From positions 13,764,001 through 13,828,000 of the forward strand of contig JBHGNT010000005.1 in assembly GCA_043228905.1 (NCBI GenBank): a stretch of 64,000 bases of DNA, written 5' to 3'. This document shows, piece after piece, positions 1-64,000 of this stretch (the stretch's first letter is position 1; each line of letters opens with the position of its first letter). The stretch comes from Azolla caroliniana. Taxonomy: Eukaryota > Plantae > Polypodiophyta. The notes below the pieces were generated by a model, which saw only the letters and a list, made by a program, of their open reading frames with translations, made no database searches and was not told where the DNA came from. Both the position numbers and the translations under genes were made by a program.

Positions 1-13
1 TCAAAATTTCTTT

Positions 14-3000
14 GTGCAGGATCGATCAACCTACCCCGTCATCCTTGCCCAGCCCTACATCACCGCAGTGAGGATGGAAACAAAGGTTATTGATGATGGT
101 TCGGCTTTCGCGAGAATCAAGAGTCAAGATGGAAGAAAGACTGTCCAATTCTTAACCGTGAGGCCCAACCATGAAAGAAACAAAGAATGCTTGAGGGAAC
201 ATCCAATTCAAGAGATGGATGAAGAGTTTTCCCAGGATTTTTAGATAGGGCTTTTACAGGTAGGGGCTGTGATAGCCCGAGCATAAAAGAAAACCCCATA
301 AATAATAATGTAAATAAAGATATTCCTTGTACAATCTCATCTAATGGTGCTACTTTTATACTAAAAGTAAATAATAATAAAATACAAAATGCTTTCGAGT
401 ACTTTAAGTGTTCTGGATTAATAGATGATGATGAAGAAATTCAGGATATGTTTGAAGAATTAAGTTTTGAAGATACAATAACTCATTTGGAAGCAATGGA
501 AGAAGACAACGAAATCCAAGTTCCTGTCCATTCAATCAAGATGTATGAGGTCATTGAAGAAGTTGCTCGAAAGGATCATGAAGCACATGTACTAACAAAG
601 TCCTATTGTTGCTCCACTTCCAGGGGATAGTGAAAAGGCAATCAAAGAAGCAGCCACAGAGCCAATGATCAGAGACCCACGAAAGGTAGGACATGTGTTT
701 ACTCCAGAAACAATACAAGGGATGAAAATAGGAGGGGGTGACTTCCTATTACCCGCTGAAGAAAAGCAGTTCAGGGAGATGTTAAAAAGGCATGGAAAGG
801 CGTTCGCATTCCAACCGGAGGAAATAGGGTGTGTGGATCCAGAAATTGTGGAGCCCATGGTTATATTCACTATCCCTCATATTCCATGGAACTTTAAGCC
901 AATACCCATGCCTAGGGCTAGAATCCCTCAACTATTAGAACTTTTGAAAGAAAAGATAAGGATGGGTATCTTGGAACCATCGAACGCTCCTTACTCGAGT
1001 CGATGGTTCACTGTGTTAAAGAAAGATGGGCGACTCCGATTTATCCAAGATATGCAACCCGTGAATAAGGTAACAATCCGAAACTCGGGAGTAGGGCCAA
1101 TTGTGGATGAGTTTGTTGAGATGTTTGCAGGAAGAGCTATATATTCAATGGGAGACCTTTATTCCAGGTATGATCAATTTCAACTTGCTATCAAAAGTCG
1201 AGATATAACTTCTATCAAGACACCTATAGGGTTAGTACGGATGTGCACCTTGCCGCAAGGAGCGACCAACTCAGTGGCGCATATGATGAATGGAATGAAC
1301 AAGGTACTTCGTGATTTTATTCCTCATATTACAATGCCTTTTCTAGATGATGTTCCAATTAAGGGATGCAAGGAGGAAGAGAAGAACGAGGAATTGGACG
1401 AAAGTGGTTGCCGTCAATTCGTTGCTGATCATATCAAGGATTGTGAGAAGGTGCTATCAAGGATGGAAGAAGTGCATTTGACCTTATCAGGGGCGAAGTC
1501 AATATTTGGGGCAAAAGAGATATTAATAGTTGGTCATATGTGTGGCCCGTATGGGAGAAAGCCATCCCCAACCAAGGTCAATGCAATTCAAAATATGCAA
1601 GAGGAATGTACATCCATCTCAGAAGTACGAAGGTTTTTGGGGGTATGTGTTTTTTACTGTAAATGGATTCCGCATTATGCCCATTTATCTGAACCTTTAT
1701 ATAGACTCCTAAGAAAAGGAGAGACATTTGAATGGAGTGAAGAGCATTCAGAGGCAATGAAGAAATTGAAGTACTACTTGGCACAATCTCCACCATTAAA
1801 GCAACCAGACTACACCCGGCCCATATATCTCACAGTAGACTCTAGTCCCATTGGAATTGGATGGGTGATAAGCCAACAAGATAGGGAAGAAAGGTATCCA
1901 GTCCGATTCGGGGCAAAGGTTCTTAGTGGTCGACAAAGAAAATATGCACAGGTGAAAAGAGAGCTATGAGGGATAGTAACAGTTGTAAAGACAGACAGAG
2001 ATTACTTAATTGGTGCTGAAGTAATAATAGAAACAGATTGTTTGCCTATTCTGGGTATCATAGCTAATTGTGATATTCCAGATCAAGCCATGTTAAGATG
2101 GTGTATCTATATTAGATCAATCAACCCTGAAGTTCGACATATCTCTGGGAATAGAAATGCAGTAGCAGATATGTTATCAAGAGCAAGGTATGAGGAAGAG
2201 GAGATTCCAGACTCGGACGATGAGGACAAAGAACAAATAGTCCTTACCACAAGCATTACTCGGGAAGGAGGAATGCAGTTTCTAGAAGAGGAGTATGAAG
2301 AAGAATTCAAGGAAATAGGGAAATACCTACAAACCCCTGACAAGTACAAAGGTCGATCTGGAAAAGAGTTCGCACAGTTTCGCAAGAAAGCCCATAAGTT
2401 CTTCCTGCATGAAGGATATCTATGGCGACATCTGAAAACCAAGAATGGAAACCCGCAAAGAGTAATAGGTTCTGAAGGGCAAAGAAAGGAGATAATCAGA
2501 GAGCTGCATGACAAAGAATGGGCTGGTCATCGAGGAGTGTGGGCCACTTTTAGTAAGATTAAAGAACGATTTTGGTGGCCTCAATACTATGAGCAAATAA
2601 AAAAGTATGTGGAAACTTGTCCCACTTGTCAATATTATTCAAATGTAAAATTTTGTGATGAATTACACCCAACATACTCACCGGGGGTGCATTACAAGTG
2701 GATGATAGATTTGGTAACAATGCCACTTGGAGTAGGACAAAAGAGATACTTGGTTCTTGCTAGAGAAGATCTAACAAATCAAGTGGAAGGTCGTTCATTG
2801 AGAACAAAAGGGACATTAGGAGTATGTCAATTCATCTTGGAGGACATTGTTTGTAGATATGGATGTATCGGGAAGATAGTGGCAGATAGGGGAGAACTCA
2901 ATTCTGCGGAAGCTCAAGATTTTTTCGACAAAATAGGAATTCGGCTTTCTTTGACAACGGCGTACAATCCAGAAGGTAATGGAAAGGTAGAAAGGGGACA

Positions 3001-3673
3001 TGGGCCAATAGTCAAAGCTTTGGCAAAGACATGTAGAGGACGGGTTAGTGATTGGCCAAAAACCTTACCCTATGCACTATGGGCTGATAGGACAACTCAC
3101 AGCACTGTTACTGGATATATGCCTGCAGAATTAATCACAGGACAGAAGCCAATAATGCCAATTGAAGAAAAGATAACTACATGGGTTGTGTTGCCTTGGG
3201 AATCGGAAATGAGTAGGGAAGATTTACTTGCGGTTCGAATACGACAACTTCAATTAAGGATAGAAGACATAGAAAAAGCAGCTACTAGATTGAAAGAGGC
3301 AAGAATCAAGAATAAGGACAGATTTGACAAGATGAAAAGAATACGACCAAGAAAGGTGCAAGAGGGAGATTGGGTATTAGTATATGATAATAGCCTAGAT
3401 AATCAATACAGTACTATTCGGAAGTTTGCAAAAAGATGGTTTGGACCTTATGAAGTTAGGAAAATAACAGATAAAGCCACATATTTCCTCAACGAATTAG
3501 ATGGGACAAAAATTCGTATCCCAATTGCAGGAAAAAGGATTAAAATATTTAAAAGGAGGGAATCATTAGGGCCTGAATTTTATGAAGAAGTAGAAGAACT
3601 AAAAGAATCGGAAGAAGTGTTGGATGAACTCTGCACAACCAATGTGCAAGTTCAGAGGGGGTGGGTGTCGTGA
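14..3673 (+). pseudogene. Gypsy A PR / RT-RNaseH-integrase polyprotein, disrupted
   Basis: ORFs 14-244, 448-630, 665-1969, 2042-3673; small deletion/frameshift near 600, TGA at 1967 where homologues have TGG (ELWG). Confidence 0.9.
235..297 (+). other. Putative -1 frameshift signal (GGATTTT + TAG, stem/pseudoknot), element A
   Basis: Slippery heptamer 235-241; GGGCT 248-252 pairs with AGCCC 274-278; loop GGGG 263-266 can pair with CCCC 294-297; -1 frame open into ORF 448-630. Confidence 0.75.
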
Positions 3674-4567
3674 AGAATGTGCTTCACGATATAAAAATGA
3701 GCTTAAATGTTGTATTTAATAATATTTGAGAGACTTGAACCCACATCCTTATATACGATGTACAATGTACATACCACTAGGCTAGGCTATTTATTTGTAA
3801 AAGTGTGTAATAAATGTGCTTCATGATATAAGAATGAAGCTATATATTGTATTAAGTAAAATTGAGGGACTTGAACCCTCAACCTTGTATACCAAGCACC
3901 AAGCATACACCACTAAGCTAGGTTAGTTATTTTAGAATGCATTTTCATCATTATAATTATCTCATATCTATTTTCATACATTGCCATCATTCATCACATG
4001 CAATGCATGTGCGCCAAATGGCGATCATGCATTACATGTAACTCATGCATGCCATGCTCCCATACATTACCATATGCATGGCAACACTTATATAAGAGGG
4101 GAAAGGGAAAACAAGGAAGGGAATCAAGAGAAAGGGAGAGAAATAAGATAATTAAAAAAACAAACAAGTTAGCTTATTGGTGAAGAGGCTCGTGTTTTCA
4201 AGTTGGAGTGAAGAGTTCGAATCAAGGGTCGGTAGAGAAAGGGTTCATCTTGCTACCAAACATCGTAAAGTTGGTAAAATCTTGTATTCGTAATACATAT
4301 CATATACTTTTTTGTCTTAAATCATACTTTGTCTCTATCTTGCGTCTTGAATCATACATTGCCTCTATCTTTTATCTATACTAGTCTCTCTCTCACACAT
4401 ATTACTTTAAACTATTATTCTTCATATCCTTTATCTTCCTAACATTTGAGCGCAAGCCTTATAAAAGTTCCTTCAACTCCCCTTAACCTTAGTCCCTGCG
4501 ACTTCGCCGCACGAACCACAACTACCCCGACACCGCATAAAGTCTTAGCTTGCGGTATCATTCGACA
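3666..4567 (+). repeat. 3' LTR of Gypsy A (~900 bp)
   Basis: TGTCG/CGACA inverted ends, preceded by PPT; TATA (TTATATAAG) ~4088; ~136-bp tandem duplication at 3675-3930. Confidence 0.88.
3724..3926 (-). promoter_or_regulatory. Two tandem tRNA-like modules (Pol III A-box/B-box) antisense within LTR A
   Basis: Minus strand: TAGCCTAGTGG...GGTTCAAGTC (3784-3732) and TAGCTTAGTGG...GAGGG-TTCAAGT-CCCTC (3920-3864), tRNA-like spacing. Confidence 0.6.
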
Positions 4568-6480
4568 TGAAGGATCTTGGAGACCTTCATTACTTCCTCG
4601 AGATCTAAGTGATCCGTACCCCCAAAGGTATATTGATCAGCCAGCGTCATTACGTGCTGAATATGCTCTTCAAGTTCGGGATGGCAACCTGTAAGCCCAT
4701 CTTGAGCCCTCTAGACAGAAATGTAAAGCTTCGCCGAGATTCGGGAAAGGTGTGTGACCCGACACGGATTCGACAAATTGTCGGAAGCGTCATCTATTTG
4801 ACGATTACTCGGCCGGATCTCAGCTACCTGGTCGGCTTAATTAGTCAATTTATGTTGCAGCCTAAGGCCAAACACTTTCAGTGCGCGCAAAGGATATTGC
4901 GATATGTCAGCGGCACGAAAGACATGGCGTTGCTATATCATGTAGACGTAGCCGAACAGTTGGTTGGCTACGCTGATGCCGATTGGGCCGGAAACGGTAG
5001 TGATCGTAGATCCACATCCAGATACGCCTTCTCCTTAGGAAATGCAGGATCGCGTGGAGCAGAAAAAAGCAGCCGAACATGGCACTGTTGAGCACGGAGG
5101 CCGAATATCGAGGGGCGACTATCGCTACGTGCGAAGTCATTTGGCTGAAACGGCTATTACGGGATCTGCATGTACAGGTGTCTAATCCGACGTCAATCTA
5201 TTGCGACAATCTTAGTAGTATCCACCTTGCGGAAAACCCTGTGTTCCACATCCGGACCAAGCACATTGATGTACATTACCATTTTGTCCCCGAACTAGTC
5301 CTTTCAAGTGAAGTCGAACTAGCGTATGTTCCGACGGATCGGCAGGTGGCCGACATCTTCACCAAGCCTCTTCGTCTTGACAAGTTACAACATTTCTCAA
5401 GTGAGCTAGGGTTGCGTCCCCTCGACACGCCGAACTTGAGGGGGAGAAAGAAAGAACAGGAACAAGAGCATGAAAGGAGCGGAGGTGCTCACCACGGCGG
5501 AAGTAACCGTGACGCATAATCAGATGAAAATTTGATTTCGGGATGGTTGAAGAAGCTGAAGAAAAGAACAAGGGCCATAACCATAGGGAGGAGCCAAGGA
5601 TTGCCAAATCAGGGTGAGATACATCCAAGAAGGGCGTAAAGGCCAAGACCAAGACGTGGTCTAATGTACTCAAAGTCCTAAAGACAAGAGACAAATTGGC
5701 GACAGCCAATTCGGATGAGAGCGGATTTGAACCTGAAGTGTTTGATTCAATCGGAATGTTCAATACGGATACGCGAAATCAACTGAAAGACAAACGGAGA
5801 AAAGGGCAGCGAAGGACGCGCCAACGAAGGGCTGAACAAGCAGACAAGCCGACCGGAAGGGTCAAAGTGCGCGGAATCGAACGGGTCGAGGAGCTCGAGC
5901 GAGGCGTGAAGCCAGAAGGAACTGGAGTGTAGATTCGGAAGAGCGGATGGAACCTCATGTTAAGCTTGAGGGTGAGTGTTGAGTAACAAGCTCAACATTG
6001 GGTGCATAATACGACGCATAACCTAGTGCGTAGACTGGACGCGCAAGTTAGTATGCATAACTTGGCCGTATCGGTGCATAAACCGAAAGGCCGTTAGAGG
6101 GATATTCCTCGTAAGGAATAATTTTGGGAGCGAGTGTCAAGGCTCATTTATGAGCAATCAAGTATTGTCAGTAATTGTGTCAGTCTGATAGTCAGGGCTT
6201 GTATAAAAGGTGCTCACTGAGCACGAAGAATGTACAAAGCATCATTATTTTGAAATAGAACTGAGTTGTCTGGTCTCTCTTTGTCTATGTCTCTCCATCT
6301 CCATCTCCATCTCTGTGTTTTCCGTGTTTTACCGAACTATCTTATTTCCGAATTGTGTACTTTGTGTTTACGCACACACTTATGCACACATATTCTTTTA
6401 CATGGTATCAGAGCATGAGGGTTGAAGTCCTCTGCAGCCGACAAGAAAATCTTGCAACAAAACAGAGTTGAAGTTGAAAC
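4568..6480 (+). mobile_element. Ty1/Copia element B: RT end, RNaseH, charged extension, LTR 5977-6402, then PBS and start of a second internal region
   Basis: TRPDL, YADADWAG, STEAEY, RTKHIDVHYHF motifs; PPT GCTTGAGGGTGAG before TG at 5977; CA at 6402 followed by TGGTATCAGAGC; LTR homologous to 47970-48400 and 60303-60683. Confidence 0.9.
6403..6414 (+). other. Primer binding site, tRNA-iMet
   Basis: TGGTATCAGAGC directly after the LTR end. Confidence 0.9.
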
Positions 6481-6509
6481 TTGCAACAAAACAGATTTGA
6501 GTTGAAAAG

Positions 6510-6782
6510 CTTGGTGAAGATGTTTGTTGTCTGAAGATTCGTGTTGACGTGTTGAAGGTCGACATCTCCGGCCTGTACACGCTCTCAAATGAAGTGATAG
6601 TGCACTTCGATATGCTTTGCGCGCGCATGGAACACCCAATTCCGAGCCAAATAAATAATGTTCATGTTGTCGCAATAGAGGGGAGTCGGATCCTTGATGG
6701 GAACGCCCAAATCTTTCAAAATCCTCTTGCGCCATACGGCTTCACATGTAGTCACGGCTACGCCCCTATATTCGGCCTCAGT
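6510..6782 (-). pseudogene. Copia RNaseH fragment (family of C/F)
   Basis: TEAEYRG...ARAKHIEVHYHF; highly similar to 8020-8290. Confidence 0.85.
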
Positions 6783-7030
6783 TGTCATGGAAATGCATGC
6801 TTGCGGGTTGGTTTAACGGAACCACCGGGGTCTTTGACCGGGTAGAATGAATTGGGTGACTTGTGCTTGAAAGGAATCGTCTGTTTAGGTTTATAGTCAA
6901 GTCGTTCTTTGTTGTCAAAGATGCTTGTGCGGGTTGGATGAGAGAGAGAGAGAGAGAGATTGATTGATTGATTGAGAAAGTATTTACCACACCACAAAGA
7001 TGTCGAGAAGCATGTAACACACCTGCCAAA
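6783..7030 (-). repeat. Gypsy LTR 3' (U5) fragment
   Basis: Ends ...CATGACA on minus; 6783-6938 aligns with the LTR end at 29415-29560; contains (GA)n. Confidence 0.65.
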
Positions 7031-10000
7031 TGTCGCGATGTGCGCGTCACACGTGCGCCGACTATCACCGGGCCTCTATCCGCAAGTGGTGATGGAGGAT
7101 CGTTCAAGATAATGAAACGGGAACGTGAGTGTCCGCACCGGAAGGACTCAATGTTTTACTAGCGCAAACGAGAAAATATTGAAGATAGATAGGTAGAGAC
7201 GGAAACTCCAATTCCGGGTTTGAACCCTTGACTTCAATGTTGAAAAACAAGACACGTCACCAATATGATAACTAGGTTTTTATTATTATTATCTTGATTT
7301 AGTACATAGCTTCCTTCATTCGCCCTCCTTTCTCTTCCTTTTTGTAAAGAATCGTATATGATTCTTGTGCAGCAGAAGAGATGTGTGTTATGTGTATGTG
7401 TGAGAGGAAAGAAATGTGAGAAGAAAAAACACAAGATATATTAGATAGAATAGAAAATAGAATATTCAAGAAGAAAATGTATATTCACAAGGAGAATATG
7501 AGATACAAAATGTAGCATTACAAGGAGTCACAACCGACACTATATGATGTAGGAGAAGGGTGCTTTATATAAGGTCGCCCTCTCTCTTCATTAACTCACT
7601 ACAACAACTACTCTCTCTTAGGGAATGTGAAGATTCATAGTCATGGGGAATATGGAACTCATTAGTTATGTGTCATAGAATATGATTCACTCTATGACAC
7701 ATAGTTAATGTGTAGAGAGTAGTGGTGTGACTCTTGACCTTTGAGTGATCATAGATTCTCAAAGTGTGTGTTCACACATTGCACTAGGTTGAGCTTGATT
7801 CTCAACACGCCCCCTCAAGCTCAACTTGGGTCATTTCCTTTCGGTTGATGTCCGCTTCGGCTGTTATCCGATTTAGACGATCTCCGGTGTCCAGTTGGGC
7901 TCGTACCCGGTTTAGACAGTATCCAGTTTTTTATTGTACTCCCCCCTCAAGCTTGTCAAATCAGGGATCGTCAATCCAAGGTCTAACATGAATTGCCTAA
8001 GCTTGTCGGCTCCTAGGGCTTTTGTAAAGATGTCGGTTGTCTGAAGATTTGTGTTGATGTGTTGAAGGTCGACATCTCCGGCGTGCACACGCTCTCGAAT
8101 GAAGTGATCAAGCACTTCGATATGCTTTGTGTGCGCATGGAACACCGGGTTCCGAGCCAAATATATATTGCTCATGTTCTCGCAGTAAAGGGGAGTCGGA
8201 TCCTTGATGGGAACGCCCAGATCCTTCAAAATACTCTTGAGCCAGACGGCTTCACATGCAGCCACGGTTGCGCCCCTGTATTCGGCCTCCATGCTCGAAA
8301 GTGCGATGGTAGGCGATGATCTTACACCCATTAAAGAAGCTTCTTGAGATCTTACCAAACTAAACATAGTGAAATGCAGAGGCAAAAAAGAATGAATTAG
8401 AAAATCGATAGAATAACTGAAATAAAGAAAATGATCTCTTTCAAGGCCTGTCTCCTATCTCTTCATTCATAAACATTCTTGCTACTTACTACTCCAAGGT
8501 ATTGCTCCACTACCGAGCGAGAAGACAAGTACAAAGGTCAATCATCGATCGGCTCTGTAGCCAACCTAGTCGGCATCTTTGTACCCTTCGAGTTGAATCG
8601 GTGTGGCCGATTCGTAGAGAATACCAGAATCCATTATTCCACTCATGTATCCCGCAGAGTTTGCATGAATTGGCTAAGGAGGCCGGCCGGATAGCTCAGG
8701 TCGGGTCAAGCGATCGTGAGGTAGATGAGACTCCCAATTAGTTGTCAATACTGAGTCGGCTTGCACTATTCCATGCCAGAGTCGGCATCTAGTTTGAGGT
8801 TTCGATCGAGAGGGGTTGCCACAGATTTGCACTCAGTCTCCTGAACTTGTATTATAAGGTGAGGATGTAGTGTCGTTGAGAGATCATAATGCCATCTGGA
8901 GTCTGAATTGCCTCGATGCCAAGGAAGTAATGGAGATCCTTCATGTCCATCATCACGAATTTGTTGCAGAGGAGGGACTTCACCTTGTTGATGTCGACTA
9001 AATGGTCACCTCCAATAACCATATTATTCACATATAGGATGATGACAATCGGGCTTCTAGAGTCATTTTGTACGTAGGGGGAGTTGTCGGATTTCGACAT
9101 TTGAAAGCTGATTTGATGAAGATATTGCATTATCTTCGAATGCCAAGCATGTGGTGTTTGTTTAAGGCCGTAGAGAGGCTTCTTGAGTTGGCAGACGTCT
9201 TTCAGATGAATGTTGGATTTGAAGTCGGGTGGTTGTACCATGTACACCTCCTCTTCTAATTCGCCTTAAAGAAAGGCATTCTGGACCTCCATCTGCTGGA
9301 CATGCCACCCTTTCACTACTGTGAGTGCGATCATGGTCCGCATAGTTGTCATCTTTGCCACCGGGGCAAAATTCTCTTCGTCGTGGAGTCTATGTGTCAG
9401 TGCGTATCCTTTCACTACGAGTTGAGCTTTGTAGTGGTTTATGAAACCGTCGGCATTATACTTCACCTTATATATCCATCTGCAACTAATTGCCTTCTTG
9501 TGCGGTGAGTGGGGAACAAGATCCCATGTCTCGTTCTTCCATAGTGCCTGCATCTCCTCATTCATTGCTTTGACCCATCGTGGATCCTTGGTTGCTTCCG
9601 AAGAACTTTCCGGTTCTCGAACTGTCACCACCTTCATCCTAAAGGCATAGTGGTATGGCATATAATCATTGTCGCTGAATCGGCTAACAAGATTCTTCTC
9701 ACGGGTGGAGCGACGAAGTTTTTCATTTTTTATGGCAATGGATTTCTTTACACCGGATGTCCTCATGATAGGTACATTGAAGCCACTCAACTCACTGTCG
9801 AGGGAGTGAGTCGATTTATTGCCGTAGAAGTGATCGTCTTCATATTCCAGCATTTTCACCTTGCCTTTGTCCATCTTTGGACTAGGCCTAGATGTGCTTT
9901 GGTCACTTGGGGGCTCTTGTGGCCCACTAGGTCTTGTCGTAATCGGACTTTCTTTGAACATGTGTTCGAGTCGATCTCCATCTTCTATCTCATGTTCGGC

Positions 10001-12409
10001 GGATTCCGGGTCAACTGGAAATGGTTCAGGAGGATTCGGCTCGGGTGGTAACCATGATGTTGATTCGTTGTAGACTACATCTCAGCTTACACAAACCTTC
10101 CAAATAGAGGGATTATAGCACTTGTACCCCTTTTGCTCCAGTGAGTATCCAACGAGGATACATTTTTCTGACTTCGGGTCGAGCTTTTGTCACTTCTCGT
10201 TGGGGATGTGCACATATGCAATGGCGCCAAATATCCAAAAATGTGATACATTGGACTTCCTTTCGAAAAATTTCTCGTGCGGGCATGCACACCAGATGTT
10301 CTACACCGGTTCATTAGGTAGACGGCAATGTTGGCGGCTTCTGCCCAATACGACTTTGGCACGTGCTTCACGTTAAGCATGGGCCATGCTACTTCGATTC
10401 TTTCGTTCCACTACTCCATTCTATTGTGGCCTATGTCGACATGAAAACTCGTGTCTAATTCCGTATTTCCGGAGAAAGCCGAAAATTTGTCGGAGAAGTA
10501 CTCTTTTCCTCCATTCAACCGAAGACATCGTACATGACAACCGGTTGTCTTTTCGACTTCGTTTTAGAATTCTGGAAATGTTTGAACACTTCGCTCTTTT
10601 GCCGCATGGGGCAGATCCAGGCGTGCCCTGAGAAGTCATCGATGAAGGTCACGTAGTATCGACATCCGCCGAATGTAGCCGTTTGAGACGGTCCCCATAC
10701 ATAAGAATGAATTACGTCCAATATGCCTTTGTTCATGTTCCTCTCCTTCAGAAATAGGTGTCGATGTTGCTTGCTGAATTGGCATGTTGCACATATGCCT
10801 TCAATCTCTTTCTCTTTGAAGTTCGGGAGTCCGATGACGACTCCTTTCGATTGCATTTCCTTGAGCTTTTGGAGGTTGATGTCGCCAATCCGTTTATGCC
10901 ACAACTCTATGTCGATGTCAGCTTTGGTGCGAGTCGAGAATGAACATTGGGCCCTCTCTTCGTCCGCGAGTGATGAATCGACCCTCTTTTTTGACAAAGC
11001 AACAACCTTGATTAAATCAAACTTGCATACCTTGCTCAACAATTTGGCCGACGGAGAAGAAATTCTTCGTAATGGTAGGTACTTGCAAGACATTCTTAAT
11101 GTAAGTTTGGTTACCTTCTTTTCCAAATGGTACATTGCCGATGTGTCGAATCGTATGAGTGGTGTCGTCTCCAGTTTCGACATAGTTGGGTTCGTCCGGC
11201 ACTCGAAGTTCTAGGAACCATTCTTAATGAGACGTCACATGGTTCGAGGCACCAGAGTCGACGATCCATACATCTTCCGGACCGGAGGAACTAGTTGAGG
11301 TAAAAACTGACATAGAATTTGCTCTATGTCTCATCACGAACATTCCGCCATGGTCGTCATAGTCGGAGTTGGTGGCGTAATTCGTGAGTTGTCGGCTAGT
11401 GGAACCGACTCGTGCATCTTCTTTCAGCACTCTTCTTCATGGTGGCCGATTTTGCCGCAATATCCACATTTGATCGAGGTTTGTCAGCTCGGGCCGGAAT
11501 GGAAGCTCCCCCGTCTTCTCAAGGTTCCTCAATGGCGCTTTCGTCTAGTTGCCGAAATTGGGAGTTGTTTTCATGAAGCGGACCTCATCCGCCTCATCCT
11601 TGGCCGAATCGGCCTCTTGCTGAGTTGCGTCCTCTTCCTCCATTCGAATGCATGTAGAGCATGTGACCTTCCGAGGCATTGCTCCTTGTTCAAACATGGT
11701 TTTCTTCAACCAACAACATGGATTGAAAATTGAAGAAAGAGGGAGGATTCTCCCGTGCTAGTACGACAGTCCTCATCGTGCCAAACCGTGGTGCAAGGCC
11801 ACCGAGGTATATTTGCACCATCTCATCATCGTCCACATTGACGCTTACTGAGCCGAGTGAGTTACAAAGCTCCTTGATCTTCAAGGTGTGGCTTGTGATC
11901 GACATTTCCATTTCTTGCAAATTATTCAACTCTTGACGGAGTTGAAGCTTTCTTGCGGTTGTGCTGGTGGAGAAAAACTTCCCTAGATTCCCCCACGCTA
12001 CCGTCGACATCATGGCTTCTCGAATGTAGCCAAGCATGTGATCATGAACACACGTCACCAAGCAATACATCATTCGGCTTGCTGCTATTGTGTGATTTTT
12101 TACACACGATAAGAAAAGTAATGAAATAATTGTGTTAGGTTAGCTTAAATGGCTTAGTACGAAAGATGGATGTCTTCAAGGGCTTCCAAACACATTTTAC
12201 TACATATGAAACGGATAACTAAGTATCAAGCTATGTGACTATGAAGTTTGAGAAGATGAGGAAAACAAAATTGTGAGATATCCCACATAGTTAGGAAAAC
12301 ATCGGATCCAACAGTATATAGGCAGAGCCATAATACATTACTTCATATCTTTGTGTTTGAAGCACTAAATGACCAAGGTGAGCAGGGTTGAACTGTGTGG
12401 ATGGTTTGT

Positions 12410-12958
12410 TCATAGCCGATTTTGGGTCACGGCTTGATCGGCCACGATGCACGGCTCGGTCGAGACGTGTGCGTGCGCAGGTGCGGACATAGCCACGTCT
12501 CGATTGCGACGTGTGCGTGCGTGGAGGCGTCCACTGCTCGATCAAGGATGCCCGCGTGTGTTCGGTCGCGACATACGTACGGATTACTCACGGGAAGAAC
12601 TTTATGGATGATTGATCATATGGCTGAATATAAAGACGTCGCATACAACTAAAAGTAGAGACCATGCAACTAAATATGAATGCATGCAACTAAACTCGTA
12701 GCCGATTTTGGGTCGCGGCTTGATCGGCCACGATGCACGGCTTGGTCGGGACGTGTGCGTGTGTGGAGGCGTCCACTGCTCGGTCAGGGATGCGCGCGTT
12801 CAGTTCGGTGGATGTGCACGTGTGTTCAGTCGCGACACATGTACGGATTATGCACGGGCCGAACTTTATGGATAATTGATCATATGGCCGAATATAAAGA
12901 CGTCGCATACAACTAAAAGTAGAGACCATGCAACTAAAAATGGAAGCATGCAACTAAA
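12410..12958 (+). repeat. ~270-290-bp tandem duplication in the 5' LTR of D
   Basis: TAGCCGATTTTGGGTC...AAAAGTAGAGACCATGCAACT occurs twice (12412, 12699); single copy in the 3' LTR. Confidence 0.8.
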
Positions 12959-13389
12959 AGTGGGGATGAAAAGGAATATCAAGGGCATGATAAACAAAGA
13001 ATCCCATATATATTCCACTCTCTTCTTTTCTCCAATTTTATTTTTTTTTTCTTCTCGGCTCCCTTATCTTATGGAAGCCATAACACTCAAGAACCCTAAT
13101 TTTTGTTATCTAAGCTATCTCTCGATAATCCCTAAATTATTTTTTATCTAAGCCATATTTCATAAACCTTAATCTATTAATCTATCAACCTTTGTAAGAT
13201 AAAACTTTTGTAATCCCAATCTTGGGATAGATTGTAATTTTTCTTTTCCTTTCTTAATGAAATTTGTCAAACTTTCAAATTTCCATTAATTCTTAAAAGT
13301 ATAAACGTAGGAATCTGATATCCTTTCGTCGGAGGCGTTGGGGTCCTACCTCAAGTTCACATATCCTCGTCGTATTTTCGTGACATCTT

Positions 13390-13407
13390 TGGTGAACCCG
13401 ACGTGAA
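13390..13407 (+). other. Primer binding site, tRNA-Trp
   Basis: TGGTGAACCCGACGTGAA is complementary to the plant tRNA-Trp 3' end as recalled (...CACGTCGGGTTCACCA); same motif at 51986-52003 and 29407-29391. Confidence 0.8.
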
Positions 13408-15052
13408 ACGAGGCGGTAGGAGGATATCAAGTGTGACGATGGTTTCGACAAGCGGAAATCAAGGAGAGAAATTGACGAAAGGCATGGTGTGCGTTGTGGA
13501 ATACATGATGAAAGCGAGGGATCGAGAGGCTTTAATCGACAAAGTTGTAGATCAAACAGTGGAGATAGCTGGACGATTTGGTGGCAAGACCATCACGGAT
13601 TTCCTTGCTACGTATCGGAACGACATGGAGCAGAGGGATGTCAACGATCTTAAACAAATATCTAGCTTTAAACGTATGGTGGAACTAGGGATCTGCGAGA
13701 GCATCATGGAGATCCAAAATGAGCACACAACTTGAGCGGAGTTCGAAAAGGCGCTTCTTGCTGAATACATGCTTGAAGACACGTCATGGATGACTCGGCA
13801 TACGCTAATGATTTGGGTCGAGAAGAAACGGAAGAATCTGTGTGCATCAAGTGTATATAAGGAATTCGAACAAAAGTACAACCGACTTCCGAGTGTTGAT
13901 CAACGAGTTCTCGATGGAGATAAAGTCCTGCTATTACTGAAGGCGGTGGATATGAAAGACCAACAAGAATTAGGCAACCTTTTGGAGGATGACACGCAAC
14001 CAAATGGCTTGGTAGCGAACTGGGCGGTGGTGAAGAAGGCTTGTATCCATCTTGATAAGCGTCGACAATGGCTAGAGGAGACTGACGTGGAGAATCCACA
14101 ATCGTGGAGGAAGGCGCCTACAAAGATCGATCCTAGCAAGCAGATCAACAATTTTGACAAGAACGCGATTGAGTAGTCTATAATCGAAGAGCTCTCCAAG
14201 AAGTTTGAAGCGGTATCGCTAGCCAACTTAGGTCAACGCAGGCCCAAGGGAAAAGAAGTGTTTAGATGTGTGTGGTGCGACAGCTTCGAGCACTCGCGAA
14301 GGGAGTGCACTGACTTGCAAGACGCGATTCGCAAGAATGTCGTCTATTTGGACAGCAACATGATCCACTCGAGCGAGACCCGGAAGCCACTACGCGTGAA
14401 CTTCGGAAGAGGTGGGCTGAAAAAGATTGTGGAAGAGGAAGATGCAAGGCATGTGGAAGCTATGCATTATGCCGCATCGGCCGGTATACGAGTTGGAAGA
14501 GAGAATCTAAAGATGATCAAGCCAAGAGTTGGGTTTTGGCCGACGGTCTTCGAGTGCGAGAAAAAAGGAAAAATCAATTCGGAGGATCTTAAACTTGTTG
14601 ATCAGAATGTGCGACGAGTTACCGAATGGTCGGATCCAGTCGACAATAACACAAGCTTTGTGGAGGTTGTGTGTGACAACTATGAAGCTCTTGTCGAAGA
14701 GAAGAGGAAAAGAATTGGTGAAGAAGATGGCACATCAAAGCGTCCCAATACGAGGAACACAGGGAAAGAAGGGCAAGCCCAACCTACACCATGAAAAGAG
14801 ATTGGAGAAACAAGCATGAAGCCCGGTGGGTCAAGCCAACCTGCTCAGATGGAAGTCGATGAATCTGTGAAGAAAGGAAAAGATTGAGCGGCGCCGACTT
14901 ACAAGCTAAGGTCGGACATAGAACAAACAACTGACTTGCAAAAGGTTCTTGAGGAGAAGGTTTTAGACAGTCATGTTGACCTTATTTTAAGAGAACTGCT
15001 TGGGATCGTGAAGAAGGAGTTTCATGATACTATCGTGGACCTTATTAAGCGG

Positions 15053-15771
15053 TGTCGCGAAGATGCGCGTGCATGCGTTCTTTGCTTGAGCGGGACCATT
15101 GGGGTCTCGGACCGGGGAGGATGTTTGTGAAATTGTCGAAAAGATGACGATATGTATGCAAGAGTCGAGGAAACTAATGTCACACTTGAGAAGATCGAAG
15201 ATTTTTATGCTTGAGAAGAAAATATATGTCAAGAAGAAGAATAAGAAGATTATTATATTATTCTTGATGATGATGATAATGATGATGATCTCCAAATTGA
15301 CCCCCCTTTACACGAGCCCAACTAGAGGCTTTTATAGGTCTCTCCATGCTTGTGACATGCAAGAAACCATGGGCTAAAACCATGGTTTTGCATATGACAT
15401 GCACAAAACCATGGGCTAAAACCATGGGCTAAAACCATGGTTTTGCATATGACGTGCACAAAACCATGGGCTTAAAACCATGGTTTTGTTTACACGGTTT
15501 TGTACATTTGTTTCCTATGGAATACTGAATATGACAAGGAAATATACAAAATCTAAAGCACTTAGTAGTAGCTTTAGTGGTAAGCTAATTGCTTCCTATC
15601 TTGGAGGTGTAAGGTTCAAATCTTACTTGCACCCCTCTATACACACTCAATGCCATTAGGCCCTAGGTTTATTTATTATTGATTTATTTTCATTTTTACA
15701 AGTATTTGTGAAATGTGTGTGTATCCTCACTTTTTGACTTTTTCTCGCACTAAACACACCACATCACGATA
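15053..15771 (-). mobile_element. Gypsy solo LTR inside gag of D
   Basis: TGTCGCG...CACGATA ends; 4-bp TSD GCGG/GCAG restores LIKRKRQ; TATA on minus ~15330; AAAACCATGG repeats 15360-15490. Confidence 0.85.
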
Positions 15772-16343
15772 GCAGAAGCGGCAATAATCTGATGAAGAGG
15801 AGGTGAAAACAAGTGCCATAACCATGGGAAGATCGGAAGAGGAGGAAGAAGAAGAAGTGGTAATGGATAGCCATTGCTCTCGACCTCATTGGGCAAGAGT
15901 GACAGCGGAGACGCCGGTGAAGATCGAGGAGAAGAAAGAGATCGTGGTGGCCTTGATTGACCATGGATCGGAGATCAACCTCATGTCAACCGAGTTGTAC
16001 AAGAAAAGAAGATGGCCGATTAATACAAACCATGGAAGATTCGAGTGGCAACGAAGGCCACGGAGGACTTATACGGAGGTTGCCCCAAAGTTAAAGTCAT
16101 GGTTGGGGATGTGGAGATTGATCAACACTTTTTCATGCAACACTTTTTCATGCAAGACTCGGCTTCACATCCCGCCATCCTGGGACAACCGTATATAACA
16201 TCGTCCCAGATGGAGACCAAGGTGTTCAATAATGGAGCAACCTTCGCACGAGTCAAGACCCTTGACAGTCAAAGATCTGTGAAATTCCTGATGGTGCGAG
16301 CTAATCACGAAAGGAATTGAGATAGCCTTGGAGGCGAATCCTT

Positions 16344-16407
16344 GGATTTTTAGAGTGGACTATTGAAGCGTGGGGCACAAATAGTCCGAGAAATCATAAG
16401 TCCCCAC
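16344..16407 (+). other. Putative -1 frameshift signal, element D
   Basis: GGATTTT 16344-16350 + TAG; GGACTATT 16357-64 / AATAGTCC 16380-87; GTGGGG 16370-75 / CCCCAC 16402-07; -1 frame open to 16706. Confidence 0.78.
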
Positions 16408-19400
16408 AAGGAAGCAGAGTATGTGGATTGCAAGGAGAAGAAACATGCGTCACACCTAACGGCGCATGTAAACTAACACTACTCAACAAGAAGGACAAGC
16501 GTGGGATACAAGACTTCGAGAAGGTGCTAGAAGAAGAAAGCATAATCGAAGAAGAAGAATTCGTGTCTCATATTCTGGAGGAAGCCTCATTTAACGACAC
16601 CGTCGGCGAAATCAAGGAAGTCGTGGACTTGAGCTATCTTCATGATCGACACGTGATTTTGGTTACCTCCATCAACATGTATGCTATCATCGATGAATAT
16701 CATTGAAGCATCTTGATGGAGGAAGCTGAAGTCAACACAAAATATAAAATGGTGGATAGGAAGATCAAGCCAGTGCAATTCCGCTACCAGAAGATAGTTA
16801 GCAAAAGATGAGGGAAGTTGCAAAAGATCCAAGCTTAAGGAATCCAAAGACAATAGGTCACGTCTTCACTGAAGAGACAAAAGGAAAGCTACGAGTTGGA
16901 AGGGAGGATTTCGTCCTTCCTGAAGAGGAGCGAATGTTCCGCGGAATGCTTGAAAGACATGGGAAGGCTTTTGCATTTTTCCCACAGGAAATCGGATGTG
17001 CTAATCCAAGGACGGTAGAACCGATGGTGATCTTCACGCTGCCACATGTGCCTTGGAATTTGAAACCGATACCGGTTCCGAGAGCACACCTACAGAAGCT
17101 GATCGAGCTCTTAAAGGAGAACGTGAATATGGGAATTCTAGAGCCATCGAATGCTCCATATTCTAATAGGTGGTTGATGGTGCCGAAGAAGAATGGATCA
17201 TTGTGATTCATCCAAGATCTTCAACCCATCAACCAGGTGACAATTCGGAATGCTGAAATTGGTCCGAGTGTGAATGAATTTGTTGAGGCGTTTGTGGGCC
17301 GATCCATCTACTCCATTGGCGATCTCTACTCTGGATACGATCAATTCCAGTTGGCGATCGACAGTCATGACATTACAACCATGAGGACTCCGATCGGCCT
17401 TGTGCGGATGTGTACCTTACCTCAAGGTGCAACGAACTCGGTGGCTCATATCGTGAATGCCATGAACAAGGTCTTGAAGGATTGCATCCCGGGCATCACA
17501 ATGCCATTCTTGGATGAGATTCCGATAAAAGGATATTCGGATGAGGAAAAGGATGAATCGAAAGATAAGGATGGATGCCAAAAGTTTGTCATGGATCATA
17601 TGAAAGATTGTGAGAAGGTGCTCCAAAGGCTCAAAGATGCGAATTTGACATTTTCAGGAGAAAATTCCACATTGGGGCAACCCGAGATCTTGGTGGTAGG
17701 TCACTTGTGTGGAGAATACGGTCGGAAGCCTTCTCCATCCAGGGTGAATGCGATCCAAGACATGAAAGAAGAATGCGTAACCAAAACGGAGGTTCAAAGG
17801 TTCCTTGGAGCATGTGCCTTTTATCATATTTGGATTCCACACTACGCCCACATTGTTGAGCCATTATACCGTCTACTAAAGAAGAAGCGGAGGTTCGAAT
17901 GGATGAGCGAGCATACTTTCACCATCCGAAGGCTGAAGAATTTGTCCATGGAGGCACCTGCATTATGGAAGGCGGACTATTCAAACGGCAAGCCCATTTT
18001 CGTGACCGTGGATACTAGTCCGACCGGAATTGGATGGGTTATCAACCAAGAAGACGAAGATTGCAACTGATATGCAATTCGGTTTGGCTCAAATTTGTTA
18101 AGTGATAGGCAAAGAAGGTATGCCTTAGTGAAGAGGGAGCTATGGGGAATCGTATCGGCGATCAAGTGTGATCGTGACTACCTTATTGGAGTAGAAGTCA
18201 TAATCGAGACAAATTGCCTACCAATCTTGGGTATGATATCTGGTTGTAGTAGACCAGATATTGTCATGCTACGTTGGATTACATATATCAAATCACTCAA
18301 ACTGAATATCCCTCATGTAGCTAGGAAGCGTAATGTCATTGCAAACATGCTATCATGAGCAAGATATGACGGAGAAGAAGATCGACATTCTAATGAAGAG
18401 GATGTTGGCTTAGTTTTCTTTACAAGTTCCTGCGCTCAGGTGCTGACTACTTTCATAGAAGAGGACTACAAAGGTGAATTCATGGAGATCGGGAAATACT
18501 TGAGTTCTCTCAAAAAGATGAATCATGGTCGACAAAAGACTTCCACCGAATTCGGAAGAAGGCGTACAAGTATTTCCTTAAGGATGGATCTCTTTGGAGG
18601 CATGCAAAAAAGAAGGGGACTCTGATGAGAGTTGTCTGCAAGCTGGAAGACCGACAAAAACCAATGTCTGAATTTCATGATAGTGTTTTTGCAGGTCATC
18701 GAGGAATATGGGCTACATTCACGAAGCGTAAGGAGAAATATTGGGGGTCGGGCATCTACAAATATGTAGTAGCTTATGTGGAAACATGTAAGGAATGTCA
18801 AGTGTTTTCGAATGTTCGTCATCGAGATGAACTTCATCCGACTTACCCGTTGGCTATGCATTACAAGTGGATGGTAGACATCGTAATGATGCCAATGGGG
18901 AAATGGCAGATGAAGTATCTTATGCTCGCGAGAGAGGATCTTACCAATCAAGTTGAAGGGCGAGCATTGAGAACTAAGGAGACATCATCAGTATGCAGAT
19001 TCCTTCTTGAAGATGATATTTGCAGATATAGATGCGTCGGCAAGATAGTGGCTGATAGAGGCAAGTTGGACGCCAAAGAAGCTAGAGAATTCTTCTCTAG
19101 GATAGGAATCAAATTATCTCTTACCACAACATATAATCCAGAAGCGAATGGGAAAGTGGAACGTGGACATGGACCGATTGTGAAGCCTCTAGTGCAATCT
19201 TGCCATGGGAAAATAGGAGAATGGCCACGTCTATTGTCATTTGCACTATTGGCTTACAGGACTATTCATAGCATGGGGACGGGATACATGCCAATAGAGC
19301 TCATATTCGAACAGAAGCCGATAATGCCAGTGGAACAAAGTATTGTTTCATGGTTTGAATTGCCATGGCAAGATGAGATAAGTAGAGAAGATCTTGTAGC

Positions 19401-21545
19401 ATTGAGGATTCGACAGTTGGAGCGGAAGTTGGAAGATATAGAAGTGGCGAAAGCGCGGCTAAAGAATGCAAGGCTGAAGAACAAGAAAGACTTCGACAAA
19501 CGACATTGATTTCGTCCAAGGAAAATCATTGAAGGAGATTGGGTGTTGTTCTACGATAGTAGCTTAGATAACCAACATAGTACGGGTTGAAAATTTTCAC
19601 AACGATGGTTTGGACCATATGTGGTGAAGAAAGTGGAAGATAATGCAACATATCGATTAGCAGAACTAGATGGTACACCACTTGCTTTGCCAATTGAAGA
19701 AAAGAGAGTGAAGATCTTGAAGAGAAGAGAGGCCCCAAATCTTGAAATCGAAGCTCTAGAAGATGTAGCCTTGACCATCGAGGTTGAAAAACAATAATCA
19801 AAAGAGGAACCTCACTACAATTGGCACATACCGGTGGATGTGCAAGTTTGGTGGGGGTGAATGTCATGTGATTTTTTACACACGATAAGAAAATTAATGA
19901 AATCATTATTTTAGATTAGCTTAAATGTCTTAGTACGAAAGATGGACATCTTCAAGAGCTTCCAAACAGATTTTACTACATATGAAACGGATAACTAAGT
20001 ATCAAGCTATATGACAATGAAGTTTGAGAAGATGAGGAAAACAAAATTGTGAAATATCCCACATAGTTAGGACAACATCGGATCCAACAGTATATAGCCA
20101 AAGCCAAAACAAATTACTTCATATATGTCTGTTTGGATCATTTAATGACCAAGGTGAGCACGGCTGATCTATGTGGATGGTTTGCTCGTAGCCGATTTTT
20201 GGTCGTGGCTTTATCGGCCACGATGCACGCCTCAGTTGCAACTTGCCCGAACACATCCACAACTCGGTTGCGACGTGTGCGTGTGTGGAGACGTCCACAG
20301 CTCGGTCCATGACGTGTGCGCGGTCGGAGGCATCCACGGCTTGGTCGCGATGTGTGCATGCACGGAGGCATCCACATCTCGGCCAGGATCATGCGCGCAC
20401 GTGTTCGGTCATGACGCACGTACAGATTACGCACAGGCCGAACTTTATGGATGATTGATCATATGGTTGAATATAAAGACGTCTAATACAACTAAAAGTA
20501 GAGGCCATGCAATTAAAAATGAACGCATGCAACTAAAAGCCATGCAACAAAAAGTGGGGATGCAAAGGAACATCAAGGGCATGATCAACAAAGAAACCCA
20601 TACATATTCCACTCTCTTCTTTTCTCCATTTTTTTTATTTTTTTATTTTCTTCTCGGCTCCCTTATCGTATGGAAGCCATAACACTCAACAGCCCTAATT
20701 TTCTGATCAAAGCCATAAACCCTAATTTCCTTATTGAAGCCATAACACTCAAGAACCCTAATTTTTCTTATCAAGCTATCTCTCGATAATCCCTAAATTA
20801 TTTTTTATGTAAGCCATATTTTGATAAACCGTAATCTATTAATCTATTAACCTCTGTAAGCTAAAACTTTTTTAATCCCATTCTTGGGATAGATTGTAAT
20901 TTTTCTTTTCCTTTCTCAATGAAATTTGTCAAACTTTCTGATTTCCGTTACTGCTTCAAAGTATAAACGCAGGAATCTGATATCCTCTCGTCGGAGGCCC
21001 CAGGGTCCCACCTCAAGTTCACATATCCTCGTCGTATTTTCGCGACACCGCTTGGTCCCATGTTGAGGAGTCGGCGTCTTTCGGGTCTGGTCGATTTTCT
21101 TCTGCTCCTTTGATATAGCTCCAATATCCTTGACTGACAAGGTATTGGTGCATCTTGTACTCCAAAGATGCAAAGTTGTTTCGATTCAACTTCTTGCTAG
21201 GGAGAGCACTCCCCATTTGAGTATTCATTGTCGATGAAGGTTTCTTTCATTTTTTCATTCTCTCTCAAACACGAGCTATGTAGTCGCACTACAATAGCGA
21301 TGAGCCGGTTCTTCTAAAACGTCGGCGAAGAACACAACACATGCGGATTGGCTAGATCACGCTACCAAACCACTTTGATACCATGTAAAGAATCAAATAT
21401 GATTCTTGTGCAACAGAAGAGATGTCTGAGAAGAAAGAGATGTGAGAAGAGAAAACACAAGATAGATTAGATAGAATAGAAAATAGAATACTCAAGAAGA
21501 AAGTGTTCTCAAAGGGTGTGTTCGCACATTGCACTAGGTTGAGTT

Positions 21546-22447
21546 TGTTGGGAGACAGGTCCCTCCGGATGGGAAGAGAAAAGAACAGTGATGATGAACA
21601 AACTCGGCTACAGAGAGCCGGATGATGCAGACCCGGTGAAGACCGGATGACGAGTACCCGGCTACGGAGAGTTGGATGGTGCAGACCTGGTGAGGACCGG
21701 ATGAGGAGTACCCGGCTACGGAGAGCCGGATGATGCAGACCCGGTGAAGACCGGATGAGGAGTACCCGGCTACGGAGAGCCGGATGGTGCAAACACGGTG
21801 AGGACCGGATGAGGAGTACCCGGCTACGGAGAGCCGGATGATGCAGACCCGGTGAAGACCGGATGAGGAGTACCCGGCTACGGAGAGCCGGATGGTGCAG
21901 ACCCGGTGAGGACCGGATGAGGAGTACCCGGCTATGGAGAGCCGGATGACGCAGACCCAGTGAGGAATGCTCTCCGGATGAAGAGACATATTCGTAAATA
22001 TGTTTCTGAAGAGCCCATCGTGGCTATATTTGTAAATAGCCGAAAAGTCATATTAGTATAAATATGACTTAGGGCAAACTTTTAGTAAAGGGTTGTTGTC
22101 ATTTCTTGTTTTGCACGAGATTAGTGCACGTAACAGTGTACAGAGAGAGAGAGAGAGAAAGAGGTCGTTGCCTCTACTGTAACCGCCACCTGTGGCGAAG
22201 ATCGTGAGCACGAGGTCGTTGCCTCTGTGAACTCACTGTTGTACATACTAACCTAGTGATAGTTGCAGCCTGTGGGCTGCCGTGGTTTTTCCCCTAGTTT
22301 GGGGTTTTCCACGTTAAACATCCTGCGTACAATTTTTCTTTCTTTCTCCTTTGTGTCGCGTGTTTTTCGTTTACTGTTTCTTCTGTGTATGATTCTAAGC
22401 TTGGTTGTGGCCAAGCGTTGTGCATAAGGAGCCTTGAGTTCCCGACA
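21546..22447 (+). mobile_element. Solo LTR (family shared with 24854-25510)
   Basis: TG...CA, perfect 5-bp TSD GAGTT, TATAAAT ~22057. Confidence 0.9.
21613..21965 (+). repeat. 54-bp tandem array, ~6.5 copies
   Basis: GAGAGCCGGATG(A/G)TGCAGACCCGGTGA(A/G)GACCGGATGAGGAGTACCCGGCTACG units start at 21613, 21667, 21721, 21775, 21829, 21883, 21937. Confidence 0.95.
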
Positions 22448-24853
22448 GAGTTTGATTCTCAACACTTTCTTTTATAGATGCCCCCATGCATATGATGCAT
22501 GTCATGGTGTAAGCCATGCATATAATCCATGAAATGCATGTGATGCATGATTTCCATTTGGCGCTCATGCATCGCATGTGATGCATGATAACTATGCCAC
22601 GCATGTACGAGAAATTAAATGTCAAAAGTACAATGATGAAAGTAGAGCTTAAAGAAACAACTTAGCCTAATGGTATATCAATTGTCTCCTATGTTGGAGG
22701 TTTAAGGTTCAAAACCCATATGCACATTAACGTGCTAATATACTAGTGTAACCATCACCCCTTTCATGCATGTGCACATTGCACCTTCTCAGTTTTCTCC
22801 TTTCCACGTGATTTTCACACCGTTGCCGAAAATCTTCACAACATCCTCCCCTACCAAACCGCACGTCCTCTGGTATGTGCGATCGATCCGATTCCTCCAC
22901 GTCCTTGTTGACCTCGCTCATTTTTATGGGTTCCACCCTACCATCTTCATTGTTGAGGTCATGGAGGTCAGGACCCTCATCTTGTCTTTTCTTGAAGATC
23001 TTTACACTTTTCCCCGCAGTGGGTATGGCCAACCTTGATCTGTCTAGCTCTGTGAGGTGGTAGGTGGCGTTGTCGTTGGCACTCATCACCACACACGGTG
23101 TGAACCACGTTCTTGCAAACTTCCAGTACCCAATCTCCTTCTTCAATCTTCTTGGGACACGGTTGATGTGTCTTGTCGAATCAAATCACTCAGGTTATCT
23201 GCATTATCTTTCGCGCATTCGCTAGATCTTCGGGTCTTCTTTTGAGCTGCCTTATCTGCGCCACTAATCATTCTTCCCATCTCATCTCATTCTCCCATGG
23301 TATTGCTACCCATGAGGCGATCGTCCTCTCGATGGGCATTACTGGCTTCTATCCATACATGAGCTCTGTTGGCATATAGCCTGTCACAGAACTATGCGTA
23401 GTTCTATCGGCTCACAATGCATAGGGCAATACTTGCGGCCAGTTCCCAACTCGATTGTCACATGCTCGTATGATGGCTTTGACTATCGGCCCATGCCCTC
23501 GCTCGATCTTCCCATTTTCTTCTGGATTGTAGGCAATCATGAGGGAGAGCTTCTCACCTAATCACTCGAAGACCTCCATTGCTTCGTGTGCATCCAACTC
23601 CCCTCGGTCGGCCACTATCTTTCCCACACATCCGTATCGGAGACAGCCTCTTCGAGCACAAATTTGCAAATGGTTTTCATCGCCTTATTTGCTAAGGCCC
23701 ATCCTTCTACCTGGCTTGTCAGGTCTTCCCTTGCTAGTACCAAGTACTTCATCTGTCCCACTCCCATTGGCATTGAGACCAGATCCACCATCCATTTAAA
23801 GTGTATAGTGAGTGGGTATGTTGGTTGCAACTCATCATGGTGACGTATGTTCGAATGTACTTGGCAGCTTTTGCATGTGGACATGAAATGTAGTACATCT
23901 TTATATATGCTCAGCCACTAGTACTTCTCCTTCAACTTTTCAAATGTTGCCCATGTTCCTCTATGGCCTGCCCATGGACTCTCGTGGAATTCAAACATCA
24001 ACGTTGTCTTGTCCTCTCTCTTCACCACTACTTGTCATGGCATCCCTATCCTTCTCTTTGGCTGGTGCCAGAGGAATCCTCCCTTCAAAAAATACTCGTA
24101 AGCTTTCTTCCGTATTTGTAGAGCCTCCCCCTTCGTCCACGAAGCATCTGCCATCATTGTTCTCAAGAACTTGCTGATTAGTAACCACTCCCCTTCATAC
24201 TCATTCTCGTTGAAAGCGTTGAGGGTTGGCATGCCTCTGTCTTCTACCAATAGTCGGGCTACGTTGAAGAAGTCGAGGGCGACTTCTTCATCTTCCGAAA
24301 CCACGTCACTTTCATCCTCGAATCTTGCTCTTGACAGCATGTCGGCCACGGCGTTGTTCTTCCCAACAATGTGGCAAATCTTTGGGTTTAAAGACTTGAT
24401 ATAAGAAATCCACCTTAGCATAGCCAGATCCGGTGTCGCAGATCCGGAGATCATCCCAAGGATTGGGAGGCAATCTATTTCAATTACCACTTCCAACCCG
24501 ATCAGGTAGTCTTTGTCTACCTTCACTGCAAACACAATACCCCAAAGTTTCCTTTTGACTTGGGCATATCCTCGTTGTCACTCCGAACCGGATGGCGCAC
24601 CGCACACTATCTTCTCCTTCTTGGTTGATGACCCATCCAATTCCCATTGGGCTCGTATCTACCATGCCATAGATGGGCATCCCTTATTTGTAGATTGCTT
24701 TCCTTAAAGCGGGTGCTGCCACCAATAGCCCTTTTAACCTCTTCATCGCTTCTGTGTGCACCGGTTCCCATTTGAATTTTCTCCCTTTCATCAGTAAGCT
24801 ATACAAAGGTTCAACCACATGAGCATACTGCAGAATCCAAATGTGGTAGAACA

Positions 24854-25203
24854 TGTTGGGAGACAGGTCCCTCCGGATGGGAAGAGAGAAGAACAATGTT
24901 GATGAACAAACTCGGCTGAGGTCGAAATCGTATGATGAGTACCCGACTACGAAGAGCCGGATGGTGCAGACCCGGTGAGAACCGGATAAGGAGTACCCGG
25001 CTACGGAGAGCCGGATGGTGCAGACCCGGTGAGGAGTGCTCACCGGATGAAGAGACATATTCGTAAATATGTTTATGAGAGTCCATCATGGCTATATTTG
25101 TAAATAGCCGAAAAGTCATATTAGTATAAATATGACTTAGGGCAAACTTTTAGAGTTGTCGTTATTCTTGTTGGTGCAAGAAGAGAGAGAGTGTGTAACC
25201 GTG

Positions 25204-25240
<37 letters not shown>

Positions 25241-25510
25241 GTCGTTGCCTCTGTTGAAACCGCCGCCTGTGGCGAAGATCGTGAGCACGAGGTCGTTGCC
25301 TCCGTGAACTCACTGTTGTACATTCTAACATAGTGATAGTTTGCAGCCTGTGGGCTGCCGTGGTTTTTTCCCTAGTTTGGGGTTTTCCACGTAAACATCC
25401 TCTGTACTCTTCTCTTCTTTGAGTCGTGCATTTATTTCCCATTTTCTGTGTATGATTCTAAGCTCGGTTGTGGCCGAGCGTTGCGTATAGGGAGCGTGCA
25501 GTTCCTGTCA
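24854..25510 (+). mobile_element. Solo LTR inside RT/RH of E
   Basis: TG...CA, perfect 5-bp TSD GAACA; homologous to 21546-22447 with only ~2 units of the 54-bp repeat. Confidence 0.9.
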
Positions 25511-26480
25511 GAACACACATGCTCCTAAGAATCTTCGGACCTCTGTCTGTGTTCCACATTCTTCTCACATATCTTGAATAGCATTCACCTTCTCAATAGA
25601 GGGTTTCCATCCGTATGGTTCACAAAGATGTCCCACTACTAGGATCTAGCGTTGGCCAAATGCCGATTTTTCTCCAGAGAATATGACCCCTGCACCTTCT
25701 AGTCCTTTTAGCACTTTTTCACAGTCTTCAATATGGTTTGAAACAAATCTTGAACATCCATCTTGATCTAAAGGCTCGTCCTTCTCTGATTAAGGGCATC
25801 CTTTTAAAGGGATGTCATCTAGGAAAGGCATTGTAATATCTGGGATGTAGTCTCTTAGTACTTTGTTCATGGCATTCATCATATGGGCAACTGAGTTAGT
25901 TGCTCCTTGCGGTAATGTACACATCATTACTAGCCCAATGGGAGTCCGCATTGTTGTGATGTCTCGATTATCCAAAGACAATTGAAATTGGTCGTATCCA
26001 GAATACAAGTCTCCAATTGAGTAAATCGACCTTCCTGCAAAAGCTTCAACAAACTCATCAACACTAGGTCCAATCCCAGCATTACGAATGGTGACCTTGT
26101 TTACCGGCTATAGATCTTGGATAAATCGAAGTGCTCCATTCATCTTCGGCACCATGAACCACCTATTTGAATAAGGCGCATTAGATGGCTCAAGGATTCC
26201 CATTCTAATCTTTTCCTTTAATAGCTCTAGCAATCTTGGAATGTGAGCTCTTGAAACATGAATTGGCTTCAAGTTCCATACCACATGGGGTATTGTGAAG
26301 ATAATCATTGGTTCTACAAGCATTAGGTCAACACATCCGATCTCTTGTGGGCAAGAGGCAAACGCTTTCCCGTGCTACTCCAACATTTCCTAGAACTTGG
26401 AATCTTCTTTGGGTAGCAAAAACTCACCCCCACCAACTTTGAGCTTCCTCTGAGTTTCGTTGGTGAAGACGTGCCCTACT

Positions 26481-26940
26481 TATTAGAGACATGAACTAAT
26501 GTAAGCATAAAATAAGGATAAAAGATAGATCTAGGGTATAAAGCGACAGAGTTGATCAGAATCACTCTGTTGACTTGCAGTTTCAATTTGATGTCTTTCT
26601 CCATTTCCCCATGTTGATGGGTAGGGGGTGGAGCCAAGAAGAGCTCCACCCCCCTCCCAAGGGGGTTGAGCATGAGAGAGAGAGAAAGAGATAAAGAGAT
26701 AAAGAGAGAGACAAAACAATGTTGAGAGGAAAACTTGTATTTCATTCATGTCCCCTATGGTGGGGTTATATAGGTACATTCCATGAGGGTTACAATCCAA
26801 GAACATCCATGAGGGTTGTAGGTTAGTTACATAACCTTGTAACAACCTACCCACTTTACATATTAATATACTCACTCACTCATGTGCACATTTGAACATA
26901 CACTTACACATGTCTTCACTTATCTATCCATGTACCAACA
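26481..26940 (-). mobile_element. Probable solo LTR of another family
   Basis: Starts TGTTGGTACA on minus, TATA-like CTATATAA, CT-rich leader; interrupts E; no clean TSD and adjacent host sequence is missing. Confidence 0.55.
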
Positions 26941-27179
26941 CACTATACTATCAATCCCACGGATAACACCCCAAGAGTATCATCAAATGATATTATCTCC
27001 ATGTACCCATTTATTGCCTCTTCCTTTTTCATAATCCCGATTGCTCTAAGTTGTTCCTCTAGGATTTCTATTTTAATATCTTCTCCGTTAATGTTTATAA
27101 ATTTGCACATCCCATTTTCAGAAAACAAGAATTCCTTTTCATTAATGGGGTGGGGTGACAACTTTTAATATACTGAATT

Positions 27180-27244
27180 GGGGACAAAGTTAGATGTCCC
27201 GGACTATTGTTGTCCCTCTCCCTAATAACCCAAATTAAAAATCC
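27180..27244 (-). other. Putative -1 frameshift signal, element E
   Basis: Minus: GGATTTT (27244-27238) + TAA, 6-nt spacer, GGGTTATT/AATAGTCC stem, loop GGGACA complementary to downstream TGTCCC. Confidence 0.7.
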
Positions 27245-29560
27245 TCCTTAGATTCTATCCCTAAGCTATGCCTATTTCTTGCATGGTTTGGTGGCACGGT
27301 GAGGAATTGAACTGAGTGTGTTCCATCCTGACTTTGTGTCCGCACATATGCCGAACCATTATCAAGTACTTTTGTCTCCATCCGGGATGTTGTAATGTAA
27401 GGCTCGCCAAGGATGACAGGATGTGACGCCGAGTCCTGCACAAAGAAGTGTTGATCATGCTCGACGTCGCCAATAGTTACCTTAACGTTAGGCCAGGCCC
27501 CATGAAGCTCTTTCGTCGCCCTTGTTGCCGCTCGAATCTTCCACCCATGCCTATTATTAATGGGCCAAAGACCTTTCCGATAGAAGTCAAGGAACATGAG
27601 GTTGATCTCCGAGCCATGATCAATTAGCGCCACCACCGGATCTTTCAAGTCTCCCATCCGCACCGGTGTCTCAGTAGTGTCCCTAGCCCAATGTGGCCTC
27701 GCGAAATGGCTATCCACAAATTCTTGTTCAATTTCAAGACCTTCCGTTGTGATAGCGCTCGTCGAGACATTTGCCGATCTAGCTCCTTCTTCAGTTGTCA
27801 TCAGTCTCTTCCTTTTTATTACGTCAATGATTACATCATGAAATTCTTTCTTTGCAATTCCCAGGATCTCCCGCAGTGCGAACTCAATTCGGCTATCCAG
27901 GATCCTTTCTTCCATCACATGCTTAAGGTCGGTGAATTGCTTTATCTCTGAGCATAGTTTGAACGTCGGTCCGATTATTTCCTTCTCTTTTTCGGTTGTT
28001 GTTTGGGGCGGTGACGATTCCTCCCTTCTTCTAATAGCTTCTCTTGTTTCATGTTTCTTCGAAGAGACTGATTGCTTGTCTGGTCTTTTTCGTTTCTCTT
28101 CAACTAGGACATCGTAGTTTTGACACATAGCCTCCACAAAGCTAGACTTCTCCTCCACAGGGTCCTCCCATCCCATCATTGTTTGGACTCTTTGTTCCGC
28201 TTTGAATGCCTCATTCGTGTAGAGCTTCCTTTTCCAGACTTGGTTCAATATGATCGGCCAAAATTCTTCAACTTGAGACTCTTGGGTTCTCGTCTCATGT
28301 CCAACTCGAATTCTGGTGGATGAGGAATAGTAATTACACTATTCACTTTGTTTAGTTCCAATTCCTCCATCAACTTCTTCATACCTCCTCAGCCAAAGTT
28401 GGTGTTGAGAGGATGCTACGACACCGAGGAGTGAATCCGATTGTTGGAGAGATAAATGATATCTCATCGGAGGGCATTTTGGAATTCAGAGCAATCTCTC
28501 AGTTGGTGTTACAAAGAGTCACACCAAATACACCTGTAGGGAAAGTCCAGGTGACGACCCGGAAAATTTTGGGTTTCTTCCAATTTGATAAATTCTCATC
28601 TCTCGAAGCATGTCTGCAAATTCATCCATTGTTGCTCCACCCATGGGCTGAGCCACTTTGTCATCCCTCGGTCTTTGGGCTTGTGGTTCTTGTCTTGCAT
28701 TATGAGTTTGCCGACCAATCTGAGCTGCAGCACTCGATCTTGTCGCGTGGTCCCATTGTTGACACTTATCAAAACGTCCACACGCTCTCTTCACTGCTGC
28801 CCAATCAGAAATGCAACCTTCATCATTTTCTAGTAGTAGTCCAAGATCTCTTTGATCTTTCACATCTACTGATTTGATAAATAGGAGCCCCTTGCTGGAA
28901 TCAAGAATCGTTTGGTCAAGTGCAACTAGGCGATCAAATCTTTGCTTGAATTCGTGGAGCGTCGCACTTGCACTCAATTCTTTGTTAGTAGATTCCACCC
29001 AATTCATTAAATCCTTCTTCGTCATTCGAGATGAGTCACCAAACCCATATTCTTCAAGTAAACTTCGTTCGAAAGATGACCATTCCGGATTGGCCTCTTG
29101 TAGCTCTCGGATCCAAAAGTAAAGACTTGAAGTTACAATCCTCGAGAAGCTTGCCACTTGTCTCGCCATGGGAATACCCTTTATCCACATTTCCTCCTTG
29201 AAGGTATTGTGTCACGTCTTTACCATCAAAACATCCGTTGTCATCCACGATCCTATCGATGGCAACGTCAAGGCCTCCAACGTTATCTCTCATTTGAAGC
29301 ATTTGGTCCATCATCTTCGCCATTGGTTGTGCTAGACTATCATTGGAGTCTCTAGCACTTGAAGTTTTGGCCATCCTCCCTTGCCGCTCTTCATGTCGGG
29401 TTCACCAAATCTAATGTCGCGAAAATCTGCGCCTACGGGTCGGTTGAACGGGAACATCGGGGATGATGAATCGGATGACTTCTGCTTGTAAGGAATCGGC
29501 CGTTTAGTTTTATAGTTGAGTCGTTCTTTGTTGTCAAAGATGCTTCCGCGGGTTGGATCC

Positions 29561-30851
29561 GCCTCGTCCTTGACCGAATCGGCCTTTTGCTCGGCCACGT
29601 CCTCTTCATCCGTTTGAATGTGTGTAGAGCATGTCGCCTTCCGAGACATTGCTCCTTGTTTGAACGTGGTTTTCTTTAACCAACAACATGGATTGAAGAT
29701 CAAAGAAATGAGGTGTCTCCCTTGCTAGTATGATGGTCCTCATTGTGTCAAACTGTGGTGCGACGCCGCCAGGGCATATTTGCAACCTCTCATCATCGTC
29801 CACATTGATGCTTATTGCGCCAAGTGAGTCACAAAGCTCCTTGATCTTCAAGGTGTAGCTTGTGATGAACATATCCCTTTGTTGGATGTTGTTCAACTCT
29901 TGGCAAAGTTGAAGCTTTCGTGCCGTCGTGTTCACGGCGAATATCTTCTTGAGATACTTCCATGCTTCCTTCGGTGTCTCAACTTCTTGAACGTAGTCGG
30001 GCATGTGGTCATGAACACATGTCACCAAGCAATACATCACTCAGCTTTCCGCTTGCTCCCATGTTAAGTAGTGAACGTCTTTCGGGTCGGGTCGATTTTC
30101 TTGTGCTCCTTTGATGTAGCTATAATATCCTTGAGCAACAAGATATTGGTGCATCTTGTAATCCCAAGATGCAAAGTTGTTTCTATCTAACTTCTCACTA
30201 GGGAGAGCGCTCCCCATTTGAGTATTCATTGTGGATGAAGATTTCCTTCTTCTTTTCCTTCTCTCTCGAACACAAGCTATGTAGTCGCACTACGATATTG
30301 ATGAGCCAGTCATTCTTGAACGTTGGCGAGAGCACAACACATGCGAATGGGTTAGATCGAGCTACCAAACCACTCTGATACCATGTAAAGAATCGGATAT
30401 GATTCTTGTGCAGCGGAAGAGATGTGTGTTATGTGTATGTGTGAGAGGAAAGAGATGAGAGAAAAGAGAAAACATAAGATAGATAGTTGAAAGAAAAATG
30501 AAGTACTCAAGAAGAAGGTGTATATTAACAAGGAGAATAGCAAATACAAAATGTAGCATTACTAGGAGTCACAACCGACTCTGTATGAAGTAGGAGGAGG
30601 GTGCTTTATATAAGGTCACCCTCTCTCTTCATTAATTCACTACGATGTCCACTCTCTCTCTAGAACCTTGAGGAATGTTAAGACTCACTAGTCATGGGGA
30701 ATATTGAACTCATTAGGTATGTGTCATAGAATATGATTCTATGACACATAGTTAATGTATAGAGAGTGGTCTGACTCTTGACCTTTGAGTGCTCATAGAT
30801 TCTCAAAGGGTGTGTTCACACATAATGTTAGGTTGAGCTTGATTCTCAACA
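29561..30851 (-). mobile_element. Ty1/Copia element F, 5' part (LTR 30384-30851, iMet PBS, gag)
   Basis: LTR similar to 7343-7807; TGGTATCAGAG at 30383-30373; gag ORFs 30041-30229 and 29606-30040 homologous to C and G gag. Confidence 0.88.
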
Positions 30852-32169
30852 CATTGTGATGGCTTGACATTGACTTCAAGGAGTTTGAAGTGTCAGGTGT
30901 TTGTATATGTACAACTCTGAGATTTTGATCTTTGAATAATGTATCACATGTGACTGAAATTTGTGATCGTTGAAGTTTCTAATCTCTTAAAAAAAAATTG
31001 GTGTCTAAAATTTTAATGGTCGTTATAATTAATTGTGGAGGAAATCTGAGAAGATTAGGTGTTTGCAATTAGTTTATAACTGTTTGGTTACTTTTGGTGT
31101 ATGTGTGATCTTTGAAGCTTTTCTTGACTGAAAATTTGGGATCTTTGAAGTTTCTAGTATTGATGGTTGAAATTTTCATGGTGGCTAAAATTCTAATGTT
31201 CATTTAAATTTTAGAAGGTTAATTATTTCCAATTATCACTATTTGTTTACATTTGAGACTGAAAATTTGTGATCTTTGAATTTCCATTCCCTACAAAAAG
31301 AAATTGGTGGTTTAAATTTTAACAATGGCTAAAATTGGAGATTTTTTGTTTACATTTAGTCAAGTTTTGGTGAGTTCTTATATTTAAAACTCAAGATTAT
31401 TACTTTTTTCCAAAAAAATCTCCTCCATTGGTATTAAAGAAGTCAATATACAAAACAGACCACTATTACAATGAATATTGCAACATATTTAAGTAAAAAC
31501 CTCTTGAGCAGTCATGTAGCTTCAGCAATCCAGCTACCTTTAACATCCATGTTAGTCAAGGAATTACCACCAATGACCTTTATTAATGGGGTCTATGCCA
31601 CATATATTTCTAAGCATTTTGTCTCTCATTTTGATTAGCAAACTACCACCATTAGAAATCCTTGCAATCTGATCGAAACTTTGTCGATGAATTCCAATGT
31701 TTGGTGTCGATGAATTGTTGCCACCGAAATCATCAAACCATTGAAGAGTGTGTTTGCTACGATCTTTATAGCATTCCATGAAGCCATATCTTGGTAAGTA
31801 GATACTCCCTCGAGGTCTTTTCAAGTCCACTTAATAATAGCTTTTGATAAGGACCATAAAATAATGTGGTGAACCATGTAATTACTCATCCCTCCTTTCA
31901 GTTTTTGATGCAATTTGCTACCATCATATGGCATTCCACATCTCCCAGAAACCATGTTAAAAGGATTCAATAAACTCATTTCTTCAACATGTGTGTACAA
32001 CAAGCTATTATTTCCTTAAAGAAAGAAACCATAATCTTGTACTGCAGATTGAAACTAATTAGATTGTTCACAACTTCGACAATTTGAATAAATATGGTAC
32101 AGCCATGCCGACGATTCCCACCAAACTCAGCTACCTCTAACAACAGAATAATAACGTGTTGTCATCTAC

Positions 32170-34060
32170 TCAAGAAAATGTGGTTCGACCCCCACAACAT
32201 CTTCACTCATCCTCATCCCAAAACAAAAATCTGCTTCTTTTCGGCCCCCGCACCATCATCACTCATCCTTTTCTCATGGAAATATGCTTCAATCCCCGCC
32301 GCCATCATCAGTCATCCTAATGAAAAATATAAAACATGCTTCGTTCAATCCACATCAACCATCTCGTGTGACCATGTCACCATCACGATGATTACCAACA
32401 ACATCCTATATCGACAACACAAGAAATGAGTTAAAAAAATTCCTCACCTACTCATGATAATATGCTTCAATTCCCACACCATCATCACTCATCATAATGA
32501 AAAACAAAAAATCAGCTACCTCAAACGGCGACTCGTCAAGAAATTGTGCTTCTCACTCATTCTTATCTAAAACAAAAAACTACTTCATTCAGTTTGCATC
32601 AAACATATCGCCGATTACCACCAAGGGCTTGTAAAAAGTAAAACAAAATGAGTCTAAAGGATTTCCACATCTCCTCATGATATCCTTCGGCCGTCGCACC
32701 ATCATCACTCATCCTCTCCTCATGGAAACATGTTTCAATCCCCACTACCATCATCAATCATCGTAATGAAAAATAAAATTGTCTTCATTCAATCCACATC
32801 AACCATGTCGTCGACCATCTCACCATTGAATTTAAAAACAATTTCTCACGTACTCATAAAACTTAGAGATTTTGTTCTCTTTTTTTTTCTTTTTTTCTTT
32901 TTCCACAAGAACTTAGAGATTTTGTTCTTTTTCTTTTTTTCTTTTTTTCTTTTTCCACAAAGGCAATCTACAATTTGTACATAATAGTTTCCACTCCACA
33001 AGTGTCTATAAAAAAGACGAAATATAAACGATGGCCTTTGGCAAGATAAGGCTAATTATGTCCATGAAAACTCTCTCAGCCTTTGCCAACAAGAGCCATT
33101 CTCAACCTATAAACAAATTCTTGTGGTCCAAGAGAAAACATATCTTTACATATGTTGGTGGTAATCCTAATCAACATATCCTGGCTGTCCACCCTGGCTA
33201 GTAGACTAAAAACTCCATATATGCCTTTGATTCTACCAATACTGGAGTTGTTCACCATCACCTGACTGTCCACTAGGGTGATGCTATTTGACAAATGTTT
33301 TGTACACAACAGTTGAAGACACCAAAATAGTCCATGATGCACCTAACACTTGGGTAAAACGTGATGGGCTGCCATGGATAGCCCCCATTTATCATCTCCC
33401 AAATCAAAACGACCATGTCCTTCATCTCCATGAAAATTGAAATGTACTTGTAATAATCTCCCTATAAACAAGATGAACTATGTCCTCCACACCTCACACC
33501 ATCTGCTTCGATCCCCACACCATCTTCACTCTTAAGAATAGACAAATTGCTTCATTCAGTCCACATCAACCATCTCGCCGAATACCACCAATGTCTTGTG
33601 CAATTAACAACAAAATAAGTGAAAAATGATTCCTCATCCCCTCATGATCTGCTTCGGTCCCCCCCACCATCATCACTCCTAAAAACAGACAAATTGCTTC
33701 ATTCAATCCACATCCACTATCTCGCCGAATACCACCAATGTCCTGTGCAATTAACAACAAAATAAGTGAAAAATGATTCTTCATCCCCTCATGATCTTCT
33801 TCAGGCCTCACACCAATACCACTCATCCTCTCGTCGTGACAAACATGCTTCAAATCCCATTGCCATCATCCCGCAACCTATGAGAACCATAATATCTTCT
33901 TAACTCGGCCCATATCCGGCACATCTCGCTGACCCTATTGCCATCTCACCGATTACCGTGATCCTATACTAGCAGCCAAAAATGAGTGAAAAACAATTCC
34001 TCGCCTTCTCATAATAATCTGCTTCAGCCCCCACACCAACATCACTCATCTTGATCACAA
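32170..34060. repeat. Degenerate tandem-repeat region including a 147-bp direct duplication
   Basis: Recurring TGCTTC...CACCATCATCACTCATC motif; near-identical copies starting 33541 and 33688. Confidence 0.65.
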
Positions 34061-34426
34061 AAATAGAGATTTTGTTCTTTATGAATGTTTTTTCTTTTTG
34101 GGGGGAATCTTAGAAGTTTTTTAAATAAATGATCTATTTAAAAATTTTAATCGAGTTAGATGCAAGCAACCATGTTATAAAGTTGGCAGGTAGAGTCGAG
34201 TTAGATGTGAAAGAGGCTAGTCAGAGCCAGGTTGTAATTTACAACCGCTTGGGTTAGCGGTGAGAGAGGATGGTCAGAGTCAAGTTAGTTATAGACGCGC
34301 GTTTTTAGGCAATGATCTGAAGGTGGTGCAGATCACACATGCTTATCGAACTGTGCCTTACACTATCCAAGACTGTGATTCCCTCTCCAAGCCTCATTAT
34401 GATTTGGTTGCAAAGTGAAACGAGCG

Positions 34427-34468
34427 TATGTATGTATGTATGTATGTATGTATGTATGTATGTATGTA
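34427..34468. repeat. (TATG)n microsatellite downstream of PHT1
   Basis: About 10 consecutive TATG units. Confidence 0.9.
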
Positions 34469-34836
34469 TAAGAGAGAGGGAACAAGAGTATGAGAGTATG
34501 TACGTATGTATGTAAGAGAGAGGGAACAAGAGAATATGTAAGACAAAAAAAGTGATAAAGAAAAGAATAGTAAGAAGTGAATCTTTGGTTAATTAACTAA
34601 CAACAATTCCTTGTGAAGTTTAGGAAACTATGAATAAAATTTACAAAGTCATGACTCATGACACAAGAGAGGACGACCATATAGAGGGAGGGGGTGGGCT
34701 GGTTAATTCAGAAATCACAAAAGAGATTCTGAATGGAATAAATACTAATCATAATGATGGCTCAATATATAAAAGAGAGTACATTATTTACTGGAGAGGA
34801 AGCTGAAATCTAAATCGTATAATGGGACCACTCTTT

Positions 34837-36435
34837 TCAGACGGTCAGTTCGAGCTTACTGTTGCCCTCATCCCCATCCCCATCGATTTCGTTCTCGCCT
34901 GTGATCTCCTCAAGAGATCGACCATTTGTCTCTGGCACAAGGAACGTGAAGAAAAATCCTAGAGCATTGATGCCGCCCAGAATGAGTAGGGATGTGCGGA
35001 CGCCAACGCCGTTGGGATATCCGGCATCTTGCTCACCGGGAGTCTTGCTTTGGGCCGCATAAAGGAAGCCAAACGCGCCAATAATGGCCCCCGCCTTGCC
35101 GGCCGCAGCAGAAATACCGTGGCATGTGGATCGCAGCCGTGCGGGGAACACCTCCGCAGGAACAATGAAAGTGGTGCTGTTTGGACCGAAGTTTGCAAAG
35201 AAGAATGTGAAGGCATACAACACCACGAACGTGATGCGATGGTTCTTCTCCTTGAGTGTGTCGTAGGGAATGGCCAAGCCCAGCATGAAGGCTGTCATCA
35301 TGAAGAAGCCCATGAGCTGGATTTTGAATCTCCCCAGTATGTCAATAAAGGCGACGGTGAACCAGTAGCCGGGGACAGTGGAGCAAAGCGCGATGAGCGC
35401 CTGCGCTTTGCTGATCTTGAACACCTCCTCCAGCGCGCTCATGGTTGCGGCCTTTGGCAGCCACTCGATGGCCGTCAACACGTCCTTCTGGAACAGGTTC
35501 TGGCTGTAGAAGGCGATGTCCAGCAGGAACCAGGTGCTTGTTGTTCCCAACAGATGCAGCCCATGCCGCCGAGCGAACTCTGCTGAGAACAGCCCGTACT
35601 TCTGGCTTCGGTCAGACCGGATTTTGTCCACCTTCTCTTGCTCCGCATTAAGCTCCACCGCCAGGACTTTGGTCATGTCTTGAGCCGCTTGCTTTGCATT
35701 CCCTTCCACCAGTGCCGTATAACGAGCAGTCTCCGGCATCTTCATCCGCCAGTAGTACGTCAGCAATGCTGGTATGGCCCCCAACATGAACACCAGCCGC
35801 CACACGAAATCCGCTTGCTTCGGTGTTGAGCCCACACGGTCTACACTGTAGGGTGGGCGTGGGTCAGCATTATTGAAGGCAGAGGAGACAATGATGGAGA
35901 CTGTGGCCCCCGCGAGGATCCCCGTGCCCTGCATCGCAAACACTGCGGCAATGAATGCACCACGCGTGCGCTTGTTCGCATACTCCGACATGATGGTCGC
36001 CGACAGCGGATAATCACCACCGATCCCGAAGCCGAGCCAAAAGCGGAAGAAACAGAGCGTGGTCATCACAGACTTGGCAGTAGAGCCGAAGGAGAGCGCA
36101 GATGCGATAGAGCATATGACCATGAGGAGGAGTGTAACACCGTACACCTTCTTGCGCCCCAATTTGTCGCCCAGCCAACCAAAGAAGAGTTGGCCAGCGA
36201 GCGTGCCACATAGGGCGACACCATTGACGGCTGCAGAGACATTTGGGGGCAACGTTCCTGGTTTAGTACTGTCAGGATTGAAGTAGTAGATGCGGCCTAG
36301 GAGCTTAGTCACGGTGGAGATGCAGAAGAGATCGTAAGCATCGGTGAAAAAACCCATTCCGGCAATCACTATGGCAGTGAAGTGGTACCATTGCGTCTTC
36401 GCCTTGTCCAATGCCGTCAAAACCTCCAACGCCAT
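34837..36435 (-). CDS. PHT1: PHT1-family inorganic phosphate:H+ symporter (MFS), 532 aa, single coding exon
   Basis: Intact ORF; family signature [14 protein letters not shown]-terminal [47 protein letters not shown]; multiple hydrophobic segments. Confidence 0.97.
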
Positions 36436-36450
36436 TTCCAGAGTTGCAAC

Positions 36451-36984
36451 CTAAATAAATAATATACACCACATTTTGTCCGATATATTAAAACACGAGA
36501 ACGCTCCCTGCCCAACTATAATAATGAGATCTGAATCCCATCACCATGACAAGAAAGCAGAATACATTGATTCCCACTATATATGTGTGTATGTGTGTCT
36601 ATCTATACATAATAATGCATATGTGCATTAGGTACACCGTACACCACAATATGTATGTATCTGTATCTGTATGTATATATAATATGTATATACAATGTGT
36701 ATTTATACAGGTAGACATGTAGTGCTGTATTGGCAATACATGCCCGCTAAACATTCGATTCCCACCTTTACATACTCAGTTTTCAACATAAAGATACTCT
36801 TGGATGCATTGCATTATGAATACAATCCAATCCACACATTCCATACCAATCCTTCTTATATTTTCCTAGTTACATTTTAATGACTCCTAGAATGTTCGAT
36901 AGTATAATTTAAGATTGTATGTGATAGTATAATTTAAGATTGCGTGCGTGTGTGTGTGTGTGTGTGTTAGAGAGAGAGGCTTAC
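36451..36984 (-). other. Probable 5'UTR intron of PHT1
   Basis: Minus: GTAAGC donor at 36984; ATTTATTTAG acceptor 15 nt before ATG; AT-rich with (CA)n. Not verified by transcripts. Confidence 0.6.
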
Positions 36985-37108
36985 AAGTTTAATTAGAATT
37001 GGATGTCAACGCTTAAAGAGAGCGGAGTTGCAGAAGGAGGCTCTAATAAGTGAGCATATAGTCTCACTTGTGTTTATGGAATGAGCGGATCAATCCTATC
37101 ATAGGAGG

Positions 37109-37186
37109 TATAAATAGAATAAGAAGATTAATTGAATCTCATAAAGCCAATATTTTAGAGCATAGAGGATATTCTTACGGATATTC
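37109..37186 (-). promoter_or_regulatory. PHT1 promoter: TATA-like box and two tandem P1BS (PHR1-binding) sites
   Basis: GGATATTC at 37167-37174 and 37179-37186 both match GNATATNC; TATTTATA on minus at 37116-37109. Confidence 0.75.
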
Positions 37187-38149
37187 TAGCACACCTATGA
37201 CTTGTCGACAACAACACTATAAAATAACTTGTTTGTATTATAAGAAACCATGATGCAATGAACCTAATGTCTGGATATAATTTAATTATTTTCTAAACGT
37301 GTTGATACATGGACTTTAGTTCCAAGGTGGAATTTTTACGAGGCATCTATAATGTAGCAAATGGGTTTACATCTATTTTCCAAGTAGAAAGTAGTGTAGG
37401 TTCTAGGATCTTGAAGTTGCAAATTTTTTAAAAATAATTTGGATCCTAAAGGTATTGAATCAAATCACCCTAGTATGAAATGTAAAATCATTGTTTGATG
37501 ACGGACCTAAAATCATTAAAGTATATTAATTATTTAACAATGATGTTGATTCATCCTTCCTTGTTCTCGCTTACTATGACAAATCTAAAGTCTATACGTA
37601 TAATATTTATTATACACATATTTTGATGCATTAACAACATAAGTCGTGAGCTTGGATTCCTACAAAGTATCTACATCAAACTAGTCAACACCTTGATTTA
37701 AGATTACAACCATATTGTTTTCCCACAAAACGCCAAATTGGGTTTCCATGAGCTTACATTTCCAAGTTGAAACTACCATGTTTTTGAGTTTATAAATTTG
37801 TTTTTATAATTGTGGTTAGGAACCCTAGTTGTAAACGTTTTCAATAAATTATTGTATTATGCAATGTAAAAACATAGCTCAATGTTAGAGAAGTTAAATT
37901 TGGTTTTTGAAACTGAATACCTAAAAAGGATTGTTCAACATGCTAGTACATATAATGTAAAAGAGGATTTGCCTCTACTCTCACAAGTCATAATTTCAAA
38001 TTGACCTTAATGCCCTAGGTAAGTCTAAAATGATGCCTTATCTTTTTTCTTTAAAACATTAAAGCATCCATTATATTTATAGACAGTACATTGGAAAATT
38101 ATGAGCCTAAAGAGTTTACTAAATTCATTATCTATATTTTAGTAGAAGA

Positions 38150-38770
38150 TCAATATATAATGATTGACTAGAACTTTTTCTCTAAAAAATAGGTTCACAA
38201 TTTCATTTTCCAAAATGGTTGATGCCAATAAAGTTATCCTTTTAAAGTCAAGCCAACATGCTGACAAAATACAACTCCTATTCCACGACTAATTTAAAGC
38301 TAGTTGCAACCAACATACCAACTTGTAGCTCATGAAAATTTCCTTGTCATCTTGCCTATGCAGTACGTGATATTCTTGGTCCCACGTAAATATCTCTTTG
38401 TCGTGAGCGAACTAGATTATTAAATCTAGTATTTTCTAATGACCGATGATGAGTCGTGGACACTGAGGATCCTACACCAATATTCCATGTGAACGGATAT
38501 TGGAGTGGCTAGTATCCAGCAAGGTGGTTATCCAGAATTGTATGTTGATGGCCAAAAAAAGTACCCCATTAGTGAACATTCTGATCACCAACATACTTCT
38601 TGGTGCGCTCAATATTTTTCTGTTTCTCTTCAAGTCATTGCATCCAATATATCTTTTGCTCATTATTCGAACTATCGAATGCCATTTTTTTATGGTCTTC
38701 ATACGAATTTTATTCTACACGATGGATTTCCACATCTAGAAAGCTCAATAATAGCCTACAACCCTGTTGT
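38150..38770 (-). mobile_element. Very old Copia RT/RNaseH remnant
   Basis: Minus-strand traces KRYLRGT (~38370-38400) and ASTILENE (~38205-38230); heavily degraded. Confidence 0.35.
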
Positions 38771-40570
38771 GTGTTACGGGCATGACCATATAATATCCCG
38801 TGGTAAGAATTTACCGTAGTATTCTATACACGTGGATAAGTGTGAGGGTTAAATGAGAGTGTAAAGAAGGGGAGGATTACTTTTAATCCTCGGGATTGAG
38901 ACAACCCATTAGGTCAAGTGTGAACTTGCCTGGGGACCTTGGGTTTCGCTATAAATAAGAGGCCTAGCTACCCTCATTTGAGGATCTTTTGACTACATCG
39001 AGACTCTGCTCGTGTGGTGGGTCAACTCTTGTAGCGAGCGCGCCAGCACCAGGTACGACTCGACGCCACGGCGGTGGTATGGGACGCCGATCAAGGCTCG
39101 AGTCCGTCTCGATCCCTTCGCTCGGGGGTGGTCGGGTGGATCGGCACCCTTCTTTCTCTTTCTCCTTTCTATCTTTCATTTCTTTATCCTTATCTTAAGC
39201 TTACTTTAGTACCAAGATCTATAATATTGTGGCTCCCATTGTGAACTAGATGAGTATTGTTTGGCATACAATAACGTCGTGTTGTGGCTTGTAGAACTAT
39301 ATTATGAGGAAGACGTGCTCAATCCCACGGATAACACATATGGCATGCCCATGGGACAGTGACTTGCACGGGTGAACCAATGTGCCTTCAATAAACACGA
39401 ACATCGGTCCTTAGACCGGAACTCCCTCAGTCTTCTCCTATCGTGTTGGTCGAAACTTCATCGACCGGAACACGTATAACACGAACACAAACTCAAGGAC
39501 ACGAACCTCTCGTTCGGTCGGAACATCCGCAAACATAAAAACTTTGGTACTCTTTTTTTTGGCCATACAATGATGTTGTGTGTGTGTGTATCTGTTTTTC
39601 GTTAGTTTAATGTGAGTTGTGAGTTTATAAAATTTTGTGGCTGTCCTTCGCTTTTTTAAAATTTTAGTATCGGCCCTCACGTTTTTGAAATTCTCGTCAA
39701 TGCCCTTCACTTTATGAAATTCAATAGTTGCCCTTGAGTTTTTGAAATTATGTTGATGCCCTTCAATTTTAAAAATTCCATAAATTTCCCTCGTGATTTT
39801 GAAATTCTCTTGGTTGCCCTCGAGCTTTAGAAATTCGATTGCCTACTTCGACTTATTGAAATATTCTCCCGATGCCCTCTCTTTTTAATTTCTCTTTTCT
39901 TCTACTTTGTGTGTCTTTTCTTTTTCTTCTTTTATTTTTTTTCTTCTTCGTCTAGATTTGTACCTGCATCTGCATCTATCTCCATCTCCATCTCCATCTT
40001 CATCATTAGTTTTTCTCACATCTTTCTCCTGCATAACCTGTCTATTACTCGTGTCTTCTCCCCAATCTCTCCCTTGTTTTCTTTCTGGATACTTTTCTTT
40101 TTCACTGTCCCTGATCTCTTCATCTTTCTTCTGTTTCTTCCTCTTCTTCTGTGTCGTTTCTCTGTTTTCTGATGTTTGTCCGTCTCCATCTCCGTCTGTA
40201 ATTGCTTTGTCGCTGTCTGTTGGCCGTCACTATTCGTTGTTGGTTGTCCGGCCGCCACTATCTGGCCAATCGCCACCGCCACTCGGTCACTATTCGACCA
40301 TTGTTTGGCCGCCACTCGGCCACTATCGGGCCAATTGCCATCAGTCGGCTGCTGTTCGGCCACCAGTCTGCCATTGTCGCCCACTGTTCGGCCGATCACC
40401 ACGACTGGACCGCTATTCGGCCACCACTCGGCCGCTGTCAGCCACTGTTCGGCTGTTGTCTGGCCGCTGTCAGGCCAATCGTCACCACTCGGCCATGGAG
40501 AAGCATAGCAGAAGAATATGTTGAGGGTAAGTAAGAAGAACAGTCACCAATGGGGAAGCATAGCAGAAGA

Positions 40571-40605
40571 AGATGGTTGATGGTTGATGGTTGATGGTTG
40601 ATGGT
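40571..40605. repeat. (GATGGTT)n heptamer repeat
   Basis: About 5 tandem units. Confidence 0.9.
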
Positions 40606-42068
40606 AAGTAGGTACAACCTTGAATCAAGGACTCTTCTTTCTTCTTCTGTAGAAAACTAACAATCGTATTTCTTCCTTCTTTCGTCTTCCTTATTCCTTT
40701 TTGGTCTGTGAGCCTTCTCTTCTGTTTCTGTTGCTTCTGCTAGTGTTGTCTTCCTTAGTCATCAGATCATTGATACTGTTAGGCCATCCAATACTACTCT
40801 AATCGAACCTCAGACTAGATTTATCTACAGAAGATGACCTTGACCTAGTGGGAGCTTAATCGAGACATTATTTTCGCCAAAAGTAGAGTGAGTACAGTAA
40901 CTGCACACTGAAAAATCAATGGAGCTTCCACTCTTCTTCTTGTAATTATTTCTAGTCGGAAGGCGAATCATTGATGCCGGAGGTAATGGGATCTTCCAAT
41001 CAAGAAGAGGTTCCAATACTACTGTGATCGATCCTTCACATGTGATGGAAATGGTGATAGATTTTGCACACAATGTCTTCTTCTCCTTCTAGCTTCAATG
41101 TGTAATTCGTAGACTTCTTCTTAAAGGGGGTTAGGCCATAGGGTGTGCCAAGTGTTGACGGTCCTGACAAGTGTTTTCAGAATTTACCAACTTCAAATCT
41201 TGAAGACAATTCCAGATGAGGAATTAAAGGATATATTCCTCGAAGCAATTCGGGAACCTCTTCGAACAACTCTAGGAGTGTTTGATTTTCGAAATTAATC
41301 AACCGATCAGGTGATTGATAAGGCATTAGCTATGGATCGAACACACAAAAATAAGAATAGTATGAATATGTCCGCGCTCCATAACAATTTACCAACATTG
41401 GAAGAGCTCCGATTTCGGCAAGCAGTTCATTGCACGACTTGCCTCAAGACTGGACATTCGACAATGGAATGCAGTATCCGCACCCATTGTACGATATGTC
41501 ATTCTAAAGCTCATTCTCTCAAGCAATGTGAGTATAATCTGCTTAACAAAACAAGAACCTCAGTTCATCAAATTTATCCTGAAAATTCTTATCAGGAGAA
41601 CATGAATAATTCAACTAATCGATCACAAGAGGATGATCGTTATGATCGGCGGGATCGTAATGACAATTGAAGTAATGATAACGATCATGGCCGAGAGGAA
41701 TATCGGCGAAACGACAAAAATGATTCAAGACGAGATGAACATCAACCGAACGACTATCACCGTGATGATCGGATTAATCATGATAGAGATTATTCACCGC
41801 AAAGAGATAATGGTAACCGACAACCATATAGAGGAAGTCGTTATCAAGAAAACTAAAAGTCTTATAACTTTCGATGACAAGAGGATAATCGCTAAGGAAA
41901 TTGGCGGTTTTCAATGATAACAAGAAGCGGAAAGGGGTCTCGGCAATTAGAGCATGACACTAGGCAAAGAGAAAATTCTGATTCGCATGATAATCAGTGT
42001 CTTCAATATGAAAATTGTGAAGCAAGTAGTTCATCGGTACCGAATTGTTACATATGCCGAAAAGACGG

Positions 42069-43153
42069 TGTCGTGAAGATCCGTCTCTATGTGCGGATTG
42101 TGAGGCGGAACCGCCGGGGTTCTGGACCGGAAGGATTGAAGCACCCACTAGCTTTAGCGAGAAAGGATTTAAGATAGTTTGAGGGAGAGAGATTGAGATG
42201 GCGAAAGAGAGATAGAGAGTGAGAGAGATAAGAGTGAACTTTTAACTTTAGATTCGAGAGACAAGATATATCATCAATTGGAGAACGGATTTTTCTTCTT
42301 CTTAAATTCTTGAATCCCTAAAACATTACATACCTTTGATCTTTTTCATCCATCCTTTTATAGATGCTCCCATGCATATGATGCATGCGGGTACAAGACA
42401 TGCATGAAATGCATGTGATACATGTTTGCCATTTGGCGCTCATGCATCACATGTCACTCAATCAAGCTCTAATATGAGAATTTACATGTAAAAGTGTAAT
42501 GATAAGAAAAACATTTTTAAGAAAAAGTTATAGCCTAGTGGTAAGTCTATAGACTCTCAATGTGGAGGTGCAAGGATCAAGTCTTCACTTGCACTCTTTT
42601 TGAATATACACACACACACACACATATATGTTTATTATTATTAATGTATTTTTTTACAAGGCATTCCTTTGTCCGGTCATTGTCTTGTCGGCTCTATCGG
42701 TCGCGGTCGCCGGGTGATGTCGGATGCCGGATCCCGTCGGTCGCCGTCGTCGAATTCGTCCAAAACACATAGTTATATGCATTTGGCTACATCCATTCGT
42801 TAAGTCATATAACTTAACCTGTCTATGCTCCACACATAAACACAAAGATAAAGCTTTTGTTCTTCCTTATATATAGTGGGTTACTTATTTGTCCTGTCTA
42901 TGTGGGATATCACATATTTTTCTCTTCTTCTTTGCAAACTTCATACCCACATAACTTGACACTTAGATGTCCGTTTCCTACGTAGTAAAGCACATTTAGA
43001 TGCTCTTCAAGACATCCATCTTTTTGTACCAAGATATTAAAATTATTTAAAATAGTATCTTTACTATTATTGTTTATATTTCATGAGAGGAACCACGCTC
43101 GATTTCGTATGTTTCTTACAAGTTTCACATTATTGCTGAAAATCTTCACGACA
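42069..43153 (-). mobile_element. Gypsy solo LTR inside gag of I
   Basis: TGTCGTGAAGAT...ATCTTCACGACA 12-bp inverted ends; 4-bp TSD ACGG/TCGG restores CYICRKDGHYANQCP. Confidence 0.9.
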
Positions 43154-43889
43154 TCGGTCATTATGCGAATCAATGTCCGACACGGGAAATAGGGAAGACA
43201 CCAACCGTCAAGATTGTTGTACACGAAATTCAATAGGTGACCACTCAAAGAAAAGGAAAACAATCGGAGTGGGAAGTACAAGAAGTTGTTTAGAGAGCCG
43301 CTAAGGAATGGGTGGAAGAAGCTAATCAGAATAATGTCGCCAGAAAGATGCAGGATAATGCGATATCAATTAAGGATCAACCTGTTCCACAGTCAGAGAC
43401 ATTACCAGTGCACGAATATGAGGAAACTTGGAAGATTTTGGCGGATTGCCAAATCTCATTACCTTTGGCAGGATTACTAAAATCAGTACCCTGATTTACA
43501 GAAAAGGTGGCAACTCTTACGACACAAAAAGATGTAGAGCAAGTATCGGTTAACTATAGTCAACCAAACAATGGTCCGACAATCATGGATGAACAAAGTC
43601 ATTCAATAAAGGGCATAATTTGGGGTCAAGAAGTGGCCACAACTATTGTTGACGGTGGTTTAGGAGTCAATGTGATCAATAAAATCACATGTGATAACCT
43701 TGGAATTACCAAGTGAGATGCATGTCTTTTTTGGTTAAGGTTGGTTGACACAAGCACAGTTAGGCCACTCGGCTTAATTCGACAATTAGATGTCTTTTTA
43801 GGGGGGCACGCTTTTCAGATATCAGCAGTAGTGCTTCATTTGGATGCTCTAGGGGCATACCCACTTTACATGAAACGTACATTAAACTA

Positions 43890-45252
43890 ATAGATAAATA
43901 CAAAGAGTTCTCCGACATCTTTGATAAGGTGAAGGCCAATACATTGGCGGAGCATCGGCCATACGGTTGCCCTATCGATTTACAACCAGGGAAAGAACAT
44001 CCATGGGGCCCAAATTATAATCCCTCCCCTATAGAGCTAGAGACTTTGCAGGAATATATGGATGAAAATCTGGCAAACGGATTCATTCTGCATTCTATAT
44101 CCCCTGCTGGTGCACCTATCATCTTCGTTAAGAAAAAGAATGGGACTCTTCAGTTGGTCGTGGATTATCGAGGGCTAAACAAAGTGACTATCCGGAATAG
44201 ATATGCTCTACCGTTAATCCCGAATCTTTTGGGACGTCTTAGTGGAACAAAATATTTCACGAAGCTGGACCTTCGTGGTGCATATAATCTAGTTCGGATT
44301 CGTCCAGGGGATGAATGGAAGACTGCTTTTCACACTCGCTATGGACATTTTGAGTATACTGTGATGCCATTCGGTCTCATGAATGCACTTGCAATTTTCC
44401 AACATATGGCAAATGATATTTTTGGAGACTTTCTCGATATCTTCACTATAGTTTACATGGATGATATTTTAATCTACTTGAAGACCCAAGAGGAGCATGA
44501 TGAACATGTTCGTCAGGTACTACGTCCACTCTGAGAATGTGGTCTTTACGCAAAATTGGAAAAGTGTAGTTTCGGCTAGAATCAAGTGGAATTTTTGGGG
44601 TATGTTGTATCATTAGATGGTATTGCTATGGACCCCATGAAGGTGCAAGCAATTTTAGAGTGGTAGATGCCCATTTTAGTGCGCGATGTGCAATGTTTTC
44701 TCGGGTTTGCAAATTTTTATTGAAAATTTATTAAAGATTATTCCAAGGTCGTGCTTCCACTCACTCAACTCACACACAAAAATCAGCCATCTATATGGAG
44801 TTCCGATGCAGCCGAGGCATTTGAAAGCTTAAAATGAGTGTTTACAACGACACCTATCTTAGCACATGTCGAACCAACAAAACGCTTCATCCTTGAAGCC
44901 GATGCATCCAATTTTGCACTAGGGAGTGTCCTATCACAGATTGGAGATGATAGACAACTACACCCTGTTGCCTTTCATTCCCGAAAGTTTGAAGCTGCAG
45001 AGATCAACTACGAGATCCATGACAAAGAACTTCTTGCAATTGTGGATTCTTTTCAACAATGGCGACATGTTCTAGAAGGTTCTTCTTCGGAGATCATTGT
45101 TTACAACGATCATAAGAACTTGACATATTTCCAAAATGCTCGAGTCTTGAGTCGGCGACAAGCCCGGTGGCCGCAATTTTTGACTCACTTCAACTTTGTC
45201 CTTATTTATCGCCCCGGAATGCAACAAGGCAAAGCAGATGCTCTTTCTCGGT
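43890..45252 (+). pseudogene. Chromovirus-type (Tcn1-like) Gypsy RT-RNaseH fragment without LTRs
   Basis: [64 protein letters not shown]. Confidence 0.85.
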
Positions 45253-48200
45253 AAGGCAAAGTAGATGCGACAAGCGGCAACGGTAAGGCAAATTGAACCC
45301 TGGAGTAACCGGGAGGAGGAAGAAGAACGCTGACGGCGAGATGAGCATTACCGGCCGACGCAAGATATCCGGAACGACGACAGAAAGGACGCTCATAACC
45401 GAGACTGACAGGATAGCTACAGGGATTACAATGGTGAACGATATGGGCGATACAACCGGGATCACTCCCCCGGTTACAACCAACGGAGGGAGCATCAAGG
45501 CAATTATGAAAACCGACCCCGACAGGGTTACCAGAACAAAAAACGCTTTAACAAAAAATGGAACGCTAGAAAGGAGGACCGCCAGTGGCAGCCGGACAAG
45601 GGCACACCAAGTACCCAACTGGACCAAGGCCAAGCACCTAACCGACCACCAATAGGACCTCAATCGGGTACCGGAGCGAACGCCGAATCCAACAACACCC
45701 GGAAAGCGTACTGCTACTATTGCTGGCAAGAAGGACATTACAGTAATCAATGTCCGGTTAAAAGCTACAAGAAAAGACCAGCCGTAAATATGGTGGTAGC
45801 AGAAGTCGCCGACATACAACAAGTCACCACCAGGGCAAAAGGTAAAACAACGGAGTGGGAAAGATAGGAGGCAATCCGAAAGCAAGCCACCGAATGGGTG
45901 AAGAAGGAAAATGAGCGGAATGTGGCTGAGCTTGAACAACAAACGGAGAAACCGGAAGAGGCCACCGACACGATTCAGCCGAAAAACCCAACATGGCAAG
46001 CATTACAAGAATGTCAAATTACACTGCCATTGGGTCGGTTATTACAACTAATGCCCCAGTTTACGGAAGGGCTGAAATCAGGAATGACCATATCAATTCC
46101 GTTGTCGGCTCCTGCGTTCTTCTCAAATCTGGAAGAAGGGCCAGTTGTGGTTGACACGAACAGTCTGGCAATCACCGCCCTCGTCAAAGGACGAGAACTA
46201 CCATGGATGATTGTGAATGGAGGATCGGGCGTGAACATGATTAGTCTTCGGACTTGTAATACCCTAGGAATCCGGGAATGGGAGCCTTGCCCGTTTTGGC
46301 TCCGAATGGAGGATACAAGTTCGGTAAGATCTACCGGTTTGATATGGGATTTAGATGTAACTATCGGAGGACACACATTCCGCATTTCGGTAGTGGTTCT
46401 CCAGCTCAATGCGCAAGGGGCTTACCCACTATTGTTGGGCTGCCCATGGCTAAAAACGGCGCATATCAAACAAAACTGGTGGAAAAACATGATTACCTTC
46501 CGGCGAGGAAAAGCTAAAGTAAGGGTACCTACCCACCCTCGATCGAGTACCGGCAAGGAGCTGACACCGCTATATGCGGAAGGTGTAAACATGCTCAAGG
46601 GGCTTGTTGATGAGGAGGTCGACCAATACTTAGAAGAAAACCCAAAAATTGTACCCCTATTTGAAATCGATGTGGCAGAAGCGGTGTCACCATATATAGC
46701 ACAGGAAGCTTTGGAGAGGGAGATTGCGATATCCCAACGTGTGAAAGCATCCCAGTTAGAGGAAGTGAACTTAGGAACCGGGGACGACGCTAGACTGGTT
46801 CATATTGCTAACGAAATGTCACCTGACAACAAGACGACAATGATCACTTTATTAAAGGAATTCCGGGATGTATTCGCCTAGTCCTATGAAGACATGTAGG
46901 GGCTGGATCCTCAATTGTATCAACACTAGATACACCTCAGTACGGATGCCAAACCAGTAGCACAACGGCGTTACCGAATGAACCCTAACTATGCGGCAAA
47001 GGTCAAAGAGGAAATTGACAAGTTGCTACGGGTCGGTTTTATCCGACCACAGTGAAAGAAGCTACATGGTTAAGTCCCATAGTTGTCGTGCCGAAAAAGA
47101 ACGGTAAGATACGGGTGTGCGTCGATTACCGGAAACTCAATGCGGCAACAGTGACCGACGCCTTTCCACTTCCATTTACAGATGGAGTGCTGGACGCGGT
47201 AGCCGGTCATGAAGTGTATAGCTTCCTAAACGGTTTCAGCGGCTACAATCAAATAAGGATGCACCCCGACGACCAAGGCAAGAAGACAATCGTCACCGAA
47301 TGGGGAGTTTTTGTCGCAGTGCTAATGATGTTCGGGCTGAAGACCGTGTCGACAAACTTGCAACGAATAATCATGGAAATATTTGGCGAGTTCATTCCGG
47401 CATTCATGCAGGTATTCCTGGATGACTTCGCCGTGTATAGACGAGAAGGAGAACATCTCCAACACCTCCGGCTATGTATTGAGAAATGAAGGAGTTATTG
47501 GTTAAGCCTGAATCCAACAAAGTGTGTGTTCGGAGTAACAAGCGGTGCATTGCTGGGCCATCTGGTCAGCAAGGACGAGATCGCGGTAGACCCCGATAAG
47601 GTCAAAGAAATCTTAGAAGCACCGGCACCATCCACAACCAAAGCTTTGAGTCAGTTTCTAGGGCAAATGTGGTGGCATAGCCGGATGCTCCGGTACTTGG
47701 CCGATCTTGCTACACCGTTGCATGCCGCGGTTCACCGGACACCGTTTCGATGGACAAATACGAGGATAAGGCTTACGGGGCACTGAAAGTACTGGTATCA
47801 CAAGCGCCGGTGGTGCAACCACCGGACTGGTCAAAAGAGTTCCACATATTCATCGATGCATCCGACATAGCAATCGGCATCTCACTAATGCAACTGACTT
47901 AATTGAAATGGTACCGACCGGTTTATTATGCTAGCTGGAAGCTATCCTAGGCGGAACGAAATTATTCAATGTAAAAGAATACGTTGTCTGGAAGCGTGTG
48001 CGTAAACACAGAGTACACAGTTCGGAGGAATAAGACATGTCAGTAATACACAGAAAACGTAGAGATGGAGATGGAGAGGGAGAGACGGAGAGAGAGAGTA
48101 GACAACAAAAAAACTCAGATTCAAAATAATGATACTCTGTTCTGTACATACTTCGTGCTCAGTGAGCACCTTATATACAAGACCTGACCATTGGGTTGAC

Positions 48201-51200
48201 ACAAGTACTGACAATACTTGACGCTCATGAATGAGCCGCTACACTCACTCCTAAAATTATTCCTTACGAGGAATATCTTTCTAATGGCCTTTCGGTTTAC
48301 GCATAGATACAGCCAGGTTGTGCGTACTATTTTACGCACCTAGTCTACGCACTGGGTTATGCACCATATACGCACTCAATGTTGAGCTTGTCACTCAACA
48401 CTCCCCCTCAAGCTCAACTTGAGGTTCCATCCGCTCTTCCGTATCTATGCTCCGGCTCCTTCTGGCTTCACGCCTTGCCCGTGCTCCTCGACCCATTCGA
48501 TTCCACGCGCCTCGACCCTTTCGGTCGGCTTGTTTGCTCACACGGCCCTTCTTAGCTTCCTTGTTGTTGTGGTGTTGGCGCCTCCTTCGCTGCCCTTTTC
48601 TCCGCATGGCCTTCAGTTGATTCAGCATATCCGAATCAAACATCCGAACCGACTCAGCTTCCTTCGATCGGTTTTCGTTTTCGTCCGAGTTGGCTGTCTC
48701 CAACTCGTCTTCGGTATTCTCTCCCTTAATGGCTTCATCTCCGCCATGCTTGGTTGGCTTCGGCTCTTTCCTACGCTTATGGCCCTTGCTTCCATCTTTG
48801 GCTTCTTCAGCCGGTTCGAAATCGAATTCCTCATCTGATTCCCCGTCATGATCGCTTCCATCGTGATGCTTACCTCTGCTCCTTTCACGCTCTTGTCCTT
48901 GTTCTTCCTTTTTCCCCCTCAAGTTCGGCGTGTCAAGGTGACGCAACCCAAACGCACCCGAGAAATGCCGTAACTTGTCGAGACCAAGAGGCTTGGTGAA
49001 GATGTTGGCAACCTGCCGATCCGTGGGAACATACGCTAGTTCGACTTCACCTGAAAGGACCCGCTCGCGGACCAAATGGTAATGCACCTTAATGTGCTTG
49101 GTCTGGGCGTGGAATACGGGGTTTTTCGTAAGGTGGATACTGCTAAGGTTGTCACAATGGATCGTCGTCGGATCAGACACCTCTACATGTAGATCCCATA
49201 ATAACCGTTTTAGCCAAATGACTTCACACGTAGCGATAGTCGCCCTCGATATTCGGCCTCCATGCTCAACAGTGCTACTGTCGGCTGCTTCTTGCTAGTG
49301 CATGCGATCACCGCACTTCCTAATGAGAATGCATATCCAGATTTGGATCGACGATCGTGGGTGTTTCCGGCCCAATCGACATCTGTGTAGCCGACTAACT
49401 ATTCGGCTATGTCTACCCGATATAGCAATGACATGTCTTTGGTGCCGCTGACGTATTGCAGTATCCGTTGTGCACACTGAAAGTGTTCGGCCATAGGCTA
49501 CAACATGAATTAACTCATTAAGCCGACCGAGTAGCTAAGATCTGGCCGAGTAATCGTCAAATAGATAAGGCTCCCGACAATTTGTCGGAACCGTGTTGGG
49601 TCGCACGCTTTGCCTGAATCTGGGCGAAGCTTTACGTTTCTATCCAGAGGGGTCGAGATGGGCTTACAGTTTGCCATCTCAAACTTGAAGAGCATATTCA
49701 GCGTATAACGACACTGGCTGATCAATATGCCTTTGGGGGTACGGATCACTTCGATCCCGAGGAAGTAATGAAGGTCTCCGAGATCCTTCATTTCAAACAA
49801 TGCCGCAAGCTGAGACTTCACGCGACGGATTTCGTCAAGGTCGGCATTGGTGATGACTAAATCATCAACGTACAAGAGCAGGCTGACCGGTCCATATTGT
49901 CCTTGCCGAACAAATAGAGAAGAGTCCGATTTCGACGGCGCAAACCCCATCCTATGCAACTGTTGCGTAATCTTTCCATTCCAAGCTCGCAAGGCCTTCT
50001 TAAGTCCGTACAATGACTTCTTCAGTTGGCAAACTACCGAGTTGTTTCGTTCGGATAGAAATCCGGGGGGCTGTATCATGTACACCTGCTCCTCAAGATC
50101 ACCTTGCAGGAACGCGTTCTTTACATCCATCTGATGTAAATGCCACCCCTTCGTTGCAGCTACCACAAGCAAAACACGGACGATCGTCATCTTTGCGACT
50201 GGCACAAACGTCTCATCGTAGTCAATGTCGTGTTGTTGCGCGTAGCCTTTTGCTACTAAATGGGCCTTGTAGCGGTTGACAGAGCCATCAGTATTGTATT
50301 TCACTTTAGACACCCATCTACATCCGATCAGCTTCACACCTTTCGGTGCGTCAACCAGGTCCCAGGTTTCATTTTCCGCCAATGCGTGCATCTCTTCCTC
50401 CATTGCGGCACGCCAGTTCACGTCTTTCGCCACTTCTGCGTAGCTCTCCGGCTCACGCACTTCCGCCACTCGCGTCACGTACGCGTAATGGTGCGCCATG
50501 TACTCATTATACCTGTATCTCTTTATGGGGTTCTTGAGGCGGGTAGATCGGTGTAATTCGTGATTACCCGATTTCGTGACCTTTTCGACCTCTTCTGTGG
50601 AGGTTCCTTCTCGTCTGGCTCGAGATCAGATTCGCTTCGAATTGACTCCGCACTACTGAAATCGTATTCTGGCGTCTTCTTCTTCCCCTTCTCCTTGTGC
50701 GTAAACCGTCTCCTCGGTTTTTTATGCAGGGATGGCACGACCGAGTCTCTACTACTCGCCGTCTCATCATCTGGTTGGCCATCTCGGCCCAACCCCTCAT
50801 TCGGCCCACTTAGTCGAAATGAGATCGGACTCTCTCTCAGAGCTCCGATGTCCTCATCATGCGGAGGGATCTTAGCCTCGCGGACTTCGTCTTCAGAAAT
50901 CGGAATGGAGTCATGAGGTTCTGGAGGAGAAGGCGAGTACCAGGAAGCGGACTCGTCAAATACGACATCGCGGCTTATGCGTACTTCCTTCGTTTGGGGT
51001 TTATAACATTTATACCCCTTTTGTTCGTCTGGATAGCCGACTAAGATGAACTTTTCGGCTTTAGCATTCAGTTTCCTACTTTTCTCCTTCTGCATGTGCA
51101 CATACGCGATGCTGCCGAAAATCCTCAAGTGTGCCAAGTTCGGCTTCTTCTCGAAGTACAACTCATGTGGTGACACTCCTCCATTAGTAGAAGTCCGATT

Positions 51201-51332
51201 TTGCAGGTAGGTAGCCGTCTTCTTGACTTCAGCCCAATAGAATTTCGGCATATGCTTCTCTTCAAGCATTGCCCTGACTACTTTTTCAATCGTCCAATTC
51301 TTCCTCTCGGCCATGTCGTTCTGCTGCAACGT

Positions 51333-54300
51333 TGTCGTGAAGAAAACCGTCCCTTGGCGCAATCGGTGAATAGCGCACATGAACCGGCCCTTCACGTGTG
51401 CGCGCTCTTAATGTATATAATAGAGAATTAGGTACATAGAGATATCCTGGGTAGTTAGATTTGGTAGGTAGGAAGTAAATGAGGGAGACGGCTCCCTTCT
51501 GGACGCTATAAAGGAGAGGGAGACACAGGGAAAAGGGATCGCGCATTAAGGAGGACGAAGTGTTGTCGGACCGGAACCGAACGCTTCTCCTCTGTTCGTT
51601 CTCCATCGTTCTTCTCTGCAGGTTTTCGGGAGGCTCGCACTGCTTCGAGGAATGCCCGTGTGCTTCCGGCAGCACCTCCACCCTTTTCTCCTTTCGTGCG
51701 CAGACGAACAGGCATCGACATCTGTTCGCCGGCCTGTTCGGTTGTAACCGCTCGCGTGCGTTGTATTGTATTCTGTTACTCGTTAATATACAAACACTTG
51801 TGTCTCCCTATCTCTGTGTCCCTTCGCGTCTTCTGTGTTGACGGGCCGTGCCCCTGTGTTTCTTACTCATACATGACAGGGCGTCTCTCTCTTTCTCATT
51901 CCCCTTCTATCACGTGCTCTTCGGTCCAAGACCCCGGTGGTCCCGCCTCGTTTCTCCACGCACGCGCGTAGTAACGCGACATATTTGGTGAACCCGACGT
52001 GAAACAAGCGGCAAAGGAGCAGAAGATGAGGGGTTCGGATCTTGCAGAGGCCATGGCTTCGGCCGTGGACCGGATAGTGAGCGCGCGCGAGGGCACCGGC
52101 GCCCTTGATAGGGCTATTGAGGCGATCGTCGGTACGATCGGCCGGTTCAGTGGAAAGGATGCCACGAGTTATTTGGCCTCCTACCGGGCGGAGATGTTGA
52201 TGCGGGATATTCCGGAAGAGAGGCATCTTGCCGGATTCCCTCGAGTGGTGATGCCGGGCATCCATGCGGAGGTGCTCGAGGTCCGGGCGGAGAGCCGGAC
52301 CTGGGAGGAGTTCGAAGGATGGCTCCTAGAGAAATACGGGCTAGATGACGCGCTTCGACTTTCGAAGCGGAGCTTCATGGAGTGGGTGGAGTCCCCCAAC
52401 AAAGGAAGAAATGCGTCGGTACTCCTCCGGGAGTTTGAGGAACGCTTTGCGCGCCTTTCGGCGCTCGATCGGACCGTTCTGGACACAAGTCGTGTCCTGT
52501 TGTTTGTCAAATCGGTTGACGCACGGGATCGGGGGCAAGTTGGCTCCTAACTGGAAACCAAAGACGGGCTGACGGCCGACTGGGCCGCGGTAAAAAGAGT
52601 CTGCGGCCGTTTTGACAAACGGTGGGAGTGAGCTGATACAGAGGCGACCGGGGCGGGACTTGTCGCAGCAAGGAAGCTTGAACTGATACCGCAGGCGCGA
52701 AGGGAAGAGACGCAGGAGTGGCTCGAAACCGGTTCGGCTTCGACCGGCGTGGTCAGAGGCTCGTCCGGGGGAACAACTTTGGAGGAGTTGACACGAGCGG
52801 TAAAGGATCTCCAGATCGCCCAGGCTAGGAGAGAAGGCGGCGATCAGGCTCGTGACCGACGGCCTCCGCCAGGAAGTAGGTGCATGTGGTGCGATGAGGT
52901 CGGCCACATCCGGAAAGACTGTGGGGACTTTATGGAGGCTTTGAGAAGCCGGGTAGTGTACCTGTGGGAAGGTCGGGTGCACGCCAGCGATACCCGGAGG
53001 GCCCTGAACCAAAACGACGGGCGAGGAGGAATGAAAAGGCTGATGGAAGAGGCGGCAGCCCGACACGCAGAGACCGTCCACTACTCAGCGTCAGCCGGTA
53101 TTCGGGTCGGAGGCAGTGAGGCCCGGAAGGAGAGCAAAGCCGAGTTTTGGCCGACGGTGCTGGAAGGCCTCGCTGGTGCCCGACTAAAGAGAGACGAGGC
53201 GGACCACGCGGAGAAGCGGGTCCAGGAGGTAACCGGGTGGAGTGACCCGGTCGAAGAAAAGACGGGTTTCGTCGAAGCGGCTTGCTAGAACTACGAGGCT
53301 CTGGTTGAAGACAAACGGGTAGGTAAACCCAGAGGGGCCGGATCTTCACAGAGATACGAAACCCGATTCGGGCCGAAACGGAACGAGGCCAGTGAGTCCA
53401 GTGCCCGGGATAACCACAAAAAGGGCAGGTACCATTTTGGCACGGAGATGGAAAGGACCACGGACCTACGAAAGGTCCTGGAAGAACGAATCCTCGACAA
53501 CAAGGTGGAATTGTCGTTGCGGGAGGTGCTAGGGATCGCCAAGAAGGAGTTCCACGACTCCATCGTGGACTTGGTGAAGAGGAAGAGGCTGTCAACGGAG
53601 GCAGAACCGGGAAGGCCGGTGGAGGTGCGGACGACGCACATAGAGGACATGGCGCTGAAAGATGAGTTGGCGGAGAGCCACTACTCGAGGCCACAGTGGG
53701 CCTAAGCAACCACGGAAACCCCGGTGAAGATCGGAGATGTTCAGGAACCGGTGGTGGCGCTGGTGAACCACGGTTCGGAATAAACCTGATGTCCATGGAC
53801 TTCTACAAGAAAGGGAAATGGCCGATCAACACTAAGCACGGGTGGAAGATACGGGCGGCGACGCGCGCCACTGAGGAACTACACGGGGCCTGCCCAAACG
53901 TGCGAGTCAAGATCGGCGACGTCGAAATAGAACAACACTTCTTTGTGCAGGAGACGTCCTCGCACCCGGTCATACTGGGAGAACCGTACATTACGGCAGC
54001 GCGAATGGAGACCAAGGTGTTGGACAACGGGTCGGCTTACACGAGGGTCAAGAGTCAGGACGGGCGTCATTCGGTCCAGTTCCTGACGGTGCGACCGAAC
54101 TACGAGCGAAACCGCGAGTCCCTCGGTGGTGAGAACCGAGAGGATTTTTAGAGAGGGCTGCCAAGGCGTGGGGCCGCGACAGTCCGGACACTCTGGGAAA
54201 ACCCCACATATGTACAATAGATGCGAAACCGAAGAAACCTTGTACCATAAGTAGGAAGTTTTGTTTCTCCGAAAACAGAGGGTGTACGATAGTCGGCGTC

Positions 54301-57300
54301 GTTGGCTGAGAAAAGACAAGGGCGGAAGAGCGACTTCGGGCGTGCGGAGTTCTCGGGCCCAACGAGGAAATCTACGGAGCCATGGAGGCGGTCTCCTTCG
54401 ATGATACCTTGGGAATACTGCGAGAGGTGGTCGGAGAGGGCCTTAAAGAGGACCGGCCGATACCGGTTTGTTCAGAAGAAATGTATGAAGTCATCGCGGA
54501 CTTCAGTCGAGGGCTCGAGTCGGATCGGACGGCCCGGGTTAACATGAAGTACAAGACTGTAGACCGGAAGGTAAGGCCAGTCGCGGCACCCTTACCAGAG
54601 GGCAGCGAGTTGCGAATCGAGGGGGTCGCGTCGGACCCCAGTTTACGAGATCCGGCCTGCATAGGGCACGGCACGCCTTCACCGACAAAACGCTACGGGA
54701 GCTCAAAATAGGTGGGGGCGGGTTCCTACTACCGGCGGAAGAAGACCGGTTTTGGAGAATGCTCGGAAGGCACGGGAAAGCCTTCGCATTCTCACCGGAA
54801 GAGATCGGGTGCATAGACTCGACAGTCGTGAAGCCGATGGTGATATTCACGGTACCGCATGTACCATGGAATCTCAAGCCAATTTCGGTACCGAGAGCTC
54901 ACATCCCGGAGCTGATGGAGCTATTGAGGCAGAAAGTCGATATGGGCATCCTCGAACCGTCGAGTGCCCCGTACTCGAACCGGTGGTTTACCGTACCGAA
55001 GAAGAACGGGACGTTGCGCTTCATTCAAGACCTGCAACCGGTCAACAGAGTGACCATTCGGAACGCAGGAATCGGACCAACGATAGACGAGTTCGCGGAG
55101 GCCTTCGCCGGAAGGTCGATCTACTCAGTCGGTGATCTGTACTCGGGGTACGATAAGTTCCAACTAGCCGTAGAGAGCAGAGACATTACGACGATGCGGA
55201 CTCCTCTCGGCCTAGTGCGGATGTGCACCCTGCCACAAGGAGGGATGAACTCGGTGGCCCACATGGTGAATGCAATGAACAAGGTGCTGAGGGATTGTAT
55301 CCCAGACATCACCATGCCATTCTTGGATGACATCCCGATCAAGGGATGTACGGTGGAGGAAAAGGACGAAACGGTTGGACCGGACGGATGCCGGAAATTC
55401 GTGGCGACACACATTGACGACTGCGAGAGGGTGCTGCAGAGGCTAGAGGACGCGAGGCTCACCTTCTCCGGGGAGAAATCGGCCTTCGGGCAATCAGAGA
55501 TCCTGGTCGTCGGACATCTATGCGGGCCGTATGGCCGGAAACCGTCTCCGGCTAAGGTGGAAGCCATCTCCTCAATGAAGCCCGACTGTAACTCGATCAC
55601 GGAGGTACGAAGGTTTTTGGGAGCATGCACGTTCTACCACATATGGATCCCGCATTATGCCCACATTGCCGAGCCGCTATACGGGTTGCTGAAAAAGGGG
55701 CGAAAATTCGAGTGGCGAGACGAGCATGCGGAGTCGGTCCGAAAGATGAAGGAGGCTTTTTCTGCAGCACCGGCACTCCGGAAGGCTGTCTACAAGAAAG
55801 GCACTCCCATCGGTAGATACGAGTCCGACCGGGATCGGATGGGTCGTCAACCAAGAAGATGAGGACGACATTCGGTTCCCAATCCGGTTCGGCGCGAAGG
55901 TCCTCAACGAGCGACAACGAGGATACGCCCAGGTTAAATGCGAAATCTGGGGTATCGTTTCGGCGGTGAAGGCCGATAAAGACTATCTGATCGGGACAGA
56001 AGTGATTATCGAGACGGACTGCCTGCCGATTCTCGGCATGGTTTCCGGATGCGCAACCCCGGACCTGGCGATGCTCAGGTGGATAGCGTACATCAAGTCC
56101 CTGGATCCGGAAATACGACACATTTCCGGGAAAGACAATGCCATGGCCGACATGCTTTCGAGGGCGCGATTCAACGACGAGGGCGGCATGGTTTCGGAGG
56201 ACGAGGAAGTCGGCGTGGACTTCTTCGAGGCGGCTTACGCAACAACCGAGGGAGGGAGCACTCCGGCGCTTAATGATTTCAACGTAAGCAAGTACGACGG
56301 GGAGTGGCTGCAGATTGGGGGATTCTTGAGGACGATCGTGCCGGACGCGTCATGGACAAAGGACGAGGCCAACCGGATTCGGAAGAAAGCATACCGATTC
56401 TTTCTCCGGGACGGATACTTGTGGAAGCACCCGAAGAAGAGAAACGACATCCCGCTTCGAGTAGTGGCGATGAAGGAGGAACAGGAGGAGTTGCTGAAGG
56501 CCTACCACGACAGCCCCTGGGCTGGACACCGTGGGACGTGGGCCACGTTTGAGAAACTAAAGGGGAAGTACTGGTGGCTGGGACTGTACCGGGACGTGCA
56601 TCGGTTCGTGACAACTTGTGAGAGCTGTTAGATGCACTCCATAGTCCGACATCAGGACGAACTTCACCCCACTTACCCTCCGGCCATCCACTTCAAATGG
56701 ATGGTAGATTTGGTGACGATGCCGATGGGCGTAGGGCAGATGCGATATCTAGTGTTGGCCCGGGAGGACCTGACGAACCAGGTGGAAGGCCGAGCCCTGC
56801 AGAACAAAACGACTGCGGCCGTGTGTCAGTTCCTGATCGAGGACGTGATATGCCGGTACGGGTGCGTCAGAAAGATCGTGGCTGACCGCGGGGAGTTGGA
56901 CGCCGAAGAGGCCGAGGAGCTGTTCAACCAGTTAGGGTTCAAGCTCTCACTCACCACAGCGTACAATCCGGAGGCAAACGGGAAGGTAGAGCGCGGGCAT
57001 GGGCCAATCGTCAAAGCGCTAGTCCGGGCATGCGGAGGCCAGGTCGGGAACTAGCCACGGCTGTTACCTTATGCCTTGTGGGCGAACCAGACAACGCACA
57101 GTTCGGTAACCGGGTTCATGCCGTCGGAGCTCATGTTCAGACAGAAGCCGATCATGCCGATGGAACGGACGATCTCCTCTTGGGCGATAGTAGATTGGAG
57201 GGACGAGGTGAGTTGGGAAGAACTGCTAGCGGCACGTATACGGCAGCTCGAGCGGAGGCCAGAGGACGTGGAACGAGCGGCGGAGAGACTTCAAATGGCG

Positions 57301-58339
57301 AGGATGAAGAACAAAGCCCGGTTCGACCGAACGCACTAGCTACGACCGAAGAAAATCGAGGAAGGCGACTGGGTGCTAGTCTACGACAACAGCCTCGACA
57401 ACCAACACCGAGCAGGGCCTTACGTGGTAACGAGTGCCAACGACAACGGGACGTATCACCTGGCGGAACTCGACGGTACGAGGATGGCAATGCCGGTAGT
57501 AGGGAAGCGGATCAAAGCGTTCAAGAAGCGCCACGACGACGAACCGGATCTAAGAGGCCTGGACAGCGAAGATGAATAGTCCAAAACGGAGGGCGAACCG
57601 ATGGACGAAGAAATGGAACCCGGACCGGTTTCTCCAACCAGAACCCAATTTTGGCGCATACCGGTGGATGCGCGGTTAGGTGGGGGCGGATGTCGTGAAG
57701 AAAACCGTCCCTTGGGGCAATCGGTGAATAGCGCACATGAACCGGCCCTTCACGTGTGCGTGCTCTTAATGTATATAATAGAGAATTAGGTACATAGAGA
57801 TATCCTGGGTAGTTAGATTTGGTAGGTAGGAAGTAAATGAGGGAGACGGCTCCCTTCTTGACGCTATAAAGGAGAGGGAGACGCATGGAGAAGGGATCGC
57901 GCATTAAGGAGGACGAAGTTCTGTCGGACCGGAACCAAACGCTTCTCCTCTGTTCGTTCTCCATCGTTCTTCTCTGCAGGTTTTCGGGAGGCTTGCACTG
58001 CTTCGAGGAATGCCTGTGTGCTTCCGGCAGCACCTCCACCCTTTTCTCCTTTCGTGCGCAGACGAACAGGCATCGGCATCTGTTCGCCGGCCTGTTCGGT
58101 TGTAACCGCTCGCGTGCGTTGTATTGTATTCTGTTACTCGTTAATATACAAACACTTGTGTCTCCCTATCTCTGTGTCCCTTCGCGTCTTCTGTGTTGAT
58201 GGGCCGTGCCCCTGTGTTTCTTACTCATACGTGACAGGGCGTCTCTCTCTTTTTCATTCCCCTTCTATCACGTGCTCTTCGGTCCAAGACCCCGGTGGTC
58301 CCGCCTCGTTTCTCCACGCACGCGCGTAGTAACGCGACA
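51333..58339 (+). mobile_element. Ty3/Gypsy element H, full-length, probably the youngest in the window
   Basis: 649-bp LTRs 51333-51981 and 57691-58339 differing at roughly 15 positions by eye; Trp PBS 51986-52003; gag/DUF4100-like, PR, RT, RH, IN with stops/frameshifts; PPT 57678-57690; TSD ACGT/GCGT. Confidence 0.95.
54142..54207 (+). other. Putative -1 frameshift signal, element H
   Basis: GGATTTT 54142-48 + TAG; GGGCTG 54155-60 / CAGTCC 54180-85; GTGGGG 54168-73 / CCCCAC 54202-07; -1 frame equals the frame of ORF 54382 (one TGA at 54307). Confidence 0.75.
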
Positions 58340-61300
58340 GCGTGTATCTACACGAGAATTCACGTCGAATTCCCTCCTTCTATAGATAACTTGTGAACTG
58401 GTTAGGGAAGTACTCCTTCCCCCCATCGGACCGTAGGCATTTGATCTTACGCCCCGTTTCCCTTTCCGCAAGGCTCTTCACCTTCAGGAAACATGCGAAG
58501 ACTTCGTTCTTCTTCTCAATCATACATGCCCACGTGTGCCGAGTGAAGTCGTCGATGGAGTTTACAAAGTAACGGCTTCCACCGAGACTCATGTTTTGTG
58601 CCGGACCCCACACATCCGAATGGATCAAAACCAAGGGACTTCGGCTACGATTACGCTTAGTGGGGAATGGAAGTCGGTGTTGTTTTGCCATCTGACAAGC
58701 TTCGCAGAATTGGGCGTTACAGCCCCAAAATTTCTGCAATCCGAATACGATGTTCTTCGTCTGCATTTCACGAAGCCGTGGGAAATTTACGTGGCCAAAC
58801 CACTTCTGCCATAGGTCGATATCTGATTCGACCTTTTGTCCTTTCGTGTACAACGAGGTTCCGACTTGATTAGTGTCGAGGATAAACATCCTCTCTTCCC
58901 TTGTGTGATCACTTTGCCTTCCTATTCTATAAAGCAGCCAAGATGCGTGAATCGAACCTGCATTCCTTGTTCGACGATTTGACCGACCGACACTAGATTC
59001 TTCGTTATCGTTGGGACATGCAACACGTTCATGAGTTTCCCTTTCTGCCCTACGTGGCTGAGAGGAACTTCGCCGACATGTTCGATGGTATGCGGATTGT
59101 CGTCACCCGTTTCGACCACTCCTCGTGATTCCGGTTTCTCTAAGTACGAGAACCATTCCTCGTGACTCATCATATGATTTGACGCTCCGGAATCAACATA
59201 TGATTTCGAGGTGTTCACGGCCATAGAATTGGCCTTATGCTTCATTACGAAGGCTGGGCCCGATTTGTTTCCGGCCTCTGACGCCTCTCTGCGTAGTGCG
59301 ATCTCTGACGCCTCTCTGTGTCTCTTCAACTCGATCCGGCTTTGTCCGAATCGGCTCGCTTTTTCCAACACTCGCTCTCCTTGTGGCCTTCCTTGCCACA
59401 GTACCAGCAATCCTGCGCGGTCTTCTCTTGCCGTCTTCTGGCGCCGCCATGACTCCCCCTGCTTGCGGAGGGTTCATGATTGCTTCCGGCATCTTGATTA
59501 TGCCGTACATTCTGCTCTTTTTGGCCGCCTCCATTGCGCGCCGATCCGCCTCATCCACCACGACCACGGGGCCAATCATCCTCCGTGTAAAGCATCTTGC
59601 CATCGGCGTGCACACTTGTCGACGCATCTGCGTGGTTTTCTTCTACGAGCCACATTGACTGAAGCTCGAAAAACGAAGGCGTAATCTCCCTCGTGCAGAC
59701 TGCCGTTCGGAAAGGTCCCAACTTTGATGCCAAGCCACCAAGACAAAAATGCACCATTTTATCTTCCTTGACGTTCACGTTGATGGAGGCGAGAGAGTCG
59801 CAGATTTCTTTGATCTTAGTGGTGTAATCAGCCACACACATATCTCTTTGTCGTACATTGCTGAACTCCTATCTAAGCTGTAGCTTTCTAGCCGTTGTGC
59901 TGGCGGTGAAAATCCTTTTGAGATTCGCTCACGCGTCCTTCGGTGTCTTGGCATCCCGAATATAGTTCAAAAGCTGATCGCTCACACAGGACACGAAGCA
60001 GTACAACACTCTACTTGCCGCTTGTTCCCAAGCCGGATAGTCCCTGTGTGTCAAGTCGGGTGCCACATCGTTTGCTCCTTCGACATAACTCCAATAGCCA
60101 TGGCCGAGCAGGTATTGGTGCATCTTGTAAGACCAAGATACGTAGTTGCTTCTGTCAAGCTTTTCAGTCGGAAGTGGGCTTCCCATTCCTCTATCCATAG
60201 TACTATCTTTTTCTTCTCTAAAAACAAACAACTTCAACTTTGTTTCGTCACAAACTTTTCTTATCGGCTGCAAAGGACTTCAACCCTCGCGCTCTAATAC
60301 CATGTAAAAGAATACGTTGTGCGGAAGCATGTGCGTAAACACAGAGTACACAGTTCAGAGGAATAAGACAATTCGGTAATACATAGAAAACGCAGAGATG
60401 GAGATGGAGAGGGAGAGATAGAGAGAGAGAGCAGACAACAGAAAAACTCAGATTCAAAATAATGACACTCTGTTCTGTACATACTTCATGCTCAGTGAGC
60501 ACCTTATATACAAGCCTTGACAATCGGGCTGACACAAGTACTGACAATACTTGACGCTCTTAAATGAGCCGCTACACTCACTCCCAAAATTATTCCTTAC
60601 GAGGAATATCTTTCTAATGGCCTTTCGGTTTACGCACCGATACAACCAAGTTGTATGTACTATTTTACACACTCAGTCTACGCCCGAGTGAGTTTCCAGA
60701 TGCTGAGTTGTTTAAAGTAACAGCCGAAACGGCAGCAAATAGCACTGTAGTCGACGAAGACAAGTGGCTAACTAACATGCATCAATTCCTAAGCCGGGGA
60801 CTCCAACCGGAGGAGATGAACTGGGATGAGCGGAAGCGGTACAAAGCTGCCATTTTTGTTTACTACAGGACAACCTGTACCACAAAGGCGTGGATGGCAT
60901 ATGGCGGCGAGCAGTGCGAAGCGACGAAAAGAACACAATATTACGAGAAGCGCATTGTGGTGTTGCTGGAGGGCACTATGCCGGGGACACTACGACAAGA
61001 AAGATATGGCACAACGGGCTGTGGTGGCCGACGACACTGAAGGACTTGGTTCGGTACGCGAAAGACTGTGATTTATGTCAATGGATGGGCCAACCAACAG
61101 AACAGGCAAGGATGCCTCACCAGTCGGTGCTACCCTTAGAGCCATTTCAGAAATGGGGGCTGGATTTCGTTGGGCCGTTTAAACCTCTGACAATGAGAGC
61201 CGGCAATAGATATGTTATAGTCGCCATCAATTATTACACGATGTGGGTAGAAGCCAAGGCTTTGCAAGACAACACTGCGGCATCAACAACAAAGTTCTTA

Positions 61301-62051
61301 TATGAGTACATCCGGTGCCGGTATGGATGCCCGATCGAGTTAATTAGCGACCAAGGCGGACATTTTCTCGGTCAAATAGTGGAGAGCTTAACAACATTCT
61401 ATGTAGTGGTACACAAGCGTAGTACCCCTTATTATCCATAGGCCAATGGACTGGCCGAATCTACAAACAAAACACTCCAAAACATCCTGTGAAAGATGTT
61501 CGGGATCGGCAGGCCGATACTCGTGTTCCAGAACCAGATGGGTTAGATGCCGGGAAAGCTATGGTTCTGATGGACCGGACCGTATTGATTAACGTGGGAA
61601 TTCCACGGTTCATGCCAGCTCGGAACGCTCGTCGGTGAGATAATGGGCAAATGGGTCAATGTGTTTTGACTCAAATCATATTGTGGACCTACGTCACAGA
61701 ATCCGTTTGAGCAGACGGAGGCTGATGCAACAGTAGGAAGCAAGAAACAAGTACCCGACAAGCAGGCGGAGCTGGCGTTACCGGATAACGACAAACAGGG
61801 GTCAATAAACGTGAATATGGGGAAAAATCGGGATACGGACCCGGTGCTTCTGGTTAACTAAAAACTCAACTGTATCTTAAATAAAATAAAATAAAATAAA
61901 AAGTCATCATGTAGAGGCGAGGAGCGAACGACACTTTGAAAAGGTGTGGTGGGTGGCTAATTAAAGCCCTTTAAAAAACGCGCCACGTGTCAAGCGACTA
62001 CTATATTAGTACAAGACGTGCATGCGCAAGAATCAAGAAAAGGCGCCACGC

Positions 62052-64000
62052 ATGGAGAAAGAAAACCTTCGCCGCGTAGAGTCCCTTTCATTTCGTGAAC
62101 ATAGAGATCTCAACGCACACAGGCCATTACGAGTGATCAGGTGAGAGCACACAGAACACATAGGCGCACCAATCTTACCAACAACTACCGACTCCGACGA
62201 CGACATGGAATGCATGGTACTCTCAGAAGCGGCTAAGAAATTGCTGAAGCAACATGGTCTAGAGGGATTCTTGAGGATAGTCGAAGCACCACCGCACAGA
62301 GATGCGGGAAATGTCGTCAAAGACATCGAGACGGAGGTCATCACCAAGGAAGCCATCCGAGCCTCGATCGACAACCCTTCACAGGAGGTGCTGTTGAGGT
62401 ATTTCGGAGAATACTCCCTAGGCAGCAAGGCGTACCGCACACAAGGCAGTGAAGACCTATTGTTTCGGGAAATTGCTCGGGTACTTCACGAGTATGGTCA
62501 TGTATACCCCCGACCACCGACTATGCCCAGGAATAGAGCCGGTTTGATCAAAGCCACCTACGAGGGAGTACAAGTGGATTGGCCGGTAATGATTGCCGAC
62601 GGCCTGAGCGCTGCCATCGTCTCAATAAAAGATGGCAAAAGGATTTGGACAGCGGTGGTGCAATGGCTCACTCTGTTAGCACCGACGGTGGAGCCCATGA
62701 AACAAAGGAAGAGGGGAAGACCGACAAAATCGACCCCCAAAATAACTTCAAAACGGCAGCAACTCCTGGCTACCTAGGGGAAGGAACGGCGTAATCGGAA
62801 GCGACTAGCAGAGAAGGAGGCATCGGTGGACACCTCGGGGAGACCTTTGAAAATAAAGTTGCGCTTGACGGAACAACAAGTAGAACAGCAGCCGGAGAAA
62901 ACACAGGGGCAGGACCCCTTGGCGGTGTTAATCAATAGCAAGACCCTCGAGGAAGAACAACAGGAAGACGAGCCTACCGAGATGCTGATACGTCGTCGCC
63001 AGACAAGTGAAAAGGGCCACGAAGGGGGGACATCAAGACCAATGGAGGACATTATACTGGAACCCCTTCCTGAGGAGCCGTAGCCTAGGAAGGTGGCAAA
63101 ACTGGCTACACAAGAATTGGGGACGGAGCAATTGGTGCGGCAGGACATTGCGGAACCAGTGGTCTAGGACACGGCAGTACCAGTGGATCAAGAACTGGTC
63201 ATTGAATTGCCGGCGTTGCCGCCGCAACAGCAACAGTCAGAACCGGAGCGGCCGCTTGACGTAACCGTCCATAGTAGGCTCATGGCCAGTAAAAACGCCA
63301 TCCCACGACCAGAACCGGCATGACAACAAGGCACCGGCACTCAATGGCTACAATGGGTAGTAGAACAAGTGACCGGGGTTGTCTGCCAGTTAGAAGCGGA
63401 AGAGAAAGCGCATGAAGACCGGTTGCTAGCCACAAACGAGGAATTAGAGAAGGCCCGGTCAAGAATCCGGAGCGTGGAGGAAGACATAGAGAAGGCCAGA
63501 ACAGAAATGGCCAAGTTGGTCATAGAAGGACCACAACAATCAGAACCAGTGGCTCTGGTAACTTTACAGAACAATCAGACCCCGCTGACTGAGGTAGGCC
63601 CAGATACTCATAAAAGGTCAGCACAAGAGCTCGCCCACATTAAGGGAAGACCTGGCAGCACAAGAAGCCTTACATGCCAGGGAACAAGAATTGAAAAAAG
63701 CGGCGGAGGAGGAACAAAGGAAGACGACCGACAACCTCTGCCGAGCAGAGGAAAGCTTGAGAAGAGGTCATCAAGCATATGACCGGCTGAAAGAAGAGAA
63801 AGACAAACTCCTGCAAGAAAAAGAGAAACTCTGGCGGACGGTGGAAGTGGAGATTGAGCGCCTCAAAGAGGAGCTCCGGAAACAAAAAGACCATGAGGAC
63901 CCTGCTCACCGGCTAATCAATCAAAAGCTAAAACAGAAAACCGACGACTTCGACCAACTGCGCCGGGATTATAAGCATTTGGATGCTGGTAATAAGAAAT
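62052..64000 (+). pseudogene. Extra 3' ORF of element J: globular N-terminus, low-complexity linker, long coiled coil
   Basis: ATG 62052 and ORFs 62205, 62826 and 63369 share one frame, broken by isolated TGA/TAG; E/K/L-rich coiled-coil sequence continues in another frame past ~63670. Confidence 0.65.

Follow-up and report, generated by a model that had tools for sequence, protein, structure and literature searches.

Predicted pseudoknot-stimulated −1 frameshift between protease and reverse transcriptase in Phygy-type Ty3/gypsy retrotransposons, with a probable −2 variant in one clade

Several described systems come close to the junction analyzed here. In Rous sarcoma virus, going by the parts of the two sources that deal with it, the protease (PR) is encoded as part of Gag (PMC12789967) and pol is reached via ribosomal frameshifting (PMC7618472), which together place the shift between PR and reverse transcriptase (RT). 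Plant Ogre elements have PR and RT split by a spliced spacer of ~274 bp and Retand elements by a single in-frame stop (PMC6317226), and neither is listed there with overlapping frames at this point. For the plant elements surveyed in 2003, the relevant passage of a 2016 review mentions only +1-frame cases; the same review cites tests of G_GAU_UUU as the shift site of pea enation mosaic virus RNA 2, where a nearby stop affects efficiency, and describes the umbravirus/dianthovirus stimulator as a bulged stem-loop pairing with a distant loop (PMC5009743). Infectious bronchitis virus is cited as having a natural 6-nt spacer (PMC3458567) and a stem 1 of ~11 bp (PMC5009743). The Dictyostelium element Skipper was also considered as a precedent for a PR/RT shift, which the passages of the literature dealing with it did not bear out. 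Phygy is a REXdb non-chromovirus lineage given as Physcomitrella specific, with its ORF organization entered as “ND” (Neumann et al. 2019, PMC6317226).

Starting from four junctions in a 64-kb stretch of Azolla caroliniana DNA (the window), we conclude, with a probability of about 0.88, that pol of Phygy-type elements is reached by a pseudoknot-stimulated −1 frameshift at the PR/RT junction. This reading is based on the two-ORF layout, an ORF overlap of down to 10 nt, a fixed spacer, covarying stems, a constrained linker, and unspliced reads. The ribosome would pause at a predicted H-type pseudoknot 6 nt downstream of G GAU UUU (stem 1 of 8 to 12 bp, loop 1 of ~1 nt, stem 2 of ~6 bp, last loop of 11 to 16 nt), and tRNA-Asp and tRNA-Phe would re-pair from GAU UUU to GGA UUU. 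The majority of ribosomes would stop and release Gag-PR while a minority would produce Gag-PR-linker-RT-RH-IN, the protease then being as abundant as Gag; we infer a product ratio of abundant Gag-PR and rare Gag-PR-Pol.

How the signal compares with the known ones bears on the original prediction, which had called it virus-like and akin to the dianthovirus/umbravirus sites and knew of no description of it. The heptamer is indeed identical and a stop lies close by, but the likeness does not extend to the stimulator as described for those viruses, here a predicted compact, local H-type pseudoknot. The −1 shift at the PR/RT position would be shared with Rous sarcoma virus, an alpharetrovirus. The Rous sarcoma virus heptamer and stimulator differ from the Phygy-type ones, and that is a bird retrovirus while the elements here are non-enveloped plant Ty3/gypsy elements; the common layout is presumably convergent. 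From what is described of the infectious bronchitis virus H-type pseudoknot, the 6-nt spacer and long stem 1 are alike, and the heptamer and the often open stem-1 pairs 9 to 11 here are not. As to novelty, intact frames, covariation, and unspliced reads support the pseudoknot −1 reading, for which no description was found in plant retrotransposons, but PR/RT splits as such were already known (Rous sarcoma virus, Ogre, Retand). Control of the Gag:Pol ratio is poorly known in plant LTR retrotransposons, a gap that the Phygy-type signal would fill.

Junctions in the window and lineage of the elements

The four predicted junctions, in elements denoted A, D, E, and H, are real: GGATTTT is followed by TAG, TAG, TAA, and TAG at 235(+), 16344(+), 27244(−), and 54142(+), respectively. 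In all four, as claimed, the gag-protease frame ends D-F-stop on G GAT TTT TAR, closing a QFLTV...DF peptide; stem 1 starts 6 nt past the heptamer and spans 31 nt; the loop has a downstream complement (GGGG/CCCC in A, GTGGGG/CCCCAC in D and H, GGGACA/TGTCCC in E); and the −1 frame is open beyond the stop, for 131, 120, 49, and 55 codons. Among the refinements to the description, stem 1 can be extended to 12 bp and a stop immediately after DF is common, not universal. GGATTTT occurs 11 times on both strands of the window, with a stop directly after it only at the four junctions; these are also the only 4 of the 11 to reach at least 7/8 stem-1 plus at least 5/6 stem-2 pairs, a score found at 0.28% of 127,860 window positions. 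Rfam, run over the whole window at gathering thresholds, returned no matches. The features are as follows.

2..244, +: A, 3′ end of the gag-protease ORF (...FSQDF*), truncated where the window starts; intact L072 is 93% identical in nt sequence
235..241, +: A, slippery heptamer G GAT TTT; TAG at 242-244, 6-nt spacer 242-247
248..278, +: A, predicted stem 1, 248-259 with 267-278, 11/12 pairs; the loop holds the stem-2 5′ arm GGGG, 263-266
294..297, +: A, predicted stem-2 3′ arm CCCC
223..630, +: A, transframe linker, an ORF in the −1 frame; compared with L072, 26 nt are deleted near 600, which breaks the frame
596..3673, +: A, RT, RNase H, and integrase remnants (RVT_1, RT_RNaseH, Integrase_H2C2, rve)
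12086..21047, +: element D, full length; LTRs 12086-13385 and 19862-21047, primer-binding site 13390-13406; flanks CTGC / CCGC, a 4-bp target duplication with one mismatch
16344..16350, +: D, slippery heptamer; TAG at 16351-16353
16357..16407, +: D, predicted pseudoknot arms; stem 1 16357-16387, stem 2 GTGGGG 16370-16375 with CCCCAC 16402-16407
22467..29462, −: element E, approximate ends, interrupted by insertions; blocks 81 to 90% identical to L002, primer-binding site start 29407
27235..28338, −: E, gag(DUF4100)-protease ORF remnant (...SKEDF*)
27238..27244, −: E, slippery heptamer; TAA at 27237-27235
27181..27231, −: E, predicted pseudoknot arms; stem 1 27231-27201, stem 2 GGGACA 27216-27211 with TGTCCC 27186-27181
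51333..58339, +: element H, full length; LTRs 51333-51981 and 57691-58339, 97.7% identical, primer-binding site 51986-52002; flanks ACGT / GCGT, a target duplication with one mismatch
54142..54148, +: H, slippery heptamer; TAG at 54149-54151
54155..54207, +: H, predicted pseudoknot arms; stem 1 54155-54185, stem 2 GTGGGG 54168-54173 with CCCCAC 54202-54207

All four elements are decayed copies. The −1 frame is later broken by indels in A (~365 nt past the site), D (~430 nt), and H (~520 nt), and the RT ORF of A is now back in the protease frame. Because of this decay the frame relation is unprovable from the window alone; it is proved by intact relatives. A host gene within the window has fern genes, not bryophyte genes, as its nearest matches.

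The domain order GAG-PR-RT-RH-INT, the flanking LTRs, the primer site, and the polypurine tract identify the elements as Ty3/gypsy, and on sequence grounds we class those in the window as decayed members bearing hallmarks of Phygy, namely a 4-bp NCGN duplication, the lack of a chromodomain, and homologues in moss. The duplications flanking D and H are of the NCGN type, allowing for the one mismatch in each, and a second copy of D’s host element has a single CCGC at the duplicated site. An identical 17-nt primer-binding site, putatively of the tRNA-Trp type, follows the 5′ LTR in D, E, and H and in 38 loci. Pfam gave no match to a chromodomain or a second (archaeal-type) RNase H in any of seven intact ORF2s. 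D measures 8.96 kb, and H, at 7.0 kb, falls under the REXdb Phygy range of 7.7 to 10 kb; the best of the nearest Physcomitrium protease homologues are 51 to 63% identical. The likeness to REXdb Phygy takes in the duplication, the putative tRNA-Trp-type primer site, the missing chromodomain and extra RNase H, a compact internal region, and close Physcomitrium homologues. Unlike in REXdb, Adiantum and Riccia have homologues as well, and the organization resolves as GAG-PROT overlapping RT-RH-INT. Homologous elements being present in ferns, mosses, and liverworts, the REXdb gap on Phygy ORF layout is filled across all three, with PR/RT as the rarer position.

Frame of pol in relatives and access to it

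Relatives were fetched by protease peptide patterns alone, which found 152, of which the best 80 were kept; most loci derive from a single group of related assemblies. A junction could be placed in 75 of these 80 (the exceptions being L024, L031, L053, L068, and L079) and in L081, the one relative obtained from genome contigs, while the protease-pattern search of viral contigs gave 40 pattern matches and no relatives. The GGATTTT heptamer is present in 67 of the 76 junctions. Where pol is open for at least 500 codons from the site (n = 38), it lies in the −1 frame in 36 loci, in the +1/−2 frame in two, and in frame in none, as the −1 prediction had it. Both frames are long in 25 loci (ORF1 at least 680 and ORF2 at least 1,000 codons), and RT, RNase H, and integrase were present in all seven ORF2s scanned. 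The two frames overlap by 10 nt in L002 and L059, counted from an upstream stop in the pol frame to the stop of ORF1, and the heptamer lies within; G GAU UUU, a known variant of the X XXY YYZ type, is read in the 0 frame within the ORF overlap. Among 115 long homologues examined for ORF1 ends, 72 were intron-free ORF calls, ending in DF/NF/GF (n = 56), 4 to 5 residues past DF (n = 14), in QVFD (n = 1), or cut short (n = 1), and not one of the 72 continued into RT. A distant singleton, P0396, with ~50% pol identity, has PR and RT in a single ORF, so not every member of the wider group carries the frameshift signal.

Gene models published for Physcomitrium and Riccia join PR to pol. That pol is reached by splicing in the manner of Ogre, with the structure regulating the splice, we consider highly improbable. 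The models make their cuts at differing points, no non-coding spacer is present, pol is open and under constraint starting at the heptamer, and sequences resembling a splice donor are limited to 6 of 26 families, at five different places. Poly(A) reads span the junction in three runs at mean depths of about 9, 6, and 19 and, at this low depth, contain no joint or indel there, in line with the prediction; about 12% of each run was read, with both strands present, so a rare spliced form could escape. The data suggest that many of the Physcomitrium and Riccia models bridge the junction by predicted introns that are probably false.

Production of pol as a separate protein, whether through internal initiation or reinitiation, from an AUG close to the ORF1 stop or beyond it is also very unlikely. 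A pol-frame AUG does lie near the stop in 5 of 26 families, including both +1/−2 families (17 and 26 nt before the stop), but these two are at different positions and the other 21 families have none near the junction. The position of the first pol-frame Met varies between codons 3 and 111 and is not conserved, and the stretch upstream of this Met is stop free with a dN/dS of 0.22 to 0.72, measured over short stretches. Linker codons 25 to 110 gave a dN/dS of 0.11 to 0.48 in 10 of 12 pairs, the other two being saturated. Separate initiation would, moreover, leave the fixed heptamer and spacer unexplained.

Covariation of the two predicted stems

The covariation set comprised 26 families, 10 of 36 with fewer than 200 open pol codons (L057, L034, wD, L070, L058, L047, L052, L055, L078, and L043) having been dropped beforehand. 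Three of these, L052, L055, and L078, show an apparent +1 frame with only 9 to 42 open codons, and we take them for decayed copies. Across the 26 families both stems covary, stem 1 over up to 12 bp and stem 2 over 6 bp, as predicted from the four window copies. Each of the first eight stem-1 pairs is kept in 24 to 26 families, and pairs 9 to 11 in only 12 to 15. With its own arms stem 1 forms 10.0 of 12 pairs on average versus 8.86 with permuted arms (reached in 0/20,000 permutations) and 6.3 when the pol frame is recoded synonymously (P < 0.05 in 25 of 26 families). For stem 2 the corresponding figures were 5.31 versus 4.67 for swapped arms, with the register re-optimized at each swap (0/20,000). 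In a gapless MAFFT alignment made blind to structure, 81% of cells pair versus 38 to 41% for slid partners, and 15 of 18 pairs have changes on both sides. The shuffle tests ignore relatedness. On a quick tree, 32 of 39 changes in stem-1 pairs 1 to 8 preserve pairing, 8 of them two-sided, and stem 2 has 9 two-sided pair-keeping changes; slid controls have 0 to 1. In eight families, nested folding gave mean stem-1 pair probabilities of 0.47 to 1.0, and the duplex energy of stem 2 was −7.7 to −12.7 kcal/mol. The covariation-supported structure begins at a distance within the usual range for −1 signals, 5 to 9 nt in the account of PMC7618472.

Stem 2 is the weaker of the two. At the standard register it has 4 of 6 pairs in three families, and G/C runs are frequent. 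The frameshift could be real with the stem-1 hairpin alone as stimulator and stem 2 incidental or part of an alternative fold, an improbable option that we nevertheless take more seriously than splicing or separate initiation. It is in keeping with the synonymous-recoding control, where stem 2 reaches P < 0.05 in no more than 10 of 26 families, with the frequency of stem 2 as a G-run facing a C-run, and with the local hairpins that compete for the stem-2 3′ arm in the families of E (L002) and D (L026). Against it, variants that are not runs are still complementary (GCGAGA/TCTCGC, TGAGGG/CCCTCA, GCAGGG/CCTTGC), the gapless alignment has two-sided changes at 5 of 6 stem-2 pairs, and the arm swaps and two-sided changes given above favor a conserved stem 2. 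The 26 natural variants of one predicted pseudoknot offer a structure-function resource for a plant translation system.

The L069/L074 clade and a probable −2 slip

Two families, L069 and L074, have the site AG GUU UUU, a 5-nt spacer (versus 6 nt), and pol in the +1/−2 frame, a branch beyond the view of the original prediction. A −2 slip is in our judgment the likeliest route to their pol, and we lean, a shade less firmly, toward one branch having switched the conserved PR/RT pseudoknot frameshift from −1 to −2 by losing one base of the spacer and changing GAU to GUU. The latter change would lengthen the U-run, so that tRNA-Phe could re-pair two bases back. Reporter tests, as summarized in the relevant parts of PMC7618472 and PMC3458567, found −2 shifting optimal with spacers 1 to 2 nt shorter than for −1.

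A +1 slip, reinitiation, an inactivating spacer deletion, or an assembly error may have operated instead, which we hold to be possible if rather doubtful. There are two junction sequences only, with a single contig each, and further reads and contigs on L074 fell short of bridging the junction; upstream AUGs are present in both families, and +1 re-pairing from UUU to UUU is possible in L074. There is, however, no cognate +1 re-pairing in L069, and the −1 frame closes immediately in that family and 5 codons on in L074. Between the two families, 19% of PR nucleotides differ, the synonymous distance is ~1.2, and dN/dS is ~0.08 in both PR and pol; their spacers have the same length and different sequences, both keep 11 to 12 of 12 stem-1 and 6 of 6 stem-2 pairs, and the same NNQVFD ending recurs in six database proteins, all of which weighs against these alternatives.

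If the −2 slip is true, L069/L074 would represent a natural −2 frameshift, stimulated by a cis pseudoknot, on which access to an essential polymerase depends, and evolution would have put the mRNA-tension model to the test. Natural −1 and probable −2 versions of one cassette would make the spacer-tension model testable with evolved sequences.

The closest known −2 site is the arterivirus nsp2TF signal, where AG_GUU_UUU (PRRSV) directs −2/−1 shifting with no RNA structure, requiring nsp1beta and a poly(C)-binding protein. The L069/L074 junctions conform to its RG_GUU_UUU site, matching PRRSV letter for letter, and have the product ORF in the −2 frame; the arterivirus CCCANCUCC motif is absent from both junctions, which have the paired stem-1/stem-2 cassette downstream instead. 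Judged by sequence, the signal would work like the arterivirus one at the site without being a member, the difference lying in a predicted cis pseudoknot that would gate an essential polymerase.

Four protease-pol junctions and the elements that carry them

In the Ty3/gypsy elements A, D, E, and H, the slippery heptamers lie exactly where the original prediction had placed them (positions 235, 16344, and 54142 on the forward strand and 27244 on the reverse strand). The layout also held in all four: the protease frame reads G GAT TTT and then stops at TAG or TAA, a 6-nt spacer separates the heptamer from the first stem (stem 1), which spans 31 nt, and a complement of its loop lies further downstream. 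Past the stop, the −1 frame is open for 131, 120, 49, and 55 codons in A, D, E, and H, respectively. All four are decayed copies, and in A, D, and H indels break the −1 frame 365 to 520 nt downstream. GGATTTT occurs 11 times on the two strands of the window, directly followed by a stop only at the four junctions. These were also the only ones of the 11 with at least 7/8 stem-1 and at least 5/6 stem-2 pairs, 7/8 plus 5/6 being a score reached at 0.28% of window positions. Because the four junctions are homologous and not independent draws, function was judged by sequence variation across relatives.

Features of the window
12086-21047: element D, full length, flanks CTGC/CCGC
51333-58339: element H, full length, long terminal repeats (LTRs) 97.7% identical, flanks ACGT/GCGT
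27238-27831, reverse strand: protease domain of element E, an example with the D-H-G motif
43764-47489 and 60830-61441, forward strand: other Ty3/gypsy remnants (RT, RNase H, integrase), distinct from A, D, E, and H
21548-22033: about seven tandem units of 54 nt
34837-36450, reverse strand: PHT1-type phosphate transporter ORF, 537 aa, intronless, the sole host gene recognized among 53 ORFs scanned

Pfam searches placed DUF4100 in ORF1 (gag-protease), followed by RT, RNase H, and integrase, the Ty3/gypsy order; chromodomain and extra RNase H were absent from all seven intact pol ORFs checked. The primer-binding site common to D, E, and H, also found in 38 related loci, is presumably a tRNA-Trp complement. 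The protease catalytic motif is D-H-G in 222 of the 251 homologues fitting the motif pattern, instead of the D-T/S-G usual in retroviral-type proteases. Protease homologues with species names belonged to Physcomitrium patens, Adiantum nelumboides, and Riccia sorocarpa. In REXdb, the non-chromovirus lineage Phygy has 4-bp NCGN duplications, a tRNA-Trp primer, and an ORF layout given as "not determined" (PMC6317226); likeness to Phygy was judged on these described features.

Element D sits inside a Copia-type element (11311-12085 plus 21048-21330), and in a second copy of that Copia (near 29557-30330) the site is empty and CCGC occurs once. A relative of the 54-nt tandem unit lies near 24887, inside element E. 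The phosphate transporter is 83 to 85% identical to fern proteins, the closest named, and mostly 72 to 78% identical to those of seed plants, which points to a fern as the probable host.

Frame relation in intact relatives

Relatives were retrieved by two protease peptide patterns outside the junction (219 hits, giving 152 relatives), and the best 80 of the 152 were used, with locus L081 added separately. The junction was found in 75 of the best 80, and the heptamer reads GGATTTT in 67 of 76 junctions (L081 counted). Among the 38 loci whose pol frame stays free of stops over 500 or more codons past the site, pol lies in the −1 frame in 36, in the +1/−2 frame in two, and in frame with the protease in none; the common frame of the 36 rules out chance-indel decay as the cause of the offset. 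ORF1 of at least 680 codons and ORF2 of at least 1,000 codons occur together in 25 loci. In two families ORF1 and pol overlap by only 10 nt, so that any shift is pinned to the heptamer. Protease and RT in one frame, named in the original prediction as evidence against it, was thus absent from the long-pol loci and present in a distant singleton protein, P0396 (pol ~50% identical; one 1,374-aa ORF). The signal is therefore not universal in the wider group. P0396 is a possible outgroup for dating the origin of frameshifting.

Protein databases gave a similar picture. Of 115 long homologues, 72 are intron-free ORF calls, none of which reads through into RT: 56 end in DF, NF, or GF, one in QVFD, one is cut short, and 14 end a few residues past DF, the stop then falling inside stem 1. 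In a shorter protein set, 120 ends included 42 DF, 4 NF, and 20 PL. The other 43 long homologues are eukaryotic gene models, in which protease-pol joins, where made, fall at varying points; those of Physcomitrium and Riccia that span the junction at differing points probably contain false introns. Many annotated "predicted proteins" of these two genera (among P0001 to P0355) are pieces of the retrotransposon. L081, which sits in a genome bin labeled uncultured cyanobacterium, is a contig carrying a plant-type element whose stem 1 is heavily compensated; it is probably a eukaryotic contaminant of the bin.

Covariation of the predicted pseudoknot and the proposed −1 reading

Loci were grouped at 85% protease identity into 36 families, of which 26 had 200 or more open pol codons and were analyzed. 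Stem 1 comprises up to 12 bp (positions 1 to 12 with 20 to 31), with a 1-nt loop; stem 2 has 6 bp (5′ arm at 14 to 19), with a last loop of 11 to 16 nt. Stem-1 pairs 1 to 8 are each kept in 24 to 26 of the families, and pairs 9 to 11 in 12 to 15. With its own arms stem 1 formed a mean of 10.0/12 pairs, versus 8.86 with arms permuted (0/20,000 as high) and 6.3 after synonymous recoding of the pol frame (P < 0.05 in 25/26 families). Stem 2 scored 5.31 versus 4.67 in arm swaps with the register reoptimized (0/20,000) and passed the synonymous-recoding control in only 10/26 families. MAFFT gave an alignment free of gaps, in which 81% of cells pair, compared with 38 to 41% for slid partners, and 15 of 18 pairs have two-sided changes, the shuffle test there being inflated by relatedness. 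On a quick tree, 32 of 39 changes in stem-1 pairs 1 to 8 preserve pairing, eight of them two-sided; stem 2 has nine two-sided pairing-preserving changes, against 0 or 1 in slid controls. By these tests both predicted stems covary, stem 1 being well supported and stem 2 supported less firmly. In the families of E and D (L002 and L026; window 27181-27200, reverse strand), the sequence after stem 1 can pair with the stem-2 3′ arm as a hairpin, possibly an alternative conformer able to tune frameshifting.

Splicing could instead join the protease to pol. Against this, pol begins at the junction with no noncoding spacer, and donor-like sites occur in only 6/26 families, at five different places. 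In polyA reads from three runs over the L012 junction, neither a joint nor an indel was seen, at low depth (~9, 6, and 19; ~12% of each run), so that the splice joint named beforehand as contrary evidence did not appear in that sample; the sole joint in these reads was a 105-nt AC..CA skip far downstream. Alternatively, pol could be initiated separately, but a pol-frame AUG near the stop is missing in 21/26 families, the first Met falls anywhere from codon 3 to 111, and the linker is coding constrained (dN/dS of 0.11 to 0.48 in 10/12 pairs), including upstream of the first Met (0.22 to 0.72; five pairs).

The junction reads as a real recoding signal across the lineage. We put the probability that it works by −1 frameshifting at about 0.88; layout, site, spacer, covariation, and unspliced RNA are the observed basis. 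By analogy with established −1 frameshifting, the ribosome would pause at the predicted pseudoknot with GAU in the P site and UUU in the A site, and both tRNAs would slip by one base. The shifted ribosome would read a linker of ~125 to 135 codons and then RT, while the unshifted one would terminate directly or within a few codons, releasing Gag-protease.

Rous sarcoma virus is similar in having its protease as part of Gag and pol expressed via frameshifting (PMC12789967, PMC7618472), and the plant elements Ogre and Retand also split protease from RT, by an intron or stop (PMC6317226). The resemblance to umbraviruses and dianthoviruses holds for the heptamer, identical to one umbravirus site, and not for the stimulator, since these viruses rely on long-range pairing (PMC5009743).

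A branch with pol in the +1/−2 frame

On the quick tree the two exceptional loci, L069 and L074, group as a clade with support of 100, nested among −1 families. Their site is CAG GTT TTT with a 5-nt spacer, stem 1 is intact (11 and 12 of 12 pairs), as is stem 2 (6/6), and pol is open for 1,154 and 1,101 codons, respectively, in the +1/−2 frame; the −1 frame is closed at once or after five codons. Their protease sequences differ at 19% of nucleotides, and dS of ~1.2 with dN/dS of ~0.08 in protease and pol indicates, at the sequence level, that both lineages have been translating pol since their split. The L069-type end NNQVFD recurs in six database proteins, five with the full 724-aa ORF1; the six may derive from related assemblies.

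PRRSV has AG_GUU_UUU as its −2/−1 site, and −2 shifting has its optimum at a spacer 1 to 2 nt shorter than −1 shifting (PMC7618472, PMC3458567, PMC11818727). The change from GAU to GUU makes a run of five U's on which the A-site tRNA-Phe could re-pair two bases back. These sequence features lead us to lean toward −2 slippage in this clade; against it, there are two junctions only, reads failed to bridge one of them, and in L069 and L074 a pol-frame AUG precedes the stop by 17 or 26 nt. Neither a frameshift signal in Phygy nor a retrotransposon in which a pseudoknot drives a natural −2 shift was found described in the literature searched, including parts of PMC12786077, PMC6911290, and PMC7466625; an earlier mention of either in subscription papers, Repbase, or Gao et al. 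2003 is possible. The L057 family (1256-1310, a partly decayed copy) combines G GTT TTC and a spacer of 6 nt with pol in the −1 frame, a site type possibly intermediate between the −1 and −2 forms.

Follow-up and report, generated by a model that had tools for sequence, protein, structure and literature searches.

The stretch of DNA analysed here (the window, 64 kb, 13764001-13828000 of C5 in the 523-Mb Azolla caroliniana assembly) consists of nested LTR retrotransposons; coordinates given without a contig are window positions. A young 7.3-kb autonomous-type Ty3/gypsy element of the Phygy type (family A) contributes an RT-RH region (596-1966) and an INT region (1970-3670), both recognised by their Pfam domains, and a polypurine tract (3654-3665, plus strand), read from the sequence and the same in other 3' LTR copies. 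The tract precedes the 3' LTR, LTR A (3666-4532, plus strand, 867 bp), which has TG...CA ends and a 4-bp TSD, CCGC. This LTR is 99% identical to the 5' LTR of the element (L002), and a putative Pol II TATA box, placed by its sequence and position, lies at 4089-4095 (plus strand).

Three further LTRs are found on the minus strand: a solo LTR of family B (15053-15771), a 3' LTR of family C with a polypurine tract before it (22460-22843, shortened by another insertion) and an LTR of family D (42069-42800), whose 3' end is at 42069 and whose 5' end, beyond 42800, is not fixed. All three belong to Trp-primed families related to family A; elsewhere in the genome, family B LTRs flank non-coding elements of about 3.7 kb with a Trp PBS. 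The PBS of element A complements the 3' end of the genome's own tRNA-Trp. Published marks of the Phygy clade are a 4-bp NCGN TSD and a tRNA-Trp PBS, the latter in 81% (PMC6317226). By the TSD CCGC, the Trp PBS and these clade marks, we assign the host elements A-D to the Phygy type, element A being slightly shorter than the published range of 7.7-10 kb. Neither a chromodomain nor an extra RNase H was detected by Pfam in the Phygy-type hosts, and the coding region fills their interior.

Five modules resembling the internal promoter of a tRNA gene had been described in these four LTRs by an earlier, sequence-only reading, and all of them were found in place. Module A1 (3732-3784, minus strand) contains an A box (T8 at 3784), positions 44-47 and a B box (G52 at 3741). 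Module A2 (3858-3920, minus strand) comprises an A box (T8 at 3920), AGGT at positions 44-47 and a B box (G52 at 3877) in a 7-bp hairpin, together with a T4 run at 3861-3858. Modules B (15569-15622), C (22663-22715) and D (42531-42583) lie on the plus strand, antisense to LTRs B, C and D, with T8 at 15569, 22663 and 42531. The tRNA-like spacing was confirmed, too: the B box follows 43-44 nt downstream and T8 to T54 measures 45-46 in all five modules, which are antisense to their own LTR and lie in U3 at 167-303 nt before the TATA box. The copy at 3920 does have the reported 7-bp T-arm and a T4 run three bases after position 65, but T-arm, CT-TGG-TA loop and T4 are peculiar to that copy. Inspection by eye gave a hairpin enclosing the B box in A2, B and D; it is not general across families and was rejected as a conserved feature.

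On a matrix of the boxes, whose training included these same five modules, they score 37-44 bits compared to a maximum of 9.1 bits in shuffled LTRs (n = 190). The five are not independent, because LTRs A, C and D are homologous to each other, and A1 and A2 are the two copies of a 136-bp tandem duplication with 78.5% identity. Between module and TATA box, families A, C and D carry clusters of CATGCA-type repeats (3990-4085, 22470-22610 and 42360-42450), which we take to be RY-like. Family B has AAAACCATGG palindromic repeats at this place, and TTCTAGAA repeats occur in the Tcn1-like LTRs described below.

Furthermore, LTR A contains a weaker tRNA-like module on the sense strand (4170-4223, plus strand), located in the R region 80 nt downstream of the TATA box, with a T8-T54 distance of 46 and a score of 22.4 bits (null maximum 9.1). 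It was recovered at 27 of 30 family A loci, the remaining three not being anchored. A homologous module (7217-7270, minus strand, 27.1 bits) lies in the 3' part of another Phygy-like LTR, with a BLAST match to positions 476-556 of LTR A. Sense modules about 80 nt downstream of the TATA box are present in families A and C, in L163 and at 7270 (12.7-27.1 bits, null maximum 9.1), and family G has one at a different place (15.0 bits). In families D and F the sense module is decayed, and the matrix scan gave none in family B, the H families and the Tcn1-like LTRs. Where an LTR has both modules, they diverge from the TATA box, one on either side.

Other features of the window are an intronless ORF for an MFS sugar transporter among the nested elements (34837-36450, minus strand, 537 aa, PF00083) and a 54-bp tandem repeat array inside a copia-like LTR region (21548-22033) with a related copy at 24887. 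Genome-wide, tRNA-Trp, the Phygy primer, gave 48 pattern matches, and long tandem arrays of tRNA-Trp/tRNA-Gly genes occur at C8:17.80-17.82 Mb, C9:17.81-17.83 and 19.70 Mb, and C16:5.0-5.1 Mb.

Distribution of the module in the genome

A search pattern combining the 3' A box with the B box gave 7,705 exact matches in the genome compared to 2 for the reversed control; the module is therefore not a product of chance. Among the first 30 matches, 25 fell into LTRs, 2 into a SINE and 2 into a TIR element, and 1 was unplaced. Thirteen of these 30 loci belong to a second lineage, characterised by LTRs of 425-445 bp, a chromodomain, the absence of a tRNA PBS and an apparent self-primer. Its RT is 23-29% identical to that of element A, a chromodomain was detected in L200 (PF00385, E 3e-14) and an LTR-complementary self-primer was seen by eye in L200, L204 and L206. 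Judged by its chromodomain and self-priming features, this second host lineage appears to be a Tcn1-like chromovirus.

Module hosts encode RT-RH-INT and measure about 5-9 kb, the determined lengths being 5.6-8.1 kb; non-coding derivatives measure about 3-4 kb. Four elements (L197, L203, L205 and L215) are non-coding, 3.2-3.7 kb long and equipped with a Trp PBS and the module, and some of their LTR pairs are 100% identical; they are non-autonomous Phygy derivatives that were recently mobilised.

LTRs were also sampled by their primer features, with module calls based on box matrices cross-trained between the lineages. The Trp PBS pattern gave 6,710 genome matches, and in 29 Phygy LTRs sampled by this PBS alone the antisense module was present in 4 and absent in 25. 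The Tcn1-like self-primer pattern gave 2,301 matches; in 30 LTRs sampled by it, a matrix trained on Phygy only detected the module in antisense in 25 and in sense in none. Among the five without a call, four are interrupted or shortened and one has a spacer deletion.

Module-less Phygy LTRs in which a TATA box could be located have a short U3 with 45-58% GC. Throughout the commonest Phygy clade (L136-L165) U3 is short, GC- and CpG-rich and free of both the module and CATGCA repeats, whereas U3 is AT-rich in the module-bearing families; possibly, these are two promoter strategies within Phygy. The module-less Phygy elements form one young clade (100/100) in an RT tree, among diverse module-bearing families of 59-73% identity, and their split from the module-bearing ones is weaker in an integrase tree; each tree contained just five module-less rows with pol (14/15 rows each). 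A loss of the module in one Phygy clade appears likely.

Among metagenome relatives with at least 60% integrase identity, the module was found in 11 of 19 scorable loci, the close ones coming from few assemblies. In more distant chromoviruses of the metagenome contigs it was found in 0 of 27, and 8 of the 54 loci had too little downstream DNA to be scored. The sharing of the module with an unrelated chromovirus lineage, its absence from the commonest Phygy clade and the second, sense-strand module are points missing from the sequence-only reading.

Conserved parts and origin of the module

Conservation was assessed in 19 family representatives with one copy each, which are not phylogenetically independent. 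T8-T54 measures 44-46 in all 19, and A14, G18, G19, G53, T55 and A58 are present in 19/19; both results were partly selected for. At least 10 of the 19 had been selected partly by positions A14-20 and B52-61, so that the identities over 84 Phygy versus Tcn1 pairs of 90% (A14-20) and 83% (B52-61) are partly circular. At positions 44-47, whose AGGT is absent from the search pattern, identity in these pairs is 92% compared to 37% expected. The spacer (22-43) reaches 30% compared to 26% expected, the flanks are at background, and identity falls to 48-54% in the 5' half of the A box (8-13). Within the lineages, spacer identity is 38% for Phygy and 51% for Tcn1. Over the 19 representatives, the kept parts (A box, B box and AGGT) are 80-93% identical. 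A spacer length of 31-32 was found in 215 of 233 collected copies, with a pattern that allowed 28-34. C56 is the majority base in all 12 of the 12 largest module clusters, and position 57 alternates between G and A, as the B box permits. In yeast TFIIIC, the sole WH contact outside the B box is G47 (WH3), a numbering taken from a yeast gene that may not map exactly onto the module positions, and mutations at +44 to +47 change TFIIIC binding or transcription (PMC11724288).

The claim that the boxes are better conserved than the sequence between them proved true both between and within families. Within families A-D (24/30, 19/25, 19/25 and 18/25 loci after removal of self and LTR twins), the boxes vary by 2.0-2.6%, the spacer by 3.8%, the flanks by 4.6-6.0% and the rest of the LTR by 6.6%; the contrast between boxes and spacer is modest here (p = 0.04 on shared-variant sites, which are not independent). 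Between the 5' and 3' LTR of one element, whose divergence is neutral, 17 of 693 box sites and 32 of 1091 spacer sites differ (p = 0.66; 25/26 pairs, a few pairings being presumed from position, with copies required to score 18 bits). Since boxes and spacer mutate equally after insertion, box conservation is not due to a mutation cold spot. The pattern suggests that a DNA motif, and not an RNA shape, is under selection in the lineages that replicate.

ARAGORN found no tRNA gene in the window, and Rfam gave no tRNA match. The covariance-model check with RF00005 proposed earlier thus turned out negative for the window, and a functional tRNA was rejected. For the L140 module, the best Rfam match was a plastid model (E 1.1, not significant), and 5S rRNA gave no Rfam match in the window at E<=10. 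Stem pairing in the 19 families (acceptor 43/133, anticodon 39/95, T49-51 27/57) was no better than in slid controls; in the same test, genuine tRNAs showed 70/70 acceptor pairs. Folds differ between the families, and no fixed T4 terminator was found in them, the first T4 being 3-390 nt away or absent.

The module would have been captured from a tRNA or a SINE head, either once with later transfer between the lineages or twice independently. The suggestion that such a head was captured and kept is supported for the tRNA/SINE-type origin and for the selective retention of the boxes, and a free SINE with the same layout is present in the genome. No single source tRNA emerged among the 29 sequences of an incomplete panel, the best spacer matches being scattered over Arg, His, Gln, Asp and Gly, and tRNA-Trp matches the spacer of Phygy modules at a mean of 6.2/22. 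The free tRNA-derived SINE (67 first-look candidates; L266-L275, e.g. C1:1649699-1650050), a family of which we found no description in the literature, is about 370 bp long, starts about 13 nt before T8 and has an A-rich tail and TSDs of 10-18 bp. It shares the boxes and the AGGT with the modules, reaching 41 bits on their matrix. Its spacer is unrelated, matching that of Phygy at 5.1/22 and that of Tcn1 at 6.9/22, and an A-rich tail was not seen by eye in the LTR copies. A shared ancestry of U3 in Phygy and Tcn1 was rejected, since alignments of the 70 nt upstream do not exceed those of shuffled sequences (mean z 0.16 over 84 pairs). A non-coding TIR element of about 710 bp (847 candidates; L276-L285, e.g. 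C1:12217500-12218160) also contains a decayed A/B-box module, which lacks AGGT and is repeated in tandem in some copies.

Possible role of the module and alternative explanations

In two distant Ty3/gypsy lineages, the module lies antisense in U3 at a distance of 113-303 nt upstream of the TATA box and has the sequence of a type 2 Pol III promoter. The flank upstream of it contains 79% AT, as at genuine tRNA genes. TFIIIC probably binds the module. Our preferred explanation, held at about even odds, is that selection retains the module as a docking site for TFIIIC, which would act on the chromatin of the adjacent Pol II promoter; this agrees with the insulator or nucleosome-clearing function suggested in the sequence-only reading. 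TFIIIC would bind the B box and positions 44-47 and would use the A box to position TFIIIB on the AT-rich sequence that separates the module from the TATA box. The bound complex would act as a barrier, as a nucleosome organiser or as a block to read-in transcription, and would benefit elements landing inside other elements; insertion into other elements was seen in the flanks of both host lineages. Any Pol III transcript would be a by-product. The main module cannot make element RNA because it points away from the Pol II promoter.

The barrier function of TFIIIC has been demonstrated mainly in yeasts. Product-independent effects of Pol III complexes in yeast comprise barrier, nucleosome-phasing and roadblock activity, and yeast tRNA genes can repress nearby Pol II promoters, too (PMC4228148). 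The effect of the module on its promoter may likewise be activating or repressing. A strong roadblock in the 3' LTR would possibly hinder the element's own transcript, which crosses U3. Furthermore, the module is dispensable, because the commonest, young Phygy clade lacks it (25 of 29 PBS-sampled LTRs).

Instead of a docking site, the module might be an active Pol III promoter whose selected product is an antisense or outward RNA, e.g. small RNAs tuning the element or silencing competitors. This would fit the retention of A box, spacing and AT-rich upstream flank and not of the B box alone, the 41 bits scored by an active-looking SINE on the same matrix, the T4 within 10 nt in A2 and D and the transcription of Cassandra LTRs by Pol III (PMC10886601). 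We nevertheless regard it as unlikely, given the erratic first T4 (3-390 nt off or absent), the unconserved fold and spacer and, in Tcn1-like LTRs, a transcript that would exit the 5' LTR within 70-117 nt. The antisense small RNA considered in the sequence-only reading is weakened by the same features, as terminator, fold and spacer sequence are all unconserved. There is little probability, too, that the module is a functionless passenger left by an old SINE or tRNA insertion, as its absence from the dominant Phygy clade and the decay of the sense module in families D and F might suggest. Boxes remain 80-93% identical and the spacer only 30-38% (Phygy-Phygy and Phygy-Tcn1) while identity between Phygy RTs drops to 59-73%, 215 of 233 copies have a spacer of 31-32, and boxes and spacer mutate at equal rates after insertion; the between-lineage box identity and the LTR-pair test largely refute a mere passenger.

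A role in the element RNA, with U3 in sense orientation base-pairing to the D and T arms of its primer tRNA (a bipartite PBS as in Ty3) or of tRNAs in general, agrees with the antisense orientation and the U3 position, which match the arrangement in Ty3 (PMC5371799), and with the presence of AATGGTA and AGGT at the conserved places of tRNA-Trp. It is nonetheless improbable: in duplex energy tRNA-Trp has a median rank of only 7th among 15 tRNAs, none of the 19 families matches it at positions 52 and 59 even though 18 of them retain G52, the stems between the loops are unmatched, and the Tcn1-like hosts have no tRNA PBS and look self-primed. Finally, one Tcn1-like LTR (L247, C1:7905440 region) is interrupted by an insertion that lies about 9 nt upstream of its A box, close to the predicted Pol III start, as would be expected if the module served elements targeting such start sites as a landing pad or decoy. 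This was 1 case in the Tcn1-like sample of 30, and inspection by eye of the 45 nt preceding 25 LTR modules showed no obvious break, which makes this explanation highly improbable.

Going beyond a docking site as such, it is conceivable, though somewhat doubtful, that two unrelated clades of autonomous elements each adopted, or swapped, a tRNA promoter that serves as a movable insulator binding TFIIIC. The TATA box of some Phygy families would then lie between two divergent modules, which would keep the promoter open in heterochromatic TE islands, with about 8,000 TFIIIC sites in the genome, far more than tRNA genes. With thousands of mobile sites of the TFIIIC type, chromatin domains could be affected and tRNA genes could face competition for the factor. 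How heterochromatin-seeking plant retrotransposons remain transcribed after insertion is an open question on which the module bears, and chromodomain targeting has been suggested for such elements (PMC7466625). A compact, twice-used and mutable 55-bp motif makes the questions of post-insertion transcription and of a TFIIIC barrier directly testable.

Relation to known systems

Both host lineages match the defining features of their clades, i.e. Trp PBS and NCGN TSD for Phygy, chromodomain and self-priming for Tcn1 (PMC6317226, PMC2864245, PMC7466625). In the accessible parts of this clade literature we found no mention of a tRNA-like promoter in their LTRs. A literature search, with most subscription papers and the Repbase reports outside its range, brought up no tRNA-like promoter described for LTRs of mosses or of autonomous plant elements, and for Pol III promoters in LTR elements it gave only short non-autonomous cases. 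The bare observation may be known to curators, because Kojima (2024) mentions tRNA-like pieces in other Repbase LTRs: "not a few" of them are said to contain tRNA-like sequence, with the analysis limited to TRIMs under 1 kb (PMC10886601).

Among the known systems, Ty3 has a bipartite PBS with tRNA-complementary sequence in the U3 of its element RNA, too, but matches its own primer contiguously (PMC5371799), whereas no primer preference is seen here and one host lineage lacks a tRNA primer. The tDNA and ETC sites of yeast resemble the module in having TFIIIC-type boxes near Pol II promoters, with a proposed function as barrier, insulator or roadblock. They are fixed host loci, whereas the modules are the cargo of mobile elements, and ETC sites are without TFIIIB and Pol III, whereas the modules keep an A box at tRNA spacing (PMC4228148).

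Cassandra TRIMs of vascular plants likewise carry an internal Pol III promoter in their LTRs. They differ in being 5S-derived (boxes A and C) and non-autonomous, with conserved terminators and an RNA made by Pol III (PMC7215508, PMC10886601). Helenus/TRIMp3 elements contain tRNA-derived sequence in both LTRs that is conserved only around boxes A and B and gives no functional tRNA, and SINE capture has been proposed for them (Kojima 2024, PMC10886601). According to the same paper, Selaginella is their sole plant case, and autonomous partners without such LTR sequence are expected. Helenus elements are non-coding and 311-1263 bp long, whereas the module hosts described here are coding elements of about 5-9 kb. 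Their promoter is proposed to make the template RNA (PMC10886601), whereas our main module is antisense, beside a Pol II TATA box, and only the weaker second module is in sense orientation. The capture of Pol III promoters thus extends from short parasites such as Cassandra and Helenus to autonomous elements, in which the strand rules out the making of element RNA.
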